Origin: a bacterium
GTDB taxonomy: Bacteria > Desulfobacterota > Binatia > HRBIN30 > CADEER01
Reading direction: 5' to 3'
NCBI GenBank assembly: GCA_030430165.1
Contig: JAUIGL010000012.1
Location: 6,137 to 70,136 of the forward strand
Length of the DNA stretch: 64,000 bases
Positions 1 to 64,000 of the stretch are shown here, one piece after another. The notes under the pieces are model-generated. The model worked only from the letters and a program-made list of their open reading frames with translations. It did not search any database and was not told where the DNA came from. Both the position numbers and the translations under genes were made by a program. Numbering within the stretch: the first letter of the stretch is position 1; each line of letters opens with the position of its first letter.

Positions 1-2107
<2,107 letters not shown>

Positions 2108-2139
2108 GTGACACCAGCGAAGACGGAAGAACTGAGACT

Positions 2140-3600
2140 ATGGGTAAGGTAACTGGATTTCTCGAAATCGATCGGGCGATACCGGCGCGTCGGCCGGTCG
2201 AGGATCGCCTCAAGGACTGGCGCGAGCTCGAGGGCAAGTGGTCGGACGAAAAGCTGCAGGACCAGGGCGCGCGCTGCATGGATTGCGGCATTCCGTTCTG
2301 TCACACCGGCTGTCCGCTGGGGAACATCATCCCCGACTGGAACGACCTGATCTACCGCGGTCGCTGGGAAGACGCGATCGAGCGCCTGCACTCGACCAAT
2401 AACTTTCCCGAGTTCACCGGACGCATCTGCCCGGCCCCGTGTGAAGAAGCCTGCGTGCTCAACATCAACAACGATCCGGTCACGATCAAGCTGATCGAGA
2501 AGCAGACCATCGATCACGCGCTCGGCGCCGGTTGGGTGAAGCCCCAGGTGTCGCCGACCAAGACCGGCAAGAAAGTGGCGGTCGTCGGCTCCGGTCCGGC
2601 CGGGCTCGCCTGCGCCCAGCAGTTGGCGCGCGCCGGTCACGACGTCACCGTGTACGAGCGCGCCGACCGCGTCGGCGGCTTGCTGCGCTACGGCATTCCC
2701 GACTTCAAGATGGAGAAGCACCTTATCGACTTCCGCATGAAGCAGATGGAAGCCGAAGGGGTGACCTTTCGCGCCGGCACCAACGTCGGTGTCGACGTCA
2801 CCACCGACGAGCTGCGCGATCAGTTCGATGCGATCGTCATTGCCGCGGGCTCGACCAAGCCGCGCGATCTGCCGATTCCCGGGCGCGAGCTCGACGGCGT
2901 CCACTTCGCGATGGATTTCCTGCCGCAGCAAAACAAGGTGGTGGCGGGCGACCGCGTTCCCGAGCAGATCCTGGCGACCGGTAAGCACGTCATCATCCTC
3001 GGCGGCGGCGACACCGGTTCGGACTGTCTAGGCACGTCGAACCGCCAGGGCGCCAAGTCGGTACATCAGTTCGAGCTGATGCCGCAGCCGCCCGACGGTC
3101 GCACCGAGCACATGCCGTGGCCGTACTGGCCGATGATCATGCGCACCTCGAGCTCGCACGAGGAGGGGGTGGTCCGCGACTGGAGCATCAATACCAAGTC
3201 GTTCTCGGGCGAGGGCGGCAAGGTTCAGAAGCTGCACGGAATTCGCCTAGAGTGGCAGACCGACGCGAACGGACGCCCCAGCAAGATGGTCGAGGTGCCC
3301 GGCAGCGAGTTCGAGATGGACGCCGATCTGGTCCTGCTGGCGCTCGGCTTCGTCGGGCCGGAAGAGGGCGGACCGATCACCGATCTCAGCCTCGAGCTCG
3401 ACCAGCGCGGCAACATCGTCGCCGACGACCGCTACATGAGCAGCACCGACGGCGTCTTCGCATGCGGCGACGCGCGGCGCGGCCAGTCGCTCGTGGTGTG
3501 GGCGATCTGGGAAGGGCGCGAGTGCGCCCGCGGTGTCGATCAGTACCTGATGGGCACGACCGATCTGCCGGCGAGCCCGCAGCTGTTCAACGCTCGCTGA
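2140..3600 (+). CDS. gltD: Glutamate synthase small subunit (NADPH-dependent, FAD/NAD-binding, Fe-S)
   Basis: An ATG at 2140 lies 30 nt after the gltB stop, in frame with ORF 787..3600. Motifs are [10 protein letters not shown]...GCPLGN (Fe-S) and [12 protein letters not shown] (Rossmann). The upstream part of the long ORF overlaps gltB in another frame and is spurious. Confidence 0.9.
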
Positions 3601-3627
3601 GCGGTACCCGCACCGCGGAGGAGAATC

Positions 3628-3664
3628 GAAGCGGGCGCCCGGCCCTCGGCCGGGCGCCCGCTTC
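3628..3664. terminator. Perfect GC-rich hairpin (17-bp stem, 3-nt loop) between convergent gltD and the helicase gene; likely bidirectional intrinsic terminator
   Basis: GAAGCGGGCGCCCGGCC-ctc-GGCCGGGCGCCCGCTTC read directly from the sequence. There is no clear U tract, as is common in high-GC genomes. Confidence 0.5.
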
Positions 3665-3671
3665 GCAGGTT

Positions 3672-5054
<1,383 letters not shown>

Positions 5055-5471
5055 GAAAATCTTCTTTCTACTCGTAGAGTGTCGTTGTCGACGAGGCTGT
5101 TCGTTCGTCCTCACGGGGAGGGGGCGAAGGCTGAATGCCTGCGCATGCGTGGACGCCCGGAGGGCGTCCGCTACTTTGCCTGCTGAGCAGATCTCGTCTT
5201 TTGGGCTCTGCGCCGCATCGGCGCATCATGCCTCACCCTCTGGACATGTATCTGCAAGCATCCCGAAGTGGGAGAGGGCGATTGTCACCAGCCGGGTCGT
5301 CTTACCTCGCGGCGGGTGGTTTGCTTGACGAGACTATGGCACGGCGGCCCTCCCTCCGCAAGCGCGGCTTGCCGCGCCCCGCAATTGGGTGCCAACCGTG
5401 TGCACTGCGGCGGCGCGGTGCTATGAGCTTTGGCCGACGATGATGCGAGCGATGCGGGGAGAAATCGAACG

Positions 5472-5825
5472 ATGACGGCGGCGATGATCGCCGCCAACGT
5501 GGGTGCCTTGGCGACCACCTTGCTCGGCGGGCTGGGGTTGTTCGCACCGATGCGCGCCGCGCGCTTCACCAGTATGTCTCCGGTCGGGGCGACGGGGGTC
5601 TCGGAAATCCGCGCGACCTACGGCGGCCTGTTCGCTGCGCTCGGTGTCGCCTGTCTGATCTCGCAATCGCCTGCGTTCTTCACCGTCGTCGGCATCGGTT
5701 GGGTGGGCGCCGCCTGCGGGCGCGCGTGGTCGGTCGCGATCGACCGCAACACTGCTGCCGACAACCTCGGCGGAATCGTCTTCGAACTCGCCATCGGGTT
5801 GTCGTTGTTGGCACCTCGATTGTGA
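5472..5825 (+). CDS. Small hydrophobic membrane protein (DUF4345-like?), about 117 aa
   Basis: The ORF encodes 4 predicted TM stretches (AAMIAANVGALATTLLGGLGLF, GGLFAALGVACLI, VVGIGWVGAACG, IVFELAIGLSLLA). Start choice is uncertain (5430 or 5472). Confidence 0.35.
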   Translation: MTAAMIAANVGALATTLLGGLGLFAPMRAARFTSMSPVGATGVSEIRATYGGLFAALGVACLISQSPAFFTVVGIGWVGAACGRAWSVAIDRNTAADNLGGIVFELAIGLSLLAPRL

Positions 5826-5911
5826 AGCGGGGTCGCTGGCGGCGACACGTTCGCATCGGGCCAGCCGATGCGGTACCCTCCGCACACTGGTTGATGAGGG
5901 GAGGAGCGGTG

Positions 5912-6352
5912 ATGGGAGACGATCAGGCGCGAGACCTGGACACTCGCCTTTTCTCGATCGCGGAAGTCAACGAGCTGATTCCGCGCTTGGAGCTGATCAT
6001 GGAACGCCTGCAGTTTCGCGCGGTCGAGTTGCGCGAGTCCCTGCAGGACCTGGCCGACGAAACCGGACGGCCGGCGTCCGATCTCGAAGTTGCGCACCTG
6101 TTGCAACGCTGGCCGGACAAGCGCGAGCTGCTCGAGGATCTGCAGAATCTGGTGGCCCAGATCGACGACTGCGGCGGTCAGTTCAAGGGGCTCGATCTGG
6201 GTCTGGTCGACTTTCCGGCCGAGATCGACGGCGAGATCGCTCTGCTCTGCTGGCAGTACGGCGAGAAGGAAGTGCACCACTGGCACTCGCTGGAAAGCGG
6301 TTTCTCGGGACGCAAGCCGTTGCCCGCGGAACGCGAAGTCTACCTGCAGTAG
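5912..6352 (+). CDS. Conserved hypothetical protein (DUF2203-like coiled-coil protein)
   Basis: A GGAGG RBS lies upstream of the ATG at 5912. The 146-aa protein is acidic and helical (LFSIAEVNELIPRLELIMERLQ...); recognition as DUF2203 is from memory only. Confidence 0.45.
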   Translation: MGDDQARDLDTRLFSIAEVNELIPRLELIMERLQFRAVELRESLQDLADETGRPASDLEVAHLLQRWPDKRELLEDLQNLVAQIDDCGGQFKGLDLGLVDFPAEIDGEIALLCWQYGEKEVHHWHSLESGFSGRKPLPAEREVYLQ

Positions 6353-6439
6353 CAGCGCCGTGTCGTTCAGCCGCCAAGCACCGCGCGGCTGCCCGCCGCC
6401 CGGTGTCGCCTCGGCCGAGCTCGGAAGGTCCTGCGTGTC

Positions 6440-7567
6440 ATGACCGTTCCCGGCGAATGTTGGGACGTCGACGAGCTGCGCGGTCAGCGCAGGAAGATCC
6501 CCGCAGGCCCGGGGGTCTATGTGTTCGTCGGCGGCGACGGTGTGCCCGTCTACGTTGGCAAGAGCGTCAACCTGCGGTCGCGATTGGCGAGCTACCTGGG
6601 ATCGGGCGACCGCCGGCGTAAGGAGTCGCGCATCGCGCAGGCGGCGGAGTCGGTTCATCTCGAACCGGCAGGCTCGGAGTTCGCGGCGTTGTTGCGCGAG
6701 CTCGAGCTGATCCAGCGCTTTCGCCCGCGGCTCAACCGCCGCATGAAGTCGCCGCAGCGCTACGTCTTCGTCGGCCTCAGCTACGCCGCGGAGTTCCCCT
6801 CGGTTTCGGTTTCCAACGAATGCGAGGACGAGGCGCGCCGCTACCTCGGACCGTTCGTCCAGCGTCGCCGCATCGAGAAGGTCGTCGAGGATCTCAACGA
6901 CGCTTTCGCGCTGCGCACCTGCGAGCCTCTCGCCGACGAGGTTTGTTGGCGCGGCCAGATGCGGCGCTGTAGCCAACCCTGCATCGGCGCAGTCTCTGCG
7001 GGTGAGTACGGCCGCTCGCTGTTGCTGGTGCGCGAGGCCCTCGCCGGGCGGCGCAGCTCGGCGCTGAAGCGCCTGCGCGAGGTACGCAACCAGCACTCGC
7101 AAGCGGAGCGGTTCGAAGCGGCCGGCCGCGCCCAGCAGCGCATCGAAGTGCTCGAACGGATCGGCAAGGTGCTCTACGCGAGCGCGTTGCACGACGGCGA
7201 CGCGCTGATCGCCCTGCCGGCAGTCGAGCCCGGGGTGGTCGACGCCTGGGCGGTGCGCGGCGGCGGAATCGTCGCCTCGCGCCGACTGTCCGGCGACGAG
7301 GCCGCCGCGCCGTATCTCGACCTGCGTCGCGCGATGGCGAGTGCGGCGCCTGTCAGTCCCGTCGCCAAACAGGAGGTCGACCAGCGCTGCATCGTACACG
7401 CCTGGCTGCGGCGACACCGCGACGAGCCCGGCGTGGTCCCGGTGCAGGGCAAGCGCGAAGCCGAGATTCGCGACGATTTCGCGGCGGCGGTGTCGGACGC
7501 CTTGCGAGCGCAGGGGATGCTCGCGGCGCCGCGGCCGGAGCCTGCGGCGGCGCAGCCGACGGCGTAG
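6440..7567 (+). CDS. GIY-YIG nuclease, UvrC N-terminal-half homolog (Cho-like excinuclease)
   Basis: The GIY-YIG motif is GVYVFVGGDGVPVYVGKSVNLRSRLASY, followed by a UvrC-like RYLGPF...FALRTCEP block and a Cys-containing UVR-like helix region. The 375-aa protein has no UvrC C-terminal RNaseH/HhH domain. Confidence 0.6.
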   Translation: MTVPGECWDVDELRGQRRKIPAGPGVYVFVGGDGVPVYVGKSVNLRSRLASYLGSGDRRRKESRIAQAAESVHLEPAGSEFAALLRELELIQRFRPRLNRRMKSPQRYVFVGLSYAAEFPSVSVSNECEDEARRYLGPFVQRRRIEKVVEDLNDAFALRTCEPLADEVCWRGQMRRCSQPCIGAVSAGEYGRSLLLVREALAGRRSSALKRLREVRNQHSQAERFEAAGRAQQRIEVLERIGKVLYASALHDGDALIALPAVEPGVVDAWAVRGGGIVASRRLSGDEAAAPYLDLRRAMASAAPVSPVAKQEVDQRCIVHAWLRRHRDEPGVVPVQGKREAEIRDDFAAAVSDALRAQGMLAAPRPEPAAAQPTA

Positions 7568-7603
7568 GCGGGGAGCGGGCGGGTTGCGGCACCCGAATTC
7601 CGT

Positions 7604-7622
7604 CCCCCCTTACCAAGGGGGG
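7604..7622. repeat. GC hairpin A: CCCCCC-TTACCAA-GGGGGG
   Basis: Read directly from the sequence. Its loop is the reverse complement of the hairpin B loop. Confidence 0.5.
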
Positions 7623-7696
7623 ACTTCAGGGGGGGCAACCGGGATGCCGTTGGACCGAGATGAGACGCCTGGCGGCGTGGCGTGACCTCCCCCTAA

Positions 7697-7719
7697 CCCC
7701 CTCCTTGGTAAGGAGGGGG
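7697..7719. repeat. GC hairpin B: CCCCCTCC-TTGGTAA-GGAGGGGG (inverted copy of hairpin A element)
   Basis: Read directly from the sequence. Flanking G-runs (GGGGGGG at 7629-7635; CTCCCCCTAA at 7687-7696) also mirror each other. Confidence 0.5.
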
Positions 7720-7902
7720 GATTTGAGGGGCGCGTGCTTCGGCCGCTGCCCGCCAATCGAGCTGACCCACCACCGCGCTGCGGCGCGGGTTGACGCTCCG
7801 CAGTTGCGTGACTAAGGCTCGAGGGTTGAATTTGCCGCTTGGCAGATCGTCGAAGAGGATCGTTGACGACCGGTCCGAGCATTCGACGACGGAAGGGGAT
7901 TC

Positions 7903-8889
7903 ATGGAGCAAGGCGCCGTAACCAACGAAGAAATCAAGGAATCTTCAGCGTTCGTCTACCGACTGCGGGAAGAGGTGGGCAAGGTCATCGTCGGCCAGCG
8001 CTACGTCATCGACCGCTTGCTGATCGGCCTGCTGTCGAACGGCCACGTGCTGCTCGAGGGGGTGCCGGGGCTGGCCAAGACGACCTCGGTGAAGACGCTG
8101 GCGGACACGATCCACGCAACCTTCCGCCGCATTCAGTTCACGCCGGACCTTTTGCCGGCGGATCTCATCGGCACGCTGATCTACAACCCGCGCGACGGAG
8201 AGTTCACCACCAAGAAGGGGCCGGTGTTCGCCAACATCATCCTCGCCGACGAGATCAACCGCGCGCCGGCCAAGGTGCAGAGCGCTCTGCTCGAGGCGAT
8301 GCAGGAGCGTCAGGTGACGATCGGCGACGAGACCTTCGACCTGCCGTCTCCCTTTCTCGTGCTGGCGACGCAGAACCCGATCGAGCAGGAGGGGACCTAC
8401 CCGTTGCCCGAGGCGCAGGTCGACCGCTTCATGCTCAAGCTGTCGGTCGACTACCCGACCCGCGAAGAAGAGCGATTGATCCTCGACCGCATGGCCTCGA
8501 CCCAGGCGGCGCCGTCGGTCTCCGCGATCGTCTCGCCGGAGGACATCCTCGCCGCGCGCAAGCACGTCGACTCGGTTTACATCGACGACAAGGTCAAGGA
8601 CTACATCATCGATCTGGTCATAGCGACGCGCGACCCCAAGGCGTTCGGCCTCGACCTGGCGCCGTTGATCCAGTACGGCGGATCGCCGCGGGCGACGTTG
8701 TTCCTGACGCTGGCCGCGAAGGCACAGGCGTTCATCGACGGGCGGGCCTACGTGACTCCGCAGGACGTCAAGACGATCGGCGCCGACGTGCTGCGCCACC
8801 GGGTGACCGTCTCCTACGAGGCGGAGGCCGAGGAAGTCACCTCCGACGAGATCGTGCGCCGCATCTTCGACGGCGTGCCGGTGCCGTAG
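7903..8889 (+). CDS. MoxR-family AAA+ ATPase
   Basis: Walker A is GVPGLAKT, Walker B is ILADEINRA, and the FRRIQFTPDLLPADLIG region matches the MoxR signature. An RBS GGAAGGGG precedes the ATG. Confidence 0.9.
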   Translation: MEQGAVTNEEIKESSAFVYRLREEVGKVIVGQRYVIDRLLIGLLSNGHVLLEGVPGLAKTTSVKTLADTIHATFRRIQFTPDLLPADLIGTLIYNPRDGEFTTKKGPVFANIILADEINRAPAKVQSALLEAMQERQVTIGDETFDLPSPFLVLATQNPIEQEGTYPLPEAQVDRFMLKLSVDYPTREEERLILDRMASTQAAPSVSAIVSPEDILAARKHVDSVYIDDKVKDYIIDLVIATRDPKAFGLDLAPLIQYGGSPRATLFLTLAAKAQAFIDGRAYVTPQDVKTIGADVLRHRVTVSYEAEAEEVTSDEIVRRIFDGVPVP

Positions 8890-8972
8890 AGTTTCGTCGA
8901 GTCGTGCGGCTACTTCCGCGGCTGATCCGGGGCGCCGGTTCGCGGCCGGAGCGCGCCACTGGTGATTGAGCG

Positions 8973-9839
8973 ATGCTGAGCAGCGAACAAATCAAGGCGA
9001 TCCGTCGCATCCAGATCCGCACCAGTCACCTGGTGAGCGACCTGTTCGGCGGACAGTACCAGAGCGTATTCAAGGGCCGCGGCATGGAGTTCGCCGAGGT
9101 TCGCCAGTACCTGCCGGGAGACGACGTTCGCGCCATCGATTGGAACGTCACCGCGCGCACCGGCGTGCCGCACGTCAAGCGCTTCACCGAAGAGCGCGAG
9201 CTGACGGTGATGCTGGTGGTCGACGTCAGCGGCTCGACCCACTTCGGCTCGCGCTCGCAGCTCAAGCAGGAGCTCGCCGCCGAGCTCGCGGCACTCCTGG
9301 CCTTCTCGGCGATTTCCAACAACGACAAGGTCGGCCTGGTGATCTTCACCGATCGCGTCGAGCTCTCGCTGCCGCCGCGCAAGGGGACGCGTCACGTGCT
9401 TCGCGTGGTGCGCGAGATCCTCAACCACCAGCCACAGGGGCTCGGCACCGACATTCCGCTGGCCCTCGACCACCTCAATCGCGTCGCCGCCAAGCGCTGC
9501 GTCGTCTTCTTGCTGTCGGACTTCCTCCAGCCCAACCTCAAACGCGCGCTGCGCATCGCCAGGCGGCGCCACGATCTGATCGGCGTCGTCCTCGAAGATC
9601 CGCGCGAGCGCGACCTCGAAAGCGCCGGCCTGGTCGCGCTGCAGGACGCCGAGAGCGGAGGGCGTGTTCTCGTCGACACCTCCGATGGCGCGGTGCGCGA
9701 GTCGTTTCGCAAGCAGCAGCGGCAGCGTTGCGAGGAGCGCGATCGCCTGCTGCGCGCGGTCGACGTCGACTCGATTCACGTTCGCACCGACCAGCCGTAC
9801 ACCCGGGAGCTGCTGCGCTTCTTCCGGGCGCGGCAGTAG
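8973..9839 (+). CDS. DUF58 domain protein (VWA-like partner of MoxR)
   Basis: FKGRGMEFAEVRQYLPGDDVRAIDWNVTAR and LTVMLVVDVSGS are typical of DUF58, and the gene sits directly after MoxR. Confidence 0.85.
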   Translation: MLSSEQIKAIRRIQIRTSHLVSDLFGGQYQSVFKGRGMEFAEVRQYLPGDDVRAIDWNVTARTGVPHVKRFTEERELTVMLVVDVSGSTHFGSRSQLKQELAAELAALLAFSAISNNDKVGLVIFTDRVELSLPPRKGTRHVLRVVREILNHQPQGLGTDIPLALDHLNRVAAKRCVVFLLSDFLQPNLKRALRIARRRHDLIGVVLEDPRERDLESAGLVALQDAESGGRVLVDTSDGAVRESFRKQQRQRCEERDRLLRAVDVDSIHVRTDQPYTRELLRFFRARQ

Positions 9840-9854
9840 GCGAGGGCGCAACTG

Positions 9855-10820
9855 GTGCGGCGCAACGGGACAACAGGGACGGCGGGTTTGTGGGCTCTGC
9901 TCGCGCTCGCCCTGACCGCGACGGCACCGGTGGCGGCCGACGACGAGCTGCCGCTGCGGGTGACGACCCGGGTCGAGCCCGAATCGGTGCGCATCGGTGT
10001 GCCGTTCCGCTACTTCGTGCGGGTCGAGACGCGCGGCGAGGCGGAGGTGGTGCTTCCGTTGCTGGTTGGTCAGATCGGCGAGTTCCTGATCCGCGACTAC
10101 GGCGAGACGGCGCAGCCGGGCGGCGATTCGGTCACCGAGCGCTGGTACGAGCTGGTGGGCTACACGGTCGGCGACCAGCTGGTGGAGGGCGGCGAGCTCG
10201 CCTACCGGGTTCCCGGAAGCGAGCTGCAGCCACTGGAGATTCCCGACGCCGTCATCACCGTCGAGAGCCTGCTCGACGATCAGGCGAATCCCGCCACCGT
10301 CGACGTCCGCGACATTAAACGTCCGGTCGGCGTGCCGCGCGACTACTCCGCCTGGTGGATCGTCGCTGGCGCGAGTCTCGCCGCTCTCGGTCTGTTGGTC
10401 GGCGTGCTGTGGTGGCTGCGCCGGCGCGAGGCGGTGGCGTCCGCTGTCGTCGAGCGCCCGGCGCACGAGATCGCCCTCGAGGCTCTCAATCGCCTGCGCC
10501 GCAGCCATCTGCTCGAAGACGGCCAGCAGCCGGAGTACTACGTGCGGCTGTCGGCGATCGTCCGCGAGTACGTCGAGCGGCGCTTCACCCTGCGGGCGCC
10601 GGAGATGACGACCCAGGAGTTCTTGCAGGCGGCGCAATCGAACCGCGACCTGCCGGGGCGCTATCGCAGCAGCCTGGGGGAGTTCCTCAGCGAGGCCGAC
10701 TTGGTCAAGTTCGCGCGGCACGTGCCCACCGTGCAGCAGGGCGAGCGCGCCTACGAGGCGGCGCGCGAGTTCGTCACCGAGACCTCGCGTTCTTCCGAGG
10801 AGAGCGATGCGGCTGCATGA
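9855..10820 (+). CDS. Signal-peptide/TM protein of the Bat-like operon (DUF4381-like?)
   Basis: It has an N-terminal signal (LWALLALALTATAPVAA) and one internal TM (WWIVAGASLAALGLLVGVLWWL), and sits between DUF58 and BatA-like genes. Family assignment is tentative. Confidence 0.5.
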   Translation: MRRNGTTGTAGLWALLALALTATAPVAADDELPLRVTTRVEPESVRIGVPFRYFVRVETRGEAEVVLPLLVGQIGEFLIRDYGETAQPGGDSVTERWYELVGYTVGDQLVEGGELAYRVPGSELQPLEIPDAVITVESLLDDQANPATVDVRDIKRPVGVPRDYSAWWIVAGASLAALGLLVGVLWWLRRREAVASAVVERPAHEIALEALNRLRRSHLLEDGQQPEYYVRLSAIVREYVERRFTLRAPEMTTQEFLQAAQSNRDLPGRYRSSLGEFLSEADLVKFARHVPTVQQGERAYEAAREFVTETSRSSEESDAAA

Positions 10821-11799
10821 CCCCTGGGCGCTGTTGCTGCTCGCGCTGGTGCCGCTGGTGTGGCGCCTCGGCCGATCGGCGACGCCGGCGCTGCGCTTCT
10901 CGTCGGTCGGCTTCTTCGCCGGCATCGACCCCGGTCGGCGGGCGCGATGGCGACGCTGGCTGCCGATCGCCCGCGCCGTGGCGTTCGCGCTGCTGGTAGT
11001 CGCGCTGGCGCGGCCGCAGATGGGCGACGAGCAGACCCGAGTGCGCGCCGAGGGGATCGACATCATGCTCGCCGTCGACCTGTCGAGCTCGATGCTCGCC
11101 GAAGATTTCACCAACGACGCCGGCGACCCTGCGAATCGCCTCGAGGCGGTCAAAGAGGTCGTGCAGTCGTTCGTCGACGGCAGGAGCGGCGATCGCATTG
11201 GACTGGTCCTGTTCGCGGCGCGACCCTATCTGCAGTCGCCGCTGACCCTCGACCACGGTTGGCTGTTGAACAACCTGTCGCGCGCCGAGGTCGGGCTGAT
11301 CGAGGACGGAACCGCCGTCGGATCGGCCCTGGCGACGGCGGTCAACGGCCTCGAGGGATCCGATTCGGAGAGCAAGGTGGTGATCCTGCTCACCGACGGC
11401 CAGAACAACGCCGGTCGCGTGTCGCCGGAGATGGCGGCCGAGGCGGCGGCGACGCTCGGCTACAAGGTCTACACCATCGGCGCCGGCACCAAGGGGGTCG
11501 CCCGCTATCCGCAGATCGATTTCTTCGGCAACAAGCGCTACGTGCCGATGCCGGTCGACATCGACGAGAAGACGCTGCGCGCGATCGCCGCGGAGACCGG
11601 CGGGCGTTACTTCCGGGCGACCGATACCGAGAGCCTGCGACACATCTACGCCGGGATCGATCAGTTGGAGAAGACCGAGCAGGAGGGCTTGCTCTACCTC
11701 GACTACCACGAGCTCTATCCGTGGCTGGCCCTGGCTGCCTTCGCCTTGCTGGCCGGCGAGGCGGTGCTCGCCGAAACCTGGCTGAGGGTGTTGCCGTGA
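10807..11799 (+). CDS. VWA domain membrane protein (BatA-like)
   Basis: The N-terminal TMs are followed by the MIDAS motif DIMLAVDLSSSM and a VILLTDGQNN VWA fold. It overlaps the previous gene by 14 nt. Confidence 0.8.
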   Translation: MRLHDPWALLLLALVPLVWRLGRSATPALRFSSVGFFAGIDPGRRARWRRWLPIARAVAFALLVVALARPQMGDEQTRVRAEGIDIMLAVDLSSSMLAEDFTNDAGDPANRLEAVKEVVQSFVDGRSGDRIGLVLFAARPYLQSPLTLDHGWLLNNLSRAEVGLIEDGTAVGSALATAVNGLEGSDSESKVVILLTDGQNNAGRVSPEMAAEAAATLGYKVYTIGAGTKGVARYPQIDFFGNKRYVPMPVDIDEKTLRAIAAETGGRYFRATDTESLRHIYAGIDQLEKTEQEGLLYLDYHELYPWLALAAFALLAGEAVLAETWLRVLP

Positions 11800-11815
11800 G
11801 CCGGGCGGGAGCGGT

Positions 11816-13843
11816 GTGATGCAGTGGCGTGAGCCCGACTTCCTATGGTTGAGCGGTTTGGTCGTATTGCTCGGCGCGGTGCTGGCGCTTGCCCTGCGCG
11901 GCCGGGTGCGCGCTCTCGAACGTTTCGTCGACGCCGATCTCGGCCGTCGTCTCGCGGTGGGCTCGAGTGCGGCGCGCCGCATCGCCTGCGTTGCGTTGCG
12001 GCTGGCTGCCCTGTTGCTGGTGGTGGTCGCGCTGGCCGGCCCGAAGTGGGGCTTTCACTGGGAAGAAGTGCGGCGCGAGGGGATCGATCTGCTGGTGGCG
12101 CTCGACACCTCGCGCAGCATGCTGGCGACCGACGTCAAGCCGAATCGACTGGAGCGGGCCAAGCTCGCCGTGCTCGACCTGCTGCCGCGCCTGCGCGGTG
12201 ATCGCATCGGGCTCGTCGCCTATGCCGGCACTGCGTTTCTCGAGGCGCCGCTGACCTTGGACTACGCCGCCTTCGCGCGCTCGCTGCGCGCGCTCCAGGT
12301 CGGCATCATCCCGCGCGGCGGAACCTCGCTGAGCCGCGCCATCGAAACCAGTCTCGAAGCGTTCGAAGCGCGCCAGGGCAAGTACGAAGCGCTGATTCTG
12401 ATCACCGACGGCGAGGATCACGAGGGCGACGCGCTCGACGCCGCAACGCTCGCCGCCGAGCGCGGGGTGAGGATCTACACGGTCGGCATCGGTACCCCGG
12501 AGGGCGAGCTGTTGCCGCTGCCCGGCGCGACCGCCGGCTACGTCAAGGATCGCAAGGGACAAGTCGTCAAGTCGCGACTGAACGAGGAACTGCTGCGCGA
12601 CATCGCGCTCGACACCGGCGGAGCGTACGTGCGTGGTCTCGGCCCGCAACTCGGTCTCGACGAGGTGTTCGACCAGCACATCGCCAAGATGGAGCGGCGC
12701 GAGGTCGACAGTGGGCTCGAGCGGCGCTTCGAGCATCGCTTTCAGCTGCCGCTGCTGCTGGCGTTGGTCCTGTTGCTGGTCGAGGCCCTGATCGGCGAGC
12801 GACCGGGGCGGGCGCGCGGCTGGTTGGCGAGGTTGAGCCGCAACCGCGCCGCGGCTTCCGCCTCGATCCTCTGGCTCGCCGTCGCGTTCGCCGAACCGGT
12901 ACCAGCCGGCCTGCTCGACTTCGAGGACCATCCCATCAACCAGGGCGTCGAAGCGTTCGAGCGGGGCGACTACGAGGCAGCGGTCGAAACCTTTGGCGAC
13001 GCTCTGGTGGAGTCGCCGGCCGATCCCCAGCTGCAGTTCGACCTCGGCGCCGCGCTGTACAAGCAGGGGCGCTACGAGGAGGCGATCGCGACGCTCGAGA
13101 AAGCGGCGACCGAGGGCGGCGAGAAATGGGCCGCGCCGGCCAACTACAACCTCGGCAACGCCTACTACCGCGCCGGCGCGGAGACCGAAGGCGAGCAACC
13201 ACAGCAGACACTCGAGCGCTGGGCGCAGGCGCTTTTGGCCTACCGGCGCGCGCTCGCCGTCGATCCGGCCGACGAAGATGCCCAGTTCAATCACGAGCTG
13301 GTGCAGAAGCGAATCGACGAGCTGCGCCAGCGTCTCGAGGACGAGCAGCAGGAAGAGCAGGAACAGGAACAACAGCCCGACGGCGACCAGCAGCAGGAGC
13401 AGGAGGAGCAGTCGGACGGCGAGCAGGAAGAGGGCGAAGAGCAGCAGGAGTCCGAGCAGGGCGAGCAGGAGCGACAGCAGGAGCAGGGTGAGCAGGAGCA
13501 GGGCGAGCAGCAGCAAGACGACTCGCAACAGCCCGACTCCGAGGCAGGAGAGGAGCAGCCACAGCCCGAGGAGTCCGAGGCCGGGGAGCAGGACGAGGAG
13601 GCGGCCGACGACGCTGCCGAGCAGCAGCCGCAAGACGAGCAGCCGGCCGACGAGCCGCAGCAGGAGGAGCAGCCGGCGGCGCAGGGCGGCGGCGAGGCGA
13701 CGGCGTCCGACGAAGAGCGAGCCGCGGAGGAGCAGGCCGCCCAGGCGGTGCTCGACACGGCGCGCGAGGAAGAGCTCGGTCCGCAGGACATCGAGCGCCG
13801 CACCGGCGTTGCCGGTGTCGGCGATCCGATGCAGGATTGGTAG
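11816..13843 (+). CDS. VWA + TPR fusion protein (BatB/BatC-like) with about 170-aa Glu/Gln-rich acidic C-terminal tail
   Basis: The MIDAS motif is DLLVALDTSRSM, followed by TPR-like repeats (YNLGNAYYRAG, YRRALAVDP) and an EQQEEQEQEQQ... low-complexity region. Confidence 0.75.
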   Translation: MMQWREPDFLWLSGLVVLLGAVLALALRGRVRALERFVDADLGRRLAVGSSAARRIACVALRLAALLLVVVALAGPKWGFHWEEVRREGIDLLVALDTSRSMLATDVKPNRLERAKLAVLDLLPRLRGDRIGLVAYAGTAFLEAPLTLDYAAFARSLRALQVGIIPRGGTSLSRAIETSLEAFEARQGKYEALILITDGEDHEGDALDAATLAAERGVRIYTVGIGTPEGELLPLPGATAGYVKDRKGQVVKSRLNEELLRDIALDTGGAYVRGLGPQLGLDEVFDQHIAKMERREVDSGLERRFEHRFQLPLLLALVLLLVEALIGERPGRARGWLARLSRNRAAASASILWLAVAFAEPVPAGLLDFEDHPINQGVEAFERGDYEAAVETFGDALVESPADPQLQFDLGAALYKQGRYEEAIATLEKAATEGGEKWAAPANYNLGNAYYRAGAETEGEQPQQTLERWAQALLAYRRALAVDPADEDAQFNHELVQKRIDELRQRLEDEQQEEQEQEQQPDGDQQQEQEEQSDGEQEEGEEQQESEQGEQERQQEQGEQEQGEQQQDDSQQPDSEAGEEQPQPEESEAGEQDEEAADDAAEQQPQDEQPADEPQQEEQPAAQGGGEATASDEERAAEEQAAQAVLDTAREEELGPQDIERRTGVAGVGDPMQDW

Positions 13844-13845
13844 TC

Positions 13846-16386
13846 ATGCCGAGAGCCCCGATTGCACCGCGACGGGCGCTCGTCGCGCTCATCGTTGCGC
13901 TGGCGCTGAGCGCGCCAGCGGTCGCGTCATCGCAGAGCATCAGCGCGACCGTCGACCGAACGCGTCTGGCGGTCGGCGAAGCGACGATTCTCTCGGTTCA
14001 GGTGATCGGTGCTCAGGGGGCGGCGGCACCGCAGGTGGCGATGGCGGACTGGGAAGTGCGCTATGCCGGGCCGTCGACCGAGGTTCGCTTCGAGAACGGC
14101 GTCACCACCAGCAGCGTCACCCATCGCTACCAATTGCTTGCGCAGAAAGCCGGGTCGTTCACCTTCGGCCCGTACACGGTCGAGGTCGACGGCAAGACCC
14201 TGAGCAGCCAACCGATTGCGATCGAGGTCGTGCCGCGCGGCAGCGAGCCGGTCCAGTCCGGGCGCCCGCAGCTGGTGCTCGACGCCCGCGTCGGCGACAC
14301 CGAGCCGTGGGTCGGCGAAAGAGTCCCGCTGACGATCCGCCTCTTGATCCCGTCGGGAACCCGCGTCGACAATCTGCAGTTTCCGCAAGTGCACGGCGAG
14401 CACGTGGTCGCCGGCGCGATGCCGCAGCCGGCCCAGCGCGACGAGCACATCAATGGGATGGCGTTTCGCGTGCTCTACTTCGAGACCCACCTGACGCCGC
14501 TCGTCGCCGGCGAAAGGGCGGTGACGGTTTCGATGGACCTCAGCGTGCTCGAGCAGGCCCGCCGCAATCGGCAGCGAGGTTTGTTCGGGATGCTGGGGGG
14601 ATTCTCACAGCGGCGACCCGTCGAGTTGCGCAGCGAGCCGTTGCTTCTTCGAGCCCGTGCACTGCCGGCCGAGGGGCGCCCGCCGGGTTTCTCCGGCGCA
14701 GTGGGCTCGTTCAACATGCAGGTGGCGGCCTCGCCGACCGAGCTCGCCGCCGGTGACCCGGTAACCGTGCGCGTGGTGGTTCGCGGTGCCGGCGATCTCA
14801 GCAAGCTGCAGCCGCCGCGCTACCAGGCGAGCGACGAGCTGCGCGCCTACGACCCGCTGCCACTCGCCGACCTCGGCGGAGATGCCAAGGGCATCGAGCA
14901 GGTGGTGATTCCGCAGCAGCCGGGTGTGGTCGAGCTGCCGGCTCTGCAGCTGTCCTTTTTCGATCCCGAAGCCGAGGCCTACCGCACCATCCGCCGGCGC
15001 CCGCGCCCGCTGCAGGTGGCAGAGTCGGCGACCGCCCAGGCGGCGGTGGTCGCCGGCGGCGAGCAGGGGCGCGCCGAGAAGGTGCAGGGCCCGCTCGGAC
15101 GCGACATCGTGTTCATCAAGCGCGCGCCGGGCTCCTGGTCGGAGGTCGGCCGCAGTTGGTGGGGCTCGTGGGCGCTGTGGTTGGTGCACCTGGCACCGGC
15201 GCTCGCCGTCGCCGGCTTGTGGTGGCGGTCGCGCCGGGCGGGCGCGCTCGCTGCCAATCCCAAGTTGCGCCGCTTTCGCGAGGCCGAGGCCAAGGCGCGG
15301 GCGGCGCTCGCCGGCCTGGATGCGAGCGACGGCGGCTTCGTCGACCGGTTGCACGACGCGATCGGCGAGTACCTCGGAGCCAAACTGGACCTCCCCCCTG
15401 GCGCGATCGAGGGCGAGAGAGTGGCGAGCGCCCTCGCCGAAGCCGGTTGCGCACACGACGTCTGCGAGCAGGCGCGCGCGTTCTTCGCCGATCTCGAGGC
15501 CCTGCGCTACGCCCCGGGCGGCGCTGACGATGCGGTACGGCGCGGGCTACTGGCGCGCGCCGAGACGATCGTCGCGGCGCTGGCGAAACGGCGCGACCTC
15601 GAGAGCGGGCTCGCCGCGGCGGCGAAGCTGGCGCTGGTTGCGGTGATCAGCCTGACGGCCGTCGGCCCGTCGCACGCCGACGTGGTCAGCGAGGCCGCCC
15701 CGGAAGCGGCGTTCTTCGCCGGCAACGAGGCCTACGCCGGCGGCGACTACGGACGGGCGGTGGAGCGCTACCGCGAGGCGCTCGCCCTCGGAGTCGAGAG
15801 CGGCGCGCTTCACTTCAATCTCGGCAACGCGCATTTCAAGCGTGGCGAAATGGCGCTTGCCGTAGCCAGCTATCTGCGTGCCCGGCGCTTGCTGCCGCGC
15901 GACCCCGACGTCGCCGCCAACCTCTCGTTCGCCGAAGAGTCGCTCGAGCTCCCGGCGGAGGCGGATCCATTGTGGCGGCGGGCGGTGTTTGCGCTCGCCT
16001 ACCGGGCCAGTGCCGTCGAGCTGGCGACTTTGTTGTCTGTGGCGTGGTGGAGTCTCTGCGCCGTTTGCGCGGCGATGCTGTTGCTGCCTGGGCGGCGCGA
16101 CGCGCTGCGCTGGCCGCTGGCGATCTCGGCGCTGCTGGCGCTGATCGCCTTCGCCAACTTCGCCTACCGCGGCCAGTCGCTCGAGCTGTGGCGGGACGCG
16201 GTGGTCGCCGCGGCGAACGACGTGGTGGTTCGCTTCGAGCCGGCCGCCGACGGTACCGAGCACTTCACGGCGCCGGTGGGCAGCCGGCTGACGGTACACG
16301 AGCGGCGCGAGGGATGGGCGCTGGTGTCGCGCCGCGACGGCCGGCGCGGCTGGTTGCGAGAAGACCAGATCGTTCGTCTGCGCTGA
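13846..16386 (+). CDS. BatD-like protein fused to C-terminal TPR and SH3-like (BatE-like) domain
   Basis: A signal peptide is followed by repeated beta-rich BatD-type domains, a TM region around residue 440, a TPR segment (FFAGNEAYAGGDYGRAVERYREAL) and a C-terminal SH3b-like block (GWALVSRRDGRRGWLREDQI). The ATG at 13846 overlaps the upstream stop. Confidence 0.7.
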   Translation: MPRAPIAPRRALVALIVALALSAPAVASSQSISATVDRTRLAVGEATILSVQVIGAQGAAAPQVAMADWEVRYAGPSTEVRFENGVTTSSVTHRYQLLAQKAGSFTFGPYTVEVDGKTLSSQPIAIEVVPRGSEPVQSGRPQLVLDARVGDTEPWVGERVPLTIRLLIPSGTRVDNLQFPQVHGEHVVAGAMPQPAQRDEHINGMAFRVLYFETHLTPLVAGERAVTVSMDLSVLEQARRNRQRGLFGMLGGFSQRRPVELRSEPLLLRARALPAEGRPPGFSGAVGSFNMQVAASPTELAAGDPVTVRVVVRGAGDLSKLQPPRYQASDELRAYDPLPLADLGGDAKGIEQVVIPQQPGVVELPALQLSFFDPEAEAYRTIRRRPRPLQVAESATAQAAVVAGGEQGRAEKVQGPLGRDIVFIKRAPGSWSEVGRSWWGSWALWLVHLAPALAVAGLWWRSRRAGALAANPKLRRFREAEAKARAALAGLDASDGGFVDRLHDAIGEYLGAKLDLPPGAIEGERVASALAEAGCAHDVCEQARAFFADLEALRYAPGGADDAVRRGLLARAETIVAALAKRRDLESGLAAAAKLALVAVISLTAVGPSHADVVSEAAPEAAFFAGNEAYAGGDYGRAVERYREALALGVESGALHFNLGNAHFKRGEMALAVASYLRARRLLPRDPDVAANLSFAEESLELPAEADPLWRRAVFALAYRASAVELATLLSVAWWSLCAVCAAMLLLPGRRDALRWPLAISALLALIAFANFAYRGQSLELWRDAVVAAANDVVVRFEPAADGTEHFTAPVGSRLTVHERREGWALVSRRDGRRGWLREDQIVRLR

Positions 16387-16414
16387 GGCGTAGGGCCCCG
16401 CGTGTTGCCGGGCC

Positions 16415-16560
16415 AGTCCCTCGATACGCGCTGCGCGCTACTCGGGAACACGGAAGTGGTCGGAAAGACCTCAGCCGACCCGGGCCTTAGCCTCTCCCGT
16501 CTTCCCCGAGTAGCCCGAAGGGCGTATCGAGGGGCCCCCTACTCGGGAATCCGGAGTCGG
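16415..16560. repeat. Cluster of short direct and inverted repeats (CTACTCGGGAA x3; CCCTCGATACGC inverted pair; TAGGGCCCC/GGGGCCCCCTA) in convergent intergenic gap
   Basis: Read directly from the sequence. Confidence 0.35.
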
Positions 16561-16601
16561 AACAAAGCGCTCGGCACACGAGCCCCCCAAGTGGCTCCGG
16601 C

Positions 16602-18827
16602 CTACGCGGCGCGCACGGTCACCGGAATGCCGTTGAGAACCGCGTTGCCCGACAGTGGGTCGAGAGCGTGCTCGTGAGCCAGCAGGTTGGAATTGGCGCC
16701 GGGCCTTTCGCGCGCGACGGACAAACGCGCGCCCTCGTGGTGGTGCCCCCAGCCGTGCGGCATGCTGACCACGCCGGGCATGATCTCGTCGGTGACCTCG
16801 ACCGGCACCTCGACGGTTCCGGCGCGCGAGCTGACCACGGCGGTGCCGCCGTGGGCGAGCTGCAGCCGTTCCGCGTCGGTCGAATGGATCTGCAGGGTGC
16901 AGAGGTGCTTGCCGCGCGTCAGGTGCGGCAGGTTGTGCATCCACGAGTTGTTGGAGCGCAGGTGGCGCCGGCCGATCAGGCGGAATCCGTCCGGCTCTCG
17001 CCCGATCGATTCAGCCAGGCGGGGCAGGTCGGCGATCAGTTGCTCGGGGGCGAGCTCGACCATGCCGCTCGGCGTGCGCAGGACATCGGGAACACGCGAC
17101 TGAAGCTCGCCGAGGTCGATTCCGTGCGGGTGTCCCAACAGCTTGTCGAGGCTGAGTCCCTGCGGATCCTTGCCGAACCCATCGCCGTAGGGCCCCGCGC
17201 GCAGCGCCAGGTCGAGCAGGCGCTCGGGGCCGCGCCGCCCTTCCAGGGCCTGCAGGATCTCGTCCTGTTCGCGTCCCTCGATCTTCGACGGCGAGCGCAG
17301 GTAGCGCTGCAGGTTGGTCGACAGGACGAACGCGTCGAGGTCCTCGATCGATGCGCCGGCCGCGTCGTTGGATACGATCGAGGTCAGCCGCAGCAAGGTC
17401 TCCCACTCGCTCGGGCGATCGGCCGGCGGCGCGAACACCGGCGGCGAGTAGCGCACCGCGTTGCGGTAGCCGAAGGCGGGAAACGCTGTGTCGTAGTGGC
17501 TCGTCTCGAGCACCGAGAGGCCGGGCAGGATCACGTCGGCGTGGCGGCTGGTCTCGTTGAGGTAGATGTCGAGGCTGACCATGAAGTCGAGCCCGCGCAG
17601 GGCGGCGTCGAGCCGCGCGCCGTTGGGAGTGCTCAGCACCGGGTTGCCGGCGATCGTGAACAGAGCCCGGATCTGCCCCTTGCCCGAGGTCTCGATCTCC
17701 TCGGCGAGACAGGAGCAGGGGAACTCGCCCATGACCTCCGGCGCGCCGCGCACCCGGCTGTGGCGCCGTCCGGTGGTGACGCCGCGTCCCGGGCCCGCCT
17801 TGGCGCCGAGTCCGAACGCCGCCGGCTCGGGAAACATCACACCTCCCGGGGAGTCCAGGTTGCCGGTGAGCACGTTGCAGACGTCGACCAGCCAGCTGGC
17901 GACGGTGCCGAACTCCTGGGTGCAGGTGCCGATGCGGCCGTAGACCGCGGCGTGCTCGGCGTCGGCGAGCTCGCGCGCCACCGTGCGGATGTCGTCGGCC
18001 GCGATCGCGCAGCTGTCGGCCACGGCTTCGGCGGTGAACTGCTCGAACGCCGGCGCGAGATCGGCGACGCCGGTGACGTGTGGCTCGAGGCGGCCGAGGT
18101 CGACCCGATCCTCCGCCAACAATGTGTTGACGATCGCGGCGAGGAAGAGGGCGTCGGTTCCCGGTCGAATGAACAGGTGCCGGTCGGCCGCCGCCGCGGT
18201 GCGGGTGCGCTTGGGATCGACGACCGTGCAGCGGCCGCCGCGCTGGCGCAGCGCGCGCAGCCGGCCGGGGAAGTCGGGCACCGTCCACAGGCTGCCGTTC
18301 GACTCGAACGGATTGGCGCCGAGCACCAGCAGGTAGTCGGTGCGGTCGATGTCGGGCACGGGCACGGTGGCGAAGCTGCCGAACATCAGCCCGCTGGCCA
18401 ACTGCTTCGGCACCTGGTCGACGGTGCTCGCCGAGTAGATGTGTGACGTCTGCAGGGCGCGCAGGAAGACGCGCGAGTAGAGCGACAGGCTCCAGTTGTG
18501 CACGCTCGGGTTGCCGAGGTAGACGGCGACCGACTCGTTGCCGTGCTCTTGCAGGACCGCGCCGAGGCGCTTCGAGATCTCCTCGAAGGCCTCGTCCCAG
18601 GTCGCCGGCTGGTGGCCGTCGCCGCGCTTGATCAGCGGTTGGCGCAGGCGGTCGGGGTCCTCGTGCAGCTCACGAATCGCCGGCCCCTTTGGGCAGAGAA
18701 AGCCGCCGCTGAAGACGTCCGCGTCGTCGCCGCGCACGCCGCCGACGCGATCCCCTTCGATGCTCAGCTCGAGGCCGCAGGTGGCCTCGCAGAATGGACA
18801 AATGCGGTAGCGCTGTTCGGTTGCCAT
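16602..18827 (-). CDS. Molybdopterin-dependent oxidoreductase (formate dehydrogenase/DMSO reductase superfamily), 4Fe-4S N-terminal motif
   Basis: The N-terminus CPFCEATCGL...LCPKG gives the Mo-bisPGD family architecture. The start is chosen at MATEQ (RBS GAGGGG). No in-frame TGA, so no selenocysteine. Confidence 0.8.
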   Translation of the reverse strand: MATEQRYRICPFCEATCGLELSIEGDRVGGVRGDDADVFSGGFLCPKGPAIRELHEDPDRLRQPLIKRGDGHQPATWDEAFEEISKRLGAVLQEHGNESVAVYLGNPSVHNWSLSLYSRVFLRALQTSHIYSASTVDQVPKQLASGLMFGSFATVPVPDIDRTDYLLVLGANPFESNGSLWTVPDFPGRLRALRQRGGRCTVVDPKRTRTAAAADRHLFIRPGTDALFLAAIVNTLLAEDRVDLGRLEPHVTGVADLAPAFEQFTAEAVADSCAIAADDIRTVARELADAEHAAVYGRIGTCTQEFGTVASWLVDVCNVLTGNLDSPGGVMFPEPAAFGLGAKAGPGRGVTTGRRHSRVRGAPEVMGEFPCSCLAEEIETSGKGQIRALFTIAGNPVLSTPNGARLDAALRGLDFMVSLDIYLNETSRHADVILPGLSVLETSHYDTAFPAFGYRNAVRYSPPVFAPPADRPSEWETLLRLTSIVSNDAAGASIEDLDAFVLSTNLQRYLRSPSKIEGREQDEILQALEGRRGPERLLDLALRAGPYGDGFGKDPQGLSLDKLLGHPHGIDLGELQSRVPDVLRTPSGMVELAPEQLIADLPRLAESIGREPDGFRLIGRRHLRSNNSWMHNLPHLTRGKHLCTLQIHSTDAERLQLAHGGTAVVSSRAGTVEVPVEVTDEIMPGVVSMPHGWGHHHEGARLSVARERPGANSNLLAHEHALDPLSGNAVLNGIPVTVRAA

Positions 18828-19057
18828 GGTAATCCCCTCGACCACTGGATCGAAAGAGTGTCGCAACTCCGATCGGCAAGATCCAGTGGCGGGTTGCGGC
18901 GGGCGAAGGCCGTGACGACGACCCCGACACCTGACAGTTTCGCAAGCGGCTTCGATGCGATAGGAAAGTCAACCTGTCCTGCCAGTCAACCGACTCCGAG
19001 CTTCCTGGTGTGGGGCTTGCGGAGTCCAGTCTCACAACTCGTCGAAGAGGTCTGTCC

Positions 19058-21448
19058 ATGTCGAAGCCGATCAAAGCCGTCTTTACTCCTCTCTTGGCTG
19101 CTGCAATCTGTGTCGTCTCCGCGGCTGCGGTGGCAGAGGGCAAGGACAAGGTCAAACCGCCTGTCGCCACCTTCGAGGATCGCGAAGTGTTGCCGGTCAA
19201 GCCGCCGCGGCTGGCGCCGATCACGACGCTGGATGCCCGCGACATGGACAGTCCGGCGGTGTTCGAGGTCGCTGCCCCCAAGGGGGCGCCCAACGTGATC
19301 ATCATCCTGGTCGACGATCTCGGATTTGGTGGCACCAGCCACTTCGGCGGCCCGGTGGCGACGCCGAACTTCGACAAGCTGGCGGCGCAGGGCATATCGT
19401 ACAACCAGTTCCACTCGACGGCGCTGTGCTCGCCGACGCGGCAGGCGCTCAAGACCGGGCGCAATCATCACTCGGCGGCGATGGGCAAGATAACCGAAGT
19501 CGCGACCTCGTTTCCCGGTTACACCGGCATGCTGCCCGACGACGTCGCCTCGATCGGCAAGATGCTGAGCTACAATGGCTTCAGCACCAGTGCGTTCGGC
19601 AAGTGGCACGAGACCGCGGTGTGGGAGATCAGCCCGTCGGGCCCGATGACCCGGTGGCCGAACCACCAGGGCTTCGACGAGTTCTACGGCTTCATGGGGG
19701 GCGAGACCAATCAGTGGACGCCGACCATCTACCACAACCAGAATCGCGTCGAGACGCCGGACGACGCCGACTACCACTTCCTCACCGACATGACGACGAA
19801 GGCGATCGAGTGGATCGAGTTCCAGCAGGCGCTCACGCCCGAAAAGCCCTTCTTCGTCTACTTTGCACCGGGCGCGACGCACGCGCCGCACCACGTGCCG
19901 CAGTCGTACATCGACAAACAGAAAGGCCGCTTCGACGCCGGCTGGGACGCCGTTCGCGAACAGATCTACCAGCGCCAACTCGAGAGCGGTGTGATCCCGA
20001 AAGGCACCAAGCTGGCCGCCAAGCCGGACTGGATCAAGGACTGGAAGGACCTGAGCGCGAAGGAGCAGAAGCTGTTCGCGCGCCAGGCCGAAGTATTCGC
20101 GGCCTACGTCGACATGACCGATACCGAGATCGGTCGCCTCATCCAGGCGGTCGAAGACATCGGTGAAATCGACAACACGCTGATCTTCTACATCGCTGGC
20201 GACAACGGGACCAGCGCCGAAGGGGTCGCCAACGGTCTCTACAACGAGATGACCTACTTCAACGCCGAGCCCAAGGGGTCCGACGTCGACTTCATGCTGC
20301 AGTACTACGATCGCTGGGGCGGACCGGAAACCTACCCGCACATGGCGGCGGGCTGGGCGGTTGCGCTCGATTCTCCGTTCGGTTGGACCAAGCAGGTGGC
20401 CTCCGATTTCGGCGGCACGCGCCAGGGCCTGGCGGTGCACTGGCCCGATGGCATCAAAGCAAAGGGCGAGCTGCGCTCGCAGTGGCATCACGTCATCGAC
20501 GTCGTGCCGACGATCCTGGAAGCGGCCGGCCTACCCGAACCGCGGGTGGTGGACGGCATTCCGCAGCGCCCCATCGAAGGGGTCAGCATGGTCTACAGCT
20601 TCGACGACGCCGACGCGGCGGACCGCCACACGATCCAGTACTTCGAGATGTTCGGCAACCGGGCTCTCTACCACGATGGCTGGATGGCGCGGACGATCCA
20701 CTCGACTCCTTGGGGAGGGCCGAAGAACAAGTTGGAAGACGACACCTGGGAGCTCTACAACGTCGCCGAAGATTTCAGTCTGGCGACGGACGTGGCGCGC
20801 GACCACCCGGAGAAGCTGGCCGAGTTGCAGAGCCGGTTCCTCGCCGAAGCGGTCAAGTACAACGTCCTGCCGCTCGACGATCGACTGATCGAGCTCGCCA
20901 ACCCGCAGATCGCGGGACGGCCCGATCTGATGTTCGGTCGGACGACGCTGACGCTCAGGGAAGGCATGGCCGGCCTGCTCGAGAACGATTTCATCAATAC
21001 CAAGAACGCGTCGTACACGATCGAGGCCGAGGTCGAGACCGGCGGCTCGGCCGCCAACGGCGTGATCCTGGCGCAGGGGGGCCGCTTCGGCGGCTACAGC
21101 CTGTATCTGAAGGAGGGTGTTCCGACCTTCGTCTACAACTACCTGGGGCTCGACAAGACCAAGATCGCGGGCAGCGACCCGCTACCGAGCGGCAAGTCCA
21201 CCGTGAAGATGGACTTTGCCTACGAGGGCGGCGTCGGCGGTGGAGGCACCGTGACTCTGAGCGTCGACGGCAAGACCGTGGGCTCGGGCAAGGTCGCCAA
21301 GACCGAACCCAACGTCTACTCCGCCGACGAGACCGCCGGCGTCGGTATCGACCAGGAAACCCCCGTGTCGGACGACTACACACGCGAGAGCAGCAAGTTC
21401 ACCGGCCGGATCCACAAGGTGACGGTCAATACGAAACCATCCAGCTAG
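19058..21448 (+). CDS. Arylsulfatase (formylglycine-dependent sulfatase) with signal peptide and long C-terminal extension
   Basis: The CSPTRQALKTGR active-site C-x-P-x-R motif is followed by GKWH. There is an N-terminal signal peptide and an RBS GAAGAGG before the ATG at 19058. Confidence 0.85.
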   Translation: MSKPIKAVFTPLLAAAICVVSAAAVAEGKDKVKPPVATFEDREVLPVKPPRLAPITTLDARDMDSPAVFEVAAPKGAPNVIIILVDDLGFGGTSHFGGPVATPNFDKLAAQGISYNQFHSTALCSPTRQALKTGRNHHSAAMGKITEVATSFPGYTGMLPDDVASIGKMLSYNGFSTSAFGKWHETAVWEISPSGPMTRWPNHQGFDEFYGFMGGETNQWTPTIYHNQNRVETPDDADYHFLTDMTTKAIEWIEFQQALTPEKPFFVYFAPGATHAPHHVPQSYIDKQKGRFDAGWDAVREQIYQRQLESGVIPKGTKLAAKPDWIKDWKDLSAKEQKLFARQAEVFAAYVDMTDTEIGRLIQAVEDIGEIDNTLIFYIAGDNGTSAEGVANGLYNEMTYFNAEPKGSDVDFMLQYYDRWGGPETYPHMAAGWAVALDSPFGWTKQVASDFGGTRQGLAVHWPDGIKAKGELRSQWHHVIDVVPTILEAAGLPEPRVVDGIPQRPIEGVSMVYSFDDADAADRHTIQYFEMFGNRALYHDGWMARTIHSTPWGGPKNKLEDDTWELYNVAEDFSLATDVARDHPEKLAELQSRFLAEAVKYNVLPLDDRLIELANPQIAGRPDLMFGRTTLTLREGMAGLLENDFINTKNASYTIEAEVETGGSAANGVILAQGGRFGGYSLYLKEGVPTFVYNYLGLDKTKIAGSDPLPSGKSTVKMDFAYEGGVGGGGTVTLSVDGKTVGSGKVAKTEPNVYSADETAGVGIDQETPVSDDYTRESSKFTGRIHKVTVNTKPSS

Positions 21449-21478
21449 AGCTCACGCACCGGTTGCGGGACGAGGTGA

Positions 21479-22666
21479 TCACCCGAACGAGGCTTGCTCC
21501 TGCTCCAGACAACCTTCGATGGCGGTCAGCACGGCGCGGATGAGGTCGTTGATCGAGACCCCGCCGCCGTCGCTGTCGGCGTGCGGGCACTCCTCGGGCA
21601 GGGCGTCGCCGAGGGCGATGCGCACGGCGACGATGAGCTCGCTGATGCTCACCTGACCGTCTTCGTCGCAATCGCCAGGGCAGTCGACGAGTACGATTGC
21701 CGCCGTCGGCGACACGGTCGAGGTCGGAGTCGCCGTTTCGCCAGGGGGCGTCGGCGAGGACGACGGTGTCACCGTTTCGGTTGCCGCCAGGGTTGCGGTT
21801 GGTTCCGCCCGCTCGGTGCGGGCTTCGGTGGCGGTGGGAGACGGCGTGTCGGAGGGAGTCAGTGACGGCGTATCGGTTGCGGTGTAGGTGCTGGTTGCGG
21901 ATCTCGTAAAGGTCGCGGTCGGGGAATCCGTGCGGGTCGCCGTGAAGGTTGCGGTCGGGCGCGTCGGAGTATGCGTTTGGGTCGGTCGGCGCGTGCGCGT
22001 GTCGGTGCGCGTCGGCGTGTGCGGCCGGGTACGCGTGCGCGTGCGGGTCGCAGTTGGGGTCAGCGTGTCCTTGCGAGTGTAGGTCTTGGTGAAGGTCGGG
22101 GTCCGCGTCGACGTTGGCCGCAACCGGATGGTCGGGGTGAAGGTGAAGGTCGGGCGTCGGATCAGTGTGTTGGTCGGTGTCGCGCTTCGCGTCCTGGTCG
22201 GTGTCCGTGTCCTGGTGCGGGTCGAGGTCCGGGTGCGGGTATGGGTAGGGGTCGAAGTGGGCGGGGGGTCCGCGCAGAACCCTTGCTCACACACCTCGGT
22301 GCGCGGACAGTCGAGGTCGGTGTCGCACGGCTGGGCGGTCAGCGCCGGGTCGCAGTCGCCGTTGCCGTCGCAGGTCCCGGGAGCGCCGAACAAGAAGCAG
22401 AGACTGCCGCGTGGTCGTGGTGCGAAGAAGCATCCACCGGCGTTCTCCGAGCAGCTGGCCTGGTAGCACGGGCCAGGCGCTGTGCAGGTGACCGGCGGGT
22501 TCGAGCAGAAGCCGGTGCAGATGTCCAAAGTGCACTTCTTGCCGTCGTCGCACTGCGACGGGCTGGTGCAGATTTGCGCCGCCGCCGGGCCGGGCCGGGC
22601 TACGATCCCGGCCGCCGCCAGTACCACCACGCCTAGCCACGCCACCATTTGCCTGCCGATGCTCAT
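21479..22666 (-). CDS. Secreted protein: N-terminal Cys-rich domain, central Thr/Pro/Arg-rich repeat linker, C-terminal dockerin-like Ca-binding repeats
   Basis: A signal peptide (MSIGRQMVAWLGVVVLAAAGIVA) is followed by about 25 Cys in the first 150 aa, then (T-R/T-P-T)n over about 150 aa, then DCDEDGQVSISELI / DSDGGGVSINDLI pairs. An RBS GGGAGGTG lies upstream. Confidence 0.6.
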   Translation of the reverse strand: MSIGRQMVAWLGVVVLAAAGIVARPGPAAAQICTSPSQCDDGKKCTLDICTGFCSNPPVTCTAPGPCYQASCSENAGGCFFAPRPRGSLCFLFGAPGTCDGNGDCDPALTAQPCDTDLDCPRTEVCEQGFCADPPPTSTPTHTRTRTSTRTRTRTPTRTRSATPTNTLIRRPTFTFTPTIRLRPTSTRTPTFTKTYTRKDTLTPTATRTRTRTRPHTPTRTDTRTRRPTQTHTPTRPTATFTATRTDSPTATFTRSATSTYTATDTPSLTPSDTPSPTATEARTERAEPTATLAATETVTPSSSPTPPGETATPTSTVSPTAAIVLVDCPGDCDEDGQVSISELIVAVRIALGDALPEECPHADSDGGGVSINDLIRAVLTAIEGCLEQEQASFG

Positions 22667-22811
22667 CGTCACCTCCCGGTTGCCGAATGCGGAGCGCGCG
22701 GCGCTCCTCAACCAACTAGGGGCTACTTTCGCGGGCGCGATGCGCCCGCGAAGCGCGCAACGCCGGTGGCGGCCTCGTCAACCTAGGCAACGCCGGGGAT
22801 CGATCGAGGAG

Positions 22812-25800
22812 TCAGTCGACCGACCAATCCGTCGGTTTTTCAGGCCTATAGGAGCAAAATGTGCCGGTGTGGATTGCATTTGCGAGGTGCCTGGAGAGTG
22901 CCTCGTGGGCCGAGCCGATGCGGCCGACGGCGGCGCGGATGTTCTTGGCCACAGCCTTGCGGATGTTCTCGCGAAGCCGATTCCGCCCGTGGGCGGCGAT
23001 TTCCGGGGAATAGGCGGCGATCAACTCCTCGCTCAACCGGTCGAGCTCTTCTCGGGCACGGCTCGCGCGCCCGACGTCGTTGTTCTCCTCGGCCTCTGCC
23101 AGCTGCTCACGGAGGTCCTTGACTCGCTTGCGGTACTCCGCGCGCGCCTTTGCGTCCGGATTCGGCTCGGTGAGCCCGCTCTCGTGCCGTCCGAGCCCGG
23201 CGCCGGCGAGATCGGCGACGTGAAACTCGCGGCCGGGCTCGCGCAGCAGCGTTCGGACGTAGTGGAGGCCCTTGAGATCCTTCACCCGGATGGTTCGCCC
23301 TGCGTAGGTGATCGTCCAGAAGTCGCCATCCCGGCGGAAGACGTGGGTGTCGCCGGTTGCGGGGGCATCGGCCGGGGGACGCCGCTTCCCGCCGACGCGT
23401 GTCAGGAGACGCTCGCCACGCTCCTGCCACGGACCCATGTCGAGATCGGCAAGCCCGGCGAGGGCGGCGCGCAGGAGACCCTCTGCGCGGTTCCGCTCAC
23501 CGTCGAGCCGCAGGAGCATGTCGGCGTGGTCGAGGCGCGCGCGTGCCATTAGAGGCCGTGCTCCCATGCGCGAGTAGGTTTCCTCGGCCGCGGCAAAGTG
23601 CTCGTCGGCTTCGCACGGGGCGCCCAGCACGGTGGCGAGGAGTCCGAGATAGTGACTGACGGTCCCGCTGCAGGCGGCAAACCAGGATCCGATGACGACC
23701 AGGTCGCGGTGCGGCAGCAACATCTCGTAGAGCTGTCGCGATCTCTCTGTGTCGTCGAGAAACCAGCAGACGTGGGCGGCGTCGGTGAGACCGGTGAGCC
23801 AGTTCGAGTCGCGCGGGTAGTCCTCGAAGTCGGCGGCGGCAACCGCGTCGAAGACGCGCCGGCACTCGTCGAGCCGGCCCATGTGCCCGTAGGCGAGTGC
23901 GAGCGGGCCGCGCGCCGCCGGGATGTGCGCCATGCTGCGGGCGAACTCGACGATCGCCGGCTCCATTTCGTGGAGTCTGCCTTGCTCCAGGCGGGTGCGG
24001 TAGAGCTGGATGCTGAGCATCAGCGGAGCGTTCAGGATCTGCGCCGCCTGGCCGGCCTGGCATGCCTCCAGCGCCTGCGCCTCGGCATCGGCGAGCGCCC
24101 CTTCGAGGAGCAGGAACATGGCGCGAAAGACTGCGACGCGCCACCGGTTGAACGGGTAGCGCTGTTGCTCGGCGCAGGATTCCTGGCGGTCGACGTGCAC
24201 CCGCGCCAGCTCCGCCTCGCCGCGCTGCAGCGAGTTGATTGCGCACCAGTTGTGTCCGTTGACGAGCAGGCTCGGGTCGTCGGTCTGCTCGGCGAGGGTC
24301 AGGATCCGCTGCGCCATCTGCTCGCGCTCGCCGATGTGGTCCGGTCCGTAGAGAACCATGATCCGCTCGCCGAGCACGCGCCCGAGGGTCGCCTGGTCGC
24401 AAACCGCTTCCGCGATCCGCACCGCCTCGGCGCTGCGTTTCAACACCAGCGTCTGGTTCTGCGCGTAGTACTGCGGCAAGAGGCTTCGTGTGAGCAGCTC
24501 GGCACGCAACGGATGTGCGCCTTCGCCGAGAGCTGCCAGCGCCTCCTCGACCAGCTGGGCTTTGTCGGAATCGGCGCCGACGCCGATGTTCCAGAGGCCG
24601 GCCATGCCGAGCGCGGCGCGCGCCAACAACTCGGCATCGCCCACCGACCTGGCAATCGCCGCGGCTTCGGCAAACGCCTCGCGTCCGCCGATTTCGTAGG
24701 CTACCAGGGCCTGGGCTCGGCCGAGGGCGAGCAGCAGCACGGCCCGCGTCCGTTGGCGTTCGCCATCGTCGCGTTGCGGGTCGATAGCGAGAACGCGCAG
24801 TGCCGCGGCGTACTGCGCCGCGGCTTCCTCGTAGGCATGCTGGCGCATGTAGCTGTCGCCGGCTCGGTTCGCGTACTCGATCGCCTTGTCGCCGTCGCCG
24901 AGGGAGGCGGCGCCGACGTAGTGGTGCGCCAGCTCACCGACCGCGGTATCGGCACGCTCGCCGAGCCACTGCTCCAGCGCTCGTGCGACCGTTTGGTGAA
25001 CCCGCGCCCGCTCGCTCCCTGTGACCTCCCGGTCGAGGACGTCGCGAACCAGTGGATGGCAGAACCGGTACCTGCCGACCTCGCCGGCTGGTTCGATCAC
25101 TTCGGCGCGGCAAGCGTCGTCGAGCAGGTCGGCGGGTGTGTGTCCGGCAGCGTGCGCCGACAGTGCCTGCCAGATCGCGTCGAGCAAGCGTTCGTCGAGC
25201 TCGTGTCCGATCACTGCGGCGAAGCGCAGCAGCTCGACCGCCGGCGCCGCCAGCCCGTCCAGACGGCGCCTCACCGCGTGGCGAACCCCGGCGGCCAGCG
25301 GCAGCGCGGCGACGGCGTCGGAGCTCGCGCCGGGACGCTGGACGAGCAGGCGTGACACCTCGCTCACGAAGAGCGCGTTGCCGGCAGTCTTTTGATGCAC
25401 GCTGTTCACCAGCTCGCGGCCGACGTCGCCGCCGAGTACGTTTGCGAGAAACTCGGCGACGGCGTCGCGGCTCAAGCCGCCGAGCTCGATCAGCAACCCC
25501 TGGCGCTCGATGTCGCCGAGCGCATCGGCGAGCTCGCGATCCCGGCGAACCTCGACCGGGCGATAGGTGGCGACCAGTACGATCGCAGTGTCGCGAAGCA
25601 CGGGTGCCAGATGGCGCAGTACGAGCAGAGATGTGCGGTCCGCCCAATGGAGGTCGTCGAGCAAGAGCAGGAGAGGGCGTCGCTCCGCCGCGTTGCGCAG
25701 GAACGCAGCGACGTGGTCGAAAGCCCGGAAACGAGCCTCCAGTCCTTGGAGCGCCGGCAGCCTCGGCAGCGGTCCGCTGCGCTCCAGGATGCTGGGGGCG

Positions 25801-26219
25801 AGCGCCGCGACATCGGCGGCGCCGCGCCCGAGGCAGGCGCGGAGATCGTCGGCGGGGAGCCGCTGCGCGAGAGCGCGAATGATCTCGATCCACGGCCAGA
25901 ACGCGGGAGCGCCCTCGCTTTCGCGGCAGCGCCCCCAGTACACGTCGAAATCAGACGCCTCGCCGGCGATCTCGGAAGCGACTCTGGTCTTGCCGGCCCC
26001 CGCATCGCCGACCACGAGAGTCAGGCTGCCTCTTCCCGCTCGCGCCGAGTCGACGGCGGCACGCAACTGGCCGATCTCTGCGGTCCGACCTACGAAGACC
26101 GCCGCGGGGAACGAGGGTGTCTGCTTGCCAGGGGAGTCCATGGACGACCAGGCCACCACATTAAGGCTGCCCAACGCTCGCTGACAAGATCCGCGCCGGG
26201 TCCGAGCGCCTGGCGGCAT
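22812..26219 (-). CDS. STAND-type P-loop NTPase (AAA_16-like) with TPR/helical sensor region and uncharacterised 200-aa C-terminal domain
   Basis: Walker A is LVVGDAGAGKT and Walker B is LLLLDDLHWAD, followed by about 700 aa of TPR-like helices. No LuxR HTH is recognised at the C-terminus. An alternative start is MDSPGK at 26142. Confidence 0.7.
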   Translation of the reverse strand: MPPGARTRRGSCQRALGSLNVVAWSSMDSPGKQTPSFPAAVFVGRTAEIGQLRAAVDSARAGRGSLTLVVGDAGAGKTRVASEIAGEASDFDVYWGRCRESEGAPAFWPWIEIIRALAQRLPADDLRACLGRGAADVAALAPSILERSGPLPRLPALQGLEARFRAFDHVAAFLRNAAERRPLLLLLDDLHWADRTSLLVLRHLAPVLRDTAIVLVATYRPVEVRRDRELADALGDIERQGLLIELGGLSRDAVAEFLANVLGGDVGRELVNSVHQKTAGNALFVSEVSRLLVQRPGASSDAVAALPLAAGVRHAVRRRLDGLAAPAVELLRFAAVIGHELDERLLDAIWQALSAHAAGHTPADLLDDACRAEVIEPAGEVGRYRFCHPLVRDVLDREVTGSERARVHQTVARALEQWLGERADTAVGELAHHYVGAASLGDGDKAIEYANRAGDSYMRQHAYEEAAAQYAAALRVLAIDPQRDDGERQRTRAVLLLALGRAQALVAYEIGGREAFAEAAAIARSVGDAELLARAALGMAGLWNIGVGADSDKAQLVEEALAALGEGAHPLRAELLTRSLLPQYYAQNQTLVLKRSAEAVRIAEAVCDQATLGRVLGERIMVLYGPDHIGEREQMAQRILTLAEQTDDPSLLVNGHNWCAINSLQRGEAELARVHVDRQESCAEQQRYPFNRWRVAVFRAMFLLLEGALADAEAQALEACQAGQAAQILNAPLMLSIQLYRTRLEQGRLHEMEPAIVEFARSMAHIPAARGPLALAYGHMGRLDECRRVFDAVAAADFEDYPRDSNWLTGLTDAAHVCWFLDDTERSRQLYEMLLPHRDLVVIGSWFAACSGTVSHYLGLLATVLGAPCEADEHFAAAEETYSRMGARPLMARARLDHADMLLRLDGERNRAEGLLRAALAGLADLDMGPWQERGERLLTRVGGKRRPPADAPATGDTHVFRRDGDFWTITYAGRTIRVKDLKGLHYVRTLLREPGREFHVADLAGAGLGRHESGLTEPNPDAKARAEYRKRVKDLREQLAEAEENNDVGRASRAREELDRLSEELIAAYSPEIAAHGRNRLRENIRKAVAKNIRAAVGRIGSAHEALSRHLANAIHTGTFCSYRPEKPTDWSVD

Positions 26220-26274
26220 TGGACCCGGGAAACGGCGCGGGTTATGAAGGTCCGCTCATCTCGAGCCCAGGAGG

Positions 26275-28110
26275 TTGCCAGCAGTGTCAGAATCCCGCGT
26301 CAAGATCGAAGCCGACTTTACCGTCGCCGCGCAGCTCGAAGCGCGCGCGTCTCACCCCGATCTCGAGAACAAGCCGGTGCTGGTGCAGCACCAGCGCACT
26401 TGGACCTACAAGGACTACCGTAATCACTGTGTCCGCATGAGTCGCTTCCTGCTCGGTCGGCTGGGCGCGATCGACGATGCGCGGCCGGGTCACGTGGCGA
26501 TGATGCTGGAGAACCACCTCGAGCTGATGGCGCTGTTCGGCGGATGCTCGTACGGCGGGCTGACGCTCTTCGGCATCAATACCGGGCTGCGCGGCGAGGT
26601 GCTGGCCGGCGTGCTCAATCAGTCGCGCGCTCGCCTCCTGGTGGTCGATGAGAAGCTGTTTCCGGAGGTGGAGAAGGTAGCGGGGCAGCTGCAGAACATC
26701 GCGGCGGAGAACATCCTCGTGCTGCCGACCCAGGGTGGATCGGTCGAGGCTTCCGCCGACCTGCGCCAGTGTCTGGAGTCGGAAGTAGGGCCCGCCGACT
26801 CTAGTCTCGATGCGCCCTCGGTGGGCACCAGCATGGAGACCAACCTGATGGTGATCTACACCTCGGGGACCACCGGGCTGCCGAAGGGGATCAACAACAA
26901 CAACTTCAAGCTGTGCATGATCGGCGCCGCCGTGTCGGAGGGGATGGACGTTCGCCACGACGACCGCGGCTACGGTTGCATGCCGTTGTTCCACTCGAAT
27001 GCCCTCTTCGTCGGCTTCATGCCGGCGTTCTGGGCTGGCGGCAGCATGGCGATTCGCGAACGCTTCAGCGCCAGCCACTTCGTGCCGGACGTGCTCGAGC
27101 ACGGGGTCACCATGTGGAACTACGTCGGCGAGCCGGTGCACTACGTGCTCTCCGCCCTCGAGAAGCAGTACCAGGGCGACCGCGATCGCATCATCGCCGA
27201 AGTCGCGCGCAACCCGCGCAATCATCTGCGCTTTGCCGTCGGCAACGGCGCGTCGCCGCCGGATATCGACCGATTCACCGAGTGGCTCGGGCTCGAGGAC
27301 ATGTACGAGCTCTACGGCTCGACCGAGGCGGCGATCAGCACCTTTCGCAAGAAGGGAGACCCGCGCGGCACGGTGGGCCAGATCAACGACGACAACGTCA
27401 AGATCCTCGACGTCGACGGCCGCGAGTGTCCGCCGGCACGCCTCGGCGACAGCGGCGAGCTGCTCAACTACGAAGACTGCGTCGGCGAGATCTGCCGGGT
27501 TGCGGCGGACACTTCGCTGTTCCAGGGCTACTTCGACAACGAAGCGGCCAACTCGCAGAAGTACCGCGACGGCGTCTACCACTCCGGCGATCTCGGCCAC
27601 ATCCTCGAGCAGGACGGCAAGCGCTTTCTCTTCTTCGACGGACGCACCGACGACTGGATCCGCAAGGACGGCGAGAACTTCTCGGCAGGGCAGGTCGGTC
27701 GGCTGATCAGCGAGCACGACGACATCGCGCTCGCGGTCGCGTATGGCGTCCCCTGCGCGGTGTCGGACGAGCTGGTGATGACGGCGATCAAGTTGCGCGA
27801 AGGCGCGTCGTTCGACCCCAAGGCCTTCTTCGATTGGTGCGAGGCGCAGGTCAGCGACGCCAGCATGGACCGCAAGTGGTTCCCCGACTTCGTCCGTCTT
27901 GTCGACGACTTCGAGTTTACCGAGACGCAGAAGGTGCTGGTGCGCAACCTCAAGAAAGTGCATTTCGATCTGCGCCGACTCGGCGCCGGGCAACCGATCT
28001 TCTGGCGGCGCCGCGGCGACGACACCTTTCATCGCTTTGGCAGCGACGACTTCGCAGCCTTGCAGGAGGAGTTCGCCAAGGCCGAACGGGCCGAGTTGCT
28101 CGACCGCTGA
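26275..28110 (+). CDS. Long-chain fatty acid-CoA ligase / AMP-dependent synthetase
   Basis: The AMP-binding motif is YTSGTTGLPKG, with a later YHSGDLG...DGRTDDWIRKDGENF core. Confidence 0.85.
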   Translation: MPAVSESRVKIEADFTVAAQLEARASHPDLENKPVLVQHQRTWTYKDYRNHCVRMSRFLLGRLGAIDDARPGHVAMMLENHLELMALFGGCSYGGLTLFGINTGLRGEVLAGVLNQSRARLLVVDEKLFPEVEKVAGQLQNIAAENILVLPTQGGSVEASADLRQCLESEVGPADSSLDAPSVGTSMETNLMVIYTSGTTGLPKGINNNNFKLCMIGAAVSEGMDVRHDDRGYGCMPLFHSNALFVGFMPAFWAGGSMAIRERFSASHFVPDVLEHGVTMWNYVGEPVHYVLSALEKQYQGDRDRIIAEVARNPRNHLRFAVGNGASPPDIDRFTEWLGLEDMYELYGSTEAAISTFRKKGDPRGTVGQINDDNVKILDVDGRECPPARLGDSGELLNYEDCVGEICRVAADTSLFQGYFDNEAANSQKYRDGVYHSGDLGHILEQDGKRFLFFDGRTDDWIRKDGENFSAGQVGRLISEHDDIALAVAYGVPCAVSDELVMTAIKLREGASFDPKAFFDWCEAQVSDASMDRKWFPDFVRLVDDFEFTETQKVLVRNLKKVHFDLRRLGAGQPIFWRRRGDDTFHRFGSDDFAALQEEFAKAERAELLDR

Positions 28111-28113
28111 GCG

Positions 28114-29523
28114 ATGTCGCGCGCGCCGGGCCAAGCTTGCCAGGTGGCCGTGGTCGGCGGCGGGCTGGGCGGCTTGCTGGCGGCGGCGATCGTCGCCCGG
28201 CAGGGGCGCGACGTCGTCCTGCTGGAGCGCGCGGCCGCCGTCGGCGGGCGGTTGCGCTCGTTCGACGTGGAAGGCGGTTACATCGTCGATGCCGGCGCCT
28301 ACCTGTGGCCGGACGCTCACTTCAGCGAGGCCTTGCGCCGCGCCGGCGCCGACGACTTTCGCACCAGCGAGATCGCCGGCGATCGGGTGCTGCGCCTGTA
28401 CGTCGAGGGGCAGGGGGGCCGGCGCCAGGCGTTTCCCTTTCCGTTGCGTACGCCGAGCGCCAAGATGCTGGCCTCGGCTGCCGTCGCCCTCGACGCCGAC
28501 GAAGAGACCTACGCCGGCTTGTGCGAGCTCTGGCAGCGGCTCGCCGCGCTGACCGATGCCGAGGTCGAGCGCCTGCGGCTGGTGCCGTTGCGGCAAGGGC
28601 TGGGGGCGTTGTCTCCGTCACCGACGGTTGCAGAGGCGTTCCGTCGCAACGTCATGCTGTACGGCAGCTACGACCCCGACGCGGCGTCGATGGCGGAGTG
28701 CATCGAGCTGTGTCGCCGGCCCGCCGGCCGCAATCCGGCGACTCCGGTGGTGGCGGGAAACAACCGCGTCGGCGGCGTTCGCGCTCTGGTCGCCGCGTTG
28801 GCCGGCGCGCTGAGCGACGCCGGGGTACGCGTCGAGATCGATGCGCGAGTCGAGCGTATCGAGGTGGATGCGGGGCGTGCCTGCGCTGTCCACTACCGGC
28901 GCGGCGACGAAATGACGCGTCTGGCGGCAGAGTCGATCGTCTGCGACGTGCCGATCGACCGGGCGATCGATCTATTCGACCGTTCGCTTCTGCCGGACGA
29001 GCTGGTCGACAGCGCGGGCAAGTGGTCGGCGGTCGGAGGAGTGATCGCCGCCGCCTATGCGTTTCGCGGAATGCCACATTTGAACGACGGCGGTGCGCAG
29101 GACGACTTCCCCGGCTGGACCCGTTTGTTGACCGGCCCGGATCGCGAGTTCGGCGGTGGAATGTTGTGGACGACCATGCACAGCCCGCACAACGCGCCGC
29201 CGGGACACCATCTCCTGCAAGCGATGCGCTTGAGCCCGCGCAGCGATGTCGATGACCCGAGCCGCGTCGCCGCGGTGCACGACTCGTTCGAGCGCATGCT
29301 CGCCGAGATCTATTCGGACGCCGCCGAGCGCATGCTCTGGTCGCGGCGCTGGACGACCGCGGACGGCACCGAGTACATGGTCGCCACGGCGCGGCGACCG
29401 CCGGTGCGCTCTGCCTTCGCCGCAGGGCTCTATTTCGTCGGCGAAACCACCGACGTGCAGGCGGTGCAGATGGACGCGGCCGCGCTGTCGGCGCTGCACT
29501 GCGCGGAGATGATTCTCGGCTGA
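28114..29523 (+). CDS. FAD-dependent oxidoreductase (phytoene-desaturase/amine-oxidase-like family)
   Basis: The N-terminal Rossmann dinucleotide motif is VAVVGGGLGGLLAAAIVARQGRDVVLLE, and the protein is about 470 aa. Confidence 0.7.
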   Translation: MSRAPGQACQVAVVGGGLGGLLAAAIVARQGRDVVLLERAAAVGGRLRSFDVEGGYIVDAGAYLWPDAHFSEALRRAGADDFRTSEIAGDRVLRLYVEGQGGRRQAFPFPLRTPSAKMLASAAVALDADEETYAGLCELWQRLAALTDAEVERLRLVPLRQGLGALSPSPTVAEAFRRNVMLYGSYDPDAASMAECIELCRRPAGRNPATPVVAGNNRVGGVRALVAALAGALSDAGVRVEIDARVERIEVDAGRACAVHYRRGDEMTRLAAESIVCDVPIDRAIDLFDRSLLPDELVDSAGKWSAVGGVIAAAYAFRGMPHLNDGGAQDDFPGWTRLLTGPDREFGGGMLWTTMHSPHNAPPGHHLLQAMRLSPRSDVDDPSRVAAVHDSFERMLAEIYSDAAERMLWSRRWTTADGTEYMVATARRPPVRSAFAAGLYFVGETTDVQAVQMDAAALSALHCAEMILG

Positions 29524-29526
29524 GGC

Positions 29527-30135
29527 TCAGGCCAGGGCCGTCCGTACCTTGGGCCGTCGCGCGGCGATCGCGCGGAGCGCGACCACGCCGACGATGATCA
29601 CAGCCGCCGGCAGGTAGGTCGGCGATTCGGCGGCGCGCGGCAGGTACGAGTTGGCGAACAGAACCAGCAGATAGTACGAGCCGAAGCGGTGCAGGCGCTG
29701 CCAATTGCGCGTGCCGAGGAGGCGTACCGCGCCGTCGAACGAGGTCGCCGCCATGGCGGCGATGATCACGTAGGCGCCGCCGCCGAAAATCTTGGTGACG
29801 GTGTCGACCTCGAACGAGGAATCGAGCCTGGCGAGGGTCAGGATTGCGGCGAGGTGGACGAAATGCGACAGCGCGAAGCCGAGGCCGAGGTAGCGGCGAT
29901 TGCGCATCATCCAGCGGGTGATCGGAGCCGGTCGCAGCAGCAACAAGCTCGATGCCGAGAAGGAAGCGGCGAACAGGAGCAGAGAGATTCGCGCGGTCTG
30001 GCGGATGACGAGGCGCGTGGCCTCCTCACCCGCGCCGTGCAGGAGCACAGCGTGTGCGACGACTGTCGCGAGGAGCGCAGCGGTGACGCTGAGGAGGGTC
30101 CGGGCTTCGCCTCGCTTGCGCAGTTTCGAGCTCAT
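29527..30135 (-). CDS. Polytopic membrane protein (possibly ferric-reductase-like/YedZ-like heme-binding TM domain)
   Basis: It has 5-6 hydrophobic helices with conserved-looking His pairs (LSHFVHL, RLHRFGSY). The assignment is low-confidence. Confidence 0.45.
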   Translation of the reverse strand: MSSKLRKRGEARTLLSVTAALLATVVAHAVLLHGAGEEATRLVIRQTARISLLLFAASFSASSLLLLRPAPITRWMMRNRRYLGLGFALSHFVHLAAILTLARLDSSFEVDTVTKIFGGGAYVIIAAMAATSFDGAVRLLGTRNWQRLHRFGSYYLLVLFANSYLPRAAESPTYLPAAVIIVGVVALRAIAARRPKVRTALA

Positions 30136-30196
30136 GGCGGGATATCGCCACAGGCGGATTGGTGGCGCAAGATGGTCACACGAACGGGGAAACGCT

Positions 30197-30357
30197 AGTG
30201 TCCTGAACCAGAAGTTCGTTGCAAGAGTCGTCGAGCAATTGGCGTCCGTGCCAAGGCGCGACGACGAGGAATATCGGGAATATTTGGAGGAGGAGTAACG
30301 CTGGCAGGGCCGGCAAGGGCCGGCGAGGTTTGTGACGAACTCTGGTTCAGGACACTA
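30197..30357. promoter_or_regulatory. 25-bp inverted-repeat pair (CTAGTGTCCTGAACCAGAAGTTCGT ... ACGAACTCTGGTTCAGGACACTAG) bracketing about 110 bp in a divergent promoter region
   Basis: Read directly from the sequence. The interior holds GGAATATCGGGAATATTT and GCCGGCAAGGGCCGGC palindromes. Confidence 0.35.
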
Positions 30358-30403
30358 GGCTGCAGCCGGCTGTGCCTGAGGGATGAGGGAGCGCGATACA
30401 GCG

Positions 30404-31282
30404 ATGAGCGACAAGATCACCAGTCTCGACCACATCGTCGTGGCGGTCAGCGATCTCGATGCGGCGACCGCCGACTACGCGACGATGTTTGGTTTGGTCC
30501 CGTCGTGGCGCGGCCGGCATCCTTCCCAGGGAAGCGAGAACGCGTTGTTCGCCCTGTCCAACACCTACGTCGAGCTGATCGCGCCGGCCGGCGAGGGCGC
30601 GACCGGCGACCTCCTGCGCGCCCGGCTCGGTGCCGACGGCGAGGGGCCGGTGGCGCTCGCTTTCGGCACGCCGTCGCTCACCCGCTGTTACCGCGAGCTG
30701 GCGGGTCGGGGTATCGCGGTCGGCGGGGTGACCGCCGGCGAGGGCGTCGATTCCGGCAGCGGCGCGCGTCGCACCTGGCATTCCGCATGGTTGCCCGGCG
30801 AGGCGACTCGCGGCGTGCCGATCTTCGTCATCGAGCACGAGTCGGGAGTCTTGCCGGCGGCGCAGCCGCAATGTGCCGAGTCGGCCGCCGTCGACGCGGT
30901 CGACCACGTGGTCGTCATGTCGGGGGATCTCGACGCTGCCAGCGGAGTCTATGGAGAGACGCTCGGCTTGCGCCTGGCGCTCGATCGCGAGTTCCCCGAG
31001 CGCGGGGTGCGCCTGCTCTTCTTTCGGGTCGGCGGGGTGACGGTGGAGCTCGGCGGACGCATCGGCGCGGTCGAGGCCGCCAGCTCGACGGTCGACAAGC
31101 TCTGGGGAATCGCCTACCGGGTGGGGGATGTCGAAGCGGCGCAGCGGCGCTTGCGCGATGCTGGGGTCGCGGTGAGCGATACTCGAGCCGGCAACAAGAA
31201 AGGTACGCGCGTGTTCACGGTACAATCGGCGACGCATGGCGTCGCGACACTGGTAATCGGAGCGGACGAAAGCGATGCCTGA
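30404..31282 (+). CDS. VOC (glyoxalase/bleomycin-resistance/dioxygenase) family protein, two tandem VOC domains
   Basis: DHIVVAVSDLDAATADYATMFG and VDHVVVMSGDLDAASGVYGETLG modules are present. An RBS GGGAG lies upstream of the ATG. Confidence 0.75.
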   Translation: MSDKITSLDHIVVAVSDLDAATADYATMFGLVPSWRGRHPSQGSENALFALSNTYVELIAPAGEGATGDLLRARLGADGEGPVALAFGTPSLTRCYRELAGRGIAVGGVTAGEGVDSGSGARRTWHSAWLPGEATRGVPIFVIEHESGVLPAAQPQCAESAAVDAVDHVVVMSGDLDAASGVYGETLGLRLALDREFPERGVRLLFFRVGGVTVELGGRIGAVEAASSTVDKLWGIAYRVGDVEAAQRRLRDAGVAVSDTRAGNKKGTRVFTVQSATHGVATLVIGADESDA

Positions 31283-32264
31283 GGGCAGCGAGCGACACCT
31301 GTTGGCCGTCGACGTAGGCGGCACCAAGACCGACGTCGGTGTGTTCTCGGCAGGCGAGGAGCCGCGCCTGGTGCGCGAAGGGCGGTTCGCGAGCGCCGAC
31401 TACGCCGGCCTGGACCAGGTTCTGCACGAGTTTCTCGCCGGCGAGCGGGTCGCCGCAGCGGCGGTGGCGGCCGCCGGACCGGTGCTCGACGGCGAGATCC
31501 GCGTAACCAACCTGCCGTGGACCCTCGCCGAGTTGGCCCTGTCTGATCGCCTGGGTGGAGTGCCGGTTCGTTTGTTGAACGACCTCGCGGCGGCGGCGCG
31601 CGGTGTGGTGGAAATCAGCGGCGATCGCCTGCACCAGCTCAAGCCCGGCAGCTCGCGCGACGCCAATCGCGCGGTGTTGGCTCCCGGGACGGGGTTGGGG
31701 CAGGCTCTGTTGATTCGCAGCCCATCGGGGTGGCTGCCGGTGGCGACCGAAGGCGGTCACGTCGGCTTTGCGCCGCGCAACCGAGAGCAGATCGAGCTGC
31801 TGCGTTTCATGCAGCGGAGGCATCCCCAGGTTTCGGTCGAGCATCTGTTGTCGGGGCCCGGGCTCGGGGCGCTGTTCGACTTCGCGTGCGATGGGCTCGG
31901 CATCGCGCCGGGTGGCTCGGTGCCGGCGGAGGCCTCGCCTGGCGAGAAGGGGAGGCTGGCCGGCGAGGCGGCGCTCGCCGGAACCTGTGAGGCGAGCAGC
32001 CGCGCGGTCGTTCTCTTTACGAGCATACTCGCTGCGCGTGCTGCCGATCTCACGCTTTCGTGCATGGCCCTCGGCGGAATCTCGATAGCCGGCGGTATCG
32101 TTCCCAAGCTGCTTTCGGCGATCGATGGCGCGCGCTTCTGCGAAGCCTTCATCGGCGCCGGTCCGTTCGCCAAGCTGCTGGCGGACGTCCCGGTGCAGGT
32201 GGTCACCGAGCCCCGGGTGGCGCTGCTCGGCGCCGCCCACGTCGCCGCAGAGATGGTTGCGTAG
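31275..32264 (+). CDS. glk: Glucokinase
   Basis: LLAVDVGGTKTDVGVF is the N-terminal ATPase motif of the Glk family (PF02685). The 8-nt overlap with the upstream gene suggests translational coupling. Confidence 0.75.
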   Translation: MPEGSERHLLAVDVGGTKTDVGVFSAGEEPRLVREGRFASADYAGLDQVLHEFLAGERVAAAAVAAAGPVLDGEIRVTNLPWTLAELALSDRLGGVPVRLLNDLAAAARGVVEISGDRLHQLKPGSSRDANRAVLAPGTGLGQALLIRSPSGWLPVATEGGHVGFAPRNREQIELLRFMQRRHPQVSVEHLLSGPGLGALFDFACDGLGIAPGGSVPAEASPGEKGRLAGEAALAGTCEASSRAVVLFTSILAARAADLTLSCMALGGISIAGGIVPKLLSAIDGARFCEAFIGAGPFAKLLADVPVQVVTEPRVALLGAAHVAAEMVA

Positions 32265-32337
32265 GTAGCCGTCTGGGGACGGGTTGCGGGCAGGTGGTCG
32301 GCTGCGCGGCTGGGCTGGAGAAAAGGGAGGCGTTGGG

Positions 32338-33591
<1,254 letters not shown>

Positions 33592-33595
33592 TGTG

Positions 33596-33630
33596 TTCGG
33601 TCCGGCGTCGTCGGACGACGCCGGACCGAA
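33596..33630. terminator. Perfect 35-nt palindrome between convergent antiporter and secreted-protein genes; probable bidirectional terminator
   Basis: TTCGGTCCGGCGTCGTC-G-GACGACGCCGGACCGAA, every position pairs. Confidence 0.5.
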
Positions 33631-33633
33631 GCG

Positions 33634-36267
33634 TCAATCGTCGGTGAGCCAGTAGTTGCCGAAGAGGATGAACATCTCGTCCTGGGTGCGGAAGCCGCCG
33701 GTGAGCGGACACGCGTCGCAGTCGCCGTCTCCGGCGCCGCCGCTCGAGTCGCAGAACGAGTCGTTGCCGTTGCACAGCTGGTTGTGGTTCGGTCCGCCGA
33801 TACAGCGTGTCTCCGAAACCGCACACGGGCCGCCGATGCGAAAGGCGCCGAAGAGATTGCCGCCCGGAGGGGAGGTCGATCGCCGCTTGACCTCCTGGAT
33901 GTCTGTCGCCCCGTTGTCGTAGTGGGCGCAGTAGGTCAGCGAACGGTCTTCGACCGGGTCGGTGCCGGGCATGCGCAGGGGATCTTCGAAGCGGACCACC
34001 AGCGGATCGTTGTAGATGAAGTTGGTGTAGAGGAGGGCGTCCTCGGGGTCGCGGCCGCCGACCTCGCTGCAGGTCGACTGCGGACACATCTCCGGTTGGT
34101 AAGGCGAGCATGCCTCTCCGGCCTCGGCGCCGCCCTCGCACTCGAACATGCCGCGGAACACCTGGAAGCGTTTGCCGTGCTCGTGCATGTGGCCGCTGAT
34201 CTCGAACAGATTGGCGACCCGGTTCACCGGCAACGGCGAGTCGGCGTAGCGGTCGGGCGGGCGGCCGAAGGTGTGGATGTGGCAGGTTTCGAACTCTTCG
34301 AACGGCATCAGCTGGCGCGGCCCGCTGAGATCGACGAAGGGCACGTCCCAGAAGATCTTGTTGACGTTGAAGATCTGGGTCTGCGGGTAGATCTGCTCGT
34401 CGGGTTCCGGGAACAGGATGTTGACCCACGCCTCGAGCTTGCCGCGCCGTCGCGACAGATTGAAGGCGTGTGAGTTCCACAGGACGTTCCCCTTGATCGG
34501 CACGGTGTCGTACACGTCTTGCGGAAAGTCGAAGACGGTGGTGGTTTCCTGGGCAAAGGCGAACCCGCCCGAGGTCAGCGTGCTCAGCCCCTGTTGCGGG
34601 CCGAACCCGATACAGGCGATGGCGTCGTGGTCGGGCGCGGTTGCGCAGTCGCCGTCGCCGCAGAAGCCGAGCGCGGTCGGGTTGCAGACCTGGCCGTCCT
34701 TGGCGCCGCCGGTACAGCGGTAGGTTCCCCAGATCGGATCGTCGGGCTCGACGTTGCCGCGGAAGAAGTCGACGATCAGGTGGTGGCTGAGCGGATCCTG
34801 GCGGATCTCGACGCGATTGTAGTGGAAGCTCTTGCCGTCGGCGCTGAGGAACTGCGCCGGGATCTGGCCGGTGAGATCGTAGTAGCTGGTGTAGCAGACC
34901 TCCGACTCACTCTCGGGCTCGAGGTACCACATCGGCATGTGCAGCTGGATACCCTCGTTCGGGGCGGGCGGCTCGAGCGGCGGGATCGCGATCGGTTCGG
35001 GTTCGGGCAGGCAGGCGTCGAGCAGCTCGGCGGTTCCCGGGACGGTCTCCGAACGGGTTGCGCCACCGCTTTCGATCCACAACCGCAACGCCTCGACCTC
35101 GTCGAAGGTCAGCGAGTCGGGTCCGACCGGCATCGCCCGCAGCGGAGCGCGCACGTCGTCGAGCACCTTGGCGGCGACGTTGATCCACAGCAGGCTGTTG
35201 GCGCGGTTGCCGGGATCGACGATCTTGTAGCCTTGCGCCGTGGTGGCCGGCCGGTCGACGATCGCTTGGTAGGAGTTGCCGGCGGTGAGGTCGAGTCCGG
35301 CGGCGGGATTGGCCGAGCCGTGGCACAGCTCCGAGGTGCAGCCGCGGTTCTCGAAGATGGCGCGCTGGATCAGGTCGAACGTCGAAGGAAAAGTCTCGCA
35401 CTCGGCAATCGTGCAGTCGTTGCCGCATTCGTCGCCGACGAAGTCGTTGCCGTCGTCGCACTCTTCGCCGGTTTCCTGCACGCCGTTGCCGCAGACCGGA
35501 GCCGGGCACTCGAGGCCGGCATCGACGACGTAGACCAATCCGTTGACGCAGGAAACGCGGTCGACGACGCTGTCGAGCACCGCGTCGATGCTGCGGCCAT
35601 AGACCTCTTCGAATTCGGTGGGCGAGCAGCTCGACAGAATGCGCTTGCGCGAGCGATCGCGCACGCGGTCGAGGATCGTGTCGACGCGGGCGAGCTCGAC
35701 CTCTCTCTCCGACGGGCTGAGGTCCTCGTCGGCAATCCGGTTGAGCGCGCGTTGCTGGAAGCGCATCGCGTAGCGCAGGAGGCGGCCGGTTGCACGGACG
35801 CCCTGGCTGACGCAGCTGCGTTCCGGCTCCTGCGCCGCGGCGACTCTGCCGCCGGCCATGATCGGGCCCCAGACCGAGGAAACTACGGCGGTATCTGCCT
35901 CGCGGCAGGTGCTCTCGATGGATGCCAGGGCGGCGGCGAGATCGCTGTAGCCGAGCTCGCTGGCGGCGGTCTCGTCGCAGTAGCGTTGGACGAGGCTGGC
36001 GGCTCGCTGCTCGGCGGCCGCGGTTGCGGCGTCGAGTGAGTCGCGGTCGCAGATGCCGCCGTCGAGCTCGGCGCCGAGGCAGCGGTTGGTGCGCCGAATC
36101 GACAAGGTTGCGCAGAAGGACGCTGCGCGTCCGATCGCGTTCTGGCAGCGCGCTACTGGATCGCTGAAGTTGCCCCATTCGCCGAGCGGGGGCGCCGTTC
36201 CGGCGTAAGCCGGGGCTGTCAGCAAGAGTCCGGCAACGAGCCGGCAGAGAATCGATCGTGCAGGCAT
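33634..36267 (-). CDS. Large secreted protein with Cys-rich GEECDDGN repeat and cytochrome-c-like (PSCyt-like) domain carrying non-canonical CX4CH
   Basis: A signal peptide is followed by CGNGVQETGEECDDGNDFVGDECGNDC (Myxococcus Cys-rich repeat, TIGR02232-like). RGCTSELCHGS...GLDL...VDPGNRANSLL...MPVGPDSLTFDEVEALRLWIESG resembles a planctomycete-type cytochrome domain. An RBS GGGGGAG lies upstream. Confidence 0.6.
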   Translation of the reverse strand: MPARSILCRLVAGLLLTAPAYAGTAPPLGEWGNFSDPVARCQNAIGRAASFCATLSIRRTNRCLGAELDGGICDRDSLDAATAAAEQRAASLVQRYCDETAASELGYSDLAAALASIESTCREADTAVVSSVWGPIMAGGRVAAAQEPERSCVSQGVRATGRLLRYAMRFQQRALNRIADEDLSPSEREVELARVDTILDRVRDRSRKRILSSCSPTEFEEVYGRSIDAVLDSVVDRVSCVNGLVYVVDAGLECPAPVCGNGVQETGEECDDGNDFVGDECGNDCTIAECETFPSTFDLIQRAIFENRGCTSELCHGSANPAAGLDLTAGNSYQAIVDRPATTAQGYKIVDPGNRANSLLWINVAAKVLDDVRAPLRAMPVGPDSLTFDEVEALRLWIESGGATRSETVPGTAELLDACLPEPEPIAIPPLEPPAPNEGIQLHMPMWYLEPESESEVCYTSYYDLTGQIPAQFLSADGKSFHYNRVEIRQDPLSHHLIVDFFRGNVEPDDPIWGTYRCTGGAKDGQVCNPTALGFCGDGDCATAPDHDAIACIGFGPQQGLSTLTSGGFAFAQETTTVFDFPQDVYDTVPIKGNVLWNSHAFNLSRRRGKLEAWVNILFPEPDEQIYPQTQIFNVNKIFWDVPFVDLSGPRQLMPFEEFETCHIHTFGRPPDRYADSPLPVNRVANLFEISGHMHEHGKRFQVFRGMFECEGGAEAGEACSPYQPEMCPQSTCSEVGGRDPEDALLYTNFIYNDPLVVRFEDPLRMPGTDPVEDRSLTYCAHYDNGATDIQEVKRRSTSPPGGNLFGAFRIGGPCAVSETRCIGGPNHNQLCNGNDSFCDSSGGAGDGDCDACPLTGGFRTQDEMFILFGNYWLTDD

Positions 36268-36428
36268 GAATGCTCCCCCTACGTAGAACCCGAACTATAT
36301 CGGTCCGGCGTGGAAGTAGAAAGGCAGTCGTTTTGCGCGCGAGGTCGCACTCTGCGGCAATTTGGATGGATTGCGGGGGGCGGCGGCTTGCGTCACTCTT
36401 CGGCGGGTGCTTGACCGGACATTGTCCG

Positions 36429-38075
36429 ATGTTGCCGTTCGTGAAGAATCGATGGACGCGTTCCGCGGTCGTCGCGATCCTCTTCTTGCTCACCGGCAAG
36501 CTCGGTCACTTGGTGGCGATTCCTCCCGGCTTGGCGACACCGGTGTGGCTGCCCTCGGGGATCACGGTCGCGGCGTTCCTGCTTTGGGGGCGGCAAGTGT
36601 GGCCCGGCGTGTTCGCGGGTGCCCTCTTGATCTCGGCGCTGCAGACACAGGGCTCGTCGGAGCTCGGAAGTCTCTTGTGGGCGGCTGCTGTCTCGGTGGC
36701 GCTCGCCTCGGCGGTTACCTTGGAGTGTTTGGTTACCTACGGACTGTACCGCCGTTGGGGCGAGGATGGCCCCCTGTTGGCGAAGTCGCGCAACGTCACG
36801 GCGCTCCTGCTCGGTGCTGCGCCGATCGGCTGCATCGGCGCCGCGAGTCTCGCCACTCTGGTACTGGTCGGCAGCGGCATGGTCGAGTGGGGCAGGTTCG
36901 GCGAGACGTGGCTCACTTGGATGGTCGGCGACCTCGCCGGAATCTACACGCTGTCGCCGGCCATTCTGACGCTGGCGGCCGGTGGCTCGGTATGGATGAG
37001 TCGGCGCGACCAGGTGAGTGCAACCGTGGCCGTGCTCGGCCTGGCGCTGGTTTGCGGCGTCACCTTCTTTGTGCCGCTGGAGGGCTACCCGCCGCTGGCG
37101 TTTCTGCCGGCGCCGCTGGTGATCTTCGTCGCGTACCGCTTCAACGACATACTCGCCAGTCTGGTGGGGCCGGCGGTTGCCGGGCTGGCGCTGTTCGCGA
37201 CTGCGACCGGCGTCGGCCCATTTGGCAAGGTACCGACCAACGAGGCTCTGGTGGTCCTTCAGCTGTTCGTCACGGTTGGAATTCTGACGGCGCTGCTGGC
37301 GCGCGCGCTGGCCAACGAGCGCGATACCGCGGAACGCGAGGCGCAGCGGTTGAGTGCCGACCTGGCGCATCTGTCGCGGGTGACCATGATGGGCGAGATC
37401 GCGGCGGGCATGGCGCACGAGTACCACCAGCCGCTGGCGGCGATTTCCAACTACGCGAGCGCCATCCGGATCAAGCTGCGCGGCCACGAGGGTGCGGCTC
37501 GGGACATCGGCGAGGCGCTCGAGCGGATCTCGGACGAGGCGATTCGAGCGGCCGGGATCGTCGACCACCTCAAGCAGTTCCTGCAGAAGCGCGAGCCGGA
37601 ACGCGTTCCCAGCGACGTGAACGAGATCGTTGCCGACGCCGTGCGTTTGACGCGCACCGCGCACTCGTTTCCGGACATCGAAATCATTCACGAGCCGGCT
37701 GACGGCCCGCCCTCGGCCAACGTCGACCAGATCCAAATCACCCAGATCCTGGTCAATCTGCTCCTCAACTCGTGCGAGGCGATCCAAGCAAGTGGAAGAA
37801 GCGGAGGCGAGGTCCAGGTCGAAGTGCGCGAGCGGCCGGGCGGATGGCTGCGGATTGTGGTCTCGGACAACGGTCCGGGAATGGACGCCGCCGCCGCTCG
37901 CTCTTGCTTCGATCAATTCTATTCCACCAAGCAGGACGGTCTTGGGATCGGCCTGGGGCTCAGCCGCACCCTGGCGGCCTCTCACGGTGGCCAGTTGCGG
38001 CTGGTCGCGACCAGCGAAGGTGGGACGACTTTCTGCTTGGAGCTGCCGCTCGCGGAATCCGACGAGACCAGCTGA
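36429..38075 (+). CDS. Sensor histidine kinase with N-terminal MASE1 membrane sensor domain
   Basis: The MASE1-type TM region (AIPPGLATPVWLPSGITVAAFLLWG) is followed by the HisKA H-box EIAAGMAHEYHQPLAAI and a C-terminal HATPase_c (DNGPGM, GLGLGLS). Confidence 0.8.
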   Translation: MLPFVKNRWTRSAVVAILFLLTGKLGHLVAIPPGLATPVWLPSGITVAAFLLWGRQVWPGVFAGALLISALQTQGSSELGSLLWAAAVSVALASAVTLECLVTYGLYRRWGEDGPLLAKSRNVTALLLGAAPIGCIGAASLATLVLVGSGMVEWGRFGETWLTWMVGDLAGIYTLSPAILTLAAGGSVWMSRRDQVSATVAVLGLALVCGVTFFVPLEGYPPLAFLPAPLVIFVAYRFNDILASLVGPAVAGLALFATATGVGPFGKVPTNEALVVLQLFVTVGILTALLARALANERDTAEREAQRLSADLAHLSRVTMMGEIAAGMAHEYHQPLAAISNYASAIRIKLRGHEGAARDIGEALERISDEAIRAAGIVDHLKQFLQKREPERVPSDVNEIVADAVRLTRTAHSFPDIEIIHEPADGPPSANVDQIQITQILVNLLLNSCEAIQASGRSGGEVQVEVRERPGGWLRIVVSDNGPGMDAAAARSCFDQFYSTKQDGLGIGLGLSRTLAASHGGQLRLVATSEGGTTFCLELPLAESDETS

Positions 38076-38083
38076 GCTCGCCG

Positions 38084-39115
38084 TCAGCGCACGTCGGGGC
38101 CCACCGGGCGGCCGTCGACGATTTGGTCGAGGTACTCGGAGAGGCCGTATCCGGTCTTGCCGTCGCAGGAGTACTCGGTCATTCCTTCGGTGATCCGGGT
38201 CACCAGCGAATCGCCGGCCTCGGTCTTGCGCCGGTTGCGCAACGGGATCATCGACAGGACGCGTCCTTCGACCTCGAATTGGCGATCCTTGGTTTTTGCC
38301 CAGGCGCGGAGGTTGGTCTGGTACCAGTTCTCGTCCCAGGTGCTTTCGATGCGCGCGTCCTCGATCAGCGTATAGACGCCGTTCTGCAGCACCATGCCGC
38401 TGCGCCGCGGCTCGCCGTCCTCGCGGCCGATGATCGAGATCATCATCGCGAAGTCCGGGCCGAAGTTCATCGGCAGCCAGCGATACCAGTGCACGGCTTG
38501 CCAGTAGCGCGGTCCCCAGCTCTTGTCGCGCAAGCCGAAGCCTTCGATGTCCCAGGTTTCGTCGCCGATGGTGATGACGCCGCTGGCGGCGACGTGTTGC
38601 TCGTAGTGGGCTTTGGCGAAGGACTTCTCGGGATCGACCGGGATCTCGGAGCCATCCGCTTGCACTGGCTTGCCGCCGAACATCGGCGCGATGCCGCGGT
38701 AGTCGAGGTCGACGGTGCAGTCGACGATCGGATTGTTCTTGAAGGCGGCCGAGGGGTTCGCCATCTGCAGCGGCTCGTCGAGCAGGCAGATCTTTCCGTC
38801 GTAGTGAACCCGCAAGTGCTCGAAGGGCTCGACGACCTCGAAGTGCATGCCGCCGGCGCGGAGCTCGCGGTTGTGCTCGATCTTGGGGCGGCCGTACATG
38901 AAGCCGATGCGGCCGTCGGACAGGTAGATGCAGTTCGACATCTCGGCGTAGCCCTCGTGCACTCGGTTGCCGAGCCGGAACCAGCCGCCGATCTTGCGCC
39001 GCGGATCGAAGACGTTGAAGTACATACTTTCGTTGTAGTTCGACGCCGCGTCCGGCTCGTGGCAGAGCTCGTCTTCGGGCTCGAGGACATAGCGTATGCT
39101 GTCTCGATCGGCCAT
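38084..39115 (-). CDS. Hypothetical protein (344 aa, soluble, beta-rich; family not recognised)
   Basis: The ORF is clean, with the start at MADRDSIRYV. The NESMYFNVFD motif is faintly reminiscent of the CrtC/AttH lipocalin-like fold, but this is not reliable. Confidence 0.5.
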   Translation of the reverse strand: MADRDSIRYVLEPEDELCHEPDAASNYNESMYFNVFDPRRKIGGWFRLGNRVHEGYAEMSNCIYLSDGRIGFMYGRPKIEHNRELRAGGMHFEVVEPFEHLRVHYDGKICLLDEPLQMANPSAAFKNNPIVDCTVDLDYRGIAPMFGGKPVQADGSEIPVDPEKSFAKAHYEQHVAASGVITIGDETWDIEGFGLRDKSWGPRYWQAVHWYRWLPMNFGPDFAMMISIIGREDGEPRRSGMVLQNGVYTLIEDARIESTWDENWYQTNLRAWAKTKDRQFEVEGRVLSMIPLRNRRKTEAGDSLVTRITEGMTEYSCDGKTGYGLSEYLDQIVDGRPVGPDVR

Positions 39116-39221
39116 TTCTCGCTTCCTTTCGCTCGGCCACCGCCCGATGGATTGAACGGTTGCGGGCAAGTGGTCTAGATTCCGGCGATTCGAAGGGAAG
39201 CAGATCGAAGGAGATCCCACA

Positions 39222-39626
39222 ATGAGCAAGCTAGCGTTTCTGTCCGACGAGTGGATTGCGCAGGCGACTGCGCTCCAGGCCGAGTACCGCGAGCGCATGC
39301 CCCCGCCGGCGGTCAAGATGAAGATGAACCAGCTGGTGACCGGGGTTCCGTTCGGCTCCGGTGAGGTGAAGATGCACATCGATTCGTCGACCGGCACCGC
39401 GACCATGGGCAGCGGTCACGTCGACGGCGCCGACATCACCGTCACCACCGACTACGACACCGCCCGCCAGTTGTTCGTCGACAACAATCAGCAGGCGGCG
39501 ATGCAGGCGTTCATGCAGGGCAAGATCAAGGCGCAGGGCGACATGGCGAAGCTGATGGTGCCGCCGCCGCCGAAGAACGAGGCGCAACAGGAGTTCGAGG
39601 CCAAGCTCAAGGAGCTGACCGAGTAG
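39222..39626 (+). CDS. SCP2 sterol-carrier-like domain protein
   Basis: The C-terminal AFMQGKIKAQGDMAKLM is the SCP2 signature (GKLKIEGNMALAMKL-type), and the protein is about 134 aa. Confidence 0.6.
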   Translation: MSKLAFLSDEWIAQATALQAEYRERMPPPAVKMKMNQLVTGVPFGSGEVKMHIDSSTGTATMGSGHVDGADITVTTDYDTARQLFVDNNQQAAMQAFMQGKIKAQGDMAKLMVPPPPKNEAQQEFEAKLKELTE

Positions 39627-39654
39627 AGAGCGCGGCGCGCTCGACGGTTCTGCT

Positions 39655-42186
39655 TCAGAGCTCGTCGAGCGCGCGCGCGTTTCGAATCAGCCCGATGTGG
39701 GAGTAGGCCTGCGGCAGGTTGCCGAGCACGATCTTCTTGTGCGGGTCGTACTCCTCGCCGAGAAGCCCGGTAGGGCCGGCCAACTTGCACATGTGCTCGA
39801 AGAGCTCGCGCGCGTCGGCGGTGCGGCCGATCTGCAGGTAGGCTTCGACCAGCCAAGAAGTGCACAGCAGGAAGCCGCCTTCGTGGCCGGGCAACCCGTC
39901 GTCGTAGCGGTAGCGGTAGACGGCGACCCCGTCGCGCAAATAGTGCTCGACGGCGCGCACGGTGGCCTCGAGGCGGGGGTCGTCCCTGCCGATCATGCCG
40001 CTGAGACCGACCAGCAGAACCGCGGCATCGAGGTCGGTGCCGTCGTAAGCGGCGACGAAGGACTGCACCGAGTCCTTCCACGCGTTCTCCAGCACGTCGG
40101 CTGCGATCTCCTCGCGCAGTCGCCGCCACTCGGGTCGCTCGGGGATGTGCAGCGCGTGACCGATCTCGAGGGCGCGGTCGACCGTCACCCAGCACATCAC
40201 TTTCGAGTGGGTGTAGTGGCGCTTGCGGCCGCGCACTTCCCAGATGCCGTGGTCGGCCTCGTGCCAGCGATCGCCGACCGCGCTGACCGCGGCGGTGATG
40301 AAGCGCCAGTGGTCGGCGGAGAGCGCCGCGCCGCCCTGGAGGAGGTCGAGCAGGAGCTGGAGCAGCGGCCCGTAGACGTCGAGCTGCAGCTGCAGCGAGG
40401 CCGAGTTGCCGACCCGTACCGGACGGCTGCCCATGTAGCCGTTGAGCTCGCCGAGCTCGGCTTCGGTGCCGAGCTCATAGCCGTCGACCGAGTACACGGG
40501 TCGCAGGAATTGGTGTCCGCTGCTGCGGTCGTTGACGTCGAGCAGCCAGTCGACGAAGTCCAATCCTTCGTCGAGGCTGCCGAGGTCGGCGAGCGCGCTC
40601 GCGGTCATCGCCGCGTCGCGCAGCCAGGTGTAGCGGTAGTCCCAGTTGCGCACTCCGCCCGGGGTCTCGGGCAGGCTGGTGGTGGCGGCTGCGGCGATGC
40701 CGCCGGTCGGCGCGTAGCACAGAGCCCTCAGGATGAGCGCGCTACGCCGCACCAGATCGGTCTGCGTAGTGGGTAGGATGAGCTCCTGCGACCATCGCTG
40801 CCAGTGGCGGTTGGTTTGCTGCTGCCGATTGGATTGCGAGATTCGCGAGGTTTCGGTGCTGAGCGTTCCGTAGCGCAGCTCGAGGATCGCCGGGTGGCCG
40901 GTCACGTCGACCTCGGCGACCGCAGTCTGGTGGTGACCTTCGTCGAGGATGCGCCACTCGATGCCGGGTGAGCGCAGCACCAGGGGGTCGAGCGAGTCTT
41001 CGACCTCGAGGCCGTGGTCGGCGGTGCGGATTCGAGTGGCGATGCGACCGTAGTCGAGGCGCGGAGCGAACTGGATGCGCACCATGCCGGTCCCATCGAT
41101 GTAGCGAACCAGGTCGGTGCGACCGGCGCGCTGGCTCGGCCTGCCGCCGGAGCAGTCGAGGTAGTCGAGCACGGAGACGTGCTCCCAGCTCGTTCGCAGG
41201 GTCATCGTGTCGTCGACGTACTCCTGCGATGGGGTCGTGTTCTCGTCCTCGAGCGGGGTGATCGAGAAGTAGCCCGCGGTGGGGCCGCCGACCAGCTCGG
41301 CGAAGATCGACGGCGAGTCGATGCGCGGCGCGCTGAGCCAGCTGACGCGCCCGTGATCGGTCACCAGGGCGACGCTGCGCTGATCGGAAAGCAGCGAGTG
41401 CTTCTCGATCGGCACCGAGTTCGAGCCGGTGAGCCAGGCGCCGCGCCGTTCGGCGAGCAGCGCGAGGCAGCGCGAGACCTCGTCGGTGTCGCCGAGGCGG
41501 CTGCGTGCGATGGTGTCGCCGGGGCCGACTTTGATGCCGAAGTCGGGGCCGCGCAGAGTCGCGAACGCATCCTCGTCGGTGGCGTCGTCACCGAGGTAGA
41601 CGACGGCGGAAGCGCCGACCTCGGCGCGGATGGTGTCGAGGGCGCTTCCCTTGTCGGTGGGGACGACGGCGAGCTCGATCACCATCTTGCCGTGGCGGAC
41701 GTAGATTCCGGGGTGGGCCGCCGGACCGTGCTGCACCGCGTCGACCAGCTCGAGGCGGGTCTTGCGCTCTTCGACGTTGCGGTAGTGGAAGGCGACGCTC
41801 GCCGGTTTGCGTTCGATGGCGGCGCCCGGGTCGCGCTCGGCGATCTCGGTGAGCTCGGCTGCGGTGGTCTCGAGCAGACGCAGTGCCGCGGGGTCGATGT
41901 GGTGGGCGAAGTCGAGGTCGAACTCGCTGCCGTGGCTGCCGACGAGGCGAATCGACTCCGGCGAGCCGGTGAGGATCGCCAGGTCCTTGAGGGACCGTCC
42001 GGAAATCAGCGCGACGTGGGTGTTGGGCATCGCCGCCAAGCGTTTGAGCGCGACCATGGTCTCGCGGCGCGGGAAGGCGCGGCTCGGATCGCTGACGATC
42101 GGCGCGAGCGTGCCGTCGTAGTCGGAGGCGACCAACAGGACCGGGGCGAAAGCGAGCGAGTCGAGAGAGTGCGGAGTCTCGTTCAT
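39655..42186 (-). CDS. Bifunctional trehalose-6-phosphate phosphatase (HAD, OtsB-like) / glycoside hydrolase family 15 (glucoamylase/trehalase-like) fusion
   Basis: The N-terminal HAD motif is LVASDYDGTLAPIV with ...LGDDATDE. The C-terminal 600 aa carry GH15 catalytic-domain motifs (NWDYRYTWLRDAAMT, six-hairpin toroid fold). Confidence 0.8.
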   Translation of the reverse strand: MNETPHSLDSLAFAPVLLVASDYDGTLAPIVSDPSRAFPRRETMVALKRLAAMPNTHVALISGRSLKDLAILTGSPESIRLVGSHGSEFDLDFAHHIDPAALRLLETTAAELTEIAERDPGAAIERKPASVAFHYRNVEERKTRLELVDAVQHGPAAHPGIYVRHGKMVIELAVVPTDKGSALDTIRAEVGASAVVYLGDDATDEDAFATLRGPDFGIKVGPGDTIARSRLGDTDEVSRCLALLAERRGAWLTGSNSVPIEKHSLLSDQRSVALVTDHGRVSWLSAPRIDSPSIFAELVGGPTAGYFSITPLEDENTTPSQEYVDDTMTLRTSWEHVSVLDYLDCSGGRPSQRAGRTDLVRYIDGTGMVRIQFAPRLDYGRIATRIRTADHGLEVEDSLDPLVLRSPGIEWRILDEGHHQTAVAEVDVTGHPAILELRYGTLSTETSRISQSNRQQQTNRHWQRWSQELILPTTQTDLVRRSALILRALCYAPTGGIAAAATTSLPETPGGVRNWDYRYTWLRDAAMTASALADLGSLDEGLDFVDWLLDVNDRSSGHQFLRPVYSVDGYELGTEAELGELNGYMGSRPVRVGNSASLQLQLDVYGPLLQLLLDLLQGGAALSADHWRFITAAVSAVGDRWHEADHGIWEVRGRKRHYTHSKVMCWVTVDRALEIGHALHIPERPEWRRLREEIAADVLENAWKDSVQSFVAAYDGTDLDAAVLLVGLSGMIGRDDPRLEATVRAVEHYLRDGVAVYRYRYDDGLPGHEGGFLLCTSWLVEAYLQIGRTADARELFEHMCKLAGPTGLLGEEYDPHKKIVLGNLPQAYSHIGLIRNARALDEL

Positions 42187-42192
42187 CGGATG

Positions 42193-42669
42193 TCAGAACC
42201 GTTCGATATGGACCGACAGGTCGACGAGGTCGACGATGCCGATGCAGTTGTGCCCAGTCATGTGGCCGGCGCACTCGCCGGGGTTGAAGGTCAGCTGCCG
42301 CGCGTCGCGTTCGACGACGGTGCGGTGGTTGTGGCCGTGCAGAGCCAGGTCGTGATCCCCGCGGGGGAGGTCGAGCGGATCGTGGACGACGACGACCTCT
42401 CTTTCGCCGAGGCGGAGGTGGAGCGGCGGGTCGAGGAATTGGAAGGCGTGGCGTTGGCAAGCCGCGTCGAGCGCCTCCCGTTCGAGGTCGTTGTTGCCGA
42501 AGACCCCGCTCATCGGCATGTGTAGCCCGGCAAACACATCGAGGGTCTTGGCCTGGGTGATGTCTCCTGTGTGCACGACGCGGTCGACGGCGGCGCGGTT
42601 GAACACATCGACGATCGTCGCGACGTTGCCCAGATTGTTGTGGGTGTCGCTGACCACTCCGATCCGCAT
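42193..42669 (-). CDS. Metallophosphoesterase (YfcE-like)
   Basis: MRIGVVSDTHNN...VHTGD...GNND..HGHNH motifs are present. Only the last 158 aa of ORF 42193..43605 are real; the upstream part overlaps the thiolase-like gene. Confidence 0.75.
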   Translation of the reverse strand: MRIGVVSDTHNNLGNVATIVDVFNRAAVDRVVHTGDITQAKTLDVFAGLHMPMSGVFGNNDLEREALDAACQRHAFQFLDPPLHLRLGEREVVVVHDPLDLPRGDHDLALHGHNHRTVVERDARQLTFNPGECAGHMTGHNCIGIVDLVDLSVHIERF

Positions 42670-42731
42670 GTGATCACCGGGCGAGGCTCGGATGCGCCGG
42701 CGGCTTGCCGCCGGCGCAGCACGGACGGTCG

Positions 42732-43877
42732 TCAGGCTGCCTTTTCGAGGATGTGGATGGCGCAGGCGCTGCCGAGACCGATCACGTGGGTGAGACCGAT
42801 CTTCGCGCCGTCTACCTGGCGCGCGCCGGCGTTGCCGCGCAGGTGCGTCGACACCTCGAAGATGTTGGCGATGCCGGTGGCGCCGAGCGGGTGGCCTTTC
42901 GAGAGCAGCCCGCCCGAGCAGTTGACGGGAACCTTGCCGCCGAGCGCAGTCGCTCCCTCGTCGATCATGCGGCCCGCCTCGCCGTCCTTGCACAGTCCGA
43001 GATTCTCGTAGTGGAGGATCTCCGCCGTGGCGAAGCAGTCGTGCAGCTCGACCAGGTCGATGTCTTCGGGGCCGACACCGGCCATCTCGTATGCCTGCTT
43101 CGCCGCGTTGCGGGTGCAGGTGTTGACGTCCGGCATGACCAGGTCGCGTTCCTGCCACGGGTCGCTGGTCAGCACCGAAGCGCGCACGCGCACGGCGCGG
43201 TCCATCAGACCGAGCTCCTTGGTCTTCTTCTCGGAAGCGAGCACCGCCGCCGCCGAGCCGTCGACGTTGACCGAGCACATCAGCTTGGTGTTGGGGTACG
43301 AGATCATCTCCGCGTTCATCACCGTGTCGAGCGGAGTTTCGATCTGGTACATCGCCTTCGGATTCATCGTCGAGTGATGGTGGTTCTTCACCGACACCTT
43401 GGCGAACTGCTCGAACGTGGTTCCGTACTTGCGAGCGTGCTCCATGCCCGCTTCGGCGAAGACCGCCGGCATGGTGGCCGAGCCCAGCAGGCCTTCCTTG
43501 GGAATTCCCTTGCCGCCGCCCCCGCCGCCGAGCAGGCCCTTGCCCATCTGCTCGACGCCGACGGCGAGGACGAGGTCGTTGACGTCGGCCTTGATCGACA
43601 TCCATGCCTCGCGGAACGCGGTGGCGCCGGTCGCGCAGGCGTTGGCGCAGTTGACCACCGGCACGCCGGTCTGGCCGATTTCCTGCAGGATGCGCTGGCC
43701 GACCATGGCGTTGGCCTGGCCGAGGTTGCCGCAGTAGAGCGCCTGCATGTCCTGGATGCTGAGCCCGGCATCGTCGAGAGCGAGGAGTGCCGCTTCGGCG
43801 CCGATGTTGGCGACGTTGCGCTCGGGGAAGCGGCCGAACTGAATCATGTCGACGCCGATGATGTACACGTCACTCAT
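42732..43877 (-). CDS. Thiolase-like protein, SCPx/nonspecific lipid-transfer-protein type (DUF35 partner)
   Basis: The thiolase fold has an active Cys region (VNCANACATG) and lacks the classical biosynthetic-thiolase C-terminus. An RBS GGAGG lies upstream, and the gene sits immediately downstream of the DUF35 gene. Confidence 0.8.
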   Translation of the reverse strand: MSDVYIIGVDMIQFGRFPERNVANIGAEAALLALDDAGLSIQDMQALYCGNLGQANAMVGQRILQEIGQTGVPVVNCANACATGATAFREAWMSIKADVNDLVLAVGVEQMGKGLLGGGGGGKGIPKEGLLGSATMPAVFAEAGMEHARKYGTTFEQFAKVSVKNHHHSTMNPKAMYQIETPLDTVMNAEMISYPNTKLMCSVNVDGSAAAVLASEKKTKELGLMDRAVRVRASVLTSDPWQERDLVMPDVNTCTRNAAKQAYEMAGVGPEDIDLVELHDCFATAEILHYENLGLCKDGEAGRMIDEGATALGGKVPVNCSGGLLSKGHPLGATGIANIFEVSTHLRGNAGARQVDGAKIGLTHVIGLGSACAIHILEKAA

Positions 43878-43895
43878 TGCGATGCCTCCGTTGCT

Positions 43896-44327
43896 TCAGC
43901 CGGCCGGCTGGAAGAAGTAGCTGACGTAGGAGTTGCCGTCCTTGTCCTTGCGGCCGAGCGCGTCCTTGTAGACCACCTCGACCGGCATATCGAAGGGGAT
44001 CTCGGCGGGGTCGGCGGCAACGTTGATCAGGTTGCCTTTGACCGTTCCGCCGCCGTCGAGGTCGACGATCGCCGAGACGTAGGGGACCTCGATCCCGGGA
44101 AACGAGCGGTGCACGATCGAGTAGGCGTAGAGTTTGCCTTTGTCGCTGAGTCGGGTGGGCTCGATCTGGTCGCGCGCCGAGCACTTGGCGCAGACCGAGC
44201 GTTCGCCCAGATAGACGGCGCCGCAGGCCTTGCACTTGTGCCCCTCGAGATACGGTTCTCCATCTTCGGGCAGCTTCAGGAAGGGGACCGCGGGCAGTGG
44301 CTTGCCCGTCTTCGTTTCTTTAGCCAT
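43896..44327 (-). CDS. Zn-ribbon + OB-fold protein (DUF35 family)
   Basis: CKACGAVY...CAKC is the rubredoxin-like Zn ribbon and is followed by an OB-fold. An RBS AAGAGG lies upstream. This protein type classically pairs with SCPx thiolases. Confidence 0.75.
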   Translation of the reverse strand: MAKETKTGKPLPAVPFLKLPEDGEPYLEGHKCKACGAVYLGERSVCAKCSARDQIEPTRLSDKGKLYAYSIVHRSFPGIEVPYVSAIVDLDGGGTVKGNLINVAADPAEIPFDMPVEVVYKDALGRKDKDGNSYVSYFFQPAG

Positions 44328-44421
44328 TTCAGCCTCTTGGGTGTGAGGATCTCAGGTGGGACCGACGGCCTCGCGCGGTGCTGGCGGAAGAGCGCGAGCA
44401 TGGCAAGCCGCGCTTTGAGTG

Positions 44422-45501
44422 TCAATCGAGCCCGGCGCCGAACCAGTCGAGAATTGCAGCGTTTTCGTCGCGCGGATAGGTGTGCGACAGGTCTGCGATC
44501 TCGCGAAAGACGAGTTCGGCGCCGGCTTGCTCCAGCGCGCTGGCGGCGCTGCGCGCGATCTGTACGGGAAACATCCAATCGAGCGCGCCGTGGATCAGGT
44601 AGATCGGCTTGCCGGCAGCGCGTTGCAGATTGCCGTTGGCGTAGTTGTCGGGATGGAAGACGCCGCAGGCGGGGGCGAGCGCGGTGAAGGGCGCATCCTC
44701 GCGCAAGCCGGCGAGCAGCGAGTAGGTGGCGCCGTCGGACAGGCCGGTCAGCAGGATGCGGCTCGAGTCGACGTTCCAGTGTTCTCGGACGAACGACACC
44801 ATCGAGGTGAGCGCTGGTCGATCTTCGTCGGGGCCCATCATCGACCAGGTGGAGCCGCGCGCCGTCGGCGCGAGCAGGATGCAACGGCGGCTGCGCGCCT
44901 CGCGCAACCAGCTCCAGATGAACTCGCGCCCGTTGCCGGAGCCGCCGTGCAGAGCGACGATCATCGGCAGCGGTGTCGACTGGTCGTGGCTCTCCGGCAC
45001 GTAGAGCGAGAACCCGCCGCGCGCGCCGGGCCCGGCGCCGGCGGCCATCAGGCCGAGGCGGCGCCCCTCCTCGGGGTCCGGGTCGAGCAGTGCCACTCGC
45101 TCGCGCGCCGCCGGCTCGAGAAAGAACAGGCTCACCGGCGGCATCGTTCGCCGCAGCGGGTAGAGCGCCTCCTGGGCGAGCGCGTGCTCGCGCATGGCCT
45201 CCAACACGCGGGCGATGCCGCCGGGGTCGGGACTGTCATCGGCGAACAGGTCGAGCGCCTGCAGCGCGTGCGCCGCCGCCGATTCGAAATCCGCGGCGAA
45301 GCCCTCGAGACCGTCGTCGACCGGTGCGGCGCGAAAGCGATCGAGCGCCTGGCGCAGGTCGGCGCGGATCGGCTCCATCGCCTGGCGCAGCTGGTCGATC
45401 GCCGGCGGGTGCAGCCGGCGCCGCGCCTGTTCGAAGCCGTCGACCGCGCGCAGCACGGCGGGGCCGAGGGAGCCGATCTGTTCGACGAATGGGGTCGGCA
45501 T
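44422..45501 (-). CDS. Alpha/beta-hydrolase esterase (phospholipase/carboxylesterase or PHB-depolymerase-like) with N-terminal helical domain
   Basis: LHGGSGNG, GLSDGATY (nucleophile elbow) and a HGALDW C-terminal His region are present. Confidence 0.65.
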   Translation of the reverse strand: MPTPFVEQIGSLGPAVLRAVDGFEQARRRLHPPAIDQLRQAMEPIRADLRQALDRFRAAPVDDGLEGFAADFESAAAHALQALDLFADDSPDPGGIARVLEAMREHALAQEALYPLRRTMPPVSLFFLEPAARERVALLDPDPEEGRRLGLMAAGAGPGARGGFSLYVPESHDQSTPLPMIVALHGGSGNGREFIWSWLREARSRRCILLAPTARGSTWSMMGPDEDRPALTSMVSFVREHWNVDSSRILLTGLSDGATYSLLAGLREDAPFTALAPACGVFHPDNYANGNLQRAAGKPIYLIHGALDWMFPVQIARSAASALEQAGAELVFREIADLSHTYPRDENAAILDWFGAGLD

Positions 45502-45511
45502 TGACTGGGCC

Positions 45512-45922
45512 TCAGGCGACGTGGACCAGCAGATTGCGCTGACCGCGGAAGCGGCGGTGTTCCCACAGGAAGATTCCCTGCCAGGTGCCGAGAGCGAGAC
45601 GCCCGTCGAGGACCGGGATCGACAGCGATACCGCGGTCAGCGCCGACTTGAGGTGCGCCGGCATGTCGTCGGGTCCTTCGGCGGTGTGGGTGTAGATCGG
45701 ATCGTTCTCGGGGACGAGCCGGTTGAGCCAGCTCTCGAGGTCGCGGCACACCGCCGGGTCGGCGTTTTCCTGGATCGTCAGGCTCGCCGAGGTGTGTTGG
45801 ATGAACACCGTGCACAGGCCCTCGCCGACGCCGCTGTCGGCTACCGCGCCGGCGACGATGTCGGTGATCTCGTGCAATCCCTGACCGTCGACCCGGCACC
45901 CGAGGCGGGCGACTTCAGCCAT
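45512..45922 (-). CDS. YjbQ/UPF0047 family protein (secondary thiamine-phosphate synthase-like)
   Basis: TASLTIQENADP...EGPDDMPAHLK...LGTWQGIFLWEHR is the conserved YjbQ pattern. Confidence 0.75.
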   Translation of the reverse strand: MAEVARLGCRVDGQGLHEITDIVAGAVADSGVGEGLCTVFIQHTSASLTIQENADPAVCRDLESWLNRLVPENDPIYTHTAEGPDDMPAHLKSALTAVSLSIPVLDGRLALGTWQGIFLWEHRRFRGQRNLLVHVA

Positions 45923-46108
45923 CGCGCCGGCCGATCCGAGTGGTCTCGGTGTTCGAGCGCGAGCGCTCGGCTGGGCTGGCAGGTGGGGAGGGGTTCGACA
46001 CGTTGCGGTTCCTCGGCGAAGGGGCGAACGCTAACACGATCCCGCCGGGCCGAGAAACGCGCCGCTTCGGGATTGCCGCTGGGTGGCGATCGCCGTACGA
46101 TTGCGGCG

Positions 46109-47092
46109 ATGCTCGACTACTATCCGCAGGGGCAGTCGTTCGACGATCTGCCGCTCGCCGAGGGCGCCAGATCGGCGCGCTGGCGCGAGTTCCTCAGCAA
46201 GGACGAGATTGCCGACCTGCTGCGGCCGAGCGATTGGCGCTCGTGGTGGTCGGTCGGCTTCGACTGGGCGGTGGTGCTGCTGGCGATGGCGATGGTCTAC
46301 CACTACCCGAACCCGCTGACGATCGTGCTGGCCTTGTTCCTGATCGGTGCGCGCCAGCTGGGACTGGGCGTGCTGATGCACGAGGCGTCGCACCGTTCGC
46401 TGTTCGCCGATCGCGCCGTCAACGACTGGGTAGGCAACTGGCTTGCCGGCTATCCGATCTGGTCGAATCTCGCCGCGTATCGCGAGTATCACCTGCAGCA
46501 CCACAGCAAGACCTGGACCGCTGCCGATCCCGATCTCAACCTGGTCGCCCCGTTTCCGATCACCCGCGCCAGCCTGCGGCGCAAGCTCGGCCGCGATCTC
46601 TCGGGGCGCACCGGGTGGAAGTTCGCCCGTTTCGCGGCGCGGCGCGACTTCGGTGATGGTCCGTGGCGCGAACGCTTGCGCCGCGCCGCGACCATACCTG
46701 CGCTGCGCGGCATGCTGGTTTCCAACGCGGTTCTGTTGGCTCTGGTGTCGTTGCTGTTCCACCCGGCAGTGTACCTGTTGTGGGTCGCAGCTTGGCTGAC
46801 GACGTATACTCTGGTCACCCGCATCCGCTCGATTGCCGAGCACGCGATGGCGCCGGATCCGGGGGATCCGTTGCGCAACACGCGCACCACCCGCGCACGC
46901 TGGTGGGAGCGGCTGCTGATCGCGCCGAACCGGGTGAACTTCCATCTCGAGCATCACCTGTTGATGACGGTGCCGCACTACCATCTGCCGCGGATGCACC
47001 GCATGCTGGTCGAGCGCGGCGCCCTCGACGGAGCCTTCCTCGGCGAGGGCTATCCGGCGATTCTGGCGCAGGCTGCGTCGAAACCCGCCTGA
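46109..47092 (+). CDS. Membrane fatty-acid desaturase family protein (three His boxes)
   Basis: HEASH, HLQHH and HLEHH boxes are present along with multiple TM helices. The start is chosen at MLDYYPQ, since the upstream part of ORF 45194..47092 is antisense to the esterase and YjbQ genes. Confidence 0.75.
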   Translation: MLDYYPQGQSFDDLPLAEGARSARWREFLSKDEIADLLRPSDWRSWWSVGFDWAVVLLAMAMVYHYPNPLTIVLALFLIGARQLGLGVLMHEASHRSLFADRAVNDWVGNWLAGYPIWSNLAAYREYHLQHHSKTWTAADPDLNLVAPFPITRASLRRKLGRDLSGRTGWKFARFAARRDFGDGPWRERLRRAATIPALRGMLVSNAVLLALVSLLFHPAVYLLWVAAWLTTYTLVTRIRSIAEHAMAPDPGDPLRNTRTTRARWWERLLIAPNRVNFHLEHHLLMTVPHYHLPRMHRMLVERGALDGAFLGEGYPAILAQAASKPA

Positions 47093-47173
47093 CCTGGCCG
47101 CCAGTGGCTGCACTGTCGATCGGGCGTGGCCGAAAGGTCGCGCGTCCGGCGGAGCCAGACTAGACTGCCGTCG

Positions 47174-48349
47174 ATGCAGAAGAGCAGGGCGATCTCGATC
47201 GTGGTCGGGCTGGTCGCGGCGCTGGTGTTCGCGGTCGCCGTCGCGTTGGTGCAGAGCTCGCCGGAAGCCAAGGCGGAGCGCGAGCGCGAGCAGGCGATCG
47301 GCGGCGCCGCCGCCGTCGCGCCGCCGCCGGCGGTTTCAGTCGATGCCTGGGTGGCGCGACCGGTCGATGCGCGGTTGGCGGTGGAGGTCGCCGGCATGCT
47401 GGCGCCGGTGCGCTCGGTCGCGCTCGGCGCCGAAGTCGCCGGTCAGGTGGTCGAGGTCGCGGTCGAGGAGCACGCGACCGTCGCCGCCGGCGCGCTCATC
47501 GCTCGCCTCGACCAGGCGTTGCCGCAGGCGGCGCTCGAGCAGGCGAAGGCCAATCGCGGAGTCGCCGAGGCGACGCTGTCGCAAGCGCGCGCCGAGCTGC
47601 ATCGCCAGCGCGATCTCGCCAAGCGCGGCATCGCCTCGGCGGTCGAGCTGGAGCGGGTCGAGACCGACGCCGACCGGGCGGCGGCCGAGCTGGCGCGCGC
47701 CAGGGCGCAGGTCCTCGACGCCGAGACGCGCTTGGCGAAGACGCGGATCGTCGCGCCGTTCGCGGCGGTCGTTTCGTCGTTCGACCTGGAGCCCGGTGCC
47801 TACCTTGCGCCGGGGCAGGTCGTCGCGCAGCTGCTCGACGTCTCGCAGCTCGAGATCGAGGTCGGCGTCGGCGAGCGCGAAGTCGGCGCGCTGCGCGCGC
47901 AACAACCGGCGGAGGTTCGTGTCGACGTGTTCCCGGGCGAGACCTTTGGCGGACGCGTCCACCGTGTCGGCCGCGCGCCGGACCAGCAGACCCGGCGCTA
48001 TCCGATTCCGGTGCGTCTCACCGACCCGAGCGGGCGGCTGTTGCCAGGGATGCTGGCGACGGTTCGCTTCGAAATCGGCGAGGCGCGGCCGACCCTGCGC
48101 GTTCCCCGGCGGGCGCTGCAGACCGAGTTCGACCTCACCTACGTGTTCGAGATCGTGACCGAGAAGGATGGCGTCGATCAGGGGCGCTTGGTGCGGCACC
48201 GGGTCGAGGCTCGCCGGGTTCCCTTTCGACCGGATCTGGTCGACGTCACCAGCGGGCTCGAGGGAGGAGAGCGACTGGTGATCACCGGGGTCGGCGATCT
48301 GCGCGATAGCATGGAGGTGCGGTTCAGCGACCGCGAGGTGCGGCTTTGA
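47174..48349 (+). CDS. RND efflux periplasmic adaptor (membrane fusion protein)
   Basis: An N-terminal TM is followed by coiled-coil and beta-barrel segments typical of the HlyD/AcrA family. It sits directly upstream of the RND pump. Confidence 0.8.
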   Translation: MQKSRAISIVVGLVAALVFAVAVALVQSSPEAKAEREREQAIGGAAAVAPPPAVSVDAWVARPVDARLAVEVAGMLAPVRSVALGAEVAGQVVEVAVEEHATVAAGALIARLDQALPQAALEQAKANRGVAEATLSQARAELHRQRDLAKRGIASAVELERVETDADRAAAELARARAQVLDAETRLAKTRIVAPFAAVVSSFDLEPGAYLAPGQVVAQLLDVSQLEIEVGVGEREVGALRAQQPAEVRVDVFPGETFGGRVHRVGRAPDQQTRRYPIPVRLTDPSGRLLPGMLATVRFEIGEARPTLRVPRRALQTEFDLTYVFEIVTEKDGVDQGRLVRHRVEARRVPFRPDLVDVTSGLEGGERLVITGVGDLRDSMEVRFSDREVRL

Positions 48350-51300
48350 GCTTGCCTCGGTTCAGTGTTCGCCAGTCGGTTCTGGTGAACGTTCTCTTCT
48401 TCGTCTGTTTCTTCGGCGGACTCGCGGCCTACAGCCGGGTGCCGGTCGAGTACTGGCCGGAGGTGGTGCTCAACACGGTCAACCTCAATACCGTGTGGAG
48501 CGGCGCCTCGGCCGACGAGGTCGAGCGACTGGTGACGCAGAAGCTCGAGGAGGAGCTGCAGACGGTCGGCGACATCCGCGAGATGCGCTCGGTGTCGACG
48601 GCGAACCTGTCGGCGATCGTCATCGACTTCGACGAGAACCTCGACCAGATCGAGCTCGAGAGCGCGATCAACGACGTGCGCGCGGCGATCGACCGGGTAC
48701 CCGATCTGCCGGAGTCGGCGGAGGAGACCGACCTTTTCGAAATCACCGTCTCCGAGGTGACGCCGGTGGTGTTCATCGCCGTCGTCGACACCGGCGGGGT
48801 CGGCGAGGTCGCCCTCAACGAGGTCGCGCGCGAGGTGCAGACGCGGGTTCGCGATCTAACCGGAGTGCGTCGCACCGAGATCCTCGGCGAGCGCGAGCGC
48901 GAGGTGAGGGTGCTGGTCGATCGCGACGTGTCGGCGCGGTTCGGGCTGACCGTGCTCGACGTCGTCGAGCGCATTCGCCGGCAGAACCTGAATCTGCCGG
49001 CGGGGACCTTCGAGTCGGGTGAGGTCGAGGCGACGCTGCGGGCGCGCGGTGACTACGAGGATCTCGACTCCCTGCTCGAGACGGTGGTGCGCGAGAACGA
49101 CGACGGAACCTACGTGCGACTCGCCGACGTCGCCCGCCTGGAGACCGGTCTCGAGAAGCGCCTCATCAGCACGCGTTACAACGGTTACCCCGCGGTTCTG
49201 GTCAACGTCACCAAGAAGGCGAGCTACGACGTCCTCGACCTGGCGGCGCGGATCGACCGCTGGCTGGAGGACTATCGCCCGCTGGTTCCGAGAGGGGTCG
49301 AGCTGCACAAGACGCTCGAGGCGGCGAGCTTCGTGGCGCCGCGCATGAAGACCCTGTGGGACAATCTGTTGAGCGGTGTGGTCCTGGTGCTGCTCATCCT
49401 CTGGGTGACCATCGGCTTCCGCAACGCACTGCTGACCGTGATCGCGATTCCCTTCAGCTTTCTCACGGCGATGATCTTCTTTCCGTGGGCCGGGGTGACG
49501 ATCAACGCGACGACCCTGATGGGGATGTTGCTGGTGTCGGGGATGCTGGTCGACGACGCCATCATCGTTCTCGAGAACATCTACACCCGGGTCGAGCAGG
49601 GCGAAGGGCTGGCCGATGCGGTGGTCCACGGCACCGAGGAGGTGCAGTGGCCGGTGATCGCCGCGGTGACCACGACCTGCGCCGCGTTCGGTCCGCTGCT
49701 GCTGGTCGAAGGGGTCGCCGGCAAGTTCGTCGCCATCATGCCGAAGGCGGTGTTGCTGTGCCTGCTGGCCTCCCTCTTCGAGTGTCTGGTGATCCTGCCG
49801 GCGCACTACATGGACTTCGGCAGTCGGCGGGGCGGGGACGCCGACCGCCGAATGGGTCTGCAGGCGCGGCTGCCGCCGTGGCTGGGCCGGGTGCTGAGCC
49901 TGCCAGGGCGGATTCTCCCCACTCTGCGGGGCTGGTACGCGCGCGCGCTCGACGTGGTTCTGGCGCACCGTCTCTCTTTCGGGCTGTTGACGGTGGCGAT
50001 CGTCGCACTGTCGTACGGCGGCTGGGGGCACCTTCGCGTCGAGCTCTTTCCCGGGGAGTTCGACAACTTCAACGTCCTGCTGGAGACGCCGCCCGGCTAC
50101 AGCCTCGAGCAGACCGAGCGCGTGGTGAAGGGCATCGAGCAGGAGCTGCTGCCGTTCGTCGGACGCGAAGTGACGGACTTCGCGTCGACCGTCGGCGCCA
50201 GCGTCGCGTCCAACTACGATCGCATCGCCGCGCCGAACGTCGCAAGAACGTTTCTGGTGATGGCGCCGACCGAGGAGAACCGCACCCGGCCCGAGGCGGT
50301 CTTGTTTCGGGTGCGCGACCGGCTGGACGAGTACCGTCGCCAGCACGCGACCGACATCGTCGACCTGCGCGTCGCCGCCGAGCAAGACGGGCCGCCGGTC
50401 GGGCCGCCGGTCGAAGTGCGCATCCAGTCGGACGATTTCGCCGTCGGCAAGTCGATCGCATCCGAGATGACGGCGTTTCTCGAGACCATCCCCGGCGTCT
50501 TCAACATCGAGGACAACCTCGAGCTCGGCCCGGAAGAGGTGCGCCTGGTGATCGACGACGAGCGCGCCAGTCGCCACGGCTTGCGTTTCGAGGATCTCGC
50601 CACCTCCCTGCGCGGCGCCAACGACGGCATCGTCGCTTCGAGCTTTCGCGATCCCAAGCGCAACGACGACATGGACATCCGGGTGATGCTCGAGGAAGCC
50701 GATCGCAGCGGCTTGCAGGATCTGCTCGACGTCGAGCTGCGCGCCCCCGGCGGGTACCTTCTGCGCTTGCGCGACGTCGCCGACATCGAAGTCTCGCGCG
50801 GCTTTCTGTCGTATCGACGCTACGACGGGCGGCGCACCGTCAACGTCTACGCCGAAGTCGACGACGAGCTGGCGACCTCGGGGAGCGTCAACCAGCGGCT
50901 GCGCGGCCACTTCGCCGGTCTCGAAGCCCGTTATCCGGAGGTGCGCATCGAGTACGGCGGCGAGTTCGGAGAAACCGAGGAGGCGTTCTCCGGCGTGATC
51001 GCCATCTTTCCGGTGGCGCTGCTGTCGATGTACATGATTCTCGCCGCCCTGTTCCGCAGCTACGCGCAACCGCTGGTGGTGACCGTGGCGGTGCCGTTCG
51101 CCTTCGTCGGCGTCATCGCCGGCGTCGGTTTCCTCGGTTACAGCGTCAGCTACCTGCTGTTCTACGCGATGGTCGGGCTGACCGGGGTGGTGGTCAACGA
51201 CTCCCTGGTGATGGTCGACTTCATCAACCGGGCGCGGGAGCGCGGCATGCCGCTGCTCGAAGCGGTGCGCGAGTCCGGGGTGCGCCGCTTTCGCCCGATC

Positions 51301-51546
51301 GTGCTGACGACGCTGACCACGGTCGTGGCCTTGCTGCCGATGGCCTTCGGCCTGCAGGGCGCCTCGAAGACCTACGGGCCGTTTGCGGCGTCGATCGCCT
51401 TCGGACTGTTCGTCGCCATGGTCGGCACCTTGTTCGTGGTGCCGCTCGCCTACACCTCCCTGATCGTCTGGCAACAACGCCTCGGCCGACTCGCCCGCGG
51501 CCGGACGGCCTGGGGCAGCAGCGCCGCGCGCCCGCAGCGCGACTGA
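48346..51546 (+). CDS. RND efflux transporter permease (AcrB/HAE family)
   Basis: The 1066-aa protein has 12 TM helices and two large periplasmic loops. Its TTG start overlaps the adaptor stop (TTGA). Confidence 0.9.
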   Translation: MSLPRFSVRQSVLVNVLFFVCFFGGLAAYSRVPVEYWPEVVLNTVNLNTVWSGASADEVERLVTQKLEEELQTVGDIREMRSVSTANLSAIVIDFDENLDQIELESAINDVRAAIDRVPDLPESAEETDLFEITVSEVTPVVFIAVVDTGGVGEVALNEVAREVQTRVRDLTGVRRTEILGEREREVRVLVDRDVSARFGLTVLDVVERIRRQNLNLPAGTFESGEVEATLRARGDYEDLDSLLETVVRENDDGTYVRLADVARLETGLEKRLISTRYNGYPAVLVNVTKKASYDVLDLAARIDRWLEDYRPLVPRGVELHKTLEAASFVAPRMKTLWDNLLSGVVLVLLILWVTIGFRNALLTVIAIPFSFLTAMIFFPWAGVTINATTLMGMLLVSGMLVDDAIIVLENIYTRVEQGEGLADAVVHGTEEVQWPVIAAVTTTCAAFGPLLLVEGVAGKFVAIMPKAVLLCLLASLFECLVILPAHYMDFGSRRGGDADRRMGLQARLPPWLGRVLSLPGRILPTLRGWYARALDVVLAHRLSFGLLTVAIVALSYGGWGHLRVELFPGEFDNFNVLLETPPGYSLEQTERVVKGIEQELLPFVGREVTDFASTVGASVASNYDRIAAPNVARTFLVMAPTEENRTRPEAVLFRVRDRLDEYRRQHATDIVDLRVAAEQDGPPVGPPVEVRIQSDDFAVGKSIASEMTAFLETIPGVFNIEDNLELGPEEVRLVIDDERASRHGLRFEDLATSLRGANDGIVASSFRDPKRNDDMDIRVMLEEADRSGLQDLLDVELRAPGGYLLRLRDVADIEVSRGFLSYRRYDGRRTVNVYAEVDDELATSGSVNQRLRGHFAGLEARYPEVRIEYGGEFGETEEAFSGVIAIFPVALLSMYMILAALFRSYAQPLVVTVAVPFAFVGVIAGVGFLGYSVSYLLFYAMVGLTGVVVNDSLVMVDFINRARERGMPLLEAVRESGVRRFRPIVLTTLTTVVALLPMAFGLQGASKTYGPFAASIAFGLFVAMVGTLFVVPLAYTSLIVWQQRLGRLARGRTAWGSSAARPQRD

Positions 51547-51564
51547 ACGAAAACGCCGTGGGTA

Positions 51565-51630
51565 CGAAAATTTTCATTTTTCCGCTGGACGAGGGGGGCC
51601 GCGTCAGCTAGAACCAGAATCCGATTCTTA
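51565..51630. promoter_or_regulatory. AT-rich palindromes upstream of tetR: GAAAATTTTC and AACCAGAATC-C-GATTCT..TTTTGGTT; candidate TetR operator/promoter
   Basis: Read directly from the sequence. This AT-rich patch in a high-GC intergenic gap lies immediately 5' of the TetR start. Confidence 0.35.
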
Positions 51631-51637
51631 TTTTGGT

Positions 51638-52336
51638 TTGCGAATGTCTGCACAAGTTGCCGAGCGAAAAGTCACTCTCCAGTCGGTCTCCGGGCCCAAG
51701 CAGGCGCGTAGCGAGGCGACCATGCTGCGCATTCTCGAGGCCGCCGAGGAGCTGATCGCCGAAGAGGGACTGCAGGGGCTGTCGATTCCCGAGGTGGTGC
51801 GGCGCGCCAAGTCTTCGGTCGGCGGCTTCTACGGGCGCTTCCGCGACAAGAACGAGCTGCTCAAGGCGCTCGAGGAGCGCCACTTCAAGCATCTCTCCGA
51901 GCACCTCGACGCCGTCGCCGACGCGGCGCGCTGGCGCAACGCGACCGCCACCGAGATCGTGCGCGGCGCGGTCGACGAGTTGGTCAACGTCACCAACGTG
52001 CACCGCAAGATGACGGTGGCCTTCCTCTACCGCTCGATCCAGGATCCGGGCTTGCGCAAGGACGCGGTGCGTTTCCGCCGCGAGGCCGAAGATCGAATTC
52101 GCAATCTCCTGCTCGACCACTGCGACGACTTCGACCACCCGGATCCGAAGCTGGCGATCGATCTCGGCATCCAGGTGGCGTTCGCGCTGATGCAGCAGCA
52201 CGTTCTCGTCGAGGCCACTCACGCCGGCGGGCGGACGCTCAGTGACGACGAGCTCAAGCGAGAGATCGGCAACATTGTGTTGCGTTACATCGGCATTGAT
52301 TCGGACGCGCACGGGCGCGTCGCCGCGAAGCCATGA
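51638..52336 (+). CDS. TetR/AcrR family transcriptional regulator
   Basis: The N-terminal HTH is ARSEATMLRILEAAEELIAEEGLQGLSIPEVVRRAKSSVGGFYGRFRDKNELL. Confidence 0.85.
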   Translation: MRMSAQVAERKVTLQSVSGPKQARSEATMLRILEAAEELIAEEGLQGLSIPEVVRRAKSSVGGFYGRFRDKNELLKALEERHFKHLSEHLDAVADAARWRNATATEIVRGAVDELVNVTNVHRKMTVAFLYRSIQDPGLRKDAVRFRREAEDRIRNLLLDHCDDFDHPDPKLAIDLGIQVAFALMQQHVLVEATHAGGRTLSDDELKREIGNIVLRYIGIDSDAHGRVAAKP

Positions 52337-52374
52337 GAACGGCGGCGTAGCCGCCGAACGATTTGGAGGAAACG

Positions 52375-53490
<1,116 letters not shown>

Positions 53491-53560
53491 TCACTCTCTT
53501 TCCCGGCCGGGCGCGGCGATCGCCGCCGCGCCCGGCCGCCGCTTCGACCACGAGGCTGGG

Positions 53561-54730
53561 GTGAAGCCCGCGGTCCGGCGGCTTGCAGTCGCCCTGGTGA
53601 TCACCAGCGCCGGGGCGTTGCCGGTGTTTCTGACATCGGCTCTGGTCCTGCAGATCGCCGCCGATCTCGGTTTCGAGATCGAGCGCCTCGGCATCGCGGT
53701 CGGTCTCTACTTCGTCGCCGGTGTCTTCAGCTCGCTGCTGATGGGGCGCCTGTCGGAGCGGATCGGCGCCGCGGCGGCGCTGCGTCTGGGCGGTGTTCTG
53801 AGCGCCCTCTGCCTGGTGCTCGTGTCCGTGGTCGACAGCTTCGGCGCACTGTGCGCGTGCTTGTTTCTCGGCGGGATCTGCAACGCCCTGTGCCAGCCGG
53901 CCGCCAACTTGTACGTCACTCGCGGCATCTCGGCCGGACGGCGCGGGTTGGCGTTGGCGCTCAAGCAGTCGGCGATCCCGGCGGCGACGATGCTGGGCGG
54001 GCTCGCGGTGCCGCTGATCGCGCTCACGGTGGGGTGGCGTTGGGCCTTCGTCGGCGCTGCCGCGGCGGCGCTGGTGACCGCTATGCTGATTCCACCGGTG
54101 GTCGTTCCCGCCCGCGCCGCGAACGTCGATGACGAAGGCCGCGCGCCGCTGCTGGCGATGCTGTTGTTGGCGGCCACCGTCGGTTTGGGAGCGGCGGGCG
54201 CCAATTGCCTCGCGTCGTTCGCCGTCGCCGGCGCGGTACGCATCGGGATCGGCGACGGTGCCGCGGGGTGGCTGGTGGCGGCGGGGTCGGCGCTGGCGGT
54301 GCTCACCCGCATTGCCTTGGGGCACCGCGCCGACCGCAAGGGCGCCGGGCACCTGCTGATGGTGCGCCTGATGCTCGTATGCGGCACCTTCGGCGCTCTC
54401 GGCCTGGCGACCAATTCAATCCCGTTGTTCGTCAGCGCAGTGCCGATGGTCTTCAGCTTCGGCTGGGGCTGGCCGGGGCTCTTCAACCTGGCCGTGATCA
54501 AGCACAACCCGACCGCGCCGGGAGCGGCGACCGGCTTCACCCAAACCGGCACCTACCTCGGTGCTGCGCTCGGTCCGATGCTGTTCGGCCTGGTTGCCGA
54601 TCGCGTCGGATGGGACCTCGCCTGGACGCTGGTTCCGGCCTTCTTCGGTCTCGGTGCCATTGCCGCCACGCTGGCACGCCACCAACTGCTTCGTTGGCTG
54701 GCCGCAGCAACGATGTTGCCACCGAAGTGA
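53561..54730 (+). CDS. MFS transporter
   Basis: The 12-TM profile, the GR(L/K)SER-like motif (GRLSERIG) and the internal duplication are typical of MFS transporters. Confidence 0.75.
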   Translation: MKPAVRRLAVALVITSAGALPVFLTSALVLQIAADLGFEIERLGIAVGLYFVAGVFSSLLMGRLSERIGAAAALRLGGVLSALCLVLVSVVDSFGALCACLFLGGICNALCQPAANLYVTRGISAGRRGLALALKQSAIPAATMLGGLAVPLIALTVGWRWAFVGAAAAALVTAMLIPPVVVPARAANVDDEGRAPLLAMLLLAATVGLGAAGANCLASFAVAGAVRIGIGDGAAGWLVAAGSALAVLTRIALGHRADRKGAGHLLMVRLMLVCGTFGALGLATNSIPLFVSAVPMVFSFGWGWPGLFNLAVIKHNPTAPGAATGFTQTGTYLGAALGPMLFGLVADRVGWDLAWTLVPAFFGLGAIAATLARHQLLRWLAAATMLPPK

Positions 54731-55089
54731 CGCTTCCCCCCGTGGGGGCCCTTCGAGCGGGCGTCGGCCTCCGTGATGGGCAGCCCGCGGGAGGTGACGT
54801 ATGCGATCGAATCGGAAGAGGGCGGTGCCGCGACTCGGCTGGTGGATCGGCGCGGCCCTGGTGTTTCTACTGCTGGCTCTGGTCGTGCTGGGCGTGAGTG
54901 TCCCGGCCGGCGCCGCGGAGGAAAAGCCCGAGCGACGGCGCCAGTCGCAAGCGCGTGAGCAGCGCGTGCTGCGTCAGAGTCGCGGCGAGCGCGGCCACGT
55001 TCGCCGCCGCGCCGACCGCATCGACAAGCGCTCCCGGGTCGAGAAGAAGCCGGGCTGGCGCCGCGTCGAGTGAGGTCGGAGGAATCTTC

Positions 55090-55236
55090 AGCCGCAGATG
55101 AACGCTGACTTGCGCCGATCTTTTCTCCACGGGTGAACACGGAAAGCACGGATTGGGTCGTTTGCCATCCGTGTCCTCCGTGTTCACCCGTGGGCCCCTA
55201 TCAGCTATCTGCGTTCATCAGCGTCCATCTGCGGCT
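55090..55236. mobile_element. MITE/REP-like element copy 1: 19-bp terminal inverted repeats AGCCGCAGATGAACGCTGA / TCAGCGTCCATCTGCGGCT enclosing 17-bp inner hairpin CCACGGGTGAACACGGA...TCCGTGTTCACCCGTGG
   Basis: Read directly from the sequence; it has no coding capacity. Confidence 0.5.
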
Positions 55237-55245
55237 CGAAGTCGA

Positions 55246-56436
55246 TTATGCGGGATACGCTTCGAACAGCGCCGCGGCGCCCATGCCGCCGCCGATGCAC
55301 ATGGTGACGATGCCCCACTTCTTCTTGCGGCGGCGCAGCTCGAGCAGGATGGCGCCGGTCTGGCGCGCGCCGGTCATGCCGTAGGGGTGGCCGATCGAGA
55401 TCGCTCCGCCGTTGACGTTGAGCTTGTCGGGGTCGATGCCGAGACGGTCGCGGATGTAGACGGTCTGCGAAGCGAACGCCTCGTTGAGCTCGATCAGGTC
55501 GATGTCCTCGAGCTTCTTGCCCTGGCGCTGCAGCAGGGTCGGGATGGCGAACACCGGACCGATCCCCATCTCGTCGGGCTCACAGCCGGAGATGACCAGG
55601 CCGTGGTAGGCGCCGAGCGGCTTCAGGTTGCGCCTCTCGGCCTCCTTGTCGCTCATCATCACCAGCGCCGCGGCGCCGTCGGACAGCTGCGAGGCGTTGC
55701 CGGCGGTCACCGAGCCGCCTTCCTTGAACGCGCCCTTGAGCTGCGACAGGCCTTCGAGCGTGGTGTTGGGGCGCGGACCTTCGTCCATCGCCACGTCGAG
55801 CTCGACCTCCGAGGTTTCGCCGGTCGCCTTGTCGGTCTTCTGCATGGTGACGTGCATCGGCGCGATCTCGTCGGCGAGGGCGCCCGATTCCATGGCCGCG
55901 GCGGTGCGCATCTGCGACGACAGCGCGTACTCGTCCTGCGACTCGCGCGTCACGTTGTAGCGCTCGGCGACGACCTCGGCGGTGTCGCCCATCGCCATGT
56001 AGATCTCGGGCTTGTGCTCCTGCACCCAGGGATTGATGTAGTCGTGGAGGTTGAGGTTGGCCTGGACGCGCGAGATCGACTCGACGCCGCAGGCCACCGT
56101 GACCGGCACGTCGTCGACGACGATGCGCTGGGCGGCGACCGAAACCGCCTGCAGGCCCGACGAGCAGTAGCGGTTGATGGTCGTGCCAGCGGTGGTGACC
56201 GGACATCCGGCGCGGATCGCGGCGACGCGGGCGACGTTGTTGCCGGTCGACCCTTCGGGGAGTCCGCAGCCGGCGACGACGTCCTCGACCGCTTCGGCTT
56301 CGATGCCCGAGCGCTCGATGGCGTGCTGGATGGCGTGGCCGAGCAGGTCCGCGCCGTGGGTGAGGTTGTATGCTCCGCGAAACGCCTTGCCGATCGGCGT
56401 CCGCGCAGTGGAGACGATCACTGCTTGCTTGGCCAT
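55246..56436 (-). CDS. Acetyl-CoA C-acetyltransferase (thiolase II)
   Basis: The N-terminal Cys region (NRYCSSGLQAV), the C-terminal GHPYGMTGAR and the CIGGGMGAA signatures are present. Confidence 0.9.
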   Translation of the reverse strand: MAKQAVIVSTARTPIGKAFRGAYNLTHGADLLGHAIQHAIERSGIEAEAVEDVVAGCGLPEGSTGNNVARVAAIRAGCPVTTAGTTINRYCSSGLQAVSVAAQRIVVDDVPVTVACGVESISRVQANLNLHDYINPWVQEHKPEIYMAMGDTAEVVAERYNVTRESQDEYALSSQMRTAAAMESGALADEIAPMHVTMQKTDKATGETSEVELDVAMDEGPRPNTTLEGLSQLKGAFKEGGSVTAGNASQLSDGAAALVMMSDKEAERRNLKPLGAYHGLVISGCEPDEMGIGPVFAIPTLLQRQGKKLEDIDLIELNEAFASQTVYIRDRLGIDPDKLNVNGGAISIGHPYGMTGARQTGAILLELRRRKKKWGIVTMCIGGGMGAAALFEAYPA

Positions 56437-56570
56437 GATGGTGAACTCCTATTCAGTTTGGGGAATCTGCGAATCGTCGCGCTTTTGCGGAGCAGCGTCA
56501 ACCGCGTCTGGGGAGCATGGAAGGGGATGGGGGTCTGGTTTTCTCTCTCGCGCCAAGGGGTTTCTGGTTC

Positions 56571-56748
56571 TTTTTTCTCGCGCCAAGACGCCAAGGCGCC
56601 AAGGGGGGCCTAGGTCTTCTGGGTTGATTGGCTAGACGATTATAACTGCTCTATTTATATCACTTCGCTTGGGTGGGTTTCTGAAGCCCCAAAAACCAAA
56701 AGCCCCCTTGGCGCCTTGGCGCCTTGGCGTCTTGGCGCGAGAAAAAAA
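56571..56748. repeat. IR-flanked AT-rich island: 38-46-bp near-perfect inverted arms built from GCGCCAAG(G) units around about 95-bp low-GC core
   Basis: The left arm is TTTTTTCTCGCGCCAAGACGCCAAGGCGCCAAGGGGGG. The right arm is its reverse complement with one extra CGCCAAGG unit. The core contains TTGATT...TATAAC and, on the minus strand, TTATAAT. Confidence 0.5.
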
Positions 56749-56775
56749 CGGAAAACCCGATTCCCCGAGAGCCAG

Positions 56776-57735
56776 CTATTCGATCAGGGCGGCGCTGCGC
56801 GACAGGATTGTTTCGGCTTCGCGGACCATGGATTCGACGACCTCGCTGGCGGGGACGATTTCGCTGATGCCGCCGATGCCCTGGCCGGCGGGCATGCAGG
56901 TGCGGTCGGTGTCGATGCCTTCCTCGACGGCGTAGCCCATCACCCCGGCGGAGAAGCTCTTGGCGATTTGCTCGGGGAAGCGCTGGATCGACTCGGCGTG
57001 GCGTTCCTGCTCTTCGACGTAGGGGTTGTTGATGACGCGCATCGGCTTGCCGGAGTAGCAGCGGCTGATGATGGTGTCGCCGCCGCCGCGCTCGGTGATC
57101 AGCTGCTTGAACTCCTTCGCCGCGCGCGCCTCGGTGGTGGCGATGAAGCGCGTGCCGACCCAAACGCCGTCGGCGCCGAGGGCGAGGGCGGCGGCGAGGC
57201 CGCGGCCGTCGACGATCGATCCGGCGCCGAGCACCGGAATGTCGACGGCGTCGACGATCTGCGGGATCAGCGCCATCGCGGCGACGCGCCCGGTGTGGCC
57301 GCCGGCTTCGGTGCCCTGCGCCACCACCATGTCGCAGCCGGCTTCTTCGGCGCGCACCGCGTGCTCGACCCGGCCGCACATCGACACCACCTTGAGTCCG
57401 GCGTCGTGCAGCTTGCCGATCACCGGACCGGGCACGCCGAGGCCGGCGATGAACGAGGAAGCGCCCTCTTCGATGATGACGTCGATCGCCGCCACCATCT
57501 GCTCGGGCAGGGCGGCGAGCAGGTCGACGCCGAACGGTTTGTCAGTCAGCTCGCGGACCCGCTGCATCTGCTTGCGGATTCCCTCGGGGCTCTCGGTCGC
57601 CATGCCGAGCGTCCCGTAGCCGCCGGCCTGCGACACCGCGGCGCACACCTCGGCGTAGGCGACCTGGCCCATCCCGGCGAGGAATACCGGGTGCTCGATT
57701 GCAAACATCTCACAGACGCGGGTTTTGATTGTCAT
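56776..57735 (-). CDS. Nitronate monooxygenase (NMO, 2-nitropropane dioxygenase-like) FMN-dependent TIM-barrel
   Basis: The N-terminus FAIEHPVFLAGMG, the motif VVAQGTEAGGH and the 319-aa length fit NMO. Confidence 0.8.
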   Translation of the reverse strand: MTIKTRVCEMFAIEHPVFLAGMGQVAYAEVCAAVSQAGGYGTLGMATESPEGIRKQMQRVRELTDKPFGVDLLAALPEQMVAAIDVIIEEGASSFIAGLGVPGPVIGKLHDAGLKVVSMCGRVEHAVRAEEAGCDMVVAQGTEAGGHTGRVAAMALIPQIVDAVDIPVLGAGSIVDGRGLAAALALGADGVWVGTRFIATTEARAAKEFKQLITERGGGDTIISRCYSGKPMRVINNPYVEEQERHAESIQRFPEQIAKSFSAGVMGYAVEEGIDTDRTCMPAGQGIGGISEIVPASEVVESMVREAETILSRSAALIE

Positions 57736-57790
57736 GGCTGTCTCCTGCGGGTACTCCGGCCACTCTTACTAAGTGGGCGGGGGGAAAAGA

Positions 57791-57819
57791 AGCCGCAGAT
57801 GAACGCGGATGAACGCTGA
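57791..57819. repeat. Solo or partial copy of the MITE-like terminal repeat (AGCCGCAGATGAACGCGGATGAACGCTGA)
   Basis: Same terminus as the elements at 55090 and 58924, with an internal GATGAACGC duplication and no matching right end nearby. Confidence 0.4.
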
Positions 57820-57885
57820 TTGGGTTTCCAGTCGAGCCGCTGCTGATGGATTTGCCACGGGGGCGGTTGCGTGGTGAGTGGAGCC

Positions 57886-58890
57886 ATGGAGATTGGACTG
57901 ATTCTCACCGCGGGAAAGCCGCGGGGCAACGTCGACCTGGCGGTCCGTGCCGAGCAGGCCGGGTTTTCGGCCGTGCTCAGCATCGAGTTCTTCAACCAGC
58001 ACGCCTTCGCGGTTCTCGGCGCGATCGCGCAGGCGACCGACAGGATCGGCATCGGCACCGGTATTGCCAACGCCTTCACCCGCTCGCCGCTGGTGCACGC
58101 CAACGCGGCGATGGATCTCGACGATCTTTCCGACGGCCGAATGATCCTCGGGCTGGGCAGTGCGACGCGCACCATGAACACCGACTGGTGGGGCGTGCCG
58201 TTCTTCAAGCCGGCGCGACGGATGCACGAGGAGGTGCGCCTGATCCGCGAGATCTTCGCCGCCGGCGATGGCTTCGGCTTTCGCTTCGAGGGCGAGTTCT
58301 GGAATCTCAAGATCGCCGCGTTCACGCGCCCCGGGGCGCGCAAGGACCTGCCGATCTGGGTGGCGGCGGTCAACGCGCCGATGATGCGCACCGCCGGCCG
58401 CGTCGCCGACGGACTGGTCGGTCATCCGATCGCGACCCGCAGCTGGCACCGCGAGCGCACCCTGCCGGCACTGCGCGCCGCCGAGGCGGAGGCGGAGCGC
58501 GCGGAAGGTGCGTGCCGTTTGGTTCCCTACGTGCTGACCTCGCTACACCAGGACCGCGACCGCGCCGTTGCCAACGCCAAGAAGCAGATCGGTTTCTACT
58601 TCACCTCGAAGCTCTACCACACGATCCTCGAGCACCACGGCATGGGCGAGGTCGGCGCCGAGTGCCACCGCGCGCTCAAGTCGTTCGACATCAAGGCGAT
58701 GGCCGCCGCGATTCCGGACGAGCTGGTCGACGCCATCGCCATCGCCGGTACTCCGGACGAGGCGCGCGATCGCCTGCAGCAGTGGCAGGGGCTGTGCGAC
58801 GAGGTGCTGCTCTACGCGCCGACCATCGCCGTCTCACCCGAGGATCTCGAAGCAAACCACGCGGCGATGTTCGAAGTGTTCAGTCGCTGA
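57886..58890 (+). CDS. LLM-class (luciferase-like) flavin- or F420-dependent oxidoreductase
   Basis: The MEIGLIL start is followed by an AGFSAVLSIEFF...RIGIGTGIANAFTRSPL...LGLGS TIM-barrel LLM pattern. A GTG at 57871 is an alternative start. Confidence 0.8.
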   Translation: MEIGLILTAGKPRGNVDLAVRAEQAGFSAVLSIEFFNQHAFAVLGAIAQATDRIGIGTGIANAFTRSPLVHANAAMDLDDLSDGRMILGLGSATRTMNTDWWGVPFFKPARRMHEEVRLIREIFAAGDGFGFRFEGEFWNLKIAAFTRPGARKDLPIWVAAVNAPMMRTAGRVADGLVGHPIATRSWHRERTLPALRAAEAEAERAEGACRLVPYVLTSLHQDRDRAVANAKKQIGFYFTSKLYHTILEHHGMGEVGAECHRALKSFDIKAMAAAIPDELVDAIAIAGTPDEARDRLQQWQGLCDEVLLYAPTIAVSPEDLEANHAAMFEVFSR

Positions 58891-58923
58891 GAGACAGGTT
58901 CGAAGAAAAAACTAGCCGCAGAT

Positions 58924-59063
58924 ACACGCAGATTTTCGCAGATGCCCCGATCCACGGATGAACACGGGAGACACGGATGGCGAGGGCTCAGCCCGTGTTC
59001 TCCGTGTTCACCCGTGGAAAAGAATCAGCGCAAATCAGCGTCCATCTGCGGCTAAAGATTCTA
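58924..59063. mobile_element. MITE/REP-like element copy 3 (termini AGCCGCAGATACACGCAGA... / ...TCAGCGTCCATCTGCGGCT, inner hairpin CCACGGATGAACACGG...CCGTGTTCACCCGTGG)
   Basis: Read directly from the sequence; it lies in the convergent gap between the LLM and amidotransferase genes. Confidence 0.5.
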
Positions 59064-59077
59064 TCCCAGCCTACCCC

Positions 59078-59821
59078 TCAGCGGCTCGGCAGCTGCCGAT
59101 AGACCTTGCGCTCTCCGAACAGCCGGACGAAGTTGCGGAAGGTGGTGTCGGCGAGTTGGCTCAGTCGAGCCATGTGGCGCGCCGTCTCCTCGCGGATCTG
59201 ATCCGGCCCGGGCGGGCCCTTGAGGGCGTGCAGCTCCTCCTGGTGCGACGGGATCTTGAGCCAGCGCTCGATCAGCGAGGGGTCGACCTCCATGTGGAAC
59301 TGGAAGCCGTAGACCTTGTCGCCGTAGCGGAAGGCCTGGTTCGGACAGCCGGGCGAGCTGGCGAGGTGCACCGCACCGTCGGGGATGGCGAAGGTATCGC
59401 CGTGCCATTGGAAGATCTGCTCGCTCTCGTCGAAGTGCTGCAGCAGCGGGTCGTCGGCCGCCTCGGCGGTGGGGCGCACGGGATACCAGCCGATTTCTTT
59501 CTCGGGGCTGGGGGCGACGTCGGCGCCGAGCGCCTTGGCGACCAGCTGCGCGCCGAGACAGATCCCGAGGATCGGCATTTTGCGCTCGATCGCTTTGCGG
59601 ATCAGCCGCACCTCGGTGTCGAGGTGCGGGTGCCGGTCGGTCTGATCGACGTTCATCGGCCCGCCGAGAACCACCAGCCCGTGGTAGCCTTCGATGTTCG
59701 GCTCGGCGTCGGGGTGGCGGCTGTAGTTGACGTAACGGATGCGGAAACCCGCGTCTTTCAGCAGCGGGTTGAGGGTGCCGAGGATCTCGAAGGCGACGTG
59801 TTGAAAGACGAGCAGCTTCAC
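59078..59821 (-). CDS. Class I glutamine amidotransferase-like protein (GATase1, GMP-synthase-N-terminal-like)
   Basis: LVVLGGPMNV, the Cys nucleophile GICLGAQL and HMEVD are present. The GTG start at 59821 is inferred; the upstream part of ORF 59078..59980 is Arg-rich and not credible. Confidence 0.7.
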   Translation of the reverse strand: MKLLVFQHVAFEILGTLNPLLKDAGFRIRYVNYSRHPDAEPNIEGYHGLVVLGGPMNVDQTDRHPHLDTEVRLIRKAIERKMPILGICLGAQLVAKALGADVAPSPEKEIGWYPVRPTAEAADDPLLQHFDESEQIFQWHGDTFAIPDGAVHLASSPGCPNQAFRYGDKVYGFQFHMEVDPSLIERWLKIPSHQEELHALKGPPGPDQIREETARHMARLSQLADTTFRNFVRLFGERKVYRQLPSR

Positions 59822-59832
59822 GCCCGTTACAA

Positions 59833-62115
59833 TTATCCGTCGAGCGCCGGCGATTCCACTGCAGGCTCGGCCGCCGCGGCCGGGGCGGCGTAGTCGACGT
59901 AGATCGGTGACGACCAGGCGCGCTGCTCGGTCATCGCCAGGCAGTCGTCGTCGTACTCGGTGCGGAAGTCGCCGTAGCACGGGTCGCTCTTGGTGCAGTT
60001 GCCTTTGGCGTCGCGTTCGCAGCGGAGATTGGCGGCGTTGACCGCCTGGGTGGGCTCCTCGATGGCGCGGACGTAGTACAGCGAATCGCGCCCGTCCTTG
60101 ACGAAGTCGAGGTCGACGAAGCCCACTTCACAGCCCGCGCCCGCGTCTTCGCAGGCGATGGTGCGCCACGGGTCTTCGATCAGCGGCGCTACCGGTTCGC
60201 CGGCGACTTGCTGGGGCCGGATGCGAACCACCTCGATGCGGGTGATGGCGCGGCGGCGGTCGGAGGGATTGTAGCACTCGCCGTGGCACAGGTGCTCGAC
60301 GCGCTCCGAGCTGAGCGCGTCGAGGGTGTGCTGCGGGCAGCCGGGCCGTTGCTCCAGGGACCCGAGAGCGCGCACCCGGAATACCGGATTGTGGCCGATC
60401 GCCACCGCCGAGCCCATCGGCAGCTCGTCCTCGGTGCTCACCATGTCGAACCACAGGAGGATGCGCGGTCCGCTGGTGCCGTAGACCTCGCGGCGTTGCA
60501 GCGCGTCCCAGATCGAGTCGCGGTTCTTGGCCTCGGAGTGGACCGCGACCAGGCCGCCGGTGAGGAAGAAGGAGGCCTGACGCTCGGCTTCGAGGATGCC
60601 GAAGGCGACGCCCTGGAACGAATCGAGGTCGAAGGGCTTGGCGCGGGCCACCGGCTCCTCGGCGGGGGGAGCCAGCGCGTCGGCGACGCGCTGATCGCGC
60701 GCGCCGGTCGCCTCGGTCATGCTGCGCCGGGCGTACTCCTTGTACCCGGTGCCGGGCCGCGCGGTGTGGTTGTCGCTCGATGCCATGAATCCGAAGCGAA
60801 AGCGTCGCGGGTCCTGGGGGTCGTCGAAGTTGGTGAGCGCGGTGATGTACTGCACCGAGCCGCCCGGACGCAGGTTGAAGGCGGGCTGGAAGCAGTCGCG
60901 GCACTGGCCCGCGTCGAGGAACTCGGTCGCCTCGGCGCCGGGTACGGTGAGGTGCGCCTGCAGGCCGTTGGCGGCGGCGATGTTGCGAGCGTCGGCGGCG
61001 CGCACCTCGCACTCCTCCGCGGTCAGGCCTTCGGCCTCGCAGCGCGCGCGGATGATCTCGCCCGCCTGCCAGCAGGTCGGCAGGTAGTCGTCCGAAGGCT
61101 CGGGGCACTCCGGCCGCGCCCCGCCGAGGTCGACGGCGCGCCAGTCGCGGTACTCCTCCGAGTTACCGTGTCCCGAGTAGACCTCGATCAGGGTCTGGCG
61201 GTTGGGATCGTGCATGTCGCCGACCAGCTGCTTGTCCCAGGTCGAGCCGGGCGGCGTATAGAACCCCCAAGTGGTGCCGTGGGGAATGACGATCGAGCGG
61301 TGGCCCCATTCGTCGAGCTTGCGGAACAGCTCGGCCGGGGTGCGCGCCCCCTCGAGGCAGTCGGCGGGCAGCTGCGGTGCCGGGATGCCCTCGTCGCACT
61401 GCGCGACCGCGCCGCGGTCCTGGAGGTGGCGGGCGAGGTCGTAGAGCCTGCCGCCGCCGCCGAACACGGCCAGCGCGCCGAGCTGCCATACCGGCGGCGC
61501 GGCCATTGCTCTGCTGGTAAAGCTGATCGAGGCGATCGGTCGCGTCGGATACTGCCCTTCCTCGATGTCGGCGATTACGACGTTCTTGTGGCCGTAGTGG
61601 TCGTCCGGGGTGCGCCCCACCTGCGTCCATTCCCAGCCGAGGAAGGAGACCAGGTCGGGCTCGCCGGCGCCGCCGGCGATCTCGTTGCAGCGCCGGATCG
61701 AATCGACGGTCTCGCTCCAGCGACGCGGGGTCAATGATTCGGCGTGGTCGTTGATCGACCAGAAGTCGAGGCCGGAGCAGTAGCGGGCGAAGTCGCAGGC
61801 GTCGGCCACCGGATGCGCCCCTTCACCCTGCAGCGCCGGCAGGCTGGTGAGGAAGGCGTCGACCGAGAAGGTGGTGTGGACGTGGAAATCGCCGAACAGA
61901 ATGCGCTTGCCGGTACCCGGCGCGATCTCAGCCCGCGCCCGGCGCTGCACCCGCTCGGCTCGATCGAGCACCTCCTGGGGGAGCCGGGCACCCTCGATCA
62001 CGCCGGGCGCCTCCGGCGTGCCGAGCCAGCCACGGCCGGCGGCGTAGACGGTCAGCGCGACGGCACCGACGACCAGCGCGAGAAGAACGATGAGGATGGT
62101 AGCGATGCGTTTCAT
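59833..62115 (-). CDS. DUF3604 family protein (secreted or membrane-anchored putative metal-dependent hydrolase)
   Basis: The N-terminal TM/signal MKRIATILIVLLALVVGAVAL is followed by the conserved LFGDFHVHTTFSVDAF block typical of DUF3604 (PHP-like). An RBS AGGGG lies upstream of the ATG at 62115. Confidence 0.65.
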   Translation of the reverse strand: MKRIATILIVLLALVVGAVALTVYAAGRGWLGTPEAPGVIEGARLPQEVLDRAERVQRRARAEIAPGTGKRILFGDFHVHTTFSVDAFLTSLPALQGEGAHPVADACDFARYCSGLDFWSINDHAESLTPRRWSETVDSIRRCNEIAGGAGEPDLVSFLGWEWTQVGRTPDDHYGHKNVVIADIEEGQYPTRPIASISFTSRAMAAPPVWQLGALAVFGGGGRLYDLARHLQDRGAVAQCDEGIPAPQLPADCLEGARTPAELFRKLDEWGHRSIVIPHGTTWGFYTPPGSTWDKQLVGDMHDPNRQTLIEVYSGHGNSEEYRDWRAVDLGGARPECPEPSDDYLPTCWQAGEIIRARCEAEGLTAEECEVRAADARNIAAANGLQAHLTVPGAEATEFLDAGQCRDCFQPAFNLRPGGSVQYITALTNFDDPQDPRRFRFGFMASSDNHTARPGTGYKEYARRSMTEATGARDQRVADALAPPAEEPVARAKPFDLDSFQGVAFGILEAERQASFFLTGGLVAVHSEAKNRDSIWDALQRREVYGTSGPRILLWFDMVSTEDELPMGSAVAIGHNPVFRVRALGSLEQRPGCPQHTLDALSSERVEHLCHGECYNPSDRRRAITRIEVVRIRPQQVAGEPVAPLIEDPWRTIACEDAGAGCEVGFVDLDFVKDGRDSLYYVRAIEEPTQAVNAANLRCERDAKGNCTKSDPCYGDFRTEYDDDCLAMTEQRAWSSPIYVDYAAPAAAAEPAVESPALDG

Positions 62116-62267
62116 GGCCTGCCCCTGGGTGTTCGGCTGACAACCAGCCACAGGTGGCGGCGGAAATCAAAAGGGCTGCGCGGCGAGCTGCGAGCAGAGT
62201 TTGCAACCGGCCGCTGGATGGAAGTAGACAGATCGTTCGCCCGGGTGGCGTGAGAGGAACTGGTTGG

Positions 62268-62876
62268 ATGATCAAGCTCTATGGTGTGCCGGCGTCGCGG
62301 ACATTTCGATGTCTGTGGATGCTGGAGGAGGTCGGCGTCGAGTACGAGCTCGTTGCGACGAACTTCTCCGACGAGTGCAAGACGCCGGAGTACCGCGCGC
62401 TCAACCCGAACGGCAAGATCCCGACCTTGGTCGATGGACCGACGGTTCTCTGGGAATCGATGGCGATCAACCTCTACCTCGCCGCCAAGTACGACGGCGG
62501 CTTGCAGCCGAGCAACGCCGAAGATCTCGGGCAGGCGTACAAGTGGAGCTTCTGGGTGATGACCGAGGTCGAGAGCGCCTTGCTCGACTACCTCTTTCAT
62601 CGCGTGATTTTCCCCGAGGGGCAGCGCGATCACAAAGTCGCCGACACTGCGTGGAAGTCGCTCGCCGCTCCGCTGGCGATTCTCGACGATGCACTGCGCG
62701 GACGCGACAACCTGGTCGGCGATTCGTTTACCGTCGGCGACCTCAATCCGGCATCGGTGTTGTCGTGGCTTCAACTGGCGAGCGCCGACCTCAGCTCGTG
62801 GCCGAACCTGGAGAAGTGGCTGAACGCGTCGCTGGCGCGGCCGGCGGCGGCGCGAGCACGGCAGGGAGGGGAGTGA
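62268..62876 (+). CDS. Glutathione S-transferase
   Basis: MIKLYGVPASRTFRCLWMLEEVGVEYELV, the cis-Pro region NPNGKIPTLVDG and ESMAINLYLA give a GST N-terminal thioredoxin fold. Confidence 0.8.
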   Translation: MIKLYGVPASRTFRCLWMLEEVGVEYELVATNFSDECKTPEYRALNPNGKIPTLVDGPTVLWESMAINLYLAAKYDGGLQPSNAEDLGQAYKWSFWVMTEVESALLDYLFHRVIFPEGQRDHKVADTAWKSLAAPLAILDDALRGRDNLVGDSFTVGDLNPASVLSWLQLASADLSSWPNLEKWLNASLARPAAARARQGGE

Positions 62877-64000
62877 TGTCGACCCAGTTGAGCGGGCTGG
62901 CGCGGGTTCGCGCCAATGTCCAGGCGCTGCGGTCGGCCGGATTGCTCCGACCGAGCGTGCTGTTGGCGCTGGCCAAAGCGGGCAAGACCTGGGGGCCGAC
63001 CCTGGCGACGGGGTTCGCCGCCGCCGCGGCGCGCACTCCCGACGCGATCGGTGTTGCCGACGATCTCGGGTCGATTACCTTCGGCGACGTCGAGCGCCGA
63101 TCGAACGCGCTCGCCAGCGCGCTGCGCCAACGCGGCCTGAAGGAGGGCGATTCGGTCGCGATCCTTTGCCGCAACCACCGTGGCTTCATCGACGCCAACG
63201 TTGCGGTCAACAAGCTCGGCGCGCACGCACTCTTCCTCAATACCGGATTCGCCGGGCCGCAACTGGTCGAGGTGGTCACCCGCGAGGGGGCGCAGTGCGT
63301 CATCTACGACGACGAGTTCGCCAACATCGTCGAACCGAACTTGCCGAACGTCCCCAAGTATCTCGCCTGGCACGACGACGCCTCCGGACGCGACACCCTC
63401 GAAGCGATGATTGGCGAGAGCAAGGGCGATGCGCCGGCTCCGCCGACGCGACCGGGGCGAGCGACGATCCTCACTTCCGGCACCACCGGGACCCCGAAGG
63501 GGGCTCAGCGCGAACCGAAGAACCTCAGCCTCGACGCGACCGCCGGCGTGCTGGAGCGGATGCCGGCGCGGGTCGGCGAGATCGTGTTCGTCGCCGCGCC
63601 GACCTTCCACGCCTGGGGATTGGCGCAGCTGCAGGTGGCGGCGACGATGGGTTGCTCGGTGGTGTTGCGACGCAAGTTCGACCCGGAGGACACGCTGCGC
63701 ACGATCGCCGAGACCAGCGCCGGTGTGCTGATCGTGGTTCCGGTGATGATGCAGCGGATTCTGGCGCTGCCCGACGAGGTCATCGATCGCTACGACACCT
63801 CGAGCCTGCGCATGGTCGGCTCGAGCGGCTCGGCGCTGCCGGGTGAGCTGGCGCTGCGCTGGATGGACCGCTTCGGCGACAATCTCTACAACTTCTACGG
63901 CTCGACCGAGGTCGCCCAGACTTCGATCGCAAATCCGGAGGACCTGCGCGCAGCTCCCGGCACCGCCGGCAAGCCGCCGCGCGGCGTCGTCGTCAAGATC
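62876..64000 (+). CDS. AMP-dependent synthetase/ligase (acyl-CoA synthetase), 3' end outside window
   Basis: This ORF is not in the supplied track because it has no stop in the window. It was translated by hand: MSTQLSGLARV...ILTSGTTGTPKG (AMP-binding motif)...FYGSTE. The ATG overlaps the GST stop (TGATG). Confidence 0.8.
   Translation, partial: MSTQLSGLARVRANVQALRSAGLLRPSVLLALAKAGKTWGPTLATGFAAAAARTPDAIGVADDLGSITFGDVERRSNALASALRQRGLKEGDSVAILCRNHRGFIDANVAVNKLGAHALFLNTGFAGPQLVEVVTREGAQCVIYDDEFANIVEPNLPNVPKYLAWHDDASGRDTLEAMIGESKGDAPAPPTRPGRATILTSGTTGTPKGAQREPKNLSLDATAGVLERMPARVGEIVFVAAPTFHAWGLAQLQVAATMGCSVVLRRKFDPEDTLRTIAETSAGVLIVVPVMMQRILALPDEVIDRYDTSSLRMVGSSGSALPGELALRWMDRFGDNLYNFYGSTEVAQTSIANPEDLRAAPGTAGKPPRGVVVKI

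Follow-up and report, generated by a model that had tools for sequence, protein, structure and literature searches.

The window analyzed here, a stretch of 64,000 nucleotides, carries on its minus strand a reading frame that the original prediction described as a solitary STAND NTPase of 1135 aa. The frame itself is confirmed, with full-length homologues numbering in the hundreds and an NCBI protein, P0051, that is 100% identical to its product and 1109 aa long; its GC3 of 0.83 is typical for the genes of the window. Translation probably starts at M27 (window position 26141), since both the NCBI model and an alignment of 69 homologues (A5) begin there. The neighboring genes in the window encode a molybdopterin oxidoreductase, a sulfatase, an AMP-binding enzyme, an amine oxidase, a glyoxalase, and a glucokinase. 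The AMP-binding gene lies upstream and is divergent to the STAND gene, as had been proposed, whereas the tail-to-tail placement and the monocistronic character proposed along with it do not hold, since a gene on the same strand follows 145 bp downstream, an arrangement conserved in three other related loci. Table 1 gives the features of the locus.

Table 1. Features of the STAND locus and of the region downstream of it (window positions)
Feature	Position	Strand	Remarks
Maximal ORF of the STAND protein	22812..26219	-	1135 codons
Probable true CDS of the STAND gene	22812-26141	-	start M27, 1109 aa
P-loop nucleotide-binding domain (Pfam AAA_16)	25590..26096	-	ORF residues 42-210; E 1.6e-26, above cut-off
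Walker A, GDAGAGKT	25986-26009	-	within P-loop domain; ORF residues 71-78
Walker B, LLLLDDLHWAD	25638-25670	-	within P-loop domain; ORF residues 184-194
Helical and winged-helix domains of the NOD	25029..25469	-	ORF residues ~251-397
TPR-like alpha-solenoid	23394..25019	-	ORF residues ~401-942; AF2 helical repeats 375-916
C-terminal module, first half	23196..23345	-	three-stranded sheet (FRRDGDFWTITYAGRTIRV), alpha1 KGLHYVRTLL, alpha2 EFHVADL; predicted OmpR-type winged helix
Coiled-coil hairpin	23010..23153	-	two antiparallel helices, ORF residues ~1023-1070; tip motif EAE..ND..R
C-terminal module, second half	22818..22985	-	long basic helix, helix RHL, wing TGTFCSYRPEKPTDW
Intergenic region	22690-22800		palindrome GGGCGCATCGCGCCC and flanking GAAAGTAGCCCCTAGTTGGTTGAGGA
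Conserved intergenic element, 45 nt	22705..22749	-	palindrome GGGCGC-N3-GCGCCC, then CGAAAGTAGCCCCTAGTTGGTTGAGGA; ~35 nt upstream of the partner ATG
Downstream partner gene	21479-22666	-	SD GGGAGG, ATG at 22666

The assignment to the STAND class, based in the original prediction on the P-loop motifs and the repeats, is upheld by the AF2 model of the full-length protein (pLDDT 87.3) and by Foldseek matches to STAND proteins. Both Walker motifs are found where they had been placed, inside a Pfam AAA_16 match, and the model shows a nucleotide-binding domain (NBD) of beta-alpha P-loop fold, a helical domain (HD), a winged-helix domain (WHD), a solenoid, a disordered linker, and a C-terminal module of 180 aa (ORF residues ~955-1135). 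The P-loop with Walker A and B, the NBD-HD-WHD series with its conserved His, and the C-terminal repeat arm are features of the MalT-like (AAA_16) clade of STAND NTPases. In the 1109-aa numbering, the secondary-structure elements of the helical and winged-helix domains span residues 225 to 371 (H225-295, H299-E360); TAGNALF is a variant of the GNP motif of the family, and the His of YRFCHPL (RFxH) is invariant in alignment A5, where it is H362. The repeats are shorter than the roughly 700 aa first estimated, since the first ~370 aa of the model belong to the three NOD domains and the paired helices extend over ~540 aa. Pfam TPR_2 matches the solenoid weakly, and Foldseek relates it to TPR proteins; we presume that it serves as a sensor or autoinhibitory arm. 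When the core was compared with the PDB by Foldseek, the best match was the STAND-TPR protein PH0952 (6mfv; E 5e-11), the second was MalT (8bob_C), and CED-4 was also among the matches. In NCBIfam, the NOD-TPR core came closest to TIGR03903 (residues 41-702, E 1.2e-36), which comprises kinase/cyclase-NOD-TPR fusions, although the score of 126 lies far below the cut-off of 705.75 and the protein studied here has neither kinase nor cyclase. Judged by a query coverage of 76 to 82%, both PH0952-type and TIGR03903 proteins differ from it in being without the C-terminal module.

The sequence quoted for the C-terminal region in the original prediction (VFRRDGDFW...) was found to begin at residue 960, and the distinct module announced there exists, with 180 rather than 200 aa; the coiled coil, however, does not follow the module but interrupts it midway as an inserted hairpin. 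In the AF2 model of the module (pLDDT 88.6), an N-terminal sheet, a three-helix core with a putative recognition helix, and a C-terminal wing are recognized, as in the OmpR/PhoB fold, and the predicted order of N-terminal sheet, alpha1, short strand, alpha2, basic recognition helix, and C-terminal wing is that of OmpR/PhoB domains (Trans_reg_C, PF00486). Instead of the short transactivation loop that these domains have between alpha2 and alpha3, the predicted module carries a hairpin of ~50 residues, or ~70 with its flanking linkers, whose helices cover residues 69-91 and 95-116 in module numbering. It differs from them further in an extra helix, RHL, before the wing, in the lack of significant sequence similarity, and in family-specific invariant residues (W12, G28, P39, H44, C166, Y168, P170, and W176). 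Among 286 sequences, T162, G163, C166, Y168, P170, and W176 are each conserved in at least 97%, and the basic helix (family consensus ERARxxVTxxIR), the putative recognition helix, contains R131, R129, and R121, conserved in 100%, 97%, and 97%, respectively. Just before this helix, the family has a near-invariant motif, GLGGRxR, which has been lost in the subclade of the protein studied here.

Structural comparison, the check that had been suggested for this part of the protein, points to an OmpR-like winged helix: OmpR-family domains account for about two-thirds of the 50 top Foldseek matches of the module, at E-values that are not significant (at least 0.33), and the nearest structural neighbors are all bona fide DNA-binding domains aligned over their full length. 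In hhalign, a profile of the module with the hairpin deleted was colinear with OmpR/PhoB domains over 95 to 100 columns (P 0.003 to 0.006), at a low probability (4 to 6%). Sequence searches returned nothing comparable. The C-terminus had no match when the whole protein was searched with Pfam, NCBIfam, and PADLOC; the Pfam search detected neither PF00486 nor PF03704 and, in agreement with the original prediction, no LuxR/GerE or other HTH at E ≤ 1; Pfam found no Trans_reg_C at E ≤ 10 in 32 hairpin-deleted modules, only scattered noise; and PDB sequence searches with the whole protein and with the profile of the hairpin-deleted module gave no OmpR-family or other meaningful match. From its modeled structure, the module is predicted to be a disguised OmpR-type winged-helix DNA-binding domain. 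Of what had been named as the marks of an ordinary MalT-like regulator, a C-terminal DNA-binding domain is predicted from structure, but it is not a clear LuxR or SARP domain, since all sequence searches fail, and no biosynthetic cluster lies next to the gene.

No second copy of the module or of the NOD occurs elsewhere in the window. Beyond it, the module defines a very large family that is unnamed in any database, with 17,839 clusters at 50% identity at E ≤ 1e-3 and 7,440 at E ≤ 1e-30, and proteins that bear it occur in Actinomycetota, Bacteroidota, Alphaproteobacteria, Desulfobacterota, and Binatia; a plasmid gene of Streptomyces sp. NBC_00564 (OG256_RS02145) encodes one member. Of 286 proteins, 275 have the module at their end, where it stands behind AAA_16-TPR, nSTAND1-TPR, TPR, cyclase, FHA, GAF, REC-cyclase, or receiver domains, and this placement behind sensor and signaling domains is the pattern of output domains. 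We found no description of the architecture or of the module in the literature.

Since the tail is predicted to be an OmpR-type DNA-binding domain, a gene regulator is the most likely identity of the protein, rather than an antiviral sensor. We deem the STAND gene product to be probably a MalT/AfsR-like one-component, ATP-dependent transcription regulator with an OmpR-like C-terminal output, of which we infer the DNA binding, the ATP dependence, and the target; for the DNA binding, the conserved basic helix and the conserved palindrome close by are indirect evidence. As modeled, the output domain is most likely a previously unannotated variant of the OmpR/PhoB winged helix in which a hairpin of ~50 residues takes the place of the transactivation loop. 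With MalT and the large ATP-binding LuxR-family (LAL) regulators the protein shares, in the same order, an AAA_16-type STAND NOD, a TPR/SUPR-like sensor, and a C-terminal DNA-binding output, the last predicted here, whereas their output is a LuxR/GerE HTH, none of which was detected, and that of the protein studied would combine an OmpR-like winged helix with an inserted coiled coil. In AfsR and the large SARPs the order is SARP, NOD, and TPR (PMC10936776). Their OmpR-type winged helix is N-terminal and followed by a BTAD, while the protein studied here starts with the NBD and has no BTAD, and its predicted winged helix is C-terminal, undetectable with PF00486 and PF03704, and interrupted by the hairpin. 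Two paralogous NOD-TPR cores (P0145 and P0154) have instead a canonical Trans_reg_C at the N-terminus, with or without a BTAD.

The product of the same-strand partner gene downstream is a secreted protein in which a signal peptide and a Cys-rich, Dicty_CTDC-like N-terminal domain are followed by a long linker rich in Thr, Pro, and Arg and by a C-terminal pair that is dockerin/EF-hand-like. Pfam detected Dicty_CTDC in its orthologues. In L024 and L025, the gene immediately 3' of the STAND orthologue is 54 to 60% identical to the partner, and the arrangement is repeated in L030. The intergenic element, present as a single copy within the window, is a candidate operator or promoter, or else a terminator plus leader. 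As to conservation of the neighborhood, whose examination had been recommended, element and partner gene follow the STAND gene in four of six related loci examined and are missing from L026 and L027, two of the closest orthologous loci. We found neither the element nor consistent shared 9-mers upstream of the regulator that would speak for autoregulation, a scan for sigma-70 promoters and terminators detected nothing promoter-like and no terminator of relevance, and an Rfam search of positions 21000 to 27000 returned sub-threshold noise and no family for the element. RNAalifold showed no real covariation in it, so RNA structure is unsupported. Homologue searches with the partner protein were dominated by PT-linker/dockerin-like secreted proteins and are therefore uninformative on linkage.

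It could well be, though we would not call it probable, that the element combines the STAND gene's intrinsic terminator with the partner's own promoter or leader, that the partner is unrelated and kept by synteny, and that the targets of the regulator lie elsewhere. The palindrome would form a GC-rich hairpin ~65 nt past the stop codon, the partner is a member of a large group of secreted proteins, specific to the lineage, that share its PT linker and dockerin-like tail, and the absence of the partner from L026 and L027 fits as well. However, no T-run follows the palindrome, and the stem together with the next 28 nt is conserved in sequence, without compensatory changes, across the four element-bearing loci, although identity between their STAND proteins, where these are full-length, is only ~55% and their other neighbors all differ. 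This reading is compatible with a regulator and bears on its target only, not on the nature of the protein.

An unlikely alternative regarding the protein itself is that the module is winged-helix-like but no sequence-specific DNA binder, and acts as a protein-protein or signaling adaptor that makes the STAND protein a signaling hub, for example, by dimerizing via the coiled-coil hairpin, docking on RNA polymerase or a sigma factor, or regulating a nucleotide cyclase. In sequence the module resembles none of the DNA-binding families, and the hairpin has highly conserved residues of its own (D66, Y73, R76, D92, R95, and E102 among the 286 sequences), which suggest a specific partner. Class III cyclase domains are also recurrent fusion partners of the module, in several arrangements (REC-cyclase-module, cyclase-TPR-module, AAA_16-TPR-module-cyclase, and module-cyclase-TPR), and the frequency of these fusions could indicate a role other than DNA binding. 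Cyclase-NOD-TPR-HTH architectures are, however, known in LuxR-type regulators of mycobacteria, so fusion to a cyclase does not count against DNA binding. The adaptor function is further opposed by the full-length match to structural neighbors that all bind DNA and by the position of the most conserved arginines, which lie in the equivalent of the recognition helix.

The Avs/NLR-like autonomous sensor/effector of the original prediction, in which the TPR arm would recognize a phage protein and the module would be the effector, e.g., by binding or occluding DNA upon oligomerization, we deem highly improbable: antiphage Avs and bacterial NLR-related proteins do count among the STAND NTPases with repeat sensors (10.1101/2022.07.19.500537), Foldseek matches the NOD, though more weakly, to Avs5 and plant NLRs, and neighborhoods differ between orthologues, but the suggested search with defense profiles (PADLOC) gave only mad8 (E 0.007) over the P-loop (residues 60-90), the winged-helix module is the sole part outside NOD and TPR, with no nuclease, protease, SIR2, TIR, pore, or membrane effector, the neighbors are metabolic and those of the orthologous loci metabolic or regulatory, without defense-island or mobile-element context, and FHA, GAF, receiver, cyclase, and plain TPR proteins likewise end in this module, a pattern of signaling and not of immunity.

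For the transcription regulator that we favor, MalT and AfsR suggest how it might operate. A ligand or partner protein would engage the TPR arm, which would relieve autoinhibition and permit ADP-to-ATP exchange, and the NOD would then oligomerize and gather several C-terminal winged helices on repeated DNA sites. The hairpin may hold DNA-binding domains together in pairs or else touch RNA polymerase. In this lineage, the neighboring gene for the secreted Cys-rich protein is a plausible target, since it is preceded by the 45-nt element, which contains a perfect palindrome and is conserved along with the two genes.

PhoB and OmpR contact RNA polymerase at exactly the position that the hairpin occupies in the model, and the module family may therefore activate transcription differently. 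Taken as a whole, the following proposal is tentative and rather doubtful: the module would be a large, undescribed class of bacterial transcription-factor output, an OmpR-like winged helix in which a rigid coiled-coil hairpin, with its conserved acidic/Asn-Asp tip, replaces the RNA-polymerase loop and provides a new polymerase contact or a domain pairing unlike those of the characterized OmpR, PhoB, and SARP proteins, and the STAND regulator would control, via GGGCGC-N3-GCGCCC, the adjacent secreted Cys-rich, dockerin-tailed protein.

For the window itself the outcome is modest, a probable regulator rather than a defense system. For the family it reaches further, since the last 180 residues match nothing and thousands of large signaling proteins consequently carry only labels such as "AAA family ATPase", the PGAP name of one module-bearing protein, or "TPR repeat protein". 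The module family merits a domain model in Pfam or InterPro. If the tail is a DNA-binding domain, such proteins become one-component transcription regulators, and their STAND-TPR, FHA, GAF, receiver, and cyclase sensors could be tied to regulons.

The STAND gene is a real gene: its reading frame is uninterrupted, its composition (GC3 0.83, GC2 0.49) is usual for genes of the window (65 to 70% GC), hundreds of relatives of 1100 to 1135 aa match its product at 35 to 57% identity, covering 96 to 98%, and one 1109-aa NCBI protein shows 100% identity to it. Since both this protein and an alignment of 69 homologues begin at M27 (window 26141), M27 is the likely start. This start would leave a 133-bp divergent intergenic region (window 26142-26274) before the AMP-binding enzyme gene (26275-28110, +), in which neither a sigma-70-like promoter nor a copy of the intergenic block found downstream of the STAND gene was detected.

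The Walker A (GDAGAGKT, residues 71-78) and Walker B (LLLLDDLHWAD, residues 184-194) motifs and the C-terminal stretch VFRRDGDFWTITYAGRTIRVKDLKGLHYVRTLLREPGREFHVADL (from residue 960) quoted in the original prediction are all present. Pfam reports AAA_16 at residues 42-210 (E 1.6e-26), a weak TPR_2 match and, as originally remarked, neither LuxR/GerE nor any other HTH, while the sole NCBIfam match, to TIGR03903 (TOMM kinase/cyclase fusion), is partial (residues 41-702) and far sub-threshold. In a full-length AlphaFold2 model (69 sequences, mean pLDDT 87.3), a P-loop domain, a helical domain and a winged-helix domain (together the NOD) precede a paired-helix arm, which is nearer 540 aa than the 700 aa first proposed. 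The best PDB matches in Foldseek are the STAND-TPR protein 6mfv (E 5e-11), MalT (8bob_C), CED-4 and the archaeal ATPases PAB2304 and SSO1545, with Avs5 and plant NLRs further down, and the family shows no variation at the His of RFxH, a motif of the winged-helix domain. The layout, these matches and the invariant His confirm a STAND NTPase with a TPR sensor, which every testable feature assigns to the AAA_16/MalT-like kind. The helical domain carries TAGNALF (window ~25360-25380, minus; ORF residues ~280-286) against the family consensus TEGNPLF, and the window protein has Ala in place of the Pro of the STAND 'GxP'-type motif.

Coordinates of the STAND gene, its predicted domains, the C-terminal module, the partner gene and the conserved block (L024, L025 and L030 are related loci)
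Feature	Position	Strand	Remarks
STAND ORF	window 22812-26219	minus	uninterrupted; 1135 codons
P-loop alpha/beta domain	up to ~220		1109-aa numbering; AlphaFold2
Helical domain	225-295		1109-aa numbering; AlphaFold2
Winged-helix domain, small	299-371		1109-aa numbering; AlphaFold2
Paired helices	375-916		~540 residues; 1109-aa numbering; AlphaFold2
Linker, disordered	919-930		1109-aa numbering; AlphaFold2
C-terminal module	933-1108		1109-aa numbering; AlphaFold2
Three beta-strands	5-10, 13-18, 21-26		module numbering; AlphaFold2
Helix	29-39		module numbering; AlphaFold2
Short strand, then helix	47-54 (helix)		module numbering; AlphaFold2
Linker	after helix 47-54		low confidence; AlphaFold2
Two long antiparallel helices	69-91, 95-116		module numbering; AlphaFold2
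Long helix	125-150		module numbering; AlphaFold2
Helix	152-161		module numbering; AlphaFold2
Two-stranded hairpin	167-170, 178-180		module numbering; AlphaFold2
Partner ORF	window 21479-22666	minus	same strand as STAND gene, 145 bp downstream; SD GGGAGG, ATG at 22666
Partner gene	L024 13612-14739		
Partner gene	L025 13513-14610		
Partner gene	L030 654-1736	minus	
Block	window 22705-22749	minus	
Block	L024 ~13497-13545		
Block	L025 ~13433-13480		
Block	L030 ~1770-1819	minus	

We read the C-terminal module as a very divergent OmpR-type winged helix, in which a predicted helical hairpin of ~50 residues (~70 with flanking linkers) has been inserted after alpha2 and before the recognition helix. 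An AlphaFold2 model of the module was built on 46 sequences (mean pLDDT 88.6, core 95-98), and its elements reappear in the full-length model, built from a different alignment. No Foldseek match to the module is significant (best E-value 0.33; the method handles large insertions poorly), yet about two-thirds of the top 50 are OmpR-family domains. HMM searches with the module gave no matches. In a profile-profile alignment, the hairpin-deleted module aligned colinearly with seven OmpR-family domains (five entered by hand, one from protein P0145 and one from locus L021) across 95-100 columns and in the register expected, though with weak statistics (P 0.003-0.006, probability 4-6%): KGLxYLAxLL falls on TPxEFxLLxxL, PGREFHVxDL on hPxrVxSRexL, ERARxxVTxxIRxAL on DRTVDVHIRRLRKAL and TGxFCSY on GxGYRF. 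Sequence-level support for this predicted fold is weak. In PhoB/OmpR, the position between alpha2 and the recognition helix is held by the 'transactivation loop', which contacts sigma-70 region 4 or alpha-CTD, whereas the module would have the hairpin instead. The recognition-helix equivalent has the family's most conserved basic residues (R119 92%, R121 97%, R129 97%, R131 100%, K/R139 93%), and D66, Y73, R76, D92, R95 and E102 are near-invariant within the hairpin. In the subclade of the window and L030, R129 is Asn, and GLGGRxR, 87-97% conserved in the wider family just before the basic helix, is replaced by SPEIAAH or MPPAAHA (in the window at ~22860-22880, minus; ORF residues ~1069-1075).

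The last 190 residues alone matched ~50 proteins (E down to 1e-46), and neither in these nor in the STAND protein does Pfam place a domain over the module. In an exhaustive search of 1.84 billion 50%-identity representatives, a profile of 46 module sequences matched 7,440 proteins at E<=1e-30 and 17,839 at E<=1e-3, the latter count being possibly inflated because the profile took in some upstream TPR columns. The module lies <=15 residues from the C-terminus in 275 of 286 sequences (N-terminal in four), beside an AAA_16- or nSTAND1-type NTPase with TPR, TPR alone, a class III nucleotide cyclase, FHA, GAF, or a receiver with cyclase; it also occurs free-standing (~180 aa, e.g., P0009). Fusions to the cyclase recur (L007 6717-8561; L015 6075-8513; L018 5145-9197, where the module is internal; proteins P0222, P0248 and P0023) in the orders REC-cyclase-module, cyclase-TPR-module, AAA_16-TPR-module-cyclase and module-cyclase-TPR. 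Among the genomes with the module are Acidimicrobiia, Thermoleophilia, Micromonosporaceae and Streptomyces, as well as several Bacteroidota, Chelativorans, Dichotomicrobium, Desulfobacula and Binataceae; a Streptomyces plasmid protein with the module is named merely 'AAA family ATPase' by PGAP.

The STAND gene had been considered solitary, but a same-strand partner ORF, which also escaped the GC3 filter, was overlooked. Its product comprises a signal peptide, a Cys-rich N-terminal domain, a long low-complexity Thr/Pro/Arg linker of TRTPT type and a dockerin/EF-hand-like C-terminal pair, and its orthologues match the Pfam Dicty_CTDC repeat. At L024 and L025, a gene 54-60% identical to it lies immediately 3' of the STAND orthologue, the remaining neighbours all differing. 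The intergenic region of the gene pair contains a block of ~45 nt, GGGCGC-N3-GCGCCC then C(G/C)AAAGTAGCCCCTAGTnGGTTGAGGA (downstream part also written CGAAAGTAGCCCCTAGTnGGTTGAGGA), kept almost base for base between loci whose STAND proteins are ~55% identical. A scan of a metagenome collection found the block in exactly one further place, L030, again between a module-bearing STAND C-terminus and a Cys-rich/PT-rich/dockerin-like gene. Its position (ending ~35 nt 5' of the partner ATG), single copy in the window and conservation make it a candidate operator or promoter of the partner gene, itself a candidate target of the regulator. Alternatively, it may combine a terminator hairpin with a promoter belonging to the partner itself. 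At the close orthologues L026 and L027, block and partner are both absent within the flanks fetched, so that the linkage is limited to part of the subclade. No Rfam family matches the block, and it lacks compensatory changes. The window also has two exact copies of a 10-bp direct repeat, CCGGCGTTGC (window 22787-22796 and 22757-22766, minus; 30 bp apart), in the stretch from the STAND stop codon to the palindrome; the other three loci do not share this repeat, which may be a chance occurrence. The partner's PT-rich linker and dockerin-like tail recur in numerous secreted enzymes, among them M23 peptidases, matrixins and VCBS proteins (P0315, P0316, P0325, P0329, P0363, P0366 and P0406). The MAGs that encode these enzymes carry the label Deltaproteobacteria or Candidatus Binatia, a hint both of the lineage of the window and of an anchoring tag specific to that lineage. 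Elsewhere in the window, a BatD-TPR-SH3 protein gene (13837-16386, +) ends a same-strand run (7903-16386) which looks like a Bat/aerotolerance-type operon unrelated to the STAND gene.

An antiphage Avs/NLR-like role, also raised originally, finds a PADLOC match at the P-loop level only (E 0.007), no nuclease, protease, SIR2, TIR or membrane effector in the STAND protein by Pfam, and metabolic or regulatory surroundings (in the window, molybdopterin oxidoreductase, sulfatase, AMP-binding enzyme, amine oxidase, glyoxalase and glucokinase; unrelated, mostly metabolic or regulatory genes at five orthologous or related loci). Together with the module's partner domains, which are classic bacterial signalling inputs, and the NOD-TPR core paralogues P0145 and P0154, which bear a canonical N-terminal Trans_reg_C with or without BTAD as in AfsR (further paralogues bear kinase and cyclase), this makes a MalT/AfsR-like one-component regulator the favoured reading. 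The window protein would share with MalT/LAL regulators the NOD, the repeat sensor and a putative C-terminal DNA-binding domain, but lacks their LuxR HTH; with AfsR it would share an OmpR-type winged helix, NOD and TPR, but the predicted winged helix is at the opposite end, without BTAD, and fails the Trans_reg_C profile, which places the protein outside both groups. From family knowledge of MalT and AfsR (for AfsR, PMC10936776), we infer a nucleotide switch and DNA binding: the sensor arm would regulate how the NOD exchanges nucleotide and oligomerises, and oligomerisation would cluster the DNA-binding domains. Full-text literature searches found no description of the module; the output domain is the new element, and neither Pfam (models up to 2025) nor NCBIfam 20.0 annotates this very large family.

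Follow-up and report, generated by a model that had tools for sequence, protein, structure and literature searches.

Gene and Encoded Protein

The gene under study (Table 1) lies in a window of 64,000 nt, i.e., the whole stretch of DNA that was analysed. The gene has a GC fraction of 0.87 at third codon positions, as real genes of this window (67% GC) typically do; full-length homologues of the 877-aa protein share 42–68% identity with it, and no name for the exact protein was found in public sources. A Shine–Dalgarno-like GGGGGAG run stands directly upstream of the gene start.

The initial annotation had described a large secreted protein with about 40 cysteines, in which a Myxococcus-type Cys-rich repeat is combined with a cytochrome-c-like domain of the PSCyt type carrying CX4CH. 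Secretion was borne out: the first residues look like a Sec signal peptide that carries an A-x-A site, no hydrophobic span follows it in the hydropathy profile of the 877-aa protein, and the product is presumably located outside the cytoplasm. The protein is indeed Cys-rich, with an exact count of 37 (36 in the mature protein); two of the latter belong to the heme motif, and the 34 others are enough for 17 disulfides.

Table 1. Features of the gene and its product (positions in the 64,000-nt window).
Feature	Residues	Position	Strand	Basis
Whole gene, 877 aa + stop codon	1–877	33634..36267	(-)	ORF list, ATG start
Sec-type signal peptide MPARSILCRLVAGLLLTAPAYA; A-x-A cleavage site, next residue G	1–22	36202..36267	(-)	sequence reading + hydropathy profile
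N-terminal all-helical Cys-rich domain, 9 conserved Cys	36–246	35530..36162	(-)	
Single myxo-type Cys-rich acidic repeat (DUF4215/TIGR02232), GEECDDGN	251–290	35398..35517	(-)	profile scores
c-Type cytochrome module (PSCyt1/Cti/FoxE-like)	293–403	35059..35391	(-)	
Heme-attachment motif C310-T-S-E-L-C315-H316 (CX4CH)	310–316	35320..35340	(-)	conservation in homologues
M379-P380, candidate distal Met heme ligand	379–380	35128..35133	(-)	conservation; putative ligand role
PHM-like N-subdomain (CuH domain)	~436–625	34393..34962	(-)	
H495-H496, predicted CuH ligands (= PHM H107/H108)	495–496	34780..34785	(-)	conservation + weak hhalign
H600, predicted third CuH ligand (= PHM H172)	600	34468..34470	(-)	conservation, order, beta-strand position
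PHM-like C-subdomain (CuM domain) with Cys-rich insertions	626–877	33637..34392	(-)	
H693-M-H695, predicted CuM ligands (= PHM H242/H244)	693–695	34183..34191	(-)	conservation + hhalign
M865 in D-E-M motif, predicted CuM Met ligand (= PHM M314)	865	33673..33675	(-)	conservation + hhalign

Gene neighbourhood: Neither Ccm/Ccs cytochrome-maturation genes nor copper-handling genes nor a second c-type cytochrome were found within the 64,000-nt window. A conserved operon partner (copper chaperone, Ccm/Ccs variant, substrate pathway) was looked for; on clustering the ORFs of 79 loci, no partner family was present in more than 9 loci, and gene neighbours were common to close relatives only. Two larger ORF clusters were rejected as antisense shadow ORFs, not partner genes, and the remaining ones were housekeeping or acyl-CoA metabolism genes. 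The size (269+ clusters) and distribution of the family were established alongside this lack of conserved neighbours.

N-terminal accessory modules: The helical Cys-rich domain was found in the ~880-aa class of the family only; the ~660-aa class has neither this domain nor the DUF4215 repeat. The Myxococcus-type repeat was confirmed by TIGR02232 (myxo_disulf_rpt; 21.6 bits, cut-off 20.8), with Pfam DUF4215 giving 23.7 bits, under its cut-off of 27; DUF4215 matches were obtained in 27 of 52 family members, one relative having 6 copies. Both modules are accessory, probably for targeting or partner binding. EF-hand/dockerin-like matches were rejected for this protein, as they map to an insertion confined to the ~660-aa class; sequence comparison with PDB chains gave solely chance disintegrin-like matches on the Cys repeat.

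Cytochrome Module

The module is folded like cytochrome c and has M379 as candidate distal axial ligand, and FoxE was its closest structural match; in the full-length model, pLDDT falls to 51–72 right after the heme motif. C310-TSEL-C315-H316 is the only CXnCH motif of the protein, CXXCH being absent throughout. CX4CH is a documented variant heme-binding motif (PMC11492766). Nothing points to the dedicated lyase that the initial annotation envisaged for such motifs.

Comparison with the PSCyt1 profile (PF07635) supported the annotated domain type in part: aa 315–368 matched with E = 0.009, but the 17.0 bits were under the gathering score of 22; relatives gave 22.1 (P0126, CX4CH), 21.9 (P0191, CXXCH) and 20.9 bits (P0202). 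No match was returned by phmmer with the isolated module. Since the profile evidence from the single protein is weak, the case rests on conservation and structure. C310, C315 and H316 were conserved in 120/120 homologues, as the PSCyt-type assignment with CX4CH implies, and the heme motif was kept in 83 of the 84 divergent representatives (members sharing ≤50% identity), whose motif columns hold CX4CH, CXXCH or CX6CH interchangeably. M379-P380 falls where the sequence aligns with the final part of the PSCyt1 and Cti cytochrome modules; it was conserved in 119/120 homologues and 83/84 divergent representatives.

The suggestion that the motif might mark a heme-free derivative therefore fell: neither the Cys/Cys/His set nor the distal Met-Pro varies, and in relatives the same columns hold the canonical CXXCH. 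Because the PSCyt1-like module is genuine and its CX4CH conserved, the exported protein is taken to be a redox protein. Heme c is predicted from the motif to be covalently attached at CX4CH, with H316 as the likely proximal ligand.

Predicted Dicopper Core

PHM/DBH-type non-coupled dicopper monooxygenases are ascorbate-dependent animal enzymes of neurotransmitter and peptide-hormone synthesis (noradrenaline, amidated hormones). Over half of the present protein (aa ~436–877) is a core of this type, which was overlooked in the initial annotation. It consists of two antiparallel beta-sandwich subdomains; in matches to this PHM-like domain, the scores of PHM and DBH were twice that of PNGase F. 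Of the annotated role, "redox or binding, unknown", the redox part stands; the role is not simply unknown, because a PHM/DBH-type core with six conserved copper ligands is present.

Conservation of the predicted ligands: H495, H496 and H600, 120/120 homologues; H693 and H695, 120/120; M865, 118/120. Among the 84 divergent representatives: H495, 84; H496, 82; H600, 79 (3 gaps); H693, 78; H695, 75 (misses of these two mostly gaps); M865, 72 (10 gaps). Copper would thus be bound, judging from the conserved residues, at both CuH and CuM.

Pairing with PHM by hhalign: The ligand numbering of the PHM sequence used checks out; none of the links is significant by itself (E 0.002 to 0.26). The top local alignment paired H495-H496 with the PHM HH weakly (E = 0.26); ISGHMHEHGKR (H693/H695) was paired with PHM YRVHTHHLGKV (E = 0.0022 to 0.019), and TQDEMFILFGNYW, the M865 region, with PHM SSDEMCNLYIMYY (E = 0.021 to 0.071). 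H600 was paired with PHM H172 by no alignment, so that its assignment as a putative CuH ligand is positional (order, beta-strand). The inter-ligand spacings are 104/93/170 residues vs 64/70/70 in PHM, owing to the Cys-rich insertions, which could alter the active-site cleft.

Sequence-level searches: The curated copper-monooxygenase profiles (PF01082 + PF03712) gave no match to the protein at E ≤ 10, and Cu2_monoox_C was touched by just 2 of 52 family members (E = 0.017). Family HMMs A1 and A4 found no PHM sequence in the PDB; their sole match there was the HZS-alpha cytochrome, non-significant. The protein is a structural and active-site relative of the PHM/DBH family outside current sequence models. 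Literature searches on bacterial or cytochrome-fused PHM/DBH-like enzymes, and on PSCyt1 and Binatia copper enzymes, yielded no description of its family.

Proposed Function and Alternatives

The protein is probably an exported, disulfide-rich three-cofactor oxidoreductase, in which a heme c module is fused N-terminally to a PHM/DBH-type non-coupled dicopper monooxygenase core. One heme c, bound covalently through CX4CH and axially ligated by His316 and Met379, would be reduced one electron at a time by a periplasmic respiratory-chain carrier and would pass the electrons on to the copper sites, taking the part of ascorbate in the animal enzymes. With CuH formed by H495, H496 and H600 and CuM by H693, H695 and M865, reduced CuM (His2Met) would bind O2; the resulting cupric-superoxo species would take a hydrogen atom from a substrate C-H bond, and the substrate would end up hydroxylated. 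Direction of electron flow and O2-dependent hydroxylation are assumed here by analogy with the animal enzymes. The fused cytochrome suggests a reductant other than ascorbate, and the fusion as such suggests a large unstudied enzyme family fed by a built-in heme, not by vitamin C.

At the positions of PHM R240, N316 and Y318, which we take to be the residues anchoring the peptidylglycine carboxylate, S691, I867 and F869 were aligned here (weak hhalign alignments; indicative). Since these carboxylate-holding residues are not conserved, a glycine-extended peptide is an unlikely substrate.

The lack of conservation of the PHM substrate-binding residues would also suit electrons running in the opposite direction, the copper domain oxidising a substrate and the heme passing the electrons to the respiratory chain with no oxygen insertion; either direction is compatible with a fused cytochrome by itself, and the deposited entry of FoxE, the closest structural match to the module, names it a putative iron oxidase. 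All of the CuM His2Met set, i.e., the O2 site, is conserved, and to our knowledge all characterised His3 + His2Met non-coupled dicopper enzymes (PHM, DBH, tyramine beta-monooxygenase) are O2-activating hydroxylases using two external electrons, which makes reverse flow unlikely.

A catalytic heme was also considered, as proposed for Cti (fatty-acid cis/trans isomerase), a periplasmic heme c enzyme; the PHM-like beta-sandwiches would then be merely a substrate-binding scaffold. Pfam CTI was weakly matched in 18 of 52 family members (best E = 3.4e-4), but with scores of at most 22.3 bits vs the cut-off of 25 and over ~33 residues only (profile positions 83–117), which form the last helix of the cytochrome module. 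Kinship to Cti (PF06934, ~690-residue profile) was rejected, the profile being matched solely at about positions 81–119 of 692; what the match shows is that the cytochrome is of the same type, not that the enzyme is the same. Six invariant copper ligands would be needless in a mere scaffold, and a His/Met six-coordinate heme would fit electron transfer rather than catalysis; catalysis at the heme is accordingly regarded as improbable.

That the protein has no cofactor, or heme only, and serves in extracellular binding or structure, with a disulfide at CX4CH and a PNGase-F-like lectin or binding fold, is very improbable in view of the twofold scores of PHM and DBH, the invariance of the distal Met-Pro and of the His that follows the second Cys (both needless for a disulfide), the canonical CXXCH of homologues at the same site and the retention of all six copper ligands across members at ≤50% identity.

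Comparison with Known Systems

PHM (PAM catalytic core; PDB 1sdw, 1phm) is eukaryotic and uses soluble ascorbate, whereas the present protein is bacterial (Binatia), has a covalently fused c-type cytochrome instead, carries ~130 extra residues of Cys-rich insertions and gives no significant sequence-profile match to PHM. In DBH, tyramine beta-monooxygenase and MOXD1 (PDB 4zel), the DOMON domain of DBH has no ligands for heme and is no c-type cytochrome; here the N-terminal redox module is a heme c domain of class-I-like type whose fold is unrelated, and a dimerisation domain is absent.

The nearest cytochrome modules are those of PSCyt1 (PF07635), the N-terminal module of Cti, FoxE and the C-terminal heme domain of hydrazine synthase alpha. 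In contrast to PSCyt1-type modules, the family mostly has four residues between the cysteines, not two, and the fusion partner of its module is a copper monooxygenase core instead of planctomycete domains of the DUF1549/DUF1553 type. In multiheme cytochromes, which are compact proteins, the hemes at CX4CH sites have bis-His ligation; here a single heme is predicted, in a class-I-like domain whose conserved Met is probably the distal ligand. In cytochrome-c-fused copper nitrite reductases, and where cellobiose dehydrogenase serves LPMOs, a heme domain feeds single electrons to a mononuclear-copper site; the design principle is alike, the folds and chemistry are unrelated, and no homology is claimed. 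The variant heme motif itself is the same as in multiheme cytochromes such as tetraheme cytochrome c3 (PMC11492766).

Significance

The occurrence of CXXCH, CX4CH and CX6CH in one homologous module offers a natural series that may serve to probe how much substrate variation the heme-attachment machinery tolerates. Binatia are an uncultured phylum of worldwide distribution, credited with methylotrophy and alkane degradation (PMC8262859). More tentatively, the protein might be the first representative of a large bacterial family in which PHM/DBH-type C-H hydroxylases do without ascorbate and are connected to the respiratory chain by a fused heme c; such a family, expanded to many paralogues per genome in Binatia, could act there as a so far unrecognised periplasmic or extracellular oxidative toolkit. 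If this is true, PHM/DBH chemistry would be shown to work without ascorbate, and the tethered donor would provide a self-contained system for the debated delivery of electrons to and between CuH and CuM; the toolkit would be comparable in diversity to P450s or LPMOs, with hydrocarbons, lipids or polymers as targets, and hundreds of unannotated, paralogue-rich genes of Binatia would gain their first functional handle.

Reading frame, export signal and domain order

The query, the product of the family gene in the window (877 aa), is an ORF from an ATG start preceded by a GGGGGAG run; GC3 is 0.87, as for real genes in this window of ~67% GC. A Sec signal peptide can be read at the N-terminus, MPARSILCRLVAGLLLTAPAYA/G; the hydropathy profile indicated no membrane-spanning hydrophobic segment after it. 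The query has 37 cysteines (about 40 in the initial annotation), 36 of them in the mature protein; almost all of its 34 non-heme cysteines are conserved in the alignment of 120 homologues, which fits a putative oxidising, extracytoplasmic location.

Curated profiles gave weak support for the repeat and cytochrome domains: TIGR02232 (myxo_disulf_rpt), 21.6 bits, above its cut-off of 20.8, so that the Cys-rich repeat annotated initially is present; DUF4215, 23.7 bits, below 27; PSCyt1, 17.0 bits (E = 0.009, aa 315–368), a match, but below its cut-off of 22. Profile searches with the query alone would not settle the cytochrome question.

Features of the query (aa) and genes of the window (nt)
Feature	Position	Strand	Length, aa
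Signal peptide	aa 1–22		
One DUF4215/TIGR02232 repeat	aa 251–290		
Cytochrome c module	aa 293–403		
CuH subdomain	aa ~436–625		
CuM subdomain, with Cys-rich insertions	aa 626–877		
Complete MoxR-DUF58-DUF4381-BatA/VWA-VWA/TPR-BatD 'aerotolerance' (Bat) operon	nt 7903–16386	+	
Sulfatase fused to Laminin_G_3 lectin-like domain	nt 19010–21448	+	812
ORF sharing two segments with the family profile	nt 21479–22711	−	410
Membrane-like ORF	nt 29527–30135	−	202
Family gene	nt 33634–36267	−	877
MASE1 histidine kinase ORF	nt 36270–38075	+	
DUF7064/DUF7065 protein	nt 38084–39406	−	
SCP2 sterol-carrier-like protein	nt 39222–39626	+	
DUF3604 protein	nt 59833–62151	−	772

Predicted heme site

C310-TSEL-C315-H316 is the sole Cys-Xn-Cys-His motif of the query and a search of the whole protein gave no CXXCH, in agreement with the CX4CH first annotated. 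Conservation of Cys and His among homologues, on which that annotation had made its cytochrome reading depend, was found throughout: C310, C315 and H316, 120/120 each (alignment of 120 among 197 homologues); M379-P380, 119/120, which would most obviously supply the distal Met of a class-I-like cytochrome. When 83 divergent full-length representatives were aligned with the query (n = 84), the Cys...Cys-His columns coincided in 83/84 and Met-Pro was retained in 83/84; the motif was CX4CH in ~72, canonical CXXCH in ~9 (e.g., P0143, CIGCH; P0173, CVGCH; P0191, CVACH) and CX6CH in one.

The Ccm system of E. coli tolerates CX3CH and CX4CH variants. A dedicated lyase, as had been considered, is not indicated, though one may be encoded outside the window; no cytochrome maturation genes were found in the gene content of the 64-kb window, whose only CXXCH/CX4CH protein is the query. 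CX4CH is among the documented heme c attachment motifs (PMC11492766). On this basis, together with the conserved motif and Met-Pro and with CXXCH at the same columns, we regard the module as a genuine heme c domain with predicted heme occupancy. The heme-free derivative suggested earlier is unlikely given the 120/120 conservation and the CXXCH variants, and a binding protein devoid of all cofactors is the least credible reading of the query, contradicted by these variants and by the invariant His/Met ligands.

Predicted dicopper monooxygenase core

The conservation map of 120 homologues showed six invariant or near-invariant His/Met residues in the C-terminal half: H495, H496, H600, H693, H695 and M865; in the divergent alignment (n = 84) they occur in 84, 82, 79, 78, 75 and 72 sequences, respectively, the missing ligands being mostly gaps of truncated sequences. 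Their composition and order equal those of PHM (CuH, H107/H108/H172; CuM, H242/H244/M314) and DBH (CuH, H262/H263/H333; CuM, H412/H414/M487), i.e., the His-His...His, then His-x-His...Met pattern of non-coupled dicopper monooxygenases; the spacings are 104, 93 and 170 residues vs 64, 70 and 70 in PHM. The initial annotation, a redox or binding protein of unknown role, was sound in its redox part but overlooked this core.

The relationship to PHM/DBH was undetected by sequence profiles (curated profiles against the query; family HMMs against PDB), and Pfam Cu2_monoox_C was touched by two family members (E = 0.017). When the rat PHM core was aligned locally by profile (in the sequence used, all six published ligand numbers land on His/Met), the best-scoring matches were collinear and coincided exactly with the ligand motifs: LSHHLIV with TVHHMLL, E = 0.26; TQDEMFILFGNYW with SSDEMCNLYIMYY, E = 0.021; ISGHMHEHGKR with YRVHTHHLGKV, E = 0.0022. 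Since fold and both ligand sets are of PHM/DBH type and scores lie below curated sequence thresholds, the query was filed as a distant structural relative of PHM/DBH outside current Pfam models, with predicted cofactors. The DOMON domain of DBH is folded like a heme-binding cytochrome domain, but lacks the heme ligands; a literature search gave no description of a covalent CX4CH c-type cytochrome fused to a PHM/DBH-type core.

Genomic neighbourhood

On either side of the family gene, and on the strand opposite to it, lie a Na+/H+ exchanger gene and that of the MASE1 histidine kinase; these flanks are common only to a 64%-identical relative and are absent beside more distant ones. ORF clustering of 79 loci gave no conserved partner family in more than nine loci (antisense shadow ORFs discounted), and the gene therefore appears self-contained. 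The mechanical ORF of the kinase opens 3 nt away from the family gene's start codon. Since its MASE1 match sets in no earlier than residue 67, translation of the kinase probably begins further downstream, in which case a divergent promoter region would lie between the two genes. The DUF7064/DUF7065 and SCP2 genes adjoin the kinase; a DUF7064 gene also adjoins the family gene in L002, the closest syntenic relative, a pairing not conserved further afield.

The 202-aa ORF gave no Pfam match at E ≤ 0.01; its syntenic counterpart in L002 is recorded as Ferric_reduct (MsrQ-like heme b protein). Of the two segments of the 410-aa ORF (hmmsearch, E = 5.7e-12; no match in the Pfam scan), one corresponds to the dockerin/EF-hand-like insertion seen in the ~660-aa class of homologues and the other to a Cys-rich stretch; the ORF may encode a further exported, Cys-rich protein with the same accessory module. 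The DUF3604 and sulfatase–Laminin_G_3 proteins may be further exported enzymes.

Family

The 197 homologues (search of 5.8 billion proteins) comprise a ~880-aa class covering the whole query at 42–68% identity and a ~660-aa class lacking its first ~290 residues; an exhaustive search with the shared-core profile gave 269 clusters (50% identity) at E < 1e-30, a number that rises to 1211 at E < 1e-10. Public names are only 'DUF4215 domain-containing', 'cysteine-rich repeat protein' and 'hypothetical'. Cytochrome and dicopper core, fused in fixed order, form the constant unit; the N- and C-terminal additions vary (up to six DUF4215 repeats, a second cytochrome c module, a PQQ-like beta-propeller, TIG domains, PEP-CTERM tails). 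Homologues of unusual architecture: P0162, C-terminal PQQ-like beta-propeller; P0184, additional N-terminal Cytochrome_CBB3 module; P0188 and P0201, PEP-CTERM sorting tails; P0211, Nuo51/SLBB/4Fe-4S region at the C-terminus, which may reflect a mis-joined gene call. The ~660-aa class carries in the CuM subdomain a ~70-residue insertion, absent from the window protein, with two D-x-D-G-x-V-x-x-x-E-L-V repeats (e.g., P0092, aa ~490–530; alignment A3); the repeats score weakly as EF-hand or dockerin and may bind calcium or cohesin.

Almost all of 315 relatives (one genome per species) are in MAGs labelled Binatia or 'Deltaproteobacteria', and the few other labels look like mis-binning; those of L057 (Nitrosopumilus sp.), L017/L037 (Margulisiibacteriota) and L083 (beta proteobacterium) could be mis-binning or horizontal transfer. 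The window has a single copy; many genomes have several (among 80 loci listed, eight in MAG OFTM157, six in RBC016, four in several others). The Binatia locus L003 (GCA_026004195.1) holds tandem members at 8001–10457 and 10653–13184, the second (843 aa, 37% identical to the query) with CX4CH (CTSFGCH) and without one CuM Cys-rich insertion, which indicates local duplication and divergence.

Proposed reaction and substrates

PHM takes one electron per copper per turnover from ascorbate. By analogy, the tethered heme c would receive electrons singly from a periplasmic carrier and relay them to the copper sites; the His2Met CuM site would then activate O2, and a C–H bond of the substrate would be hydroxylated. 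The data show the fold, both ligand sets, the conserved heme motif and the fixed order of fusion; metal and heme occupancy, direction of electron flow, use of O2 and cellular location are what we infer for the query. The reverse flow, from a copper oxidase into the respiratory chain, is an unlikely alternative; heme-centred, Cti-like catalysis is still more doubtful, the Cti match being confined to ~33 residues within the cytochrome module.

For the proposed monooxygenase, a glycine-extended peptide is an unlikely substrate, because R240, N316 and Y318 of PHM, which anchor the peptidylglycine carboxylate, align with S691, I867 and F869 (weak alignments). That paralogues have multiplied and accessory modules vary suggests a wide range of substrates or targets across the family.

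Follow-up and report, generated by a model that had tools for sequence, protein, structure and literature searches.

Nested palindromic repeats of REP/MITE-like appearance and unusually wide distribution in the intergenic gaps of a bacterial locus

Introduction

Short palindromic sequences occupy three gaps around the thiolase, NMO, LLM and GATase genes of a bacterial locus, which raises the question of what kind of element they are: mobile repeats, hairpins built in place by the host, recombination sites, or RNA genes. An earlier note on the 64,000-nt window (the whole stretch of DNA analysed here) assigned three sites within ~4 kb to one dispersed family. Here we describe the anatomy of these sites, the distribution and turnover of their relatives, and the explanations that these data favour.

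Anatomy of the repeats in the window

All three sites are present, and the positions of the flanking genes confirm that each is intergenic. Two are complete elements, non-coding and too short for any ORF, in which a hairpin of CGCAGAT-type words carries a hairpin of CACGGAT-type words in its loop, forming a second-order composite (Table 1). The outer arms of both are 80-84% complementary over 30 nt, with the outermost 10-11 nt perfectly paired. A single arm, being made of three direct words, cannot pair with itself and pairs with the opposite arm instead. The two copies lie in opposite orientations, being 77% identical when copy 2 is inverted versus 73% in the same orientation.

The earlier note placed copy 1 correctly. 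It also gave copy 2 its true length, but at 58924-59063; both termini (AGCCGCAGAT... / ...CATCTGCGGCT) lie 10 nt further left. As to the 19-bp termini said to be shared, TCAGCGTCCATCTGCGGCT does end both copies, and its reverse complement agrees with the left end in 18 of 19 positions in copy 1 and 16 of 19 in copy 2. The inner hairpin described as perfect (CCACGGGTGAACACGG / CCGTGTTCACCCGTGG) is so in copy 1, and in copy 2 contains one A.C mismatch. The third site, read as a left terminus with an internal duplication, is an ordinary three-word arm.

Table 1. Positions of the repeat copies and their arms in the window
Feature	Position	Strand	Setting or basis
Copy 1, complete nested palindromic element, 147 nt	55090..55236		Convergent gap, 90-aa ORF / thiolase gene
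Copy 1 outer left arm, words AGCCGCAGAT GAACGCTGAC TTGCGCCGAT	55090..55119	+	Inverted repeat I10: 30 nt, 80% complementary with 55207-55236
Copy 1 inner left arm, CACGGAT-type words, CCACGGGTGAACACGGAAAGCACGGAT	55127..55153	+	Inverted repeat I11: 27 nt, 89% complementary with 55167-55193
Copy 1 inner right arm, ATCCGTGTCCTCCGTGTTCACCCGTGG	55167..55193	-	Inverted repeat I11 and inner 16-mer scan
Copy 1 outer right arm, ATCTGCGTTCATCAGCGTCCATCTGCGGCT	55207..55236	-	Inverted repeat I10 and terminal 16-mer scan; 10-nt period by TRF
Solo three-word arm AGCCGCAGAT GAACGCGGAT GAACGCTGAT, without partner arm	57791..57820	+	Divergent NMO/LLM gap
Copy 2, complete nested element, 140 nt	58914..59053		Convergent LLM/GATase gap
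Copy 2 outer left arm, AGCCGCAGAT ACACGCAGAT TTTCGCAGAT	58914..58943	+	Inverted repeat I7
Copy 2 inner left arm, CCACGGATGAACACGGGAGACACGGAT	58952..58978	+	Inverted repeat I13 and inner 16-mer scan
Copy 2 inner right arm, CCGTGTTCTCCGTGTTCACCCGTGG	58993..59017	-	Inverted repeat I13 and inner 16-mer scan
Copy 2 outer right arm, ATCAGCGCAAATCAGCGTCCATCTGCGGCT	59024..59053	-	Inverted repeat I7 and terminal 16-mer scan

These features are not expected by chance. With ≤3 mismatches allowed, the window contains 8 matches to the terminal 16-mer where 1.4 are expected, and 0/100 shuffles reach 8; the inner 16-mer is found only at its four expected places in the 64 kb. By these scans, the family's sites within the window are confined to this 4-kb stretch. 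The predicted RNA folds are very stable, at -96 kcal/mol for copy 1 (z = -11.2) and -82.4 kcal/mol for copy 2 (z = -10.0), with 0/200 shuffles as stable in either case. Copy 1 sits between the stop of a 90-aa ORF (55073) and that of the thiolase gene (55246), and copy 2 between the stops of the LLM (58890) and GATase (59078) genes, so that both full copies nearly fill their convergent gaps.

Architecture and distribution of the family

A survey of 1.69 Mb of element-bearing DNA yielded 163 hairpins and 93 solo arms, with a median element length of 78 nt. The usual arm comprises three phased 10-nt words (CRCNGAT plus 3 nt), with the consensus (TT)[A/G]GC-CRCNGAT GAA-CRCNGAT RAA-CRCNGAT, and the 3+3 form, around a variable centre, accounts for 80 of the 163 hairpins. 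Element ends read [A/G]GCC(A/G)C..., the sequence logo fades ~5 nt beyond the first word, and at the variable positions the ends of a given element match each other in 0.96 and 0.89 of cases. The exact sequence of the words is conserved, beyond mere pairing, and their number differs among related copies. Between genomes, conservation is limited to the 30-nt arms; the whole unit is not conserved, and centres and lengths vary freely. Nesting like that of the window copies is also seen in L199, L021, L028, L023 and the L131 group.

Both hairpin types (CGCAGAT and CACGGAT) occur in many genomes and metagenomes. Scanning one genome per species with the terminal 16-mer returned at least 120 loci, and approximately 48/120 loci among the matches listed carry genuine hairpins or three-word arms. 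Carrier MAGs among these listed matches, several of which supply 2-6 loci each, are labelled Acidobacteriota, Planctomycetota, Gemmatimonadota, Proteobacteria, Acidiferrobacterales, Burkholderiales and others, a phylum spread that follows the taxon labels of MAG contigs, which can be wrong. At least 30 nt of identical arm sequence is common to genomes labelled as different phyla, and a plasmid of the cultured Skermanella mucosa carries a canonical 3+3 element. Among the metagenome matches listed for the inner-hairpin pattern (30 nt specified) are soil, peat, freshwater and human gut. The proposal of a dispersed repeat family is thus supported, with arms in many genomes and metagenomes and a range far wider than first proposed; the three window sites are clearly not the only copies. 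A literature search for the repeat family found no match.

Among the carriers a single, tentative label is archaeal (Methanoperedens, L036). Separately, one phage-like contig holds two elements between structural genes.

Turnover in related genomes

In a relative with roughly 91% DNA identity (L255), the elements are the variable points relative to the window. Its ortholog of copy 1 is 85% identical and is present twice, the two L255 copies (E1 and E2) enclosing a 314-nt insert that contains a 76-aa ORF; the 54 inner-arm positions of copy 1 differ at 1 from E1 and at 0 from E2. The centre of copy 2 is inverted relative to the window, the NMO/LLM gap contains an extra CACGGAT hairpin, and the solo arm recurs at its place. 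Same-family arms also occupy the NMO/LLM gap of L242 and L244. Among relatives with an ~80% identical LLM protein, the corresponding gaps are empty, contain the same family, or feature hairpins made from quite different words (AGTGAGG, GGGAACC, GGGGCGAG, GCGCCAAG). Whole-length homology unites the window copies and their L255 counterparts (73-85% identity), whereas the wider family shares arms only. No clean empty-versus-filled junction was recovered, and the L255 polymorphisms may equally be deletions or insertions.

The differences from L255 are unevenly placed, affecting 21/230 arm positions versus 19/63 in loops and spacers (Fisher p = 9e-5). The rate of change in arms is about one third of that in loops and spacers, and roughly half of that at third codon positions, which in the neighboring genes are 79-85% identical. 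Comparison of the aligned loci demonstrates that elements are gained, lost, duplicated and internally flipped among close relatives. It likewise demonstrates propagation of the composite as a unit, judged from derived features common to both copies and from the three copies in the close relative.

The duplication in L255 invites comparison with integrons, in which the elements would be attC-like sites for site-specific recombination that capture small gene cassettes. L255 has a unit of 76-aa ORF plus element between two copies in direct orientation, at a site occupied by one copy in the window, and the stop codon of the ORF lies inside the element terminus. The ORF weakly resembles the antitoxin VapB26 (E = 0.038), and antitoxins are common cassette cargo; conserved ends around a variable centre are likewise a feature of attC sites. 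However, this is a single case, which homologous recombination between two copies explains equally well. The ends also misfit the core sites RYYYAAC / GTTRRRY, as the Y and R positions carry disallowed bases in the candidates GATGAAC and GTTCATC, the neighbors are ordinary metabolic genes in conserved synteny, and no recombinase recurs nearby. We therefore regard attC-like capture as very improbable.

Search for signatures of mobility

Small size, terminal inverted repeats, the lack of an ORF, dispersed copies and presence/absence differences between relatives are all features of a classical MITE, an IS deletion derivative whose terminal inverted repeats are bound by a DDE transposase and which moves by cut-and-paste, leaving a target-site duplication (TSD). 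Bacterial examples include Correia/NEMIS, Nezha and Chunjie, with which the present elements also have in common their non-coding, intergenic nature and nested insertions. In addition, a T often precedes the terminal [A/G]GCC, superficially resembling a TA target. This T/A nevertheless belongs to the palindrome and is weakly correlated between the two ends.

The earlier note had named TSDs and a parental IS with matching termini as the things to look for. Across 149 distinct elements, no TSD was detected at lengths of 2-8 nt and 10 boundary offsets (0-9); the observed direct repeats equal the re-pairing expectation, the sole excess being palindromic GC that belongs to the stem, and neither full window copy has flanking direct repeats. 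The 1.69 Mb of element-bearing DNA contains no IS or transposase inside or recurrently beside the elements. Nor did these loci yield an autonomous IS ending in the same termini. Arm pairs 0.3-5 kb apart enclose no transposase-like gene, the genes between paired copies are housekeeping only, and no neighboring protein family, recombinases included, recurs in these loci. Together with arms-only conservation across genomes, and centres and lengths too variable for copies of one MITE, these results make a classical MITE distinctly unlikely. Of the original alternatives, 'MITE or REP/BIME-type', the second is thus the better half, and the strict MITE finds no support.

No RAYT-like gene was found adjoining the elements either, and the one RAYT clade inspected, relatives of Koribacter Acid345_1552, is bordered by another REP, GTATCAGGGCACGGCTTCAGCCGTGCC. 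Because no mobilizing protein was found, the case for mobility draws on how the elements are distributed, on their copy number and on presence/absence differences. The absence of TSDs favors an enzyme acting on single strands or hairpins over a DDE transposase.

Gene context and RNA structure

The elements lie a median of 16 nt from a stop codon. Convergent gaps are enriched (28/100 elements vs 248/1234 background gaps) and divergent gaps under-represented (9/100 vs 234/1234). These gene-context figures depend on a crude ORF caller, which called two of the window's own genes wrongly. This placement would suit a non-mobile hairpin built by the host, a bidirectional terminator or mRNA-stabilizing stem-loop grown in place by word slippage and arm-to-arm conversion and kept by selection on gene expression. 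The nearly filled convergent gaps of the window agree with such an origin, as do AGTTTTTTC (a T6 run) after the copy 2 stem on the minus strand only, the variable word number, the hairpins of other words in the matching gaps of relatives, and the two elements of the phage-like contig. Yet the identical arms across labelled phyla cannot arise independently, the composite is copied as a unit, and conservation extends to exact words rather than pairing alone. Members also occur in divergent promoter gaps. Furthermore, sense and antisense folding energies do not differ significantly (40 vs 23, Wilcoxon p = 0.17), no downstream T-tract asymmetry is apparent family-wide, and no T-run was found on either side of copy 1. 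An origin purely in place is, in our assessment, unlikely.

Ju and colleagues are said to have described, in 2019, bidirectional intrinsic terminators between convergent genes. The window copies resemble these in that a long GC-rich hairpin fills a short convergent gap, a few to ~25 nt from both stops; unlike them, flanking A/T tracts are weak or absent (T6 only at copy 2, on the minus strand), the length of the stem greatly exceeds what is required, and the repeat is dispersed rather than locus-specific. The elements probably also act as 3'-end stem-loops, and a terminator or insulator role is plausible.

The very stable fold could also suggest a structured small RNA gene, such as a protein-titrating RNA with repeated GGA motifs, and the CACGGAUGA words resemble ACARGGAUG, the CsrA-binding consensus. 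The GGA motifs would, however, be hidden inside a long duplex, GGA is absent from the CGCAGAT-type words, and the loops are the least conserved part. Rfam gave zero matches at gathering score for the window and 14 element-bearing loci, with only miRNA-type chance matches below threshold, and a search for a promoter-like site found none. Considering also the lack of strand preference, the sRNA suggestion of the earlier note finds no support, and we consider a small RNA gene extremely unlikely.

Discussion

Taken together, these data lead us to regard the sites as probable REP/REPIN-like non-autonomous palindromic repeats of a very widespread intergenic superfamily, rather than a classical MITE. 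The closest known systems are REPIN and REP-BIME elements mobilized by RAYT (Y1/HUH) transposases (Bertels & Rainey 2011, PMC3116915; PMC3337134; Di Nocera et al. 2013, PMC3733652). As in REPINs, two short conserved inverted sequences surround a short variable spacer in a hairpin of ~60-150 nt, a form seen in 163 elements here, and the composite of the window copies was propagated as a unit. The extragenic, non-coding character, absence of TSDs, proximity to gene 3' ends, occurrence as singlets, doublets and clusters, and arms more conserved than spacers are also common to both. They differ in that a REP unit is an imperfect palindrome of 20-40 nt, whereas the arm here is three direct 10-nt words; moreover, the ends lack the GTAG or CGTC tag of the REP super-families (PMC3733652), and no RAYT was found flanked by these arms. 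One preprint describes REPIN-RAYT systems as inherited mostly vertically within individual bacterial lineages (bioRxiv 10.1101/2022.05.22.493013). Unlike systems so restricted, the arms described here are nearly unchanged across labelled phyla and on the Skermanella plasmid.

A further parallel is offered by the short tandemly repeated repetitive (STRR) sequences of cyanobacteria, reportedly described by Mazel and colleagues in 1990. Both feature intergenic head-to-tail arrays of short words, with several word families per genome. In contrast to STRR, the words here are 10 nt long, normally exactly three per arm, and form an inverted pair with defined GC-capped ends, with the same word found across phyla. 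STRR-looking arrays of 7- and 8-nt words were observed in related Binatia-like loci.

We infer that the elements behave as REP/REPIN-type non-autonomous elements, whose arms are probably bound sequence-specifically by a putative trans-acting protein at three sites one helical turn apart. They would spread into permissive intergenic DNA, favoring positions just past stop codons and the loops of pre-existing palindromes. Recombination from arm to arm and from copy to copy would homogenize them, and could bring short DNA segments in or out. Once in place, each copy is predicted to give both convergent transcripts a highly stable stem-loop at their 3' ends, which would serve as a transcription barrier or 3'-end protector. 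Overall, this repeat is ordinary-looking and REP/MITE-like in kind, and unusually wide in distribution, because near-identical arms lie between genes in several labelled phyla.

Composite word-built elements in the window

The two complete elements of the window (copies 1 and 2) are nested inverted repeats built from 10-nt words with a CRCNGAT core; each carries an outer pair of 30-nt arms and an inner pair of ~27 nt (CCACGGGTGAACACGGAAAGCACGGAT and its complement), the outer arms of copy 1 being AGCCGCAGAT GAACGCTGAC TTGCGCCGAT and ATCTGCGTTC ATCAGCGTCC ATCTGCGGCT. Re-reading returned the same coordinates for copy 1 as the earlier note had claimed; copy 2 is likewise a complete element, as claimed, but lies 10 nt further left than it had been placed. 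The third site, a half element or solo arm, had been described as carrying an internal duplication and is instead an ordinary three-word arm; TRF detects a 10-nt period both there and at 55207-55233. All three sites do lie in gaps around the thiolase, nitronate monooxygenase (NMO), luciferase-like monooxygenase (LLM), and glutamine amidotransferase (GATase) genes, whose names are borne out by Pfam. Both complete copies sit between convergent stop codons and almost fill their gaps: copy 1 leaves 16 nt on one side and 9 nt on the other before a stop is reached, copy 2 leaves 23 and 24 nt. Protein relatives of the LLM carry the labels Candidatus Binatia or Myxococcota MAGs, and the window probably comes from a Binatia-like bacterium.

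Coordinates of the elements, neighboring genes, and other repeats in the window
Feature	Position	Strand	Description or basis
Inverted repeat	7604-7717		Intergenic-looking, other family; CCCCCCTTACCAAGGGGGG... / ...CCTTGGTAAGGAGGG
Tandem repeats	13356-13705		Dense, imperfect, 9-, 15-, and 42-nt (AGCAGGAGG-like); probably coding sequence of low complexity
Inverted repeat	16418-16533		Intergenic-looking, other family; CCCTCGATACGC... / ...GCGTATCGAGGG
Inverted repeat	30195-30358		Perfect, 18 nt, CTAGTGTCCTGAACCAGA / TCTGGTTCAGGACACTAG, arms 128 nt apart; short AGGGCCGGCA tandem inside; MITE-like, unrelated to the word family
MFS transporter	53561-54730	+	Pfam
90-aa ORF	54801-55073	+	
Copy 1	55090-55236		Complete element; sequence reading of 54900-59300 and repeat search
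Thiolase	55246-56436	-	Pfam
8-nt-word hairpin	56520-56765		Separate nested inverted repeat, GCGCCAAG / CTTGGCGC; 55-nt arms, 82% complementary
NMO	56776-57735	-	Pfam
Solo arm	57791-57820		Half element; divergent NMO-LLM gap
LLM	57886-58890	+	Pfam
Copy 2	58914-59053		Complete element; sequence reading of 54900-59300 and repeat search
Class-I GATase	59078-59821	-	Pfam

A chance origin of these structures is excluded by 16-mer counts and fold energies. The terminal 16-mer occurs eight times in the window with up to three mismatches, against 1.4 expected, and the inner 16-mer is found in the four expected places only; fold energies are -96 kcal/mol (z -11.2) for copy 1 and -82.4 kcal/mol (z -10.0) for copy 2. 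The two copies are 77% identical in opposite orientation and share three derived features: a CACGGGT terminal inner word, a CACGGAG-like second word, and an identical 19-mer at one end. Judged by these common features, they are copies of one composite.

A repeat family in genomes labelled as several phyla

The dispersed repeat family that the earlier note took the copies to imply extends much more widely than the window. A scan with the terminus AGCCGCAGATGRACGC against one genome per species (596 Gb, both strands) returned at least 120 loci. We calculate that 596 Gb, read on both strands, should hold ~550 chance matches to a 16-mer in which one position is two-fold; lone within-gene matches (Pseudomonas, Streptomyces, and others) are therefore noise. 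The full structure (AGCCGCAGATGAACGCAGATGAACGCAGAT ... ATCTGCGTTCATCTGCGTTCATCTGCGGCT) or a three-word arm is present in ~48 of the at least 120 loci listed, with unrelated centers. Among the matches listed, labelled carriers comprise Acidobacteriota (Solibacteraceae, Pyrinomonadaceae, Bryobacterales, Vicinamibacterales, Blastocatellia), Planctomycetota (Tepidisphaerales, Phycisphaerae, Pirellulaceae), Gemmatimonadota, Acidiferrobacterales, Burkholderiales, Ectothiorhodospiraceae, and one MAG that is Methanoperedens by label only. Since several carriers are contigs of 0.2-2 Mb, mis-binning cannot explain this spread across labelled groups. The family keeps the same three-decamer 30-nt arm in genomes labelled Acidobacteriota, Planctomycetota, Gemmatimonadota, and Proteobacteria, as well as in the Binatia-like source.

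The inner hairpin also stands alone, as (TT)[A/G]GC-CACGGATGAA-CACGGAT[G/A]AA-CACGGATAAG, a loop, and the mirror image. Metagenomes were scanned with an inner-hairpin pattern of 30 specified bases, and the matches listed include soil, peat, freshwater, and human-gut assemblies. Among plasmids, the CGCAGAT consensus (outer hairpin type) matched three records and the CACGGAT consensus (inner type) none; plasmid pSM-2 of the cultured Skermanella mucosa carries one canonical element, and a Dolichospermum plasmid one solo arm. Viral contigs contributed two loci only. In one of the two, a contig that appears phage-like by eye from its translated ORFs (L248), two CACGGAT hairpins (1961-2028 and 3921-3985) occupy gaps between apparent structural genes. 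In the locus labelled Candidatus Methanoperedens (L036, 200-700), adjacent word hairpins of the CGCAAAG, CGCAGAT, CGCGGAT, and CACGGAT types adjoin three large ORFs whose sizes fit a type I restriction-modification system, a guess from ORF lengths only; such neighbors would leave the taxonomy of the contig undecided. The window copies are ordinary members of this family, and it is the family itself that holds the interest.

Anatomy of the word hairpins

Across 1.69 Mb, a simple detector requiring two or more CRCNGAT cores at a spacing of 8-13 nt and a mirror arm within 260 nt yielded 163 hairpins, along with 93 solo arms. Of the 163 hairpins, 80 have exactly three words on each side; median length is 78 nt. 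In the end logo, the 10-nt phasing is strict and the ends carry a GC cap, beyond which T-T-[A/G] is preferred; A is weakly enriched 11-14 nt out, and information fades ~5 nt past the first word. Telomerase-like addition of words at breaks was also considered, and the defined, in-register, GC-capped ends speak against it. At variable word positions, agreement between the two ends of the same element reaches 96% and 89%, well above the expectation from base frequencies, which indicates that the arms are kept complementary.

In the window copies, a CACGGAT-type hairpin is nested inside the loop of a CGCAGAT-type hairpin. Four further loci (L199, L021, L028, L023) also feature nesting, which a strict ungapped test finds in only 7 of 151 hairpins. 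In the L131 group, the CACGGAT hairpin forms the center of a palindromic element of ~220 nt, as at L131 1335-1560 from peat metagenomes (ends GACTCCTGAT ... ATCAGGAGTC), with relatives in L154, L226, L155, L147, L239, and L134; word number varies by copy, e.g. two in one arm and five in the other in L155. These loci were considered as orthologous sites, but alignment suggests copies of the larger element instead, and no tRNA was found at the sites of the group.

Other word arrangements were also observed. In L174 (12253-12359), two CGCCGAT-word arms face each other end to end (...GGCGGCTAAAATCG - ~50 nt - CCTCAGCCGCCGAT...), opposite to the layout normally seen in the hairpins. Binatia-like relatives (L242 4484-4730, 7807-8028, and 10321-10532; L245 1293-1454 and 2424-2570) have, in many of their intergenic gaps, arrays of 7-nt words (GGGAACC, CACCAGT, CCTTTGC) that frequently form inverted pairs.

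Elements as points of difference between relatives

A close relative, a JGI contig of 7949 nt (L255), has the gene order of the window at roughly 91% DNA identity, and the elements are the points at which the two genomes differ. At L255 2570-3194, two directly oriented counterparts of copy 1 (E1, 2586-2733; E2, ~3037-3185) flank a 314-nt insert, which contains a 76-aa ORF (2812-3042, MVKTQVQIPDRLYREAKRV...) with its stop codon inside the E2 terminus. Neither Pfam nor NCBIfam gave a match to this ORF, which has a weak match to the antitoxin VapB26 (E = 0.038). The E1-ORF-E2 arrangement looks like cassette-type gain or loss. In the NMO-LLM gap, L255 has an extra full CACGGAT hairpin, where the window has 7 nt instead of ~225 nt; of the GCGCCAAG hairpin, which the window holds in full, L255 has the left arm only, 45 nt instead of 219 nt. 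Copy 2 is present in both, with its innermost stem and loop inverted (CACGGATGGCGAGGGCTCAGCCCGTG in L255, 6860-7004, against CACGGGCTGAGCCCTCTTCATCCGTG in the window), as expected from recombination between arms.

Orthologous elements are 84-85% identical between the window and L255, close to the 79-85% seen in the flanking genes at third codon positions; the changes are unevenly distributed. The arms differ at 21 of 230 positions, against 19 of 63 in loops and spacers (Fisher p = 9e-5), and the inner arms of copy 1 differ at 1 of 54 positions from E1 and at none of 54 from E2. The exact word sequence, beyond mere pairing, is kept. Together with the identity of words across phyla, this constancy suggests a sequence-specific factor, or else continual conversion to the family consensus.

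Syntenic loci at ~80% LLM identity (L241, L242, L244, L245) show that the same gaps turn over fast. The LLM-GATase gap measures 187 nt with copy 2 in the window, 5 nt and empty in L241, 54 nt of GGGGCGAG words in L242, and 78 nt without words in L245. Before the thiolase stop, where the window has copy 1, L242 has a hairpin of AGTGAGG heptamer words, and in the thiolase-NMO gap a GGGAACC-word hairpin takes the place of the 8-nt-word hairpin of the window. In the divergent NMO-LLM gap that holds the solo arm, L242 and L244 both feature CRCNGAT-type arms beside the NMO start; the family's occupancy of that gap therefore looks old. Across the Binatia-like group, hairpins built from words seem to be general.

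Insertion and possible mobilization

The earlier note had assigned the copies to a MITE or REP-like family, possibly mobilized by an IS transposase. The strict MITE reading is not supported. Target-site duplications, which it had proposed to look for at copy boundaries, are absent: the window copies have no flanking direct repeats, and 149 distinct elements, compared at ten boundary offsets for lengths of 2-8 nt, have no excess over randomly re-paired flanks. Nor was a transposase found between or beside elements. Arm pairs 0.3-5 kb apart in the loci examined enclose no candidate gene for an autonomous element, and no parental IS with the same termini was found in these loci; the genes between neighboring elements are housekeeping, e.g. 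thiolase, tyrosyl-tRNA synthetase, and a protease. All-against-all clustering of 576 neighboring proteins gave no recurrent neighbor family.

The REP/BIME-type half of the label fares better, and the REPIN/REP-BIME class (PMC3116915, PMC3337134, PMC3733652) is the closest known kind. The likeness comprises the hairpin doublet, the extragenic location, the lack of duplication, and arms better conserved than the spacer. Unlike in that class, where REP is self-palindromic, the arms here are three direct decamers, and the word elements lack a GTAG or CGTC tag. A survey of REPs describes a group of tyrosine transposases specific to Acidobacteria, together with a TIR family repeated around Koribacter ORF 1552 (PMC3733652). 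When 12 RAYT/TIRYT sequences, including ones from supplement 5 of that survey, which the E. coli query matches, were searched by tblastn against all loci, none adjoined an element, and one unrelated weak match lay 3.3 kb from an element. Close relatives of the Koribacter ORF (Acid345_1552) are bordered by a different REP, GTATCAGGGCACGGCTTCAGCCGTGCC. The conserved Acid345_1552 RAYT clade has more than 3000 relatives (listed top matches 62-87% identical), and its REP reads GTATCAGGGCACGGCTTC(C)AGCCGTGCC, then CGGGCTTTAGCCCCTGC (L250 2700-3000 and 3487-3540; L253 2900-3000). No RAYT partner for the word hairpins was found in the loci searched, though one may exist. REPIN-RAYT systems are described as mostly vertically inherited within individual lineages (bioRxiv 10.1101/2022.05.22.493013), whereas the word elements span genomes labelled as several phyla.

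Role in place

Family-wide, with a crude gene caller, the median distance to a stop codon is 16 nt; by the same caller, divergent gaps are under-represented (9 of 100 elements against 19% of background gaps), and convergent gaps over-represented (28 of 100 against 20%). Selection against promoter disruption would fit this placement, as would a role at 3' ends. The sense strand has no significant folding advantage (40 vs 23 elements, Wilcoxon p = 0.17), and no T-tract asymmetry was found family-wide; a T6 run is present on the minus strand of copy 2 only, copy 1 has no T-run, and a simple terminator scan is ill-suited to stems this long. It is plausible but unproven that the elements act as bidirectional stem-loop barriers or protect 3' ends. 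That the copies encode sRNAs, as the earlier note had envisaged, is unlikely, since no Rfam family matches: at gathering and permissive thresholds, the window and 14 loci gave nothing meaningful. As identities of the words themselves, DnaA boxes, parS, CsrA sites, OmpR/PhoB-type direct repeats, and the Neisseria DUS were each considered and fit poorly.

Novelty and implications

For MITEs in connection with Acidobacteria and Planctomycetes, a literature search of incomplete coverage returned only the REP survey (PMC3733652). A full-text search for the arm strings gave no description, only coincidences with primers; its coverage was also incomplete, and a prior description is possible.

The intergenic DNA of bacteria is shaped by small palindromic repeats such as REP, REPIN, and MITE elements, which are in most cases specific to a lineage and linked to a transposase that is known. 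We tentatively propose, while considering it rather doubtful, that the word hairpins comprise an undescribed, horizontally spreading class of palindromic elements that is recognized by a protein, inserts without duplication, also provides recombination points that move small genes, and crosses phyla. A conserved protein would recognize the 10-nt-word hairpins, which would insert without duplications, preferring sites after stop codons and the loops of existing palindromes, and would serve as recombination points carrying small genes in or out, a movement suggested by the ORF-plus-element unit of L255. If true, the word hairpins would form a REPIN-like system that differs from the known ones in crossing between phyla. 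Identifying the factor that recognizes the words would reveal either a new route of mobilization or a widespread DNA/RNA-binding function. Close relatives differ at the elements, by duplication around a small ORF, loop inversion, and presence or absence. Because the elements form long, perfect hairpins in convergent gaps, they probably have consequences for assembly, annotation, and 3'-end formation in these largely uncultured groups.

Follow-up and report, generated by a model that had tools for sequence, protein, structure and literature searches.

An intergenic palindrome located between the NMO-family flavin oxidoreductase gene and the thiolase gene of a Binatia-like bacterium is probably a gene-less (non-autonomous) copy of a widespread family of palindromic repeats, and would be the REP/MITE-like partner of a cassette encoding a nuclease. 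That the element belongs to this family and was gained specifically in its own lineage is very likely. The family itself is apparently undescribed; a full-text search of a literature library found no description of the arm sequences. The palindrome spans positions 56571-56748 (178 nt) of the window, which here means the entire 64-kb stretch of DNA that was analyzed. Both flanking genes are encoded on the minus strand, with NMO first. The features of the locus are as follows.

55246..56436, minus strand: thiolase, the downstream flanking gene (Pfam PF00108, PF02803)
56437..56775, minus strand: NMO-to-thiolase intergenic spacer hosting the element, 339 nt (from ORFs, Pfam and orthologous loci L124, L126, L127 and L231)
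56437..56513, minus strand: thiolase leader, TTGAC ... GAATAGGAG ... ATG (alignment of orthologous spacers)
56541..56560, plus strand: solo terminal unit, TTCTCT-CTC-GCGCCAAG-GGG (direct repeats D6/D7, terminal-motif scan, comparison with L124)
56571..56608, plus strand: left arm, consisting of T6, CTC, units GCGCCAAG, ACGCCAAG and GCGCCAAG, then G5 (family-profile match 56572-56604, E = 2.5e-8)
56609..56702, no strand: core or loop, 94 nt, 43.6% GC, non-conserved
56703..56748, minus strand: right arm, consisting of a C-run, four units, GAG and A7 (family-profile match 56747-56715, E = 2.1e-8)
56749..56767, minus strand: small, weak terminator-like hairpin (CGGGGAATCGGGTTTTCCG) directly past the NMO stop (hairpin scan; inverted repeat I3)
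56776..57735, minus strand: NMO-family flavin oxidoreductase, the upstream flanking gene (Pfam PF03060, E = 1e-66)

The inverted repeat is real and, as the initial annotation had described, is composed of long, near-perfect arms of tandem units. Counted from the outer ends, 34 nt are identical between the arms; an extra 8-nt unit then follows in the right arm, after which G5/C5 pairing resumes. The left arm contains T6 (56571-56576), CTC (56577-56579) and three 8-nt units (56580-56603) followed by G5, and the right arm contains four CTTGGCG[C/T] units (56707-56738), GAG (56739-56741) and A7 (56742-56748). The two arrays of GCGCCAAG-type units, bounded by CTC...GAG caps and T/A runs, therefore differ as had been noted, with three units on the left and four on the right (TRF copy numbers 3.1 and 4.1); the extra unit scores E = 0.02 against the family profile. 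Its proposed origin by slippage is plausible, given that four-unit arms are rare in the family and that module number varies between strains elsewhere. With its perfect stem and one four-unit arm, the window copy is atypical. The AT-rich island enclosed by the arms, first put at 95 bp and roughly 40% GC, is also present, with its length and composition corrected to 94 nt and 43.6% GC; its AT-richest 46 nt reach 35% GC, and the window as a whole measures 67.6% GC and not the 69% originally given. Measured between the unit arrays, the loop is 103 nt long. The core, when examined, contained no ORF and no GxxExxY remnant, and BLAST of the loop and flanks against the rest of the window and all fetched loci returned nothing. 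Just upstream, the partial direct copy of the arm that had been reported is found at 56541-56560, where the end of the left arm recurs as TTCTCTCTCGCGCCAAGGGG. This solo unit is one half of a duplication of approximately 31 nt (CTCGCGCCAAG + GGG + TTTCTGGTT-like tail).

The window palindrome is far beyond chance. The unit 16-mer, with up to two mismatches allowed, occurs six times in the window (0.16 expected), and five of these six occurrences are at the element. The DNA fold has a z of -9.0 (none of 200 shuffles as good), and the RNA fold of the spacer, at -142.7 kcal/mol, has a z of -6.6 (none of 100 shuffles as good). Searches with the unit motif, the terminal motif and the profile found no second copy of the element within the 64-kb window. 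A second palindrome family, built of 10-nt units, is present in the same window, a hint that palindromes of unit arrays might constitute a larger superfamily.

The element begins 27 nt past the NMO stop. The small hairpin that occupies this interval (56767-56749) is followed by a T7 run that doubles as the element's minus-strand outer end; together, the 8-pair hairpin and T7 span 56767-56742. This hairpin is missing from L124 and also forms a loose outer inverted repeat with 56523-56543. On the other side of the element, downstream of it and beside the thiolase start, the thiolase leader is found in all orthologous spacers. The leader lies outside the element but marks the limit of the insertion zone. 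A sequence look-up with the exact thiolase protein found no record.

Arms of this kind are distributed broadly. The arm 20-mer CTCGCGCCAAGNCGCCAAGG matched more than 116 genome-collection stretches, all of which are MAGs and which together represent more than 15 phyla, and a few of these matches would be expected by chance; the same 20-mer is also found in five viral stretches. Capped unit arrays were found in hundreds of loci from many phyla. The family arm is an inverted array of two or three, rarely four, 8-nt units with the consensus RCGCNRAG, for which the window version is GCGCCAAG/ACGCCAAG. Among 654 arms, 255 have two units, 392 have three and 7 have four. The CTC cap is present in 484 of the 654, T occupies position -4 in 57%, and flank logos show that the outer flanks are A/T-rich. 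In the matched loci, the arms form inverted pairs around loops of mostly 20-100 nt (median 56). Between genomes, the loops are unrelated and AT-richer and the arms are near-identical, and within single MAGs there are multi-copy families that share a loop. In two MAGs, the repeated unit reaches beyond the arms, and the hairpin may therefore be a module of larger repeats. Neither an end search nor flank logos revealed a consistent direct repeat indicative of target-site duplication at the family ends. Rfam gave no match above gathering in the window region (best 19 bits versus 100) or in 10 family loci, and plasmid BLAST of the element returned only 31-nt matches, to Vibrio plasmids.

Membership of the window element in this family is supported by an arm profile HMM that was built without it, from 197 arms beside GxxExxY genes in loci selected by protein only. 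With nhmmer, this profile matched both window arms on opposite strands (E = 2.1e-8 and 2.5e-8) and gave no further window match below 0.01. The window element also has the family's tandem array of at least two 8-nt units per arm with the skeleton xCGCxRAG, its caps (TTTTTT-CTC-GCGC... and ...GCGC-GAG-AAAAAAA, in an A/T-rich flank that has T at -4) and its inverted second arm across a short, unrelated loop. By tblastn, no GxxExxY gene is present in the 64-kb window, nor is there a remnant in the loop; the element is therefore assigned to the gene-less class, to which most copies belong.

Lineage-specific gain is supported by the orthologous NMO-thiolase spacers, which measure 100-158 nt compared with 339 nt in the window. 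Four Binatia-like spacers beside NMO genes 84% identical to that of the window (three distinct sequences, including one from the 4.77-Mb Binatia contig CBDCGC010000003.1) are 100-123 nt long and contain neither the element nor its units, and a relative with 94% NMO identity has only a truncated half of the element. This comparison of orthologous loci, which the initial annotation had proposed as a check, speaks against a conserved regulatory hairpin, and that candidate was rejected. The element was very likely gained in the spacer of a Binatia-like lineage after its split from relatives with a short, empty spacer. It probably changed afterwards by unit slippage and a duplication nearby, and was truncated in a sister lineage. 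Elsewhere, a whole cassette separates the two genes in Sphingomonas parapaucimobilis (fabD-GxxExxY-fabG), whose counterpart spacer in another Sphingomonas is empty, and the number of tandem hairpin modules at one locus in other genomes differs between samples. No filled/empty pair was obtained at nucleotide resolution.

The coding partner of the family is GxxExxY (PF13366/TIGR04256). The ORFs between the arms in L037 and L069 belong to this family (E = 1e-37 to 1e-40), which is the only recurrent family of small ORFs beside arms. Of 118 loci, 116 were chosen by arm, and a later arm census put their combined length at about 824 kb; all seven GxxExxY genes or fragments in the 118 lie within 200 nt of arms. 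In the reverse test, an arm is present in 65 of 74 loci picked by protein alone, and in 48 of the 74 the ORF is flanked by an arm on either side; the distance from arm to ORF is mostly 0-20 nt. The full-length form consists of a GxxExxY protein of approximately 128 aa encoded in the loop or between two such hairpins. Among 80 loci, an ORF inside one palindrome is the commonest layout (31), and hairpin-ORF-hairpin arrangements account for 16. In these full cassettes, the purine-rich units beside the ATG resemble Shine-Dalgarno sequences. Internally deleted ORF remnants are found inside some hairpins (L039, L195 and L028), and gene-less hairpins are far more numerous than those carrying the gene. 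Variant unit arrays accompany the distant GxxExxY genes of cultured Sphingomonas, Gemmatirosa and Bernardetia.

GxxExxY is predicted to be a minimal Cas4/RecB-like PD-(D/E)XK nuclease, with active-site residues D67, E77 and K79 invariant and the D...ExK site intact. The family comprises at least 8000 clusters at 90% identity, is listed as of unknown function and has no solved structure. Sequence searches of PADLOC, PHROGs and PDB returned nothing or a faint Cas4-like match, and a full-text search of a literature library for GxxExxY, PF13366 and TIGR04256 found only incidental mentions and a superfamily catalogue entry ("Unknown", multiple transfers), in which cross-phylum transfer of PF13366 is noted (PMC3424549). 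Identical GxxExxY proteins on 14 and 8 contigs represent one syntenic locus with no new insertions, which fits a stably inherited gene; the copy number of the flanking hairpin modules varies at this locus.

Across 160 distinct hairpins, unit positions 1 and 5 are complementary as often as in the shuffled control (0.3-0.4); only four stems are perfect, and most carry 3-6 mismatches. Arm complementarity is thus not kept at every fourth base, which suggests ends recognized by a protein rather than a stable hairpin. The unit arrays would be recognition sites for the nuclease, read as sequence in each arm and not as a perfect helix. The nuclease might cut at or near the arms, and host repair or replication could then copy the element. 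Under this scheme, either the nuclease would move hairpins in trans, in a REPIN-RAYT-like manner, or its gene would home into existing hairpins. The window copy would need a GxxExxY gene at another site in its genome, or may now be inert, and any effect on NMO and thiolase transcripts of the 40-bp stem in a read-through RNA would be a by-product. Propagation driven by the nuclease is put forward tentatively, as possible rather than probable. A 128-aa nuclease alone would be incapable of strand transfer, which counts against such propagation, and the association could stem from insertion preference or shared expression signals, which counts against mobilization.

Several other explanations can be considered. 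An RNA-level device selected at the locus, with the long stem serving the NMO-thiolase transcript as terminator/attenuator, RNase III processing site or 3ʹ stabilizer, would fit the strong RNA fold of the spacer, the position of the element just past the NMO stop, the weak terminator-like hairpin and T7 on its upstream edge and the purine-rich, Shine-Dalgarno-like units of full cassettes. It would also fit the spacer types in which family hairpins reside, which by a count with naive ORF calling, too crude for firm conclusions, are mostly tandem (15) or convergent (7) and rarely divergent (2). However, the terminator or attenuator stem suggested by the initial annotation is not supported, because the large stem has no U-tract on either strand and is not conserved in orthologs, the only terminator-like feature being the small upstream hairpin with T7; with an A-run following the stem on both strands, an intrinsic terminator was rejected. 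Moreover, orthologous spacers keep the thiolase leader without the element, sense-strand G.U-type mismatches are only weakly in excess (51 G.U versus 37 A.C, oriented ORFs), the stems are mismatched as described above and Rfam has no match. Such a device is unlikely. The suggestion of a MITE was partly correct: inverted ends, an AT-richer core, absence from relatives and a family that is multi-copy elsewhere were all found, but target-site duplication and transposase were not, and the window holds one copy. A classical MITE, meaning an internal-deletion IS derivative moved by a true transposase (DDE or other) from another locus, would account for the terminal inverted repeats, the non-coding core, the 178-nt length, the lineage-specific presence and the shared-core families within other genomes. 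The sharp CTC...GAG ends nevertheless lack a consistent target-site duplication (the T6/A7 flanks are inverted, not direct), no transposase-like ORF lies between or beside the arms, and loops are unrelated between genomes despite near-identical arms. With no target-site duplication, no transposase relative and a nuclease as the sole recurrent coding partner, the element is therefore not easily a classical MITE, and this origin is improbable.

That the element is an attC site of the integron type, or what is left of a gene-cassette array, with hairpins serving an integrase and GxxExxY as frequent cargo, is suggested by imperfect palindromes of 60-140 nt that separate or flank small promoterless ORFs, by the hairpin-ORF-hairpin arrays and by the taxonomic range of the family, which resembles that of chromosomal integrons. 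Sites of the attC type are defined by R''/R' core sites RYYYAAC ... GTTRRRY and conserved extrahelical bases. The ends here instead read CTCGCGC...GCGCGAG, conserved extrahelical bases are absent and the window stem is perfect; furthermore, the ORF most commonly lies within a single palindrome, the cargo is essentially one protein family and hairpins stand singly between housekeeping genes, all of which makes this reading very unlikely. Even less can be said for a repeat of the REP/REPIN type that depends on a RAYT (HUH tyrosine) transposase; such a system is hardly to be expected here. A dispersed intergenic palindrome without target-site duplication and a single protein gene between inverted repeats do follow the same overall logic. 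By definition, however, REPs carry a tag, GTAG or CGTC, together with a stem of 8-13 bp and a loop of 4-5 nt (PMC3733652); the element has neither tag, its arms are 27-nt unit arrays, and the flanked gene, PF13366, has a predicted PD-(D/E)XK rather than HUH fold. Finally, a purely local product unrelated to other repeats, whether a promoter cassette or a palindrome that slippage or template switching created on the spot, could explain the perfectly identical arms, the extra unit with the local 31-nt duplication and the TTATAAT in the core. This is scarcely credible, since hundreds of loci from many phyla share the capped arrays, the arm profile matches at E = 2e-8 and a promoter-like site was not found. 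The horizontally acquired promoter cassette originally envisaged is upheld only in its acquisition, as orthologous spacers are without the element. Its proposed -10 box, TTATAAT, is present in the core on the minus strand, but no sigma-70-like site was detected in the scan, and the conserved thiolase leader lies downstream of the element.

The preferred reading, a gene-less copy of a nuclease-enclosing palindromic repeat found in more than 15 phyla, therefore raises the possibility of a selfish DNA element of a new kind. Conceivably, though we would stop short of calling it probable, the family represents a cross-phylum class of selfish or commensal DNA in which a predicted GxxExxY nuclease reads inverted 8-nt arrays and propagates itself and/or gene-less palindromes; such a system would be a third type of repeat with a dedicated enzyme, beside IS/MITE transposases and REP-RAYT. 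GxxExxY gains concrete, testable biology from genes systematically bracketed by a conserved unit-array palindrome and from gene-less palindromes scattered over many phyla and some viral contigs that are gained or lost between close relatives. The palindromes also break short-read assemblies, with two Logan contigs terminating within the arm, and they lie within operons, fabD-fabG and NMO-thiolase among them. Possible consequences include effects on transcript processing, genome stability and the quality of MAGs. Should the nuclease truly read an 8-nt array code, it could yield new sequence-specific DNA tools.

Known systems resemble the family in different respects. Free-standing homing endonuclease genes (PD-(D/E)XK, I-Ssp6803I type) likewise place a small nuclease gene in the middle of a pseudo-palindromic site that is uninterrupted elsewhere, and cross-phylum transfer is noted for PF13366 (PMC3424549); here, however, a dispersed repeat would itself be the putative cleavage target, with unit arrays of 27 nt as half-sites. 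REP/REPIN-RAYT systems (REPtrons) share short, palindromic, non-coding intergenic repeats without target-site duplication, which far outnumber a single small protein gene flanked in inverted orientation, and that gene can be inherited stably and syntenically. Unlike their HUH-Y1 enzyme, the enzyme here is predicted to be of the PD-(D/E)XK (Cas4/RecB-like) type; the repeats are CTC-capped 8-nt-unit arrays instead of GTAG-tagged 20-40-nt hairpins, and arm sequence is conserved over more than 15 phyla, whereas REPs are species-specific. MITEs have comparable terminal inverted repeats, AT-richer non-coding cores, lengths of 60-250 nt and insertion polymorphism between relatives, together with rare longer, gene-carrying relatives and internally deleted intermediates (as in L039 and L195). 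In contrast to MITEs, the present family lacks target-site duplication, is associated with a 128-aa predicted nuclease and not a transposase, and has cores unrelated between genomes. Integron attC sites and gene cassettes also feature imperfect palindromes of similar size beside small promoterless ORFs, occasionally in arrays, but the family has no R/L core sites, a single cargo family, an ORF usually inside the palindrome and no integrase seen. In the ORF-bearing intervening sequences of 23S rRNA (Leptospira/Coxiella type), a stem of complementary arms encloses a small ORF, as in the palindrome family, and the family of this ORF, like GxxExxY, is multi-copy, has no known function and occurs in the same types of bacteria. 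Those sequences reside in rRNA and encode a four-helix-bundle protein, whereas the elements described here occupy intergenic spacers, encode GxxExxY and are bounded by unit-array arms.

The 178-nt palindrome at 56571-56748, in the spacer between the genes for an NMO-family oxidoreductase and a thiolase, is a gene-less member of an arm family that is tightly linked to genes for GxxExxY proteins, which are small predicted nucleases of the PD-(D/E)XK type. Each arm is a tandem array of 8-nt units (family consensus RCGCNRAG) with an outer CTC/GAG cap. The arms and solo unit below were read from the sequence.

55090-55236: second unit-array palindrome family, different from the window element
55246-56436, minus strand: thiolase, bordering the spacer
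56541-56560: solo terminal unit, TTCTCT-CTC-GCGCCAAG-GGG
56571-56608, plus strand: left arm, T6-CTC-GCGCCAAG-ACGCCAAG-GCGCCAAG-G5
56609-56702: core of the element, 94 nt, 43.6% GC (window 67.6% GC)
56703-56748, read on the plus strand: right arm, C-run-(CTTGGCGC, CTTGGCGC, CTTGGCGT, CTTGGCGC)-GAG-A7
56776-57735, minus strand: NMO-family oxidoreductase, bordering the spacer
57790-57820: second palindrome family
58913-59054: second palindrome family

Within this 339-nt spacer, the arms are identical over 34 nt counted inward from their outer ends; past this identity the right arm carries one extra 8-nt unit, and then a G5/C5 able to pair. The initial annotation of 56537-56760, which described inverted unit arms, an extra right-arm unit and an upstream partial copy, is borne out. 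The palindrome is far from chance; its unit 16-mer (up to two mismatches) occurs six times versus 0.16 expected, five of them at the element, and folding z-scores are -9.0 for the DNA and -6.6 for the spacer RNA. It is the sole element of its kind within the 64 kb. The second family has outer arms of approximately 10-nt units (AGCCGCAGATGAACGCTGAC... / ...ATCTGCGTTCATCAGCGTCCATCTGCGGCT), nested inner arms (CCACGGGTGAACACGGAAAGCACGGAT / its complement) and one solo arm upstream of NMO; counting both families, no spacer around the NMO-thiolase pair is without a unit-array palindrome. The C[AG]C[AG]GAT units of the second family are also present in 10 other fetched loci, among them named MAGs from several phyla (Verrucomicrobia, Planctomycetota, Binatia, Moduliflexus), and this family is probably what had been annotated as a first MITE type. 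Elsewhere in the window, dense imperfect tandem repeats of 9, 15 and 42 nt (AGCAGGAGC-type) at 13338-13705 are probably a low-complexity coding stretch, and inverted repeats lie at 16418-16533 (29 nt at 90%; CCCTCGATACGCGCTGCGCGCTACTCGGG...) and 7604-7717 (32 nt at 78%; CCCCCCTTACCAAGGGGGG...).

The arms are widespread. A scan of a species-representative genome collection with CTCGCGCCAAGNCGCCAAGG, for which a few chance matches are expected, matched at least 116 stretches. All matches listed are MAGs, and they include Verrucomicrobiota, Planctomycetota, Acidobacteriota, Binatia, Myxococcota, several Desulfobacterota groups, Nitrospiraceae, Gamma- and Betaproteobacteria, Bacteroidota, Chloroflexota, Cyanobacteria, Spirochaetota, Lentisphaerae, KSB1, Hydrogenedentes, Methylomirabilales and one Halobacteria bin. 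In matched loci the motif nearly always has an inverted partner arm, giving CTCGCGC...GCGCGAG. Among 654 arms found with a relaxed detector, two or three units are usual and four are present in seven; in 74% the first unit follows a CTC, T occupies position -4 in 57%, flanks are A/T-rich, and unit variants include CCAAG, CAAAG, CAGAG, CGGAG and CGAAG. The perfect 34-nt match and four-unit arm of the window copy are atypical of the family and suggest that it is young or recently homogenised. Loops are mostly 20-100 nt (mean 45% GC) and unrelated between genomes; several copies inside single MAGs have a common loop and some flank, which marks them as true multi-copy repeats. At L041 6967-7335 and L048 2141-2532, two of the fetched loci, the arms are separated by long loops made up of different repeats (GGTTCAGGG-type runs; CTGTCATTCCGAGG/GGGAATCCAG palindromes), which points to composite, nested elements. 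The same pattern matched five stretches in viral contigs. One 24.8-kb viral contig (IMGVR_UViG_3300036859_000561) has seven short-loop family hairpins within about 8.7 kb; no GxxExxY gene was found in its examined part, and it may be a means by which the family spreads between phyla. Additionally, 31-nt matches to the CTTGGCGC unit array (93.5% identity; e.g., NZ_CP033143.1 45588-45618) occur at one to three places, with no annotated feature, on each of 11 Vibrio parahaemolyticus plasmids, most from shrimp (Penaeus vannamei).

Most copies are gene-less: arm-selected DNA has 99 adjacent arm pairs, of which 88 span a loop below 150 nt and only two enclose a GxxExxY gene. In L037 and L069, the single small ORF between the arms matches PF13366 (PDDEXK_3)/TIGR04256 at E = 1e-37 to 1e-40. 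At L039 the enclosed copy is internally deleted, and a few gene-less loops (L195, L028, L039) retain GxxExxY remnants. In 118 loci, 116 of them arm-selected, each of the seven GxxExxY genes or fragments has arms within 200 nt (the census of arm-selected loci covered about 824 kb), and GxxExxY is the sole recurrent small ORF family adjoining arms. A HicB-like, antitoxin-type ORF at L078 3979-4405 is the only other small gene seen between family arms. The reverse test used 80 metagenome loci picked by GxxExxY protein alone, 74 of them with both flanks. Of the 74, 65 have an arm within 150 nt, most arms being 0-20 nt away from the ORF, and in 48 a forward arm on the upstream side is matched by a reverse arm on the downstream side; among all 80, an ORF between single inverted arms (31) and hairpin-ORF-hairpin (16) stand beside mixed layouts. 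A profile HMM built from only the 197 arms of these protein-selected loci matches both window arms, on opposite strands (E = 2.1e-8 and 2.5e-8), and nothing else in the window below 0.01, which formally places the element in the family. Distant GxxExxY genes in cultured bacteria have variant arrays, of CACGCGAAG units in Sphingomonas parapaucimobilis, 9-10-nt CGCAGAGG units in Gemmatirosa and CACAGAG units in AT-rich Bernardetia. The S. parapaucimobilis cassette (NZ_CP155749.1 482837-483265; arms CACGCGAAGGCGCGAGGACGCGAAG ... CTTCGCGGCTTCGCGTG) is complete and lies between fabD and fabG; in S. paeninsulae this spacer is empty, at about 40 nt.

The GxxExxY family is very large (at least 8000 clusters in the search), and members from different phyla are 70-80% identical. 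Its AlphaFold model is confident (pLDDT 94), and the D67...E77-x-K79 and GxxExxY motifs are invariant. Neither a PDB relative by sequence nor a PADLOC match was found; in the only catalogue entry (PMC3424549) the function is given as unknown, and multiple transfers are noted among bacterial divisions and archaea.

What the family conserves was examined in 160 distinct gene-less hairpins, whose two arms were compared position by position, starting at the outer end. The CGC and AG unit positions are near-invariant and position 6 follows subfamily, whereas complementarity at positions 1 and 5 (every fourth base) is 0.29-0.41 versus 0.34-0.41 in shuffled pairings. Perfect stems number four, with 3-6 mismatches per 19-27 positions being typical, and arms around ORFs have the same pattern. 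The conserved object is thus the sequence of each arm, CGC-N-RAG-N repeated, in inverted placement, rather than a stable helix. Such a pattern is to be expected of protein-recognition ends, as opposed to a structural RNA or thermodynamic hairpin.

Orthologous NMO-to-thiolase loci were obtained through close NMO protein homologues, one of them (P0241) on a 4.77-Mb contig from an uncultured Candidatus Binatia bacterium, which points to a Binatia-like source for the window. Loci whose NMO is 84% identical (L126, L127/L128, L231) have spacers of 100-123 nt that lack arm units. In a 94% relative (L124/L125), a 158-nt spacer has a single arm (CTTGGCTGCTTGGCGTCTTGGCGCGAG + A7); the roughly 18 nt before this arm align with the window core at its arm-proximal end. 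All compared spacers share a TTGAC...GAATAGGAG...ATG leader beside the thiolase start, downstream of the window element. Taken together, these spacers indicate an insertion, which this lineage acquired upstream of the thiolase leader and after the NMO stop codon. The element has been remodelled, probably after that gain: in the window it has the extra unit and an approximately 31-nt duplication comprising arm end and tail, and in the sister lineage it is truncated. Two independent samples carry the same insertion, in Logan contigs with an identical NMO gene (SRR24442552, ERR3428548); both stop inside the right arm, as expected for an inverted repeat in de Bruijn assembly, so that the palindrome breaks short-read assemblies. 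At one syntenic GxxExxY locus sampled in many metagenomes (L209-L226; 239-aa gene, GxxExxY, 137/138-aa gene, peptidase S8), tandem 86-nt hairpin modules, two to four upstream and two or three downstream, differ in number between samples, showing that unit and module slippage is common in the family. Slippage, as initially proposed for the extra unit, plausibly explains both it and the local duplication.

Several other readings of the element were weighed. A chance or purely local origin is excluded by the at least 116 matched stretches and the profile match to both arms. An RNA terminator or processing site would fit the strong predicted fold of the spacer RNA; but the big stem lacks a U-tract, orthologous spacers lack the element, and the family as a whole does not keep its arms paired. 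These points weaken any RNA role, including the terminator or attenuator of the initial annotation, and the spacers without arm units contradict a conserved regulatory hairpin. No Rfam family was found for the element. A promoter cassette fails because the promoter scan was negative and the conserved leader is not in the element but downstream of it. The MITE proposal is partly borne out, in that the element is a lineage-specific insertion, but a classical MITE is unlikely: the sharp ends of family elements show no target-site duplication, and no transposase was found between or beside arms. The family ends do not fit the definition of an integron attC site, nor does the element fit that of a REP.

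For an arm family tied to GxxExxY genes, we infer that the nuclease would bind or cleave at the arms, with propagation triggered by it and completed by host repair or replication. Hairpins may be mobilised in trans, as in REPIN-RAYT systems, or the gene may home into hairpins; the window copy would be passive. Locally, it may put a stem of 40 bp into read-through RNA from NMO. No paper on the arms or the GxxExxY link was found in a literature search that took in few subscription journals, and an earlier description is possible. If propagation proves to be nuclease-driven, this would be a new class of element. Conservatively, the arm family and GxxExxY are a new variant of the theme of a repeat with a dedicated enzyme, known from REP-RAYT and MITE-IS.
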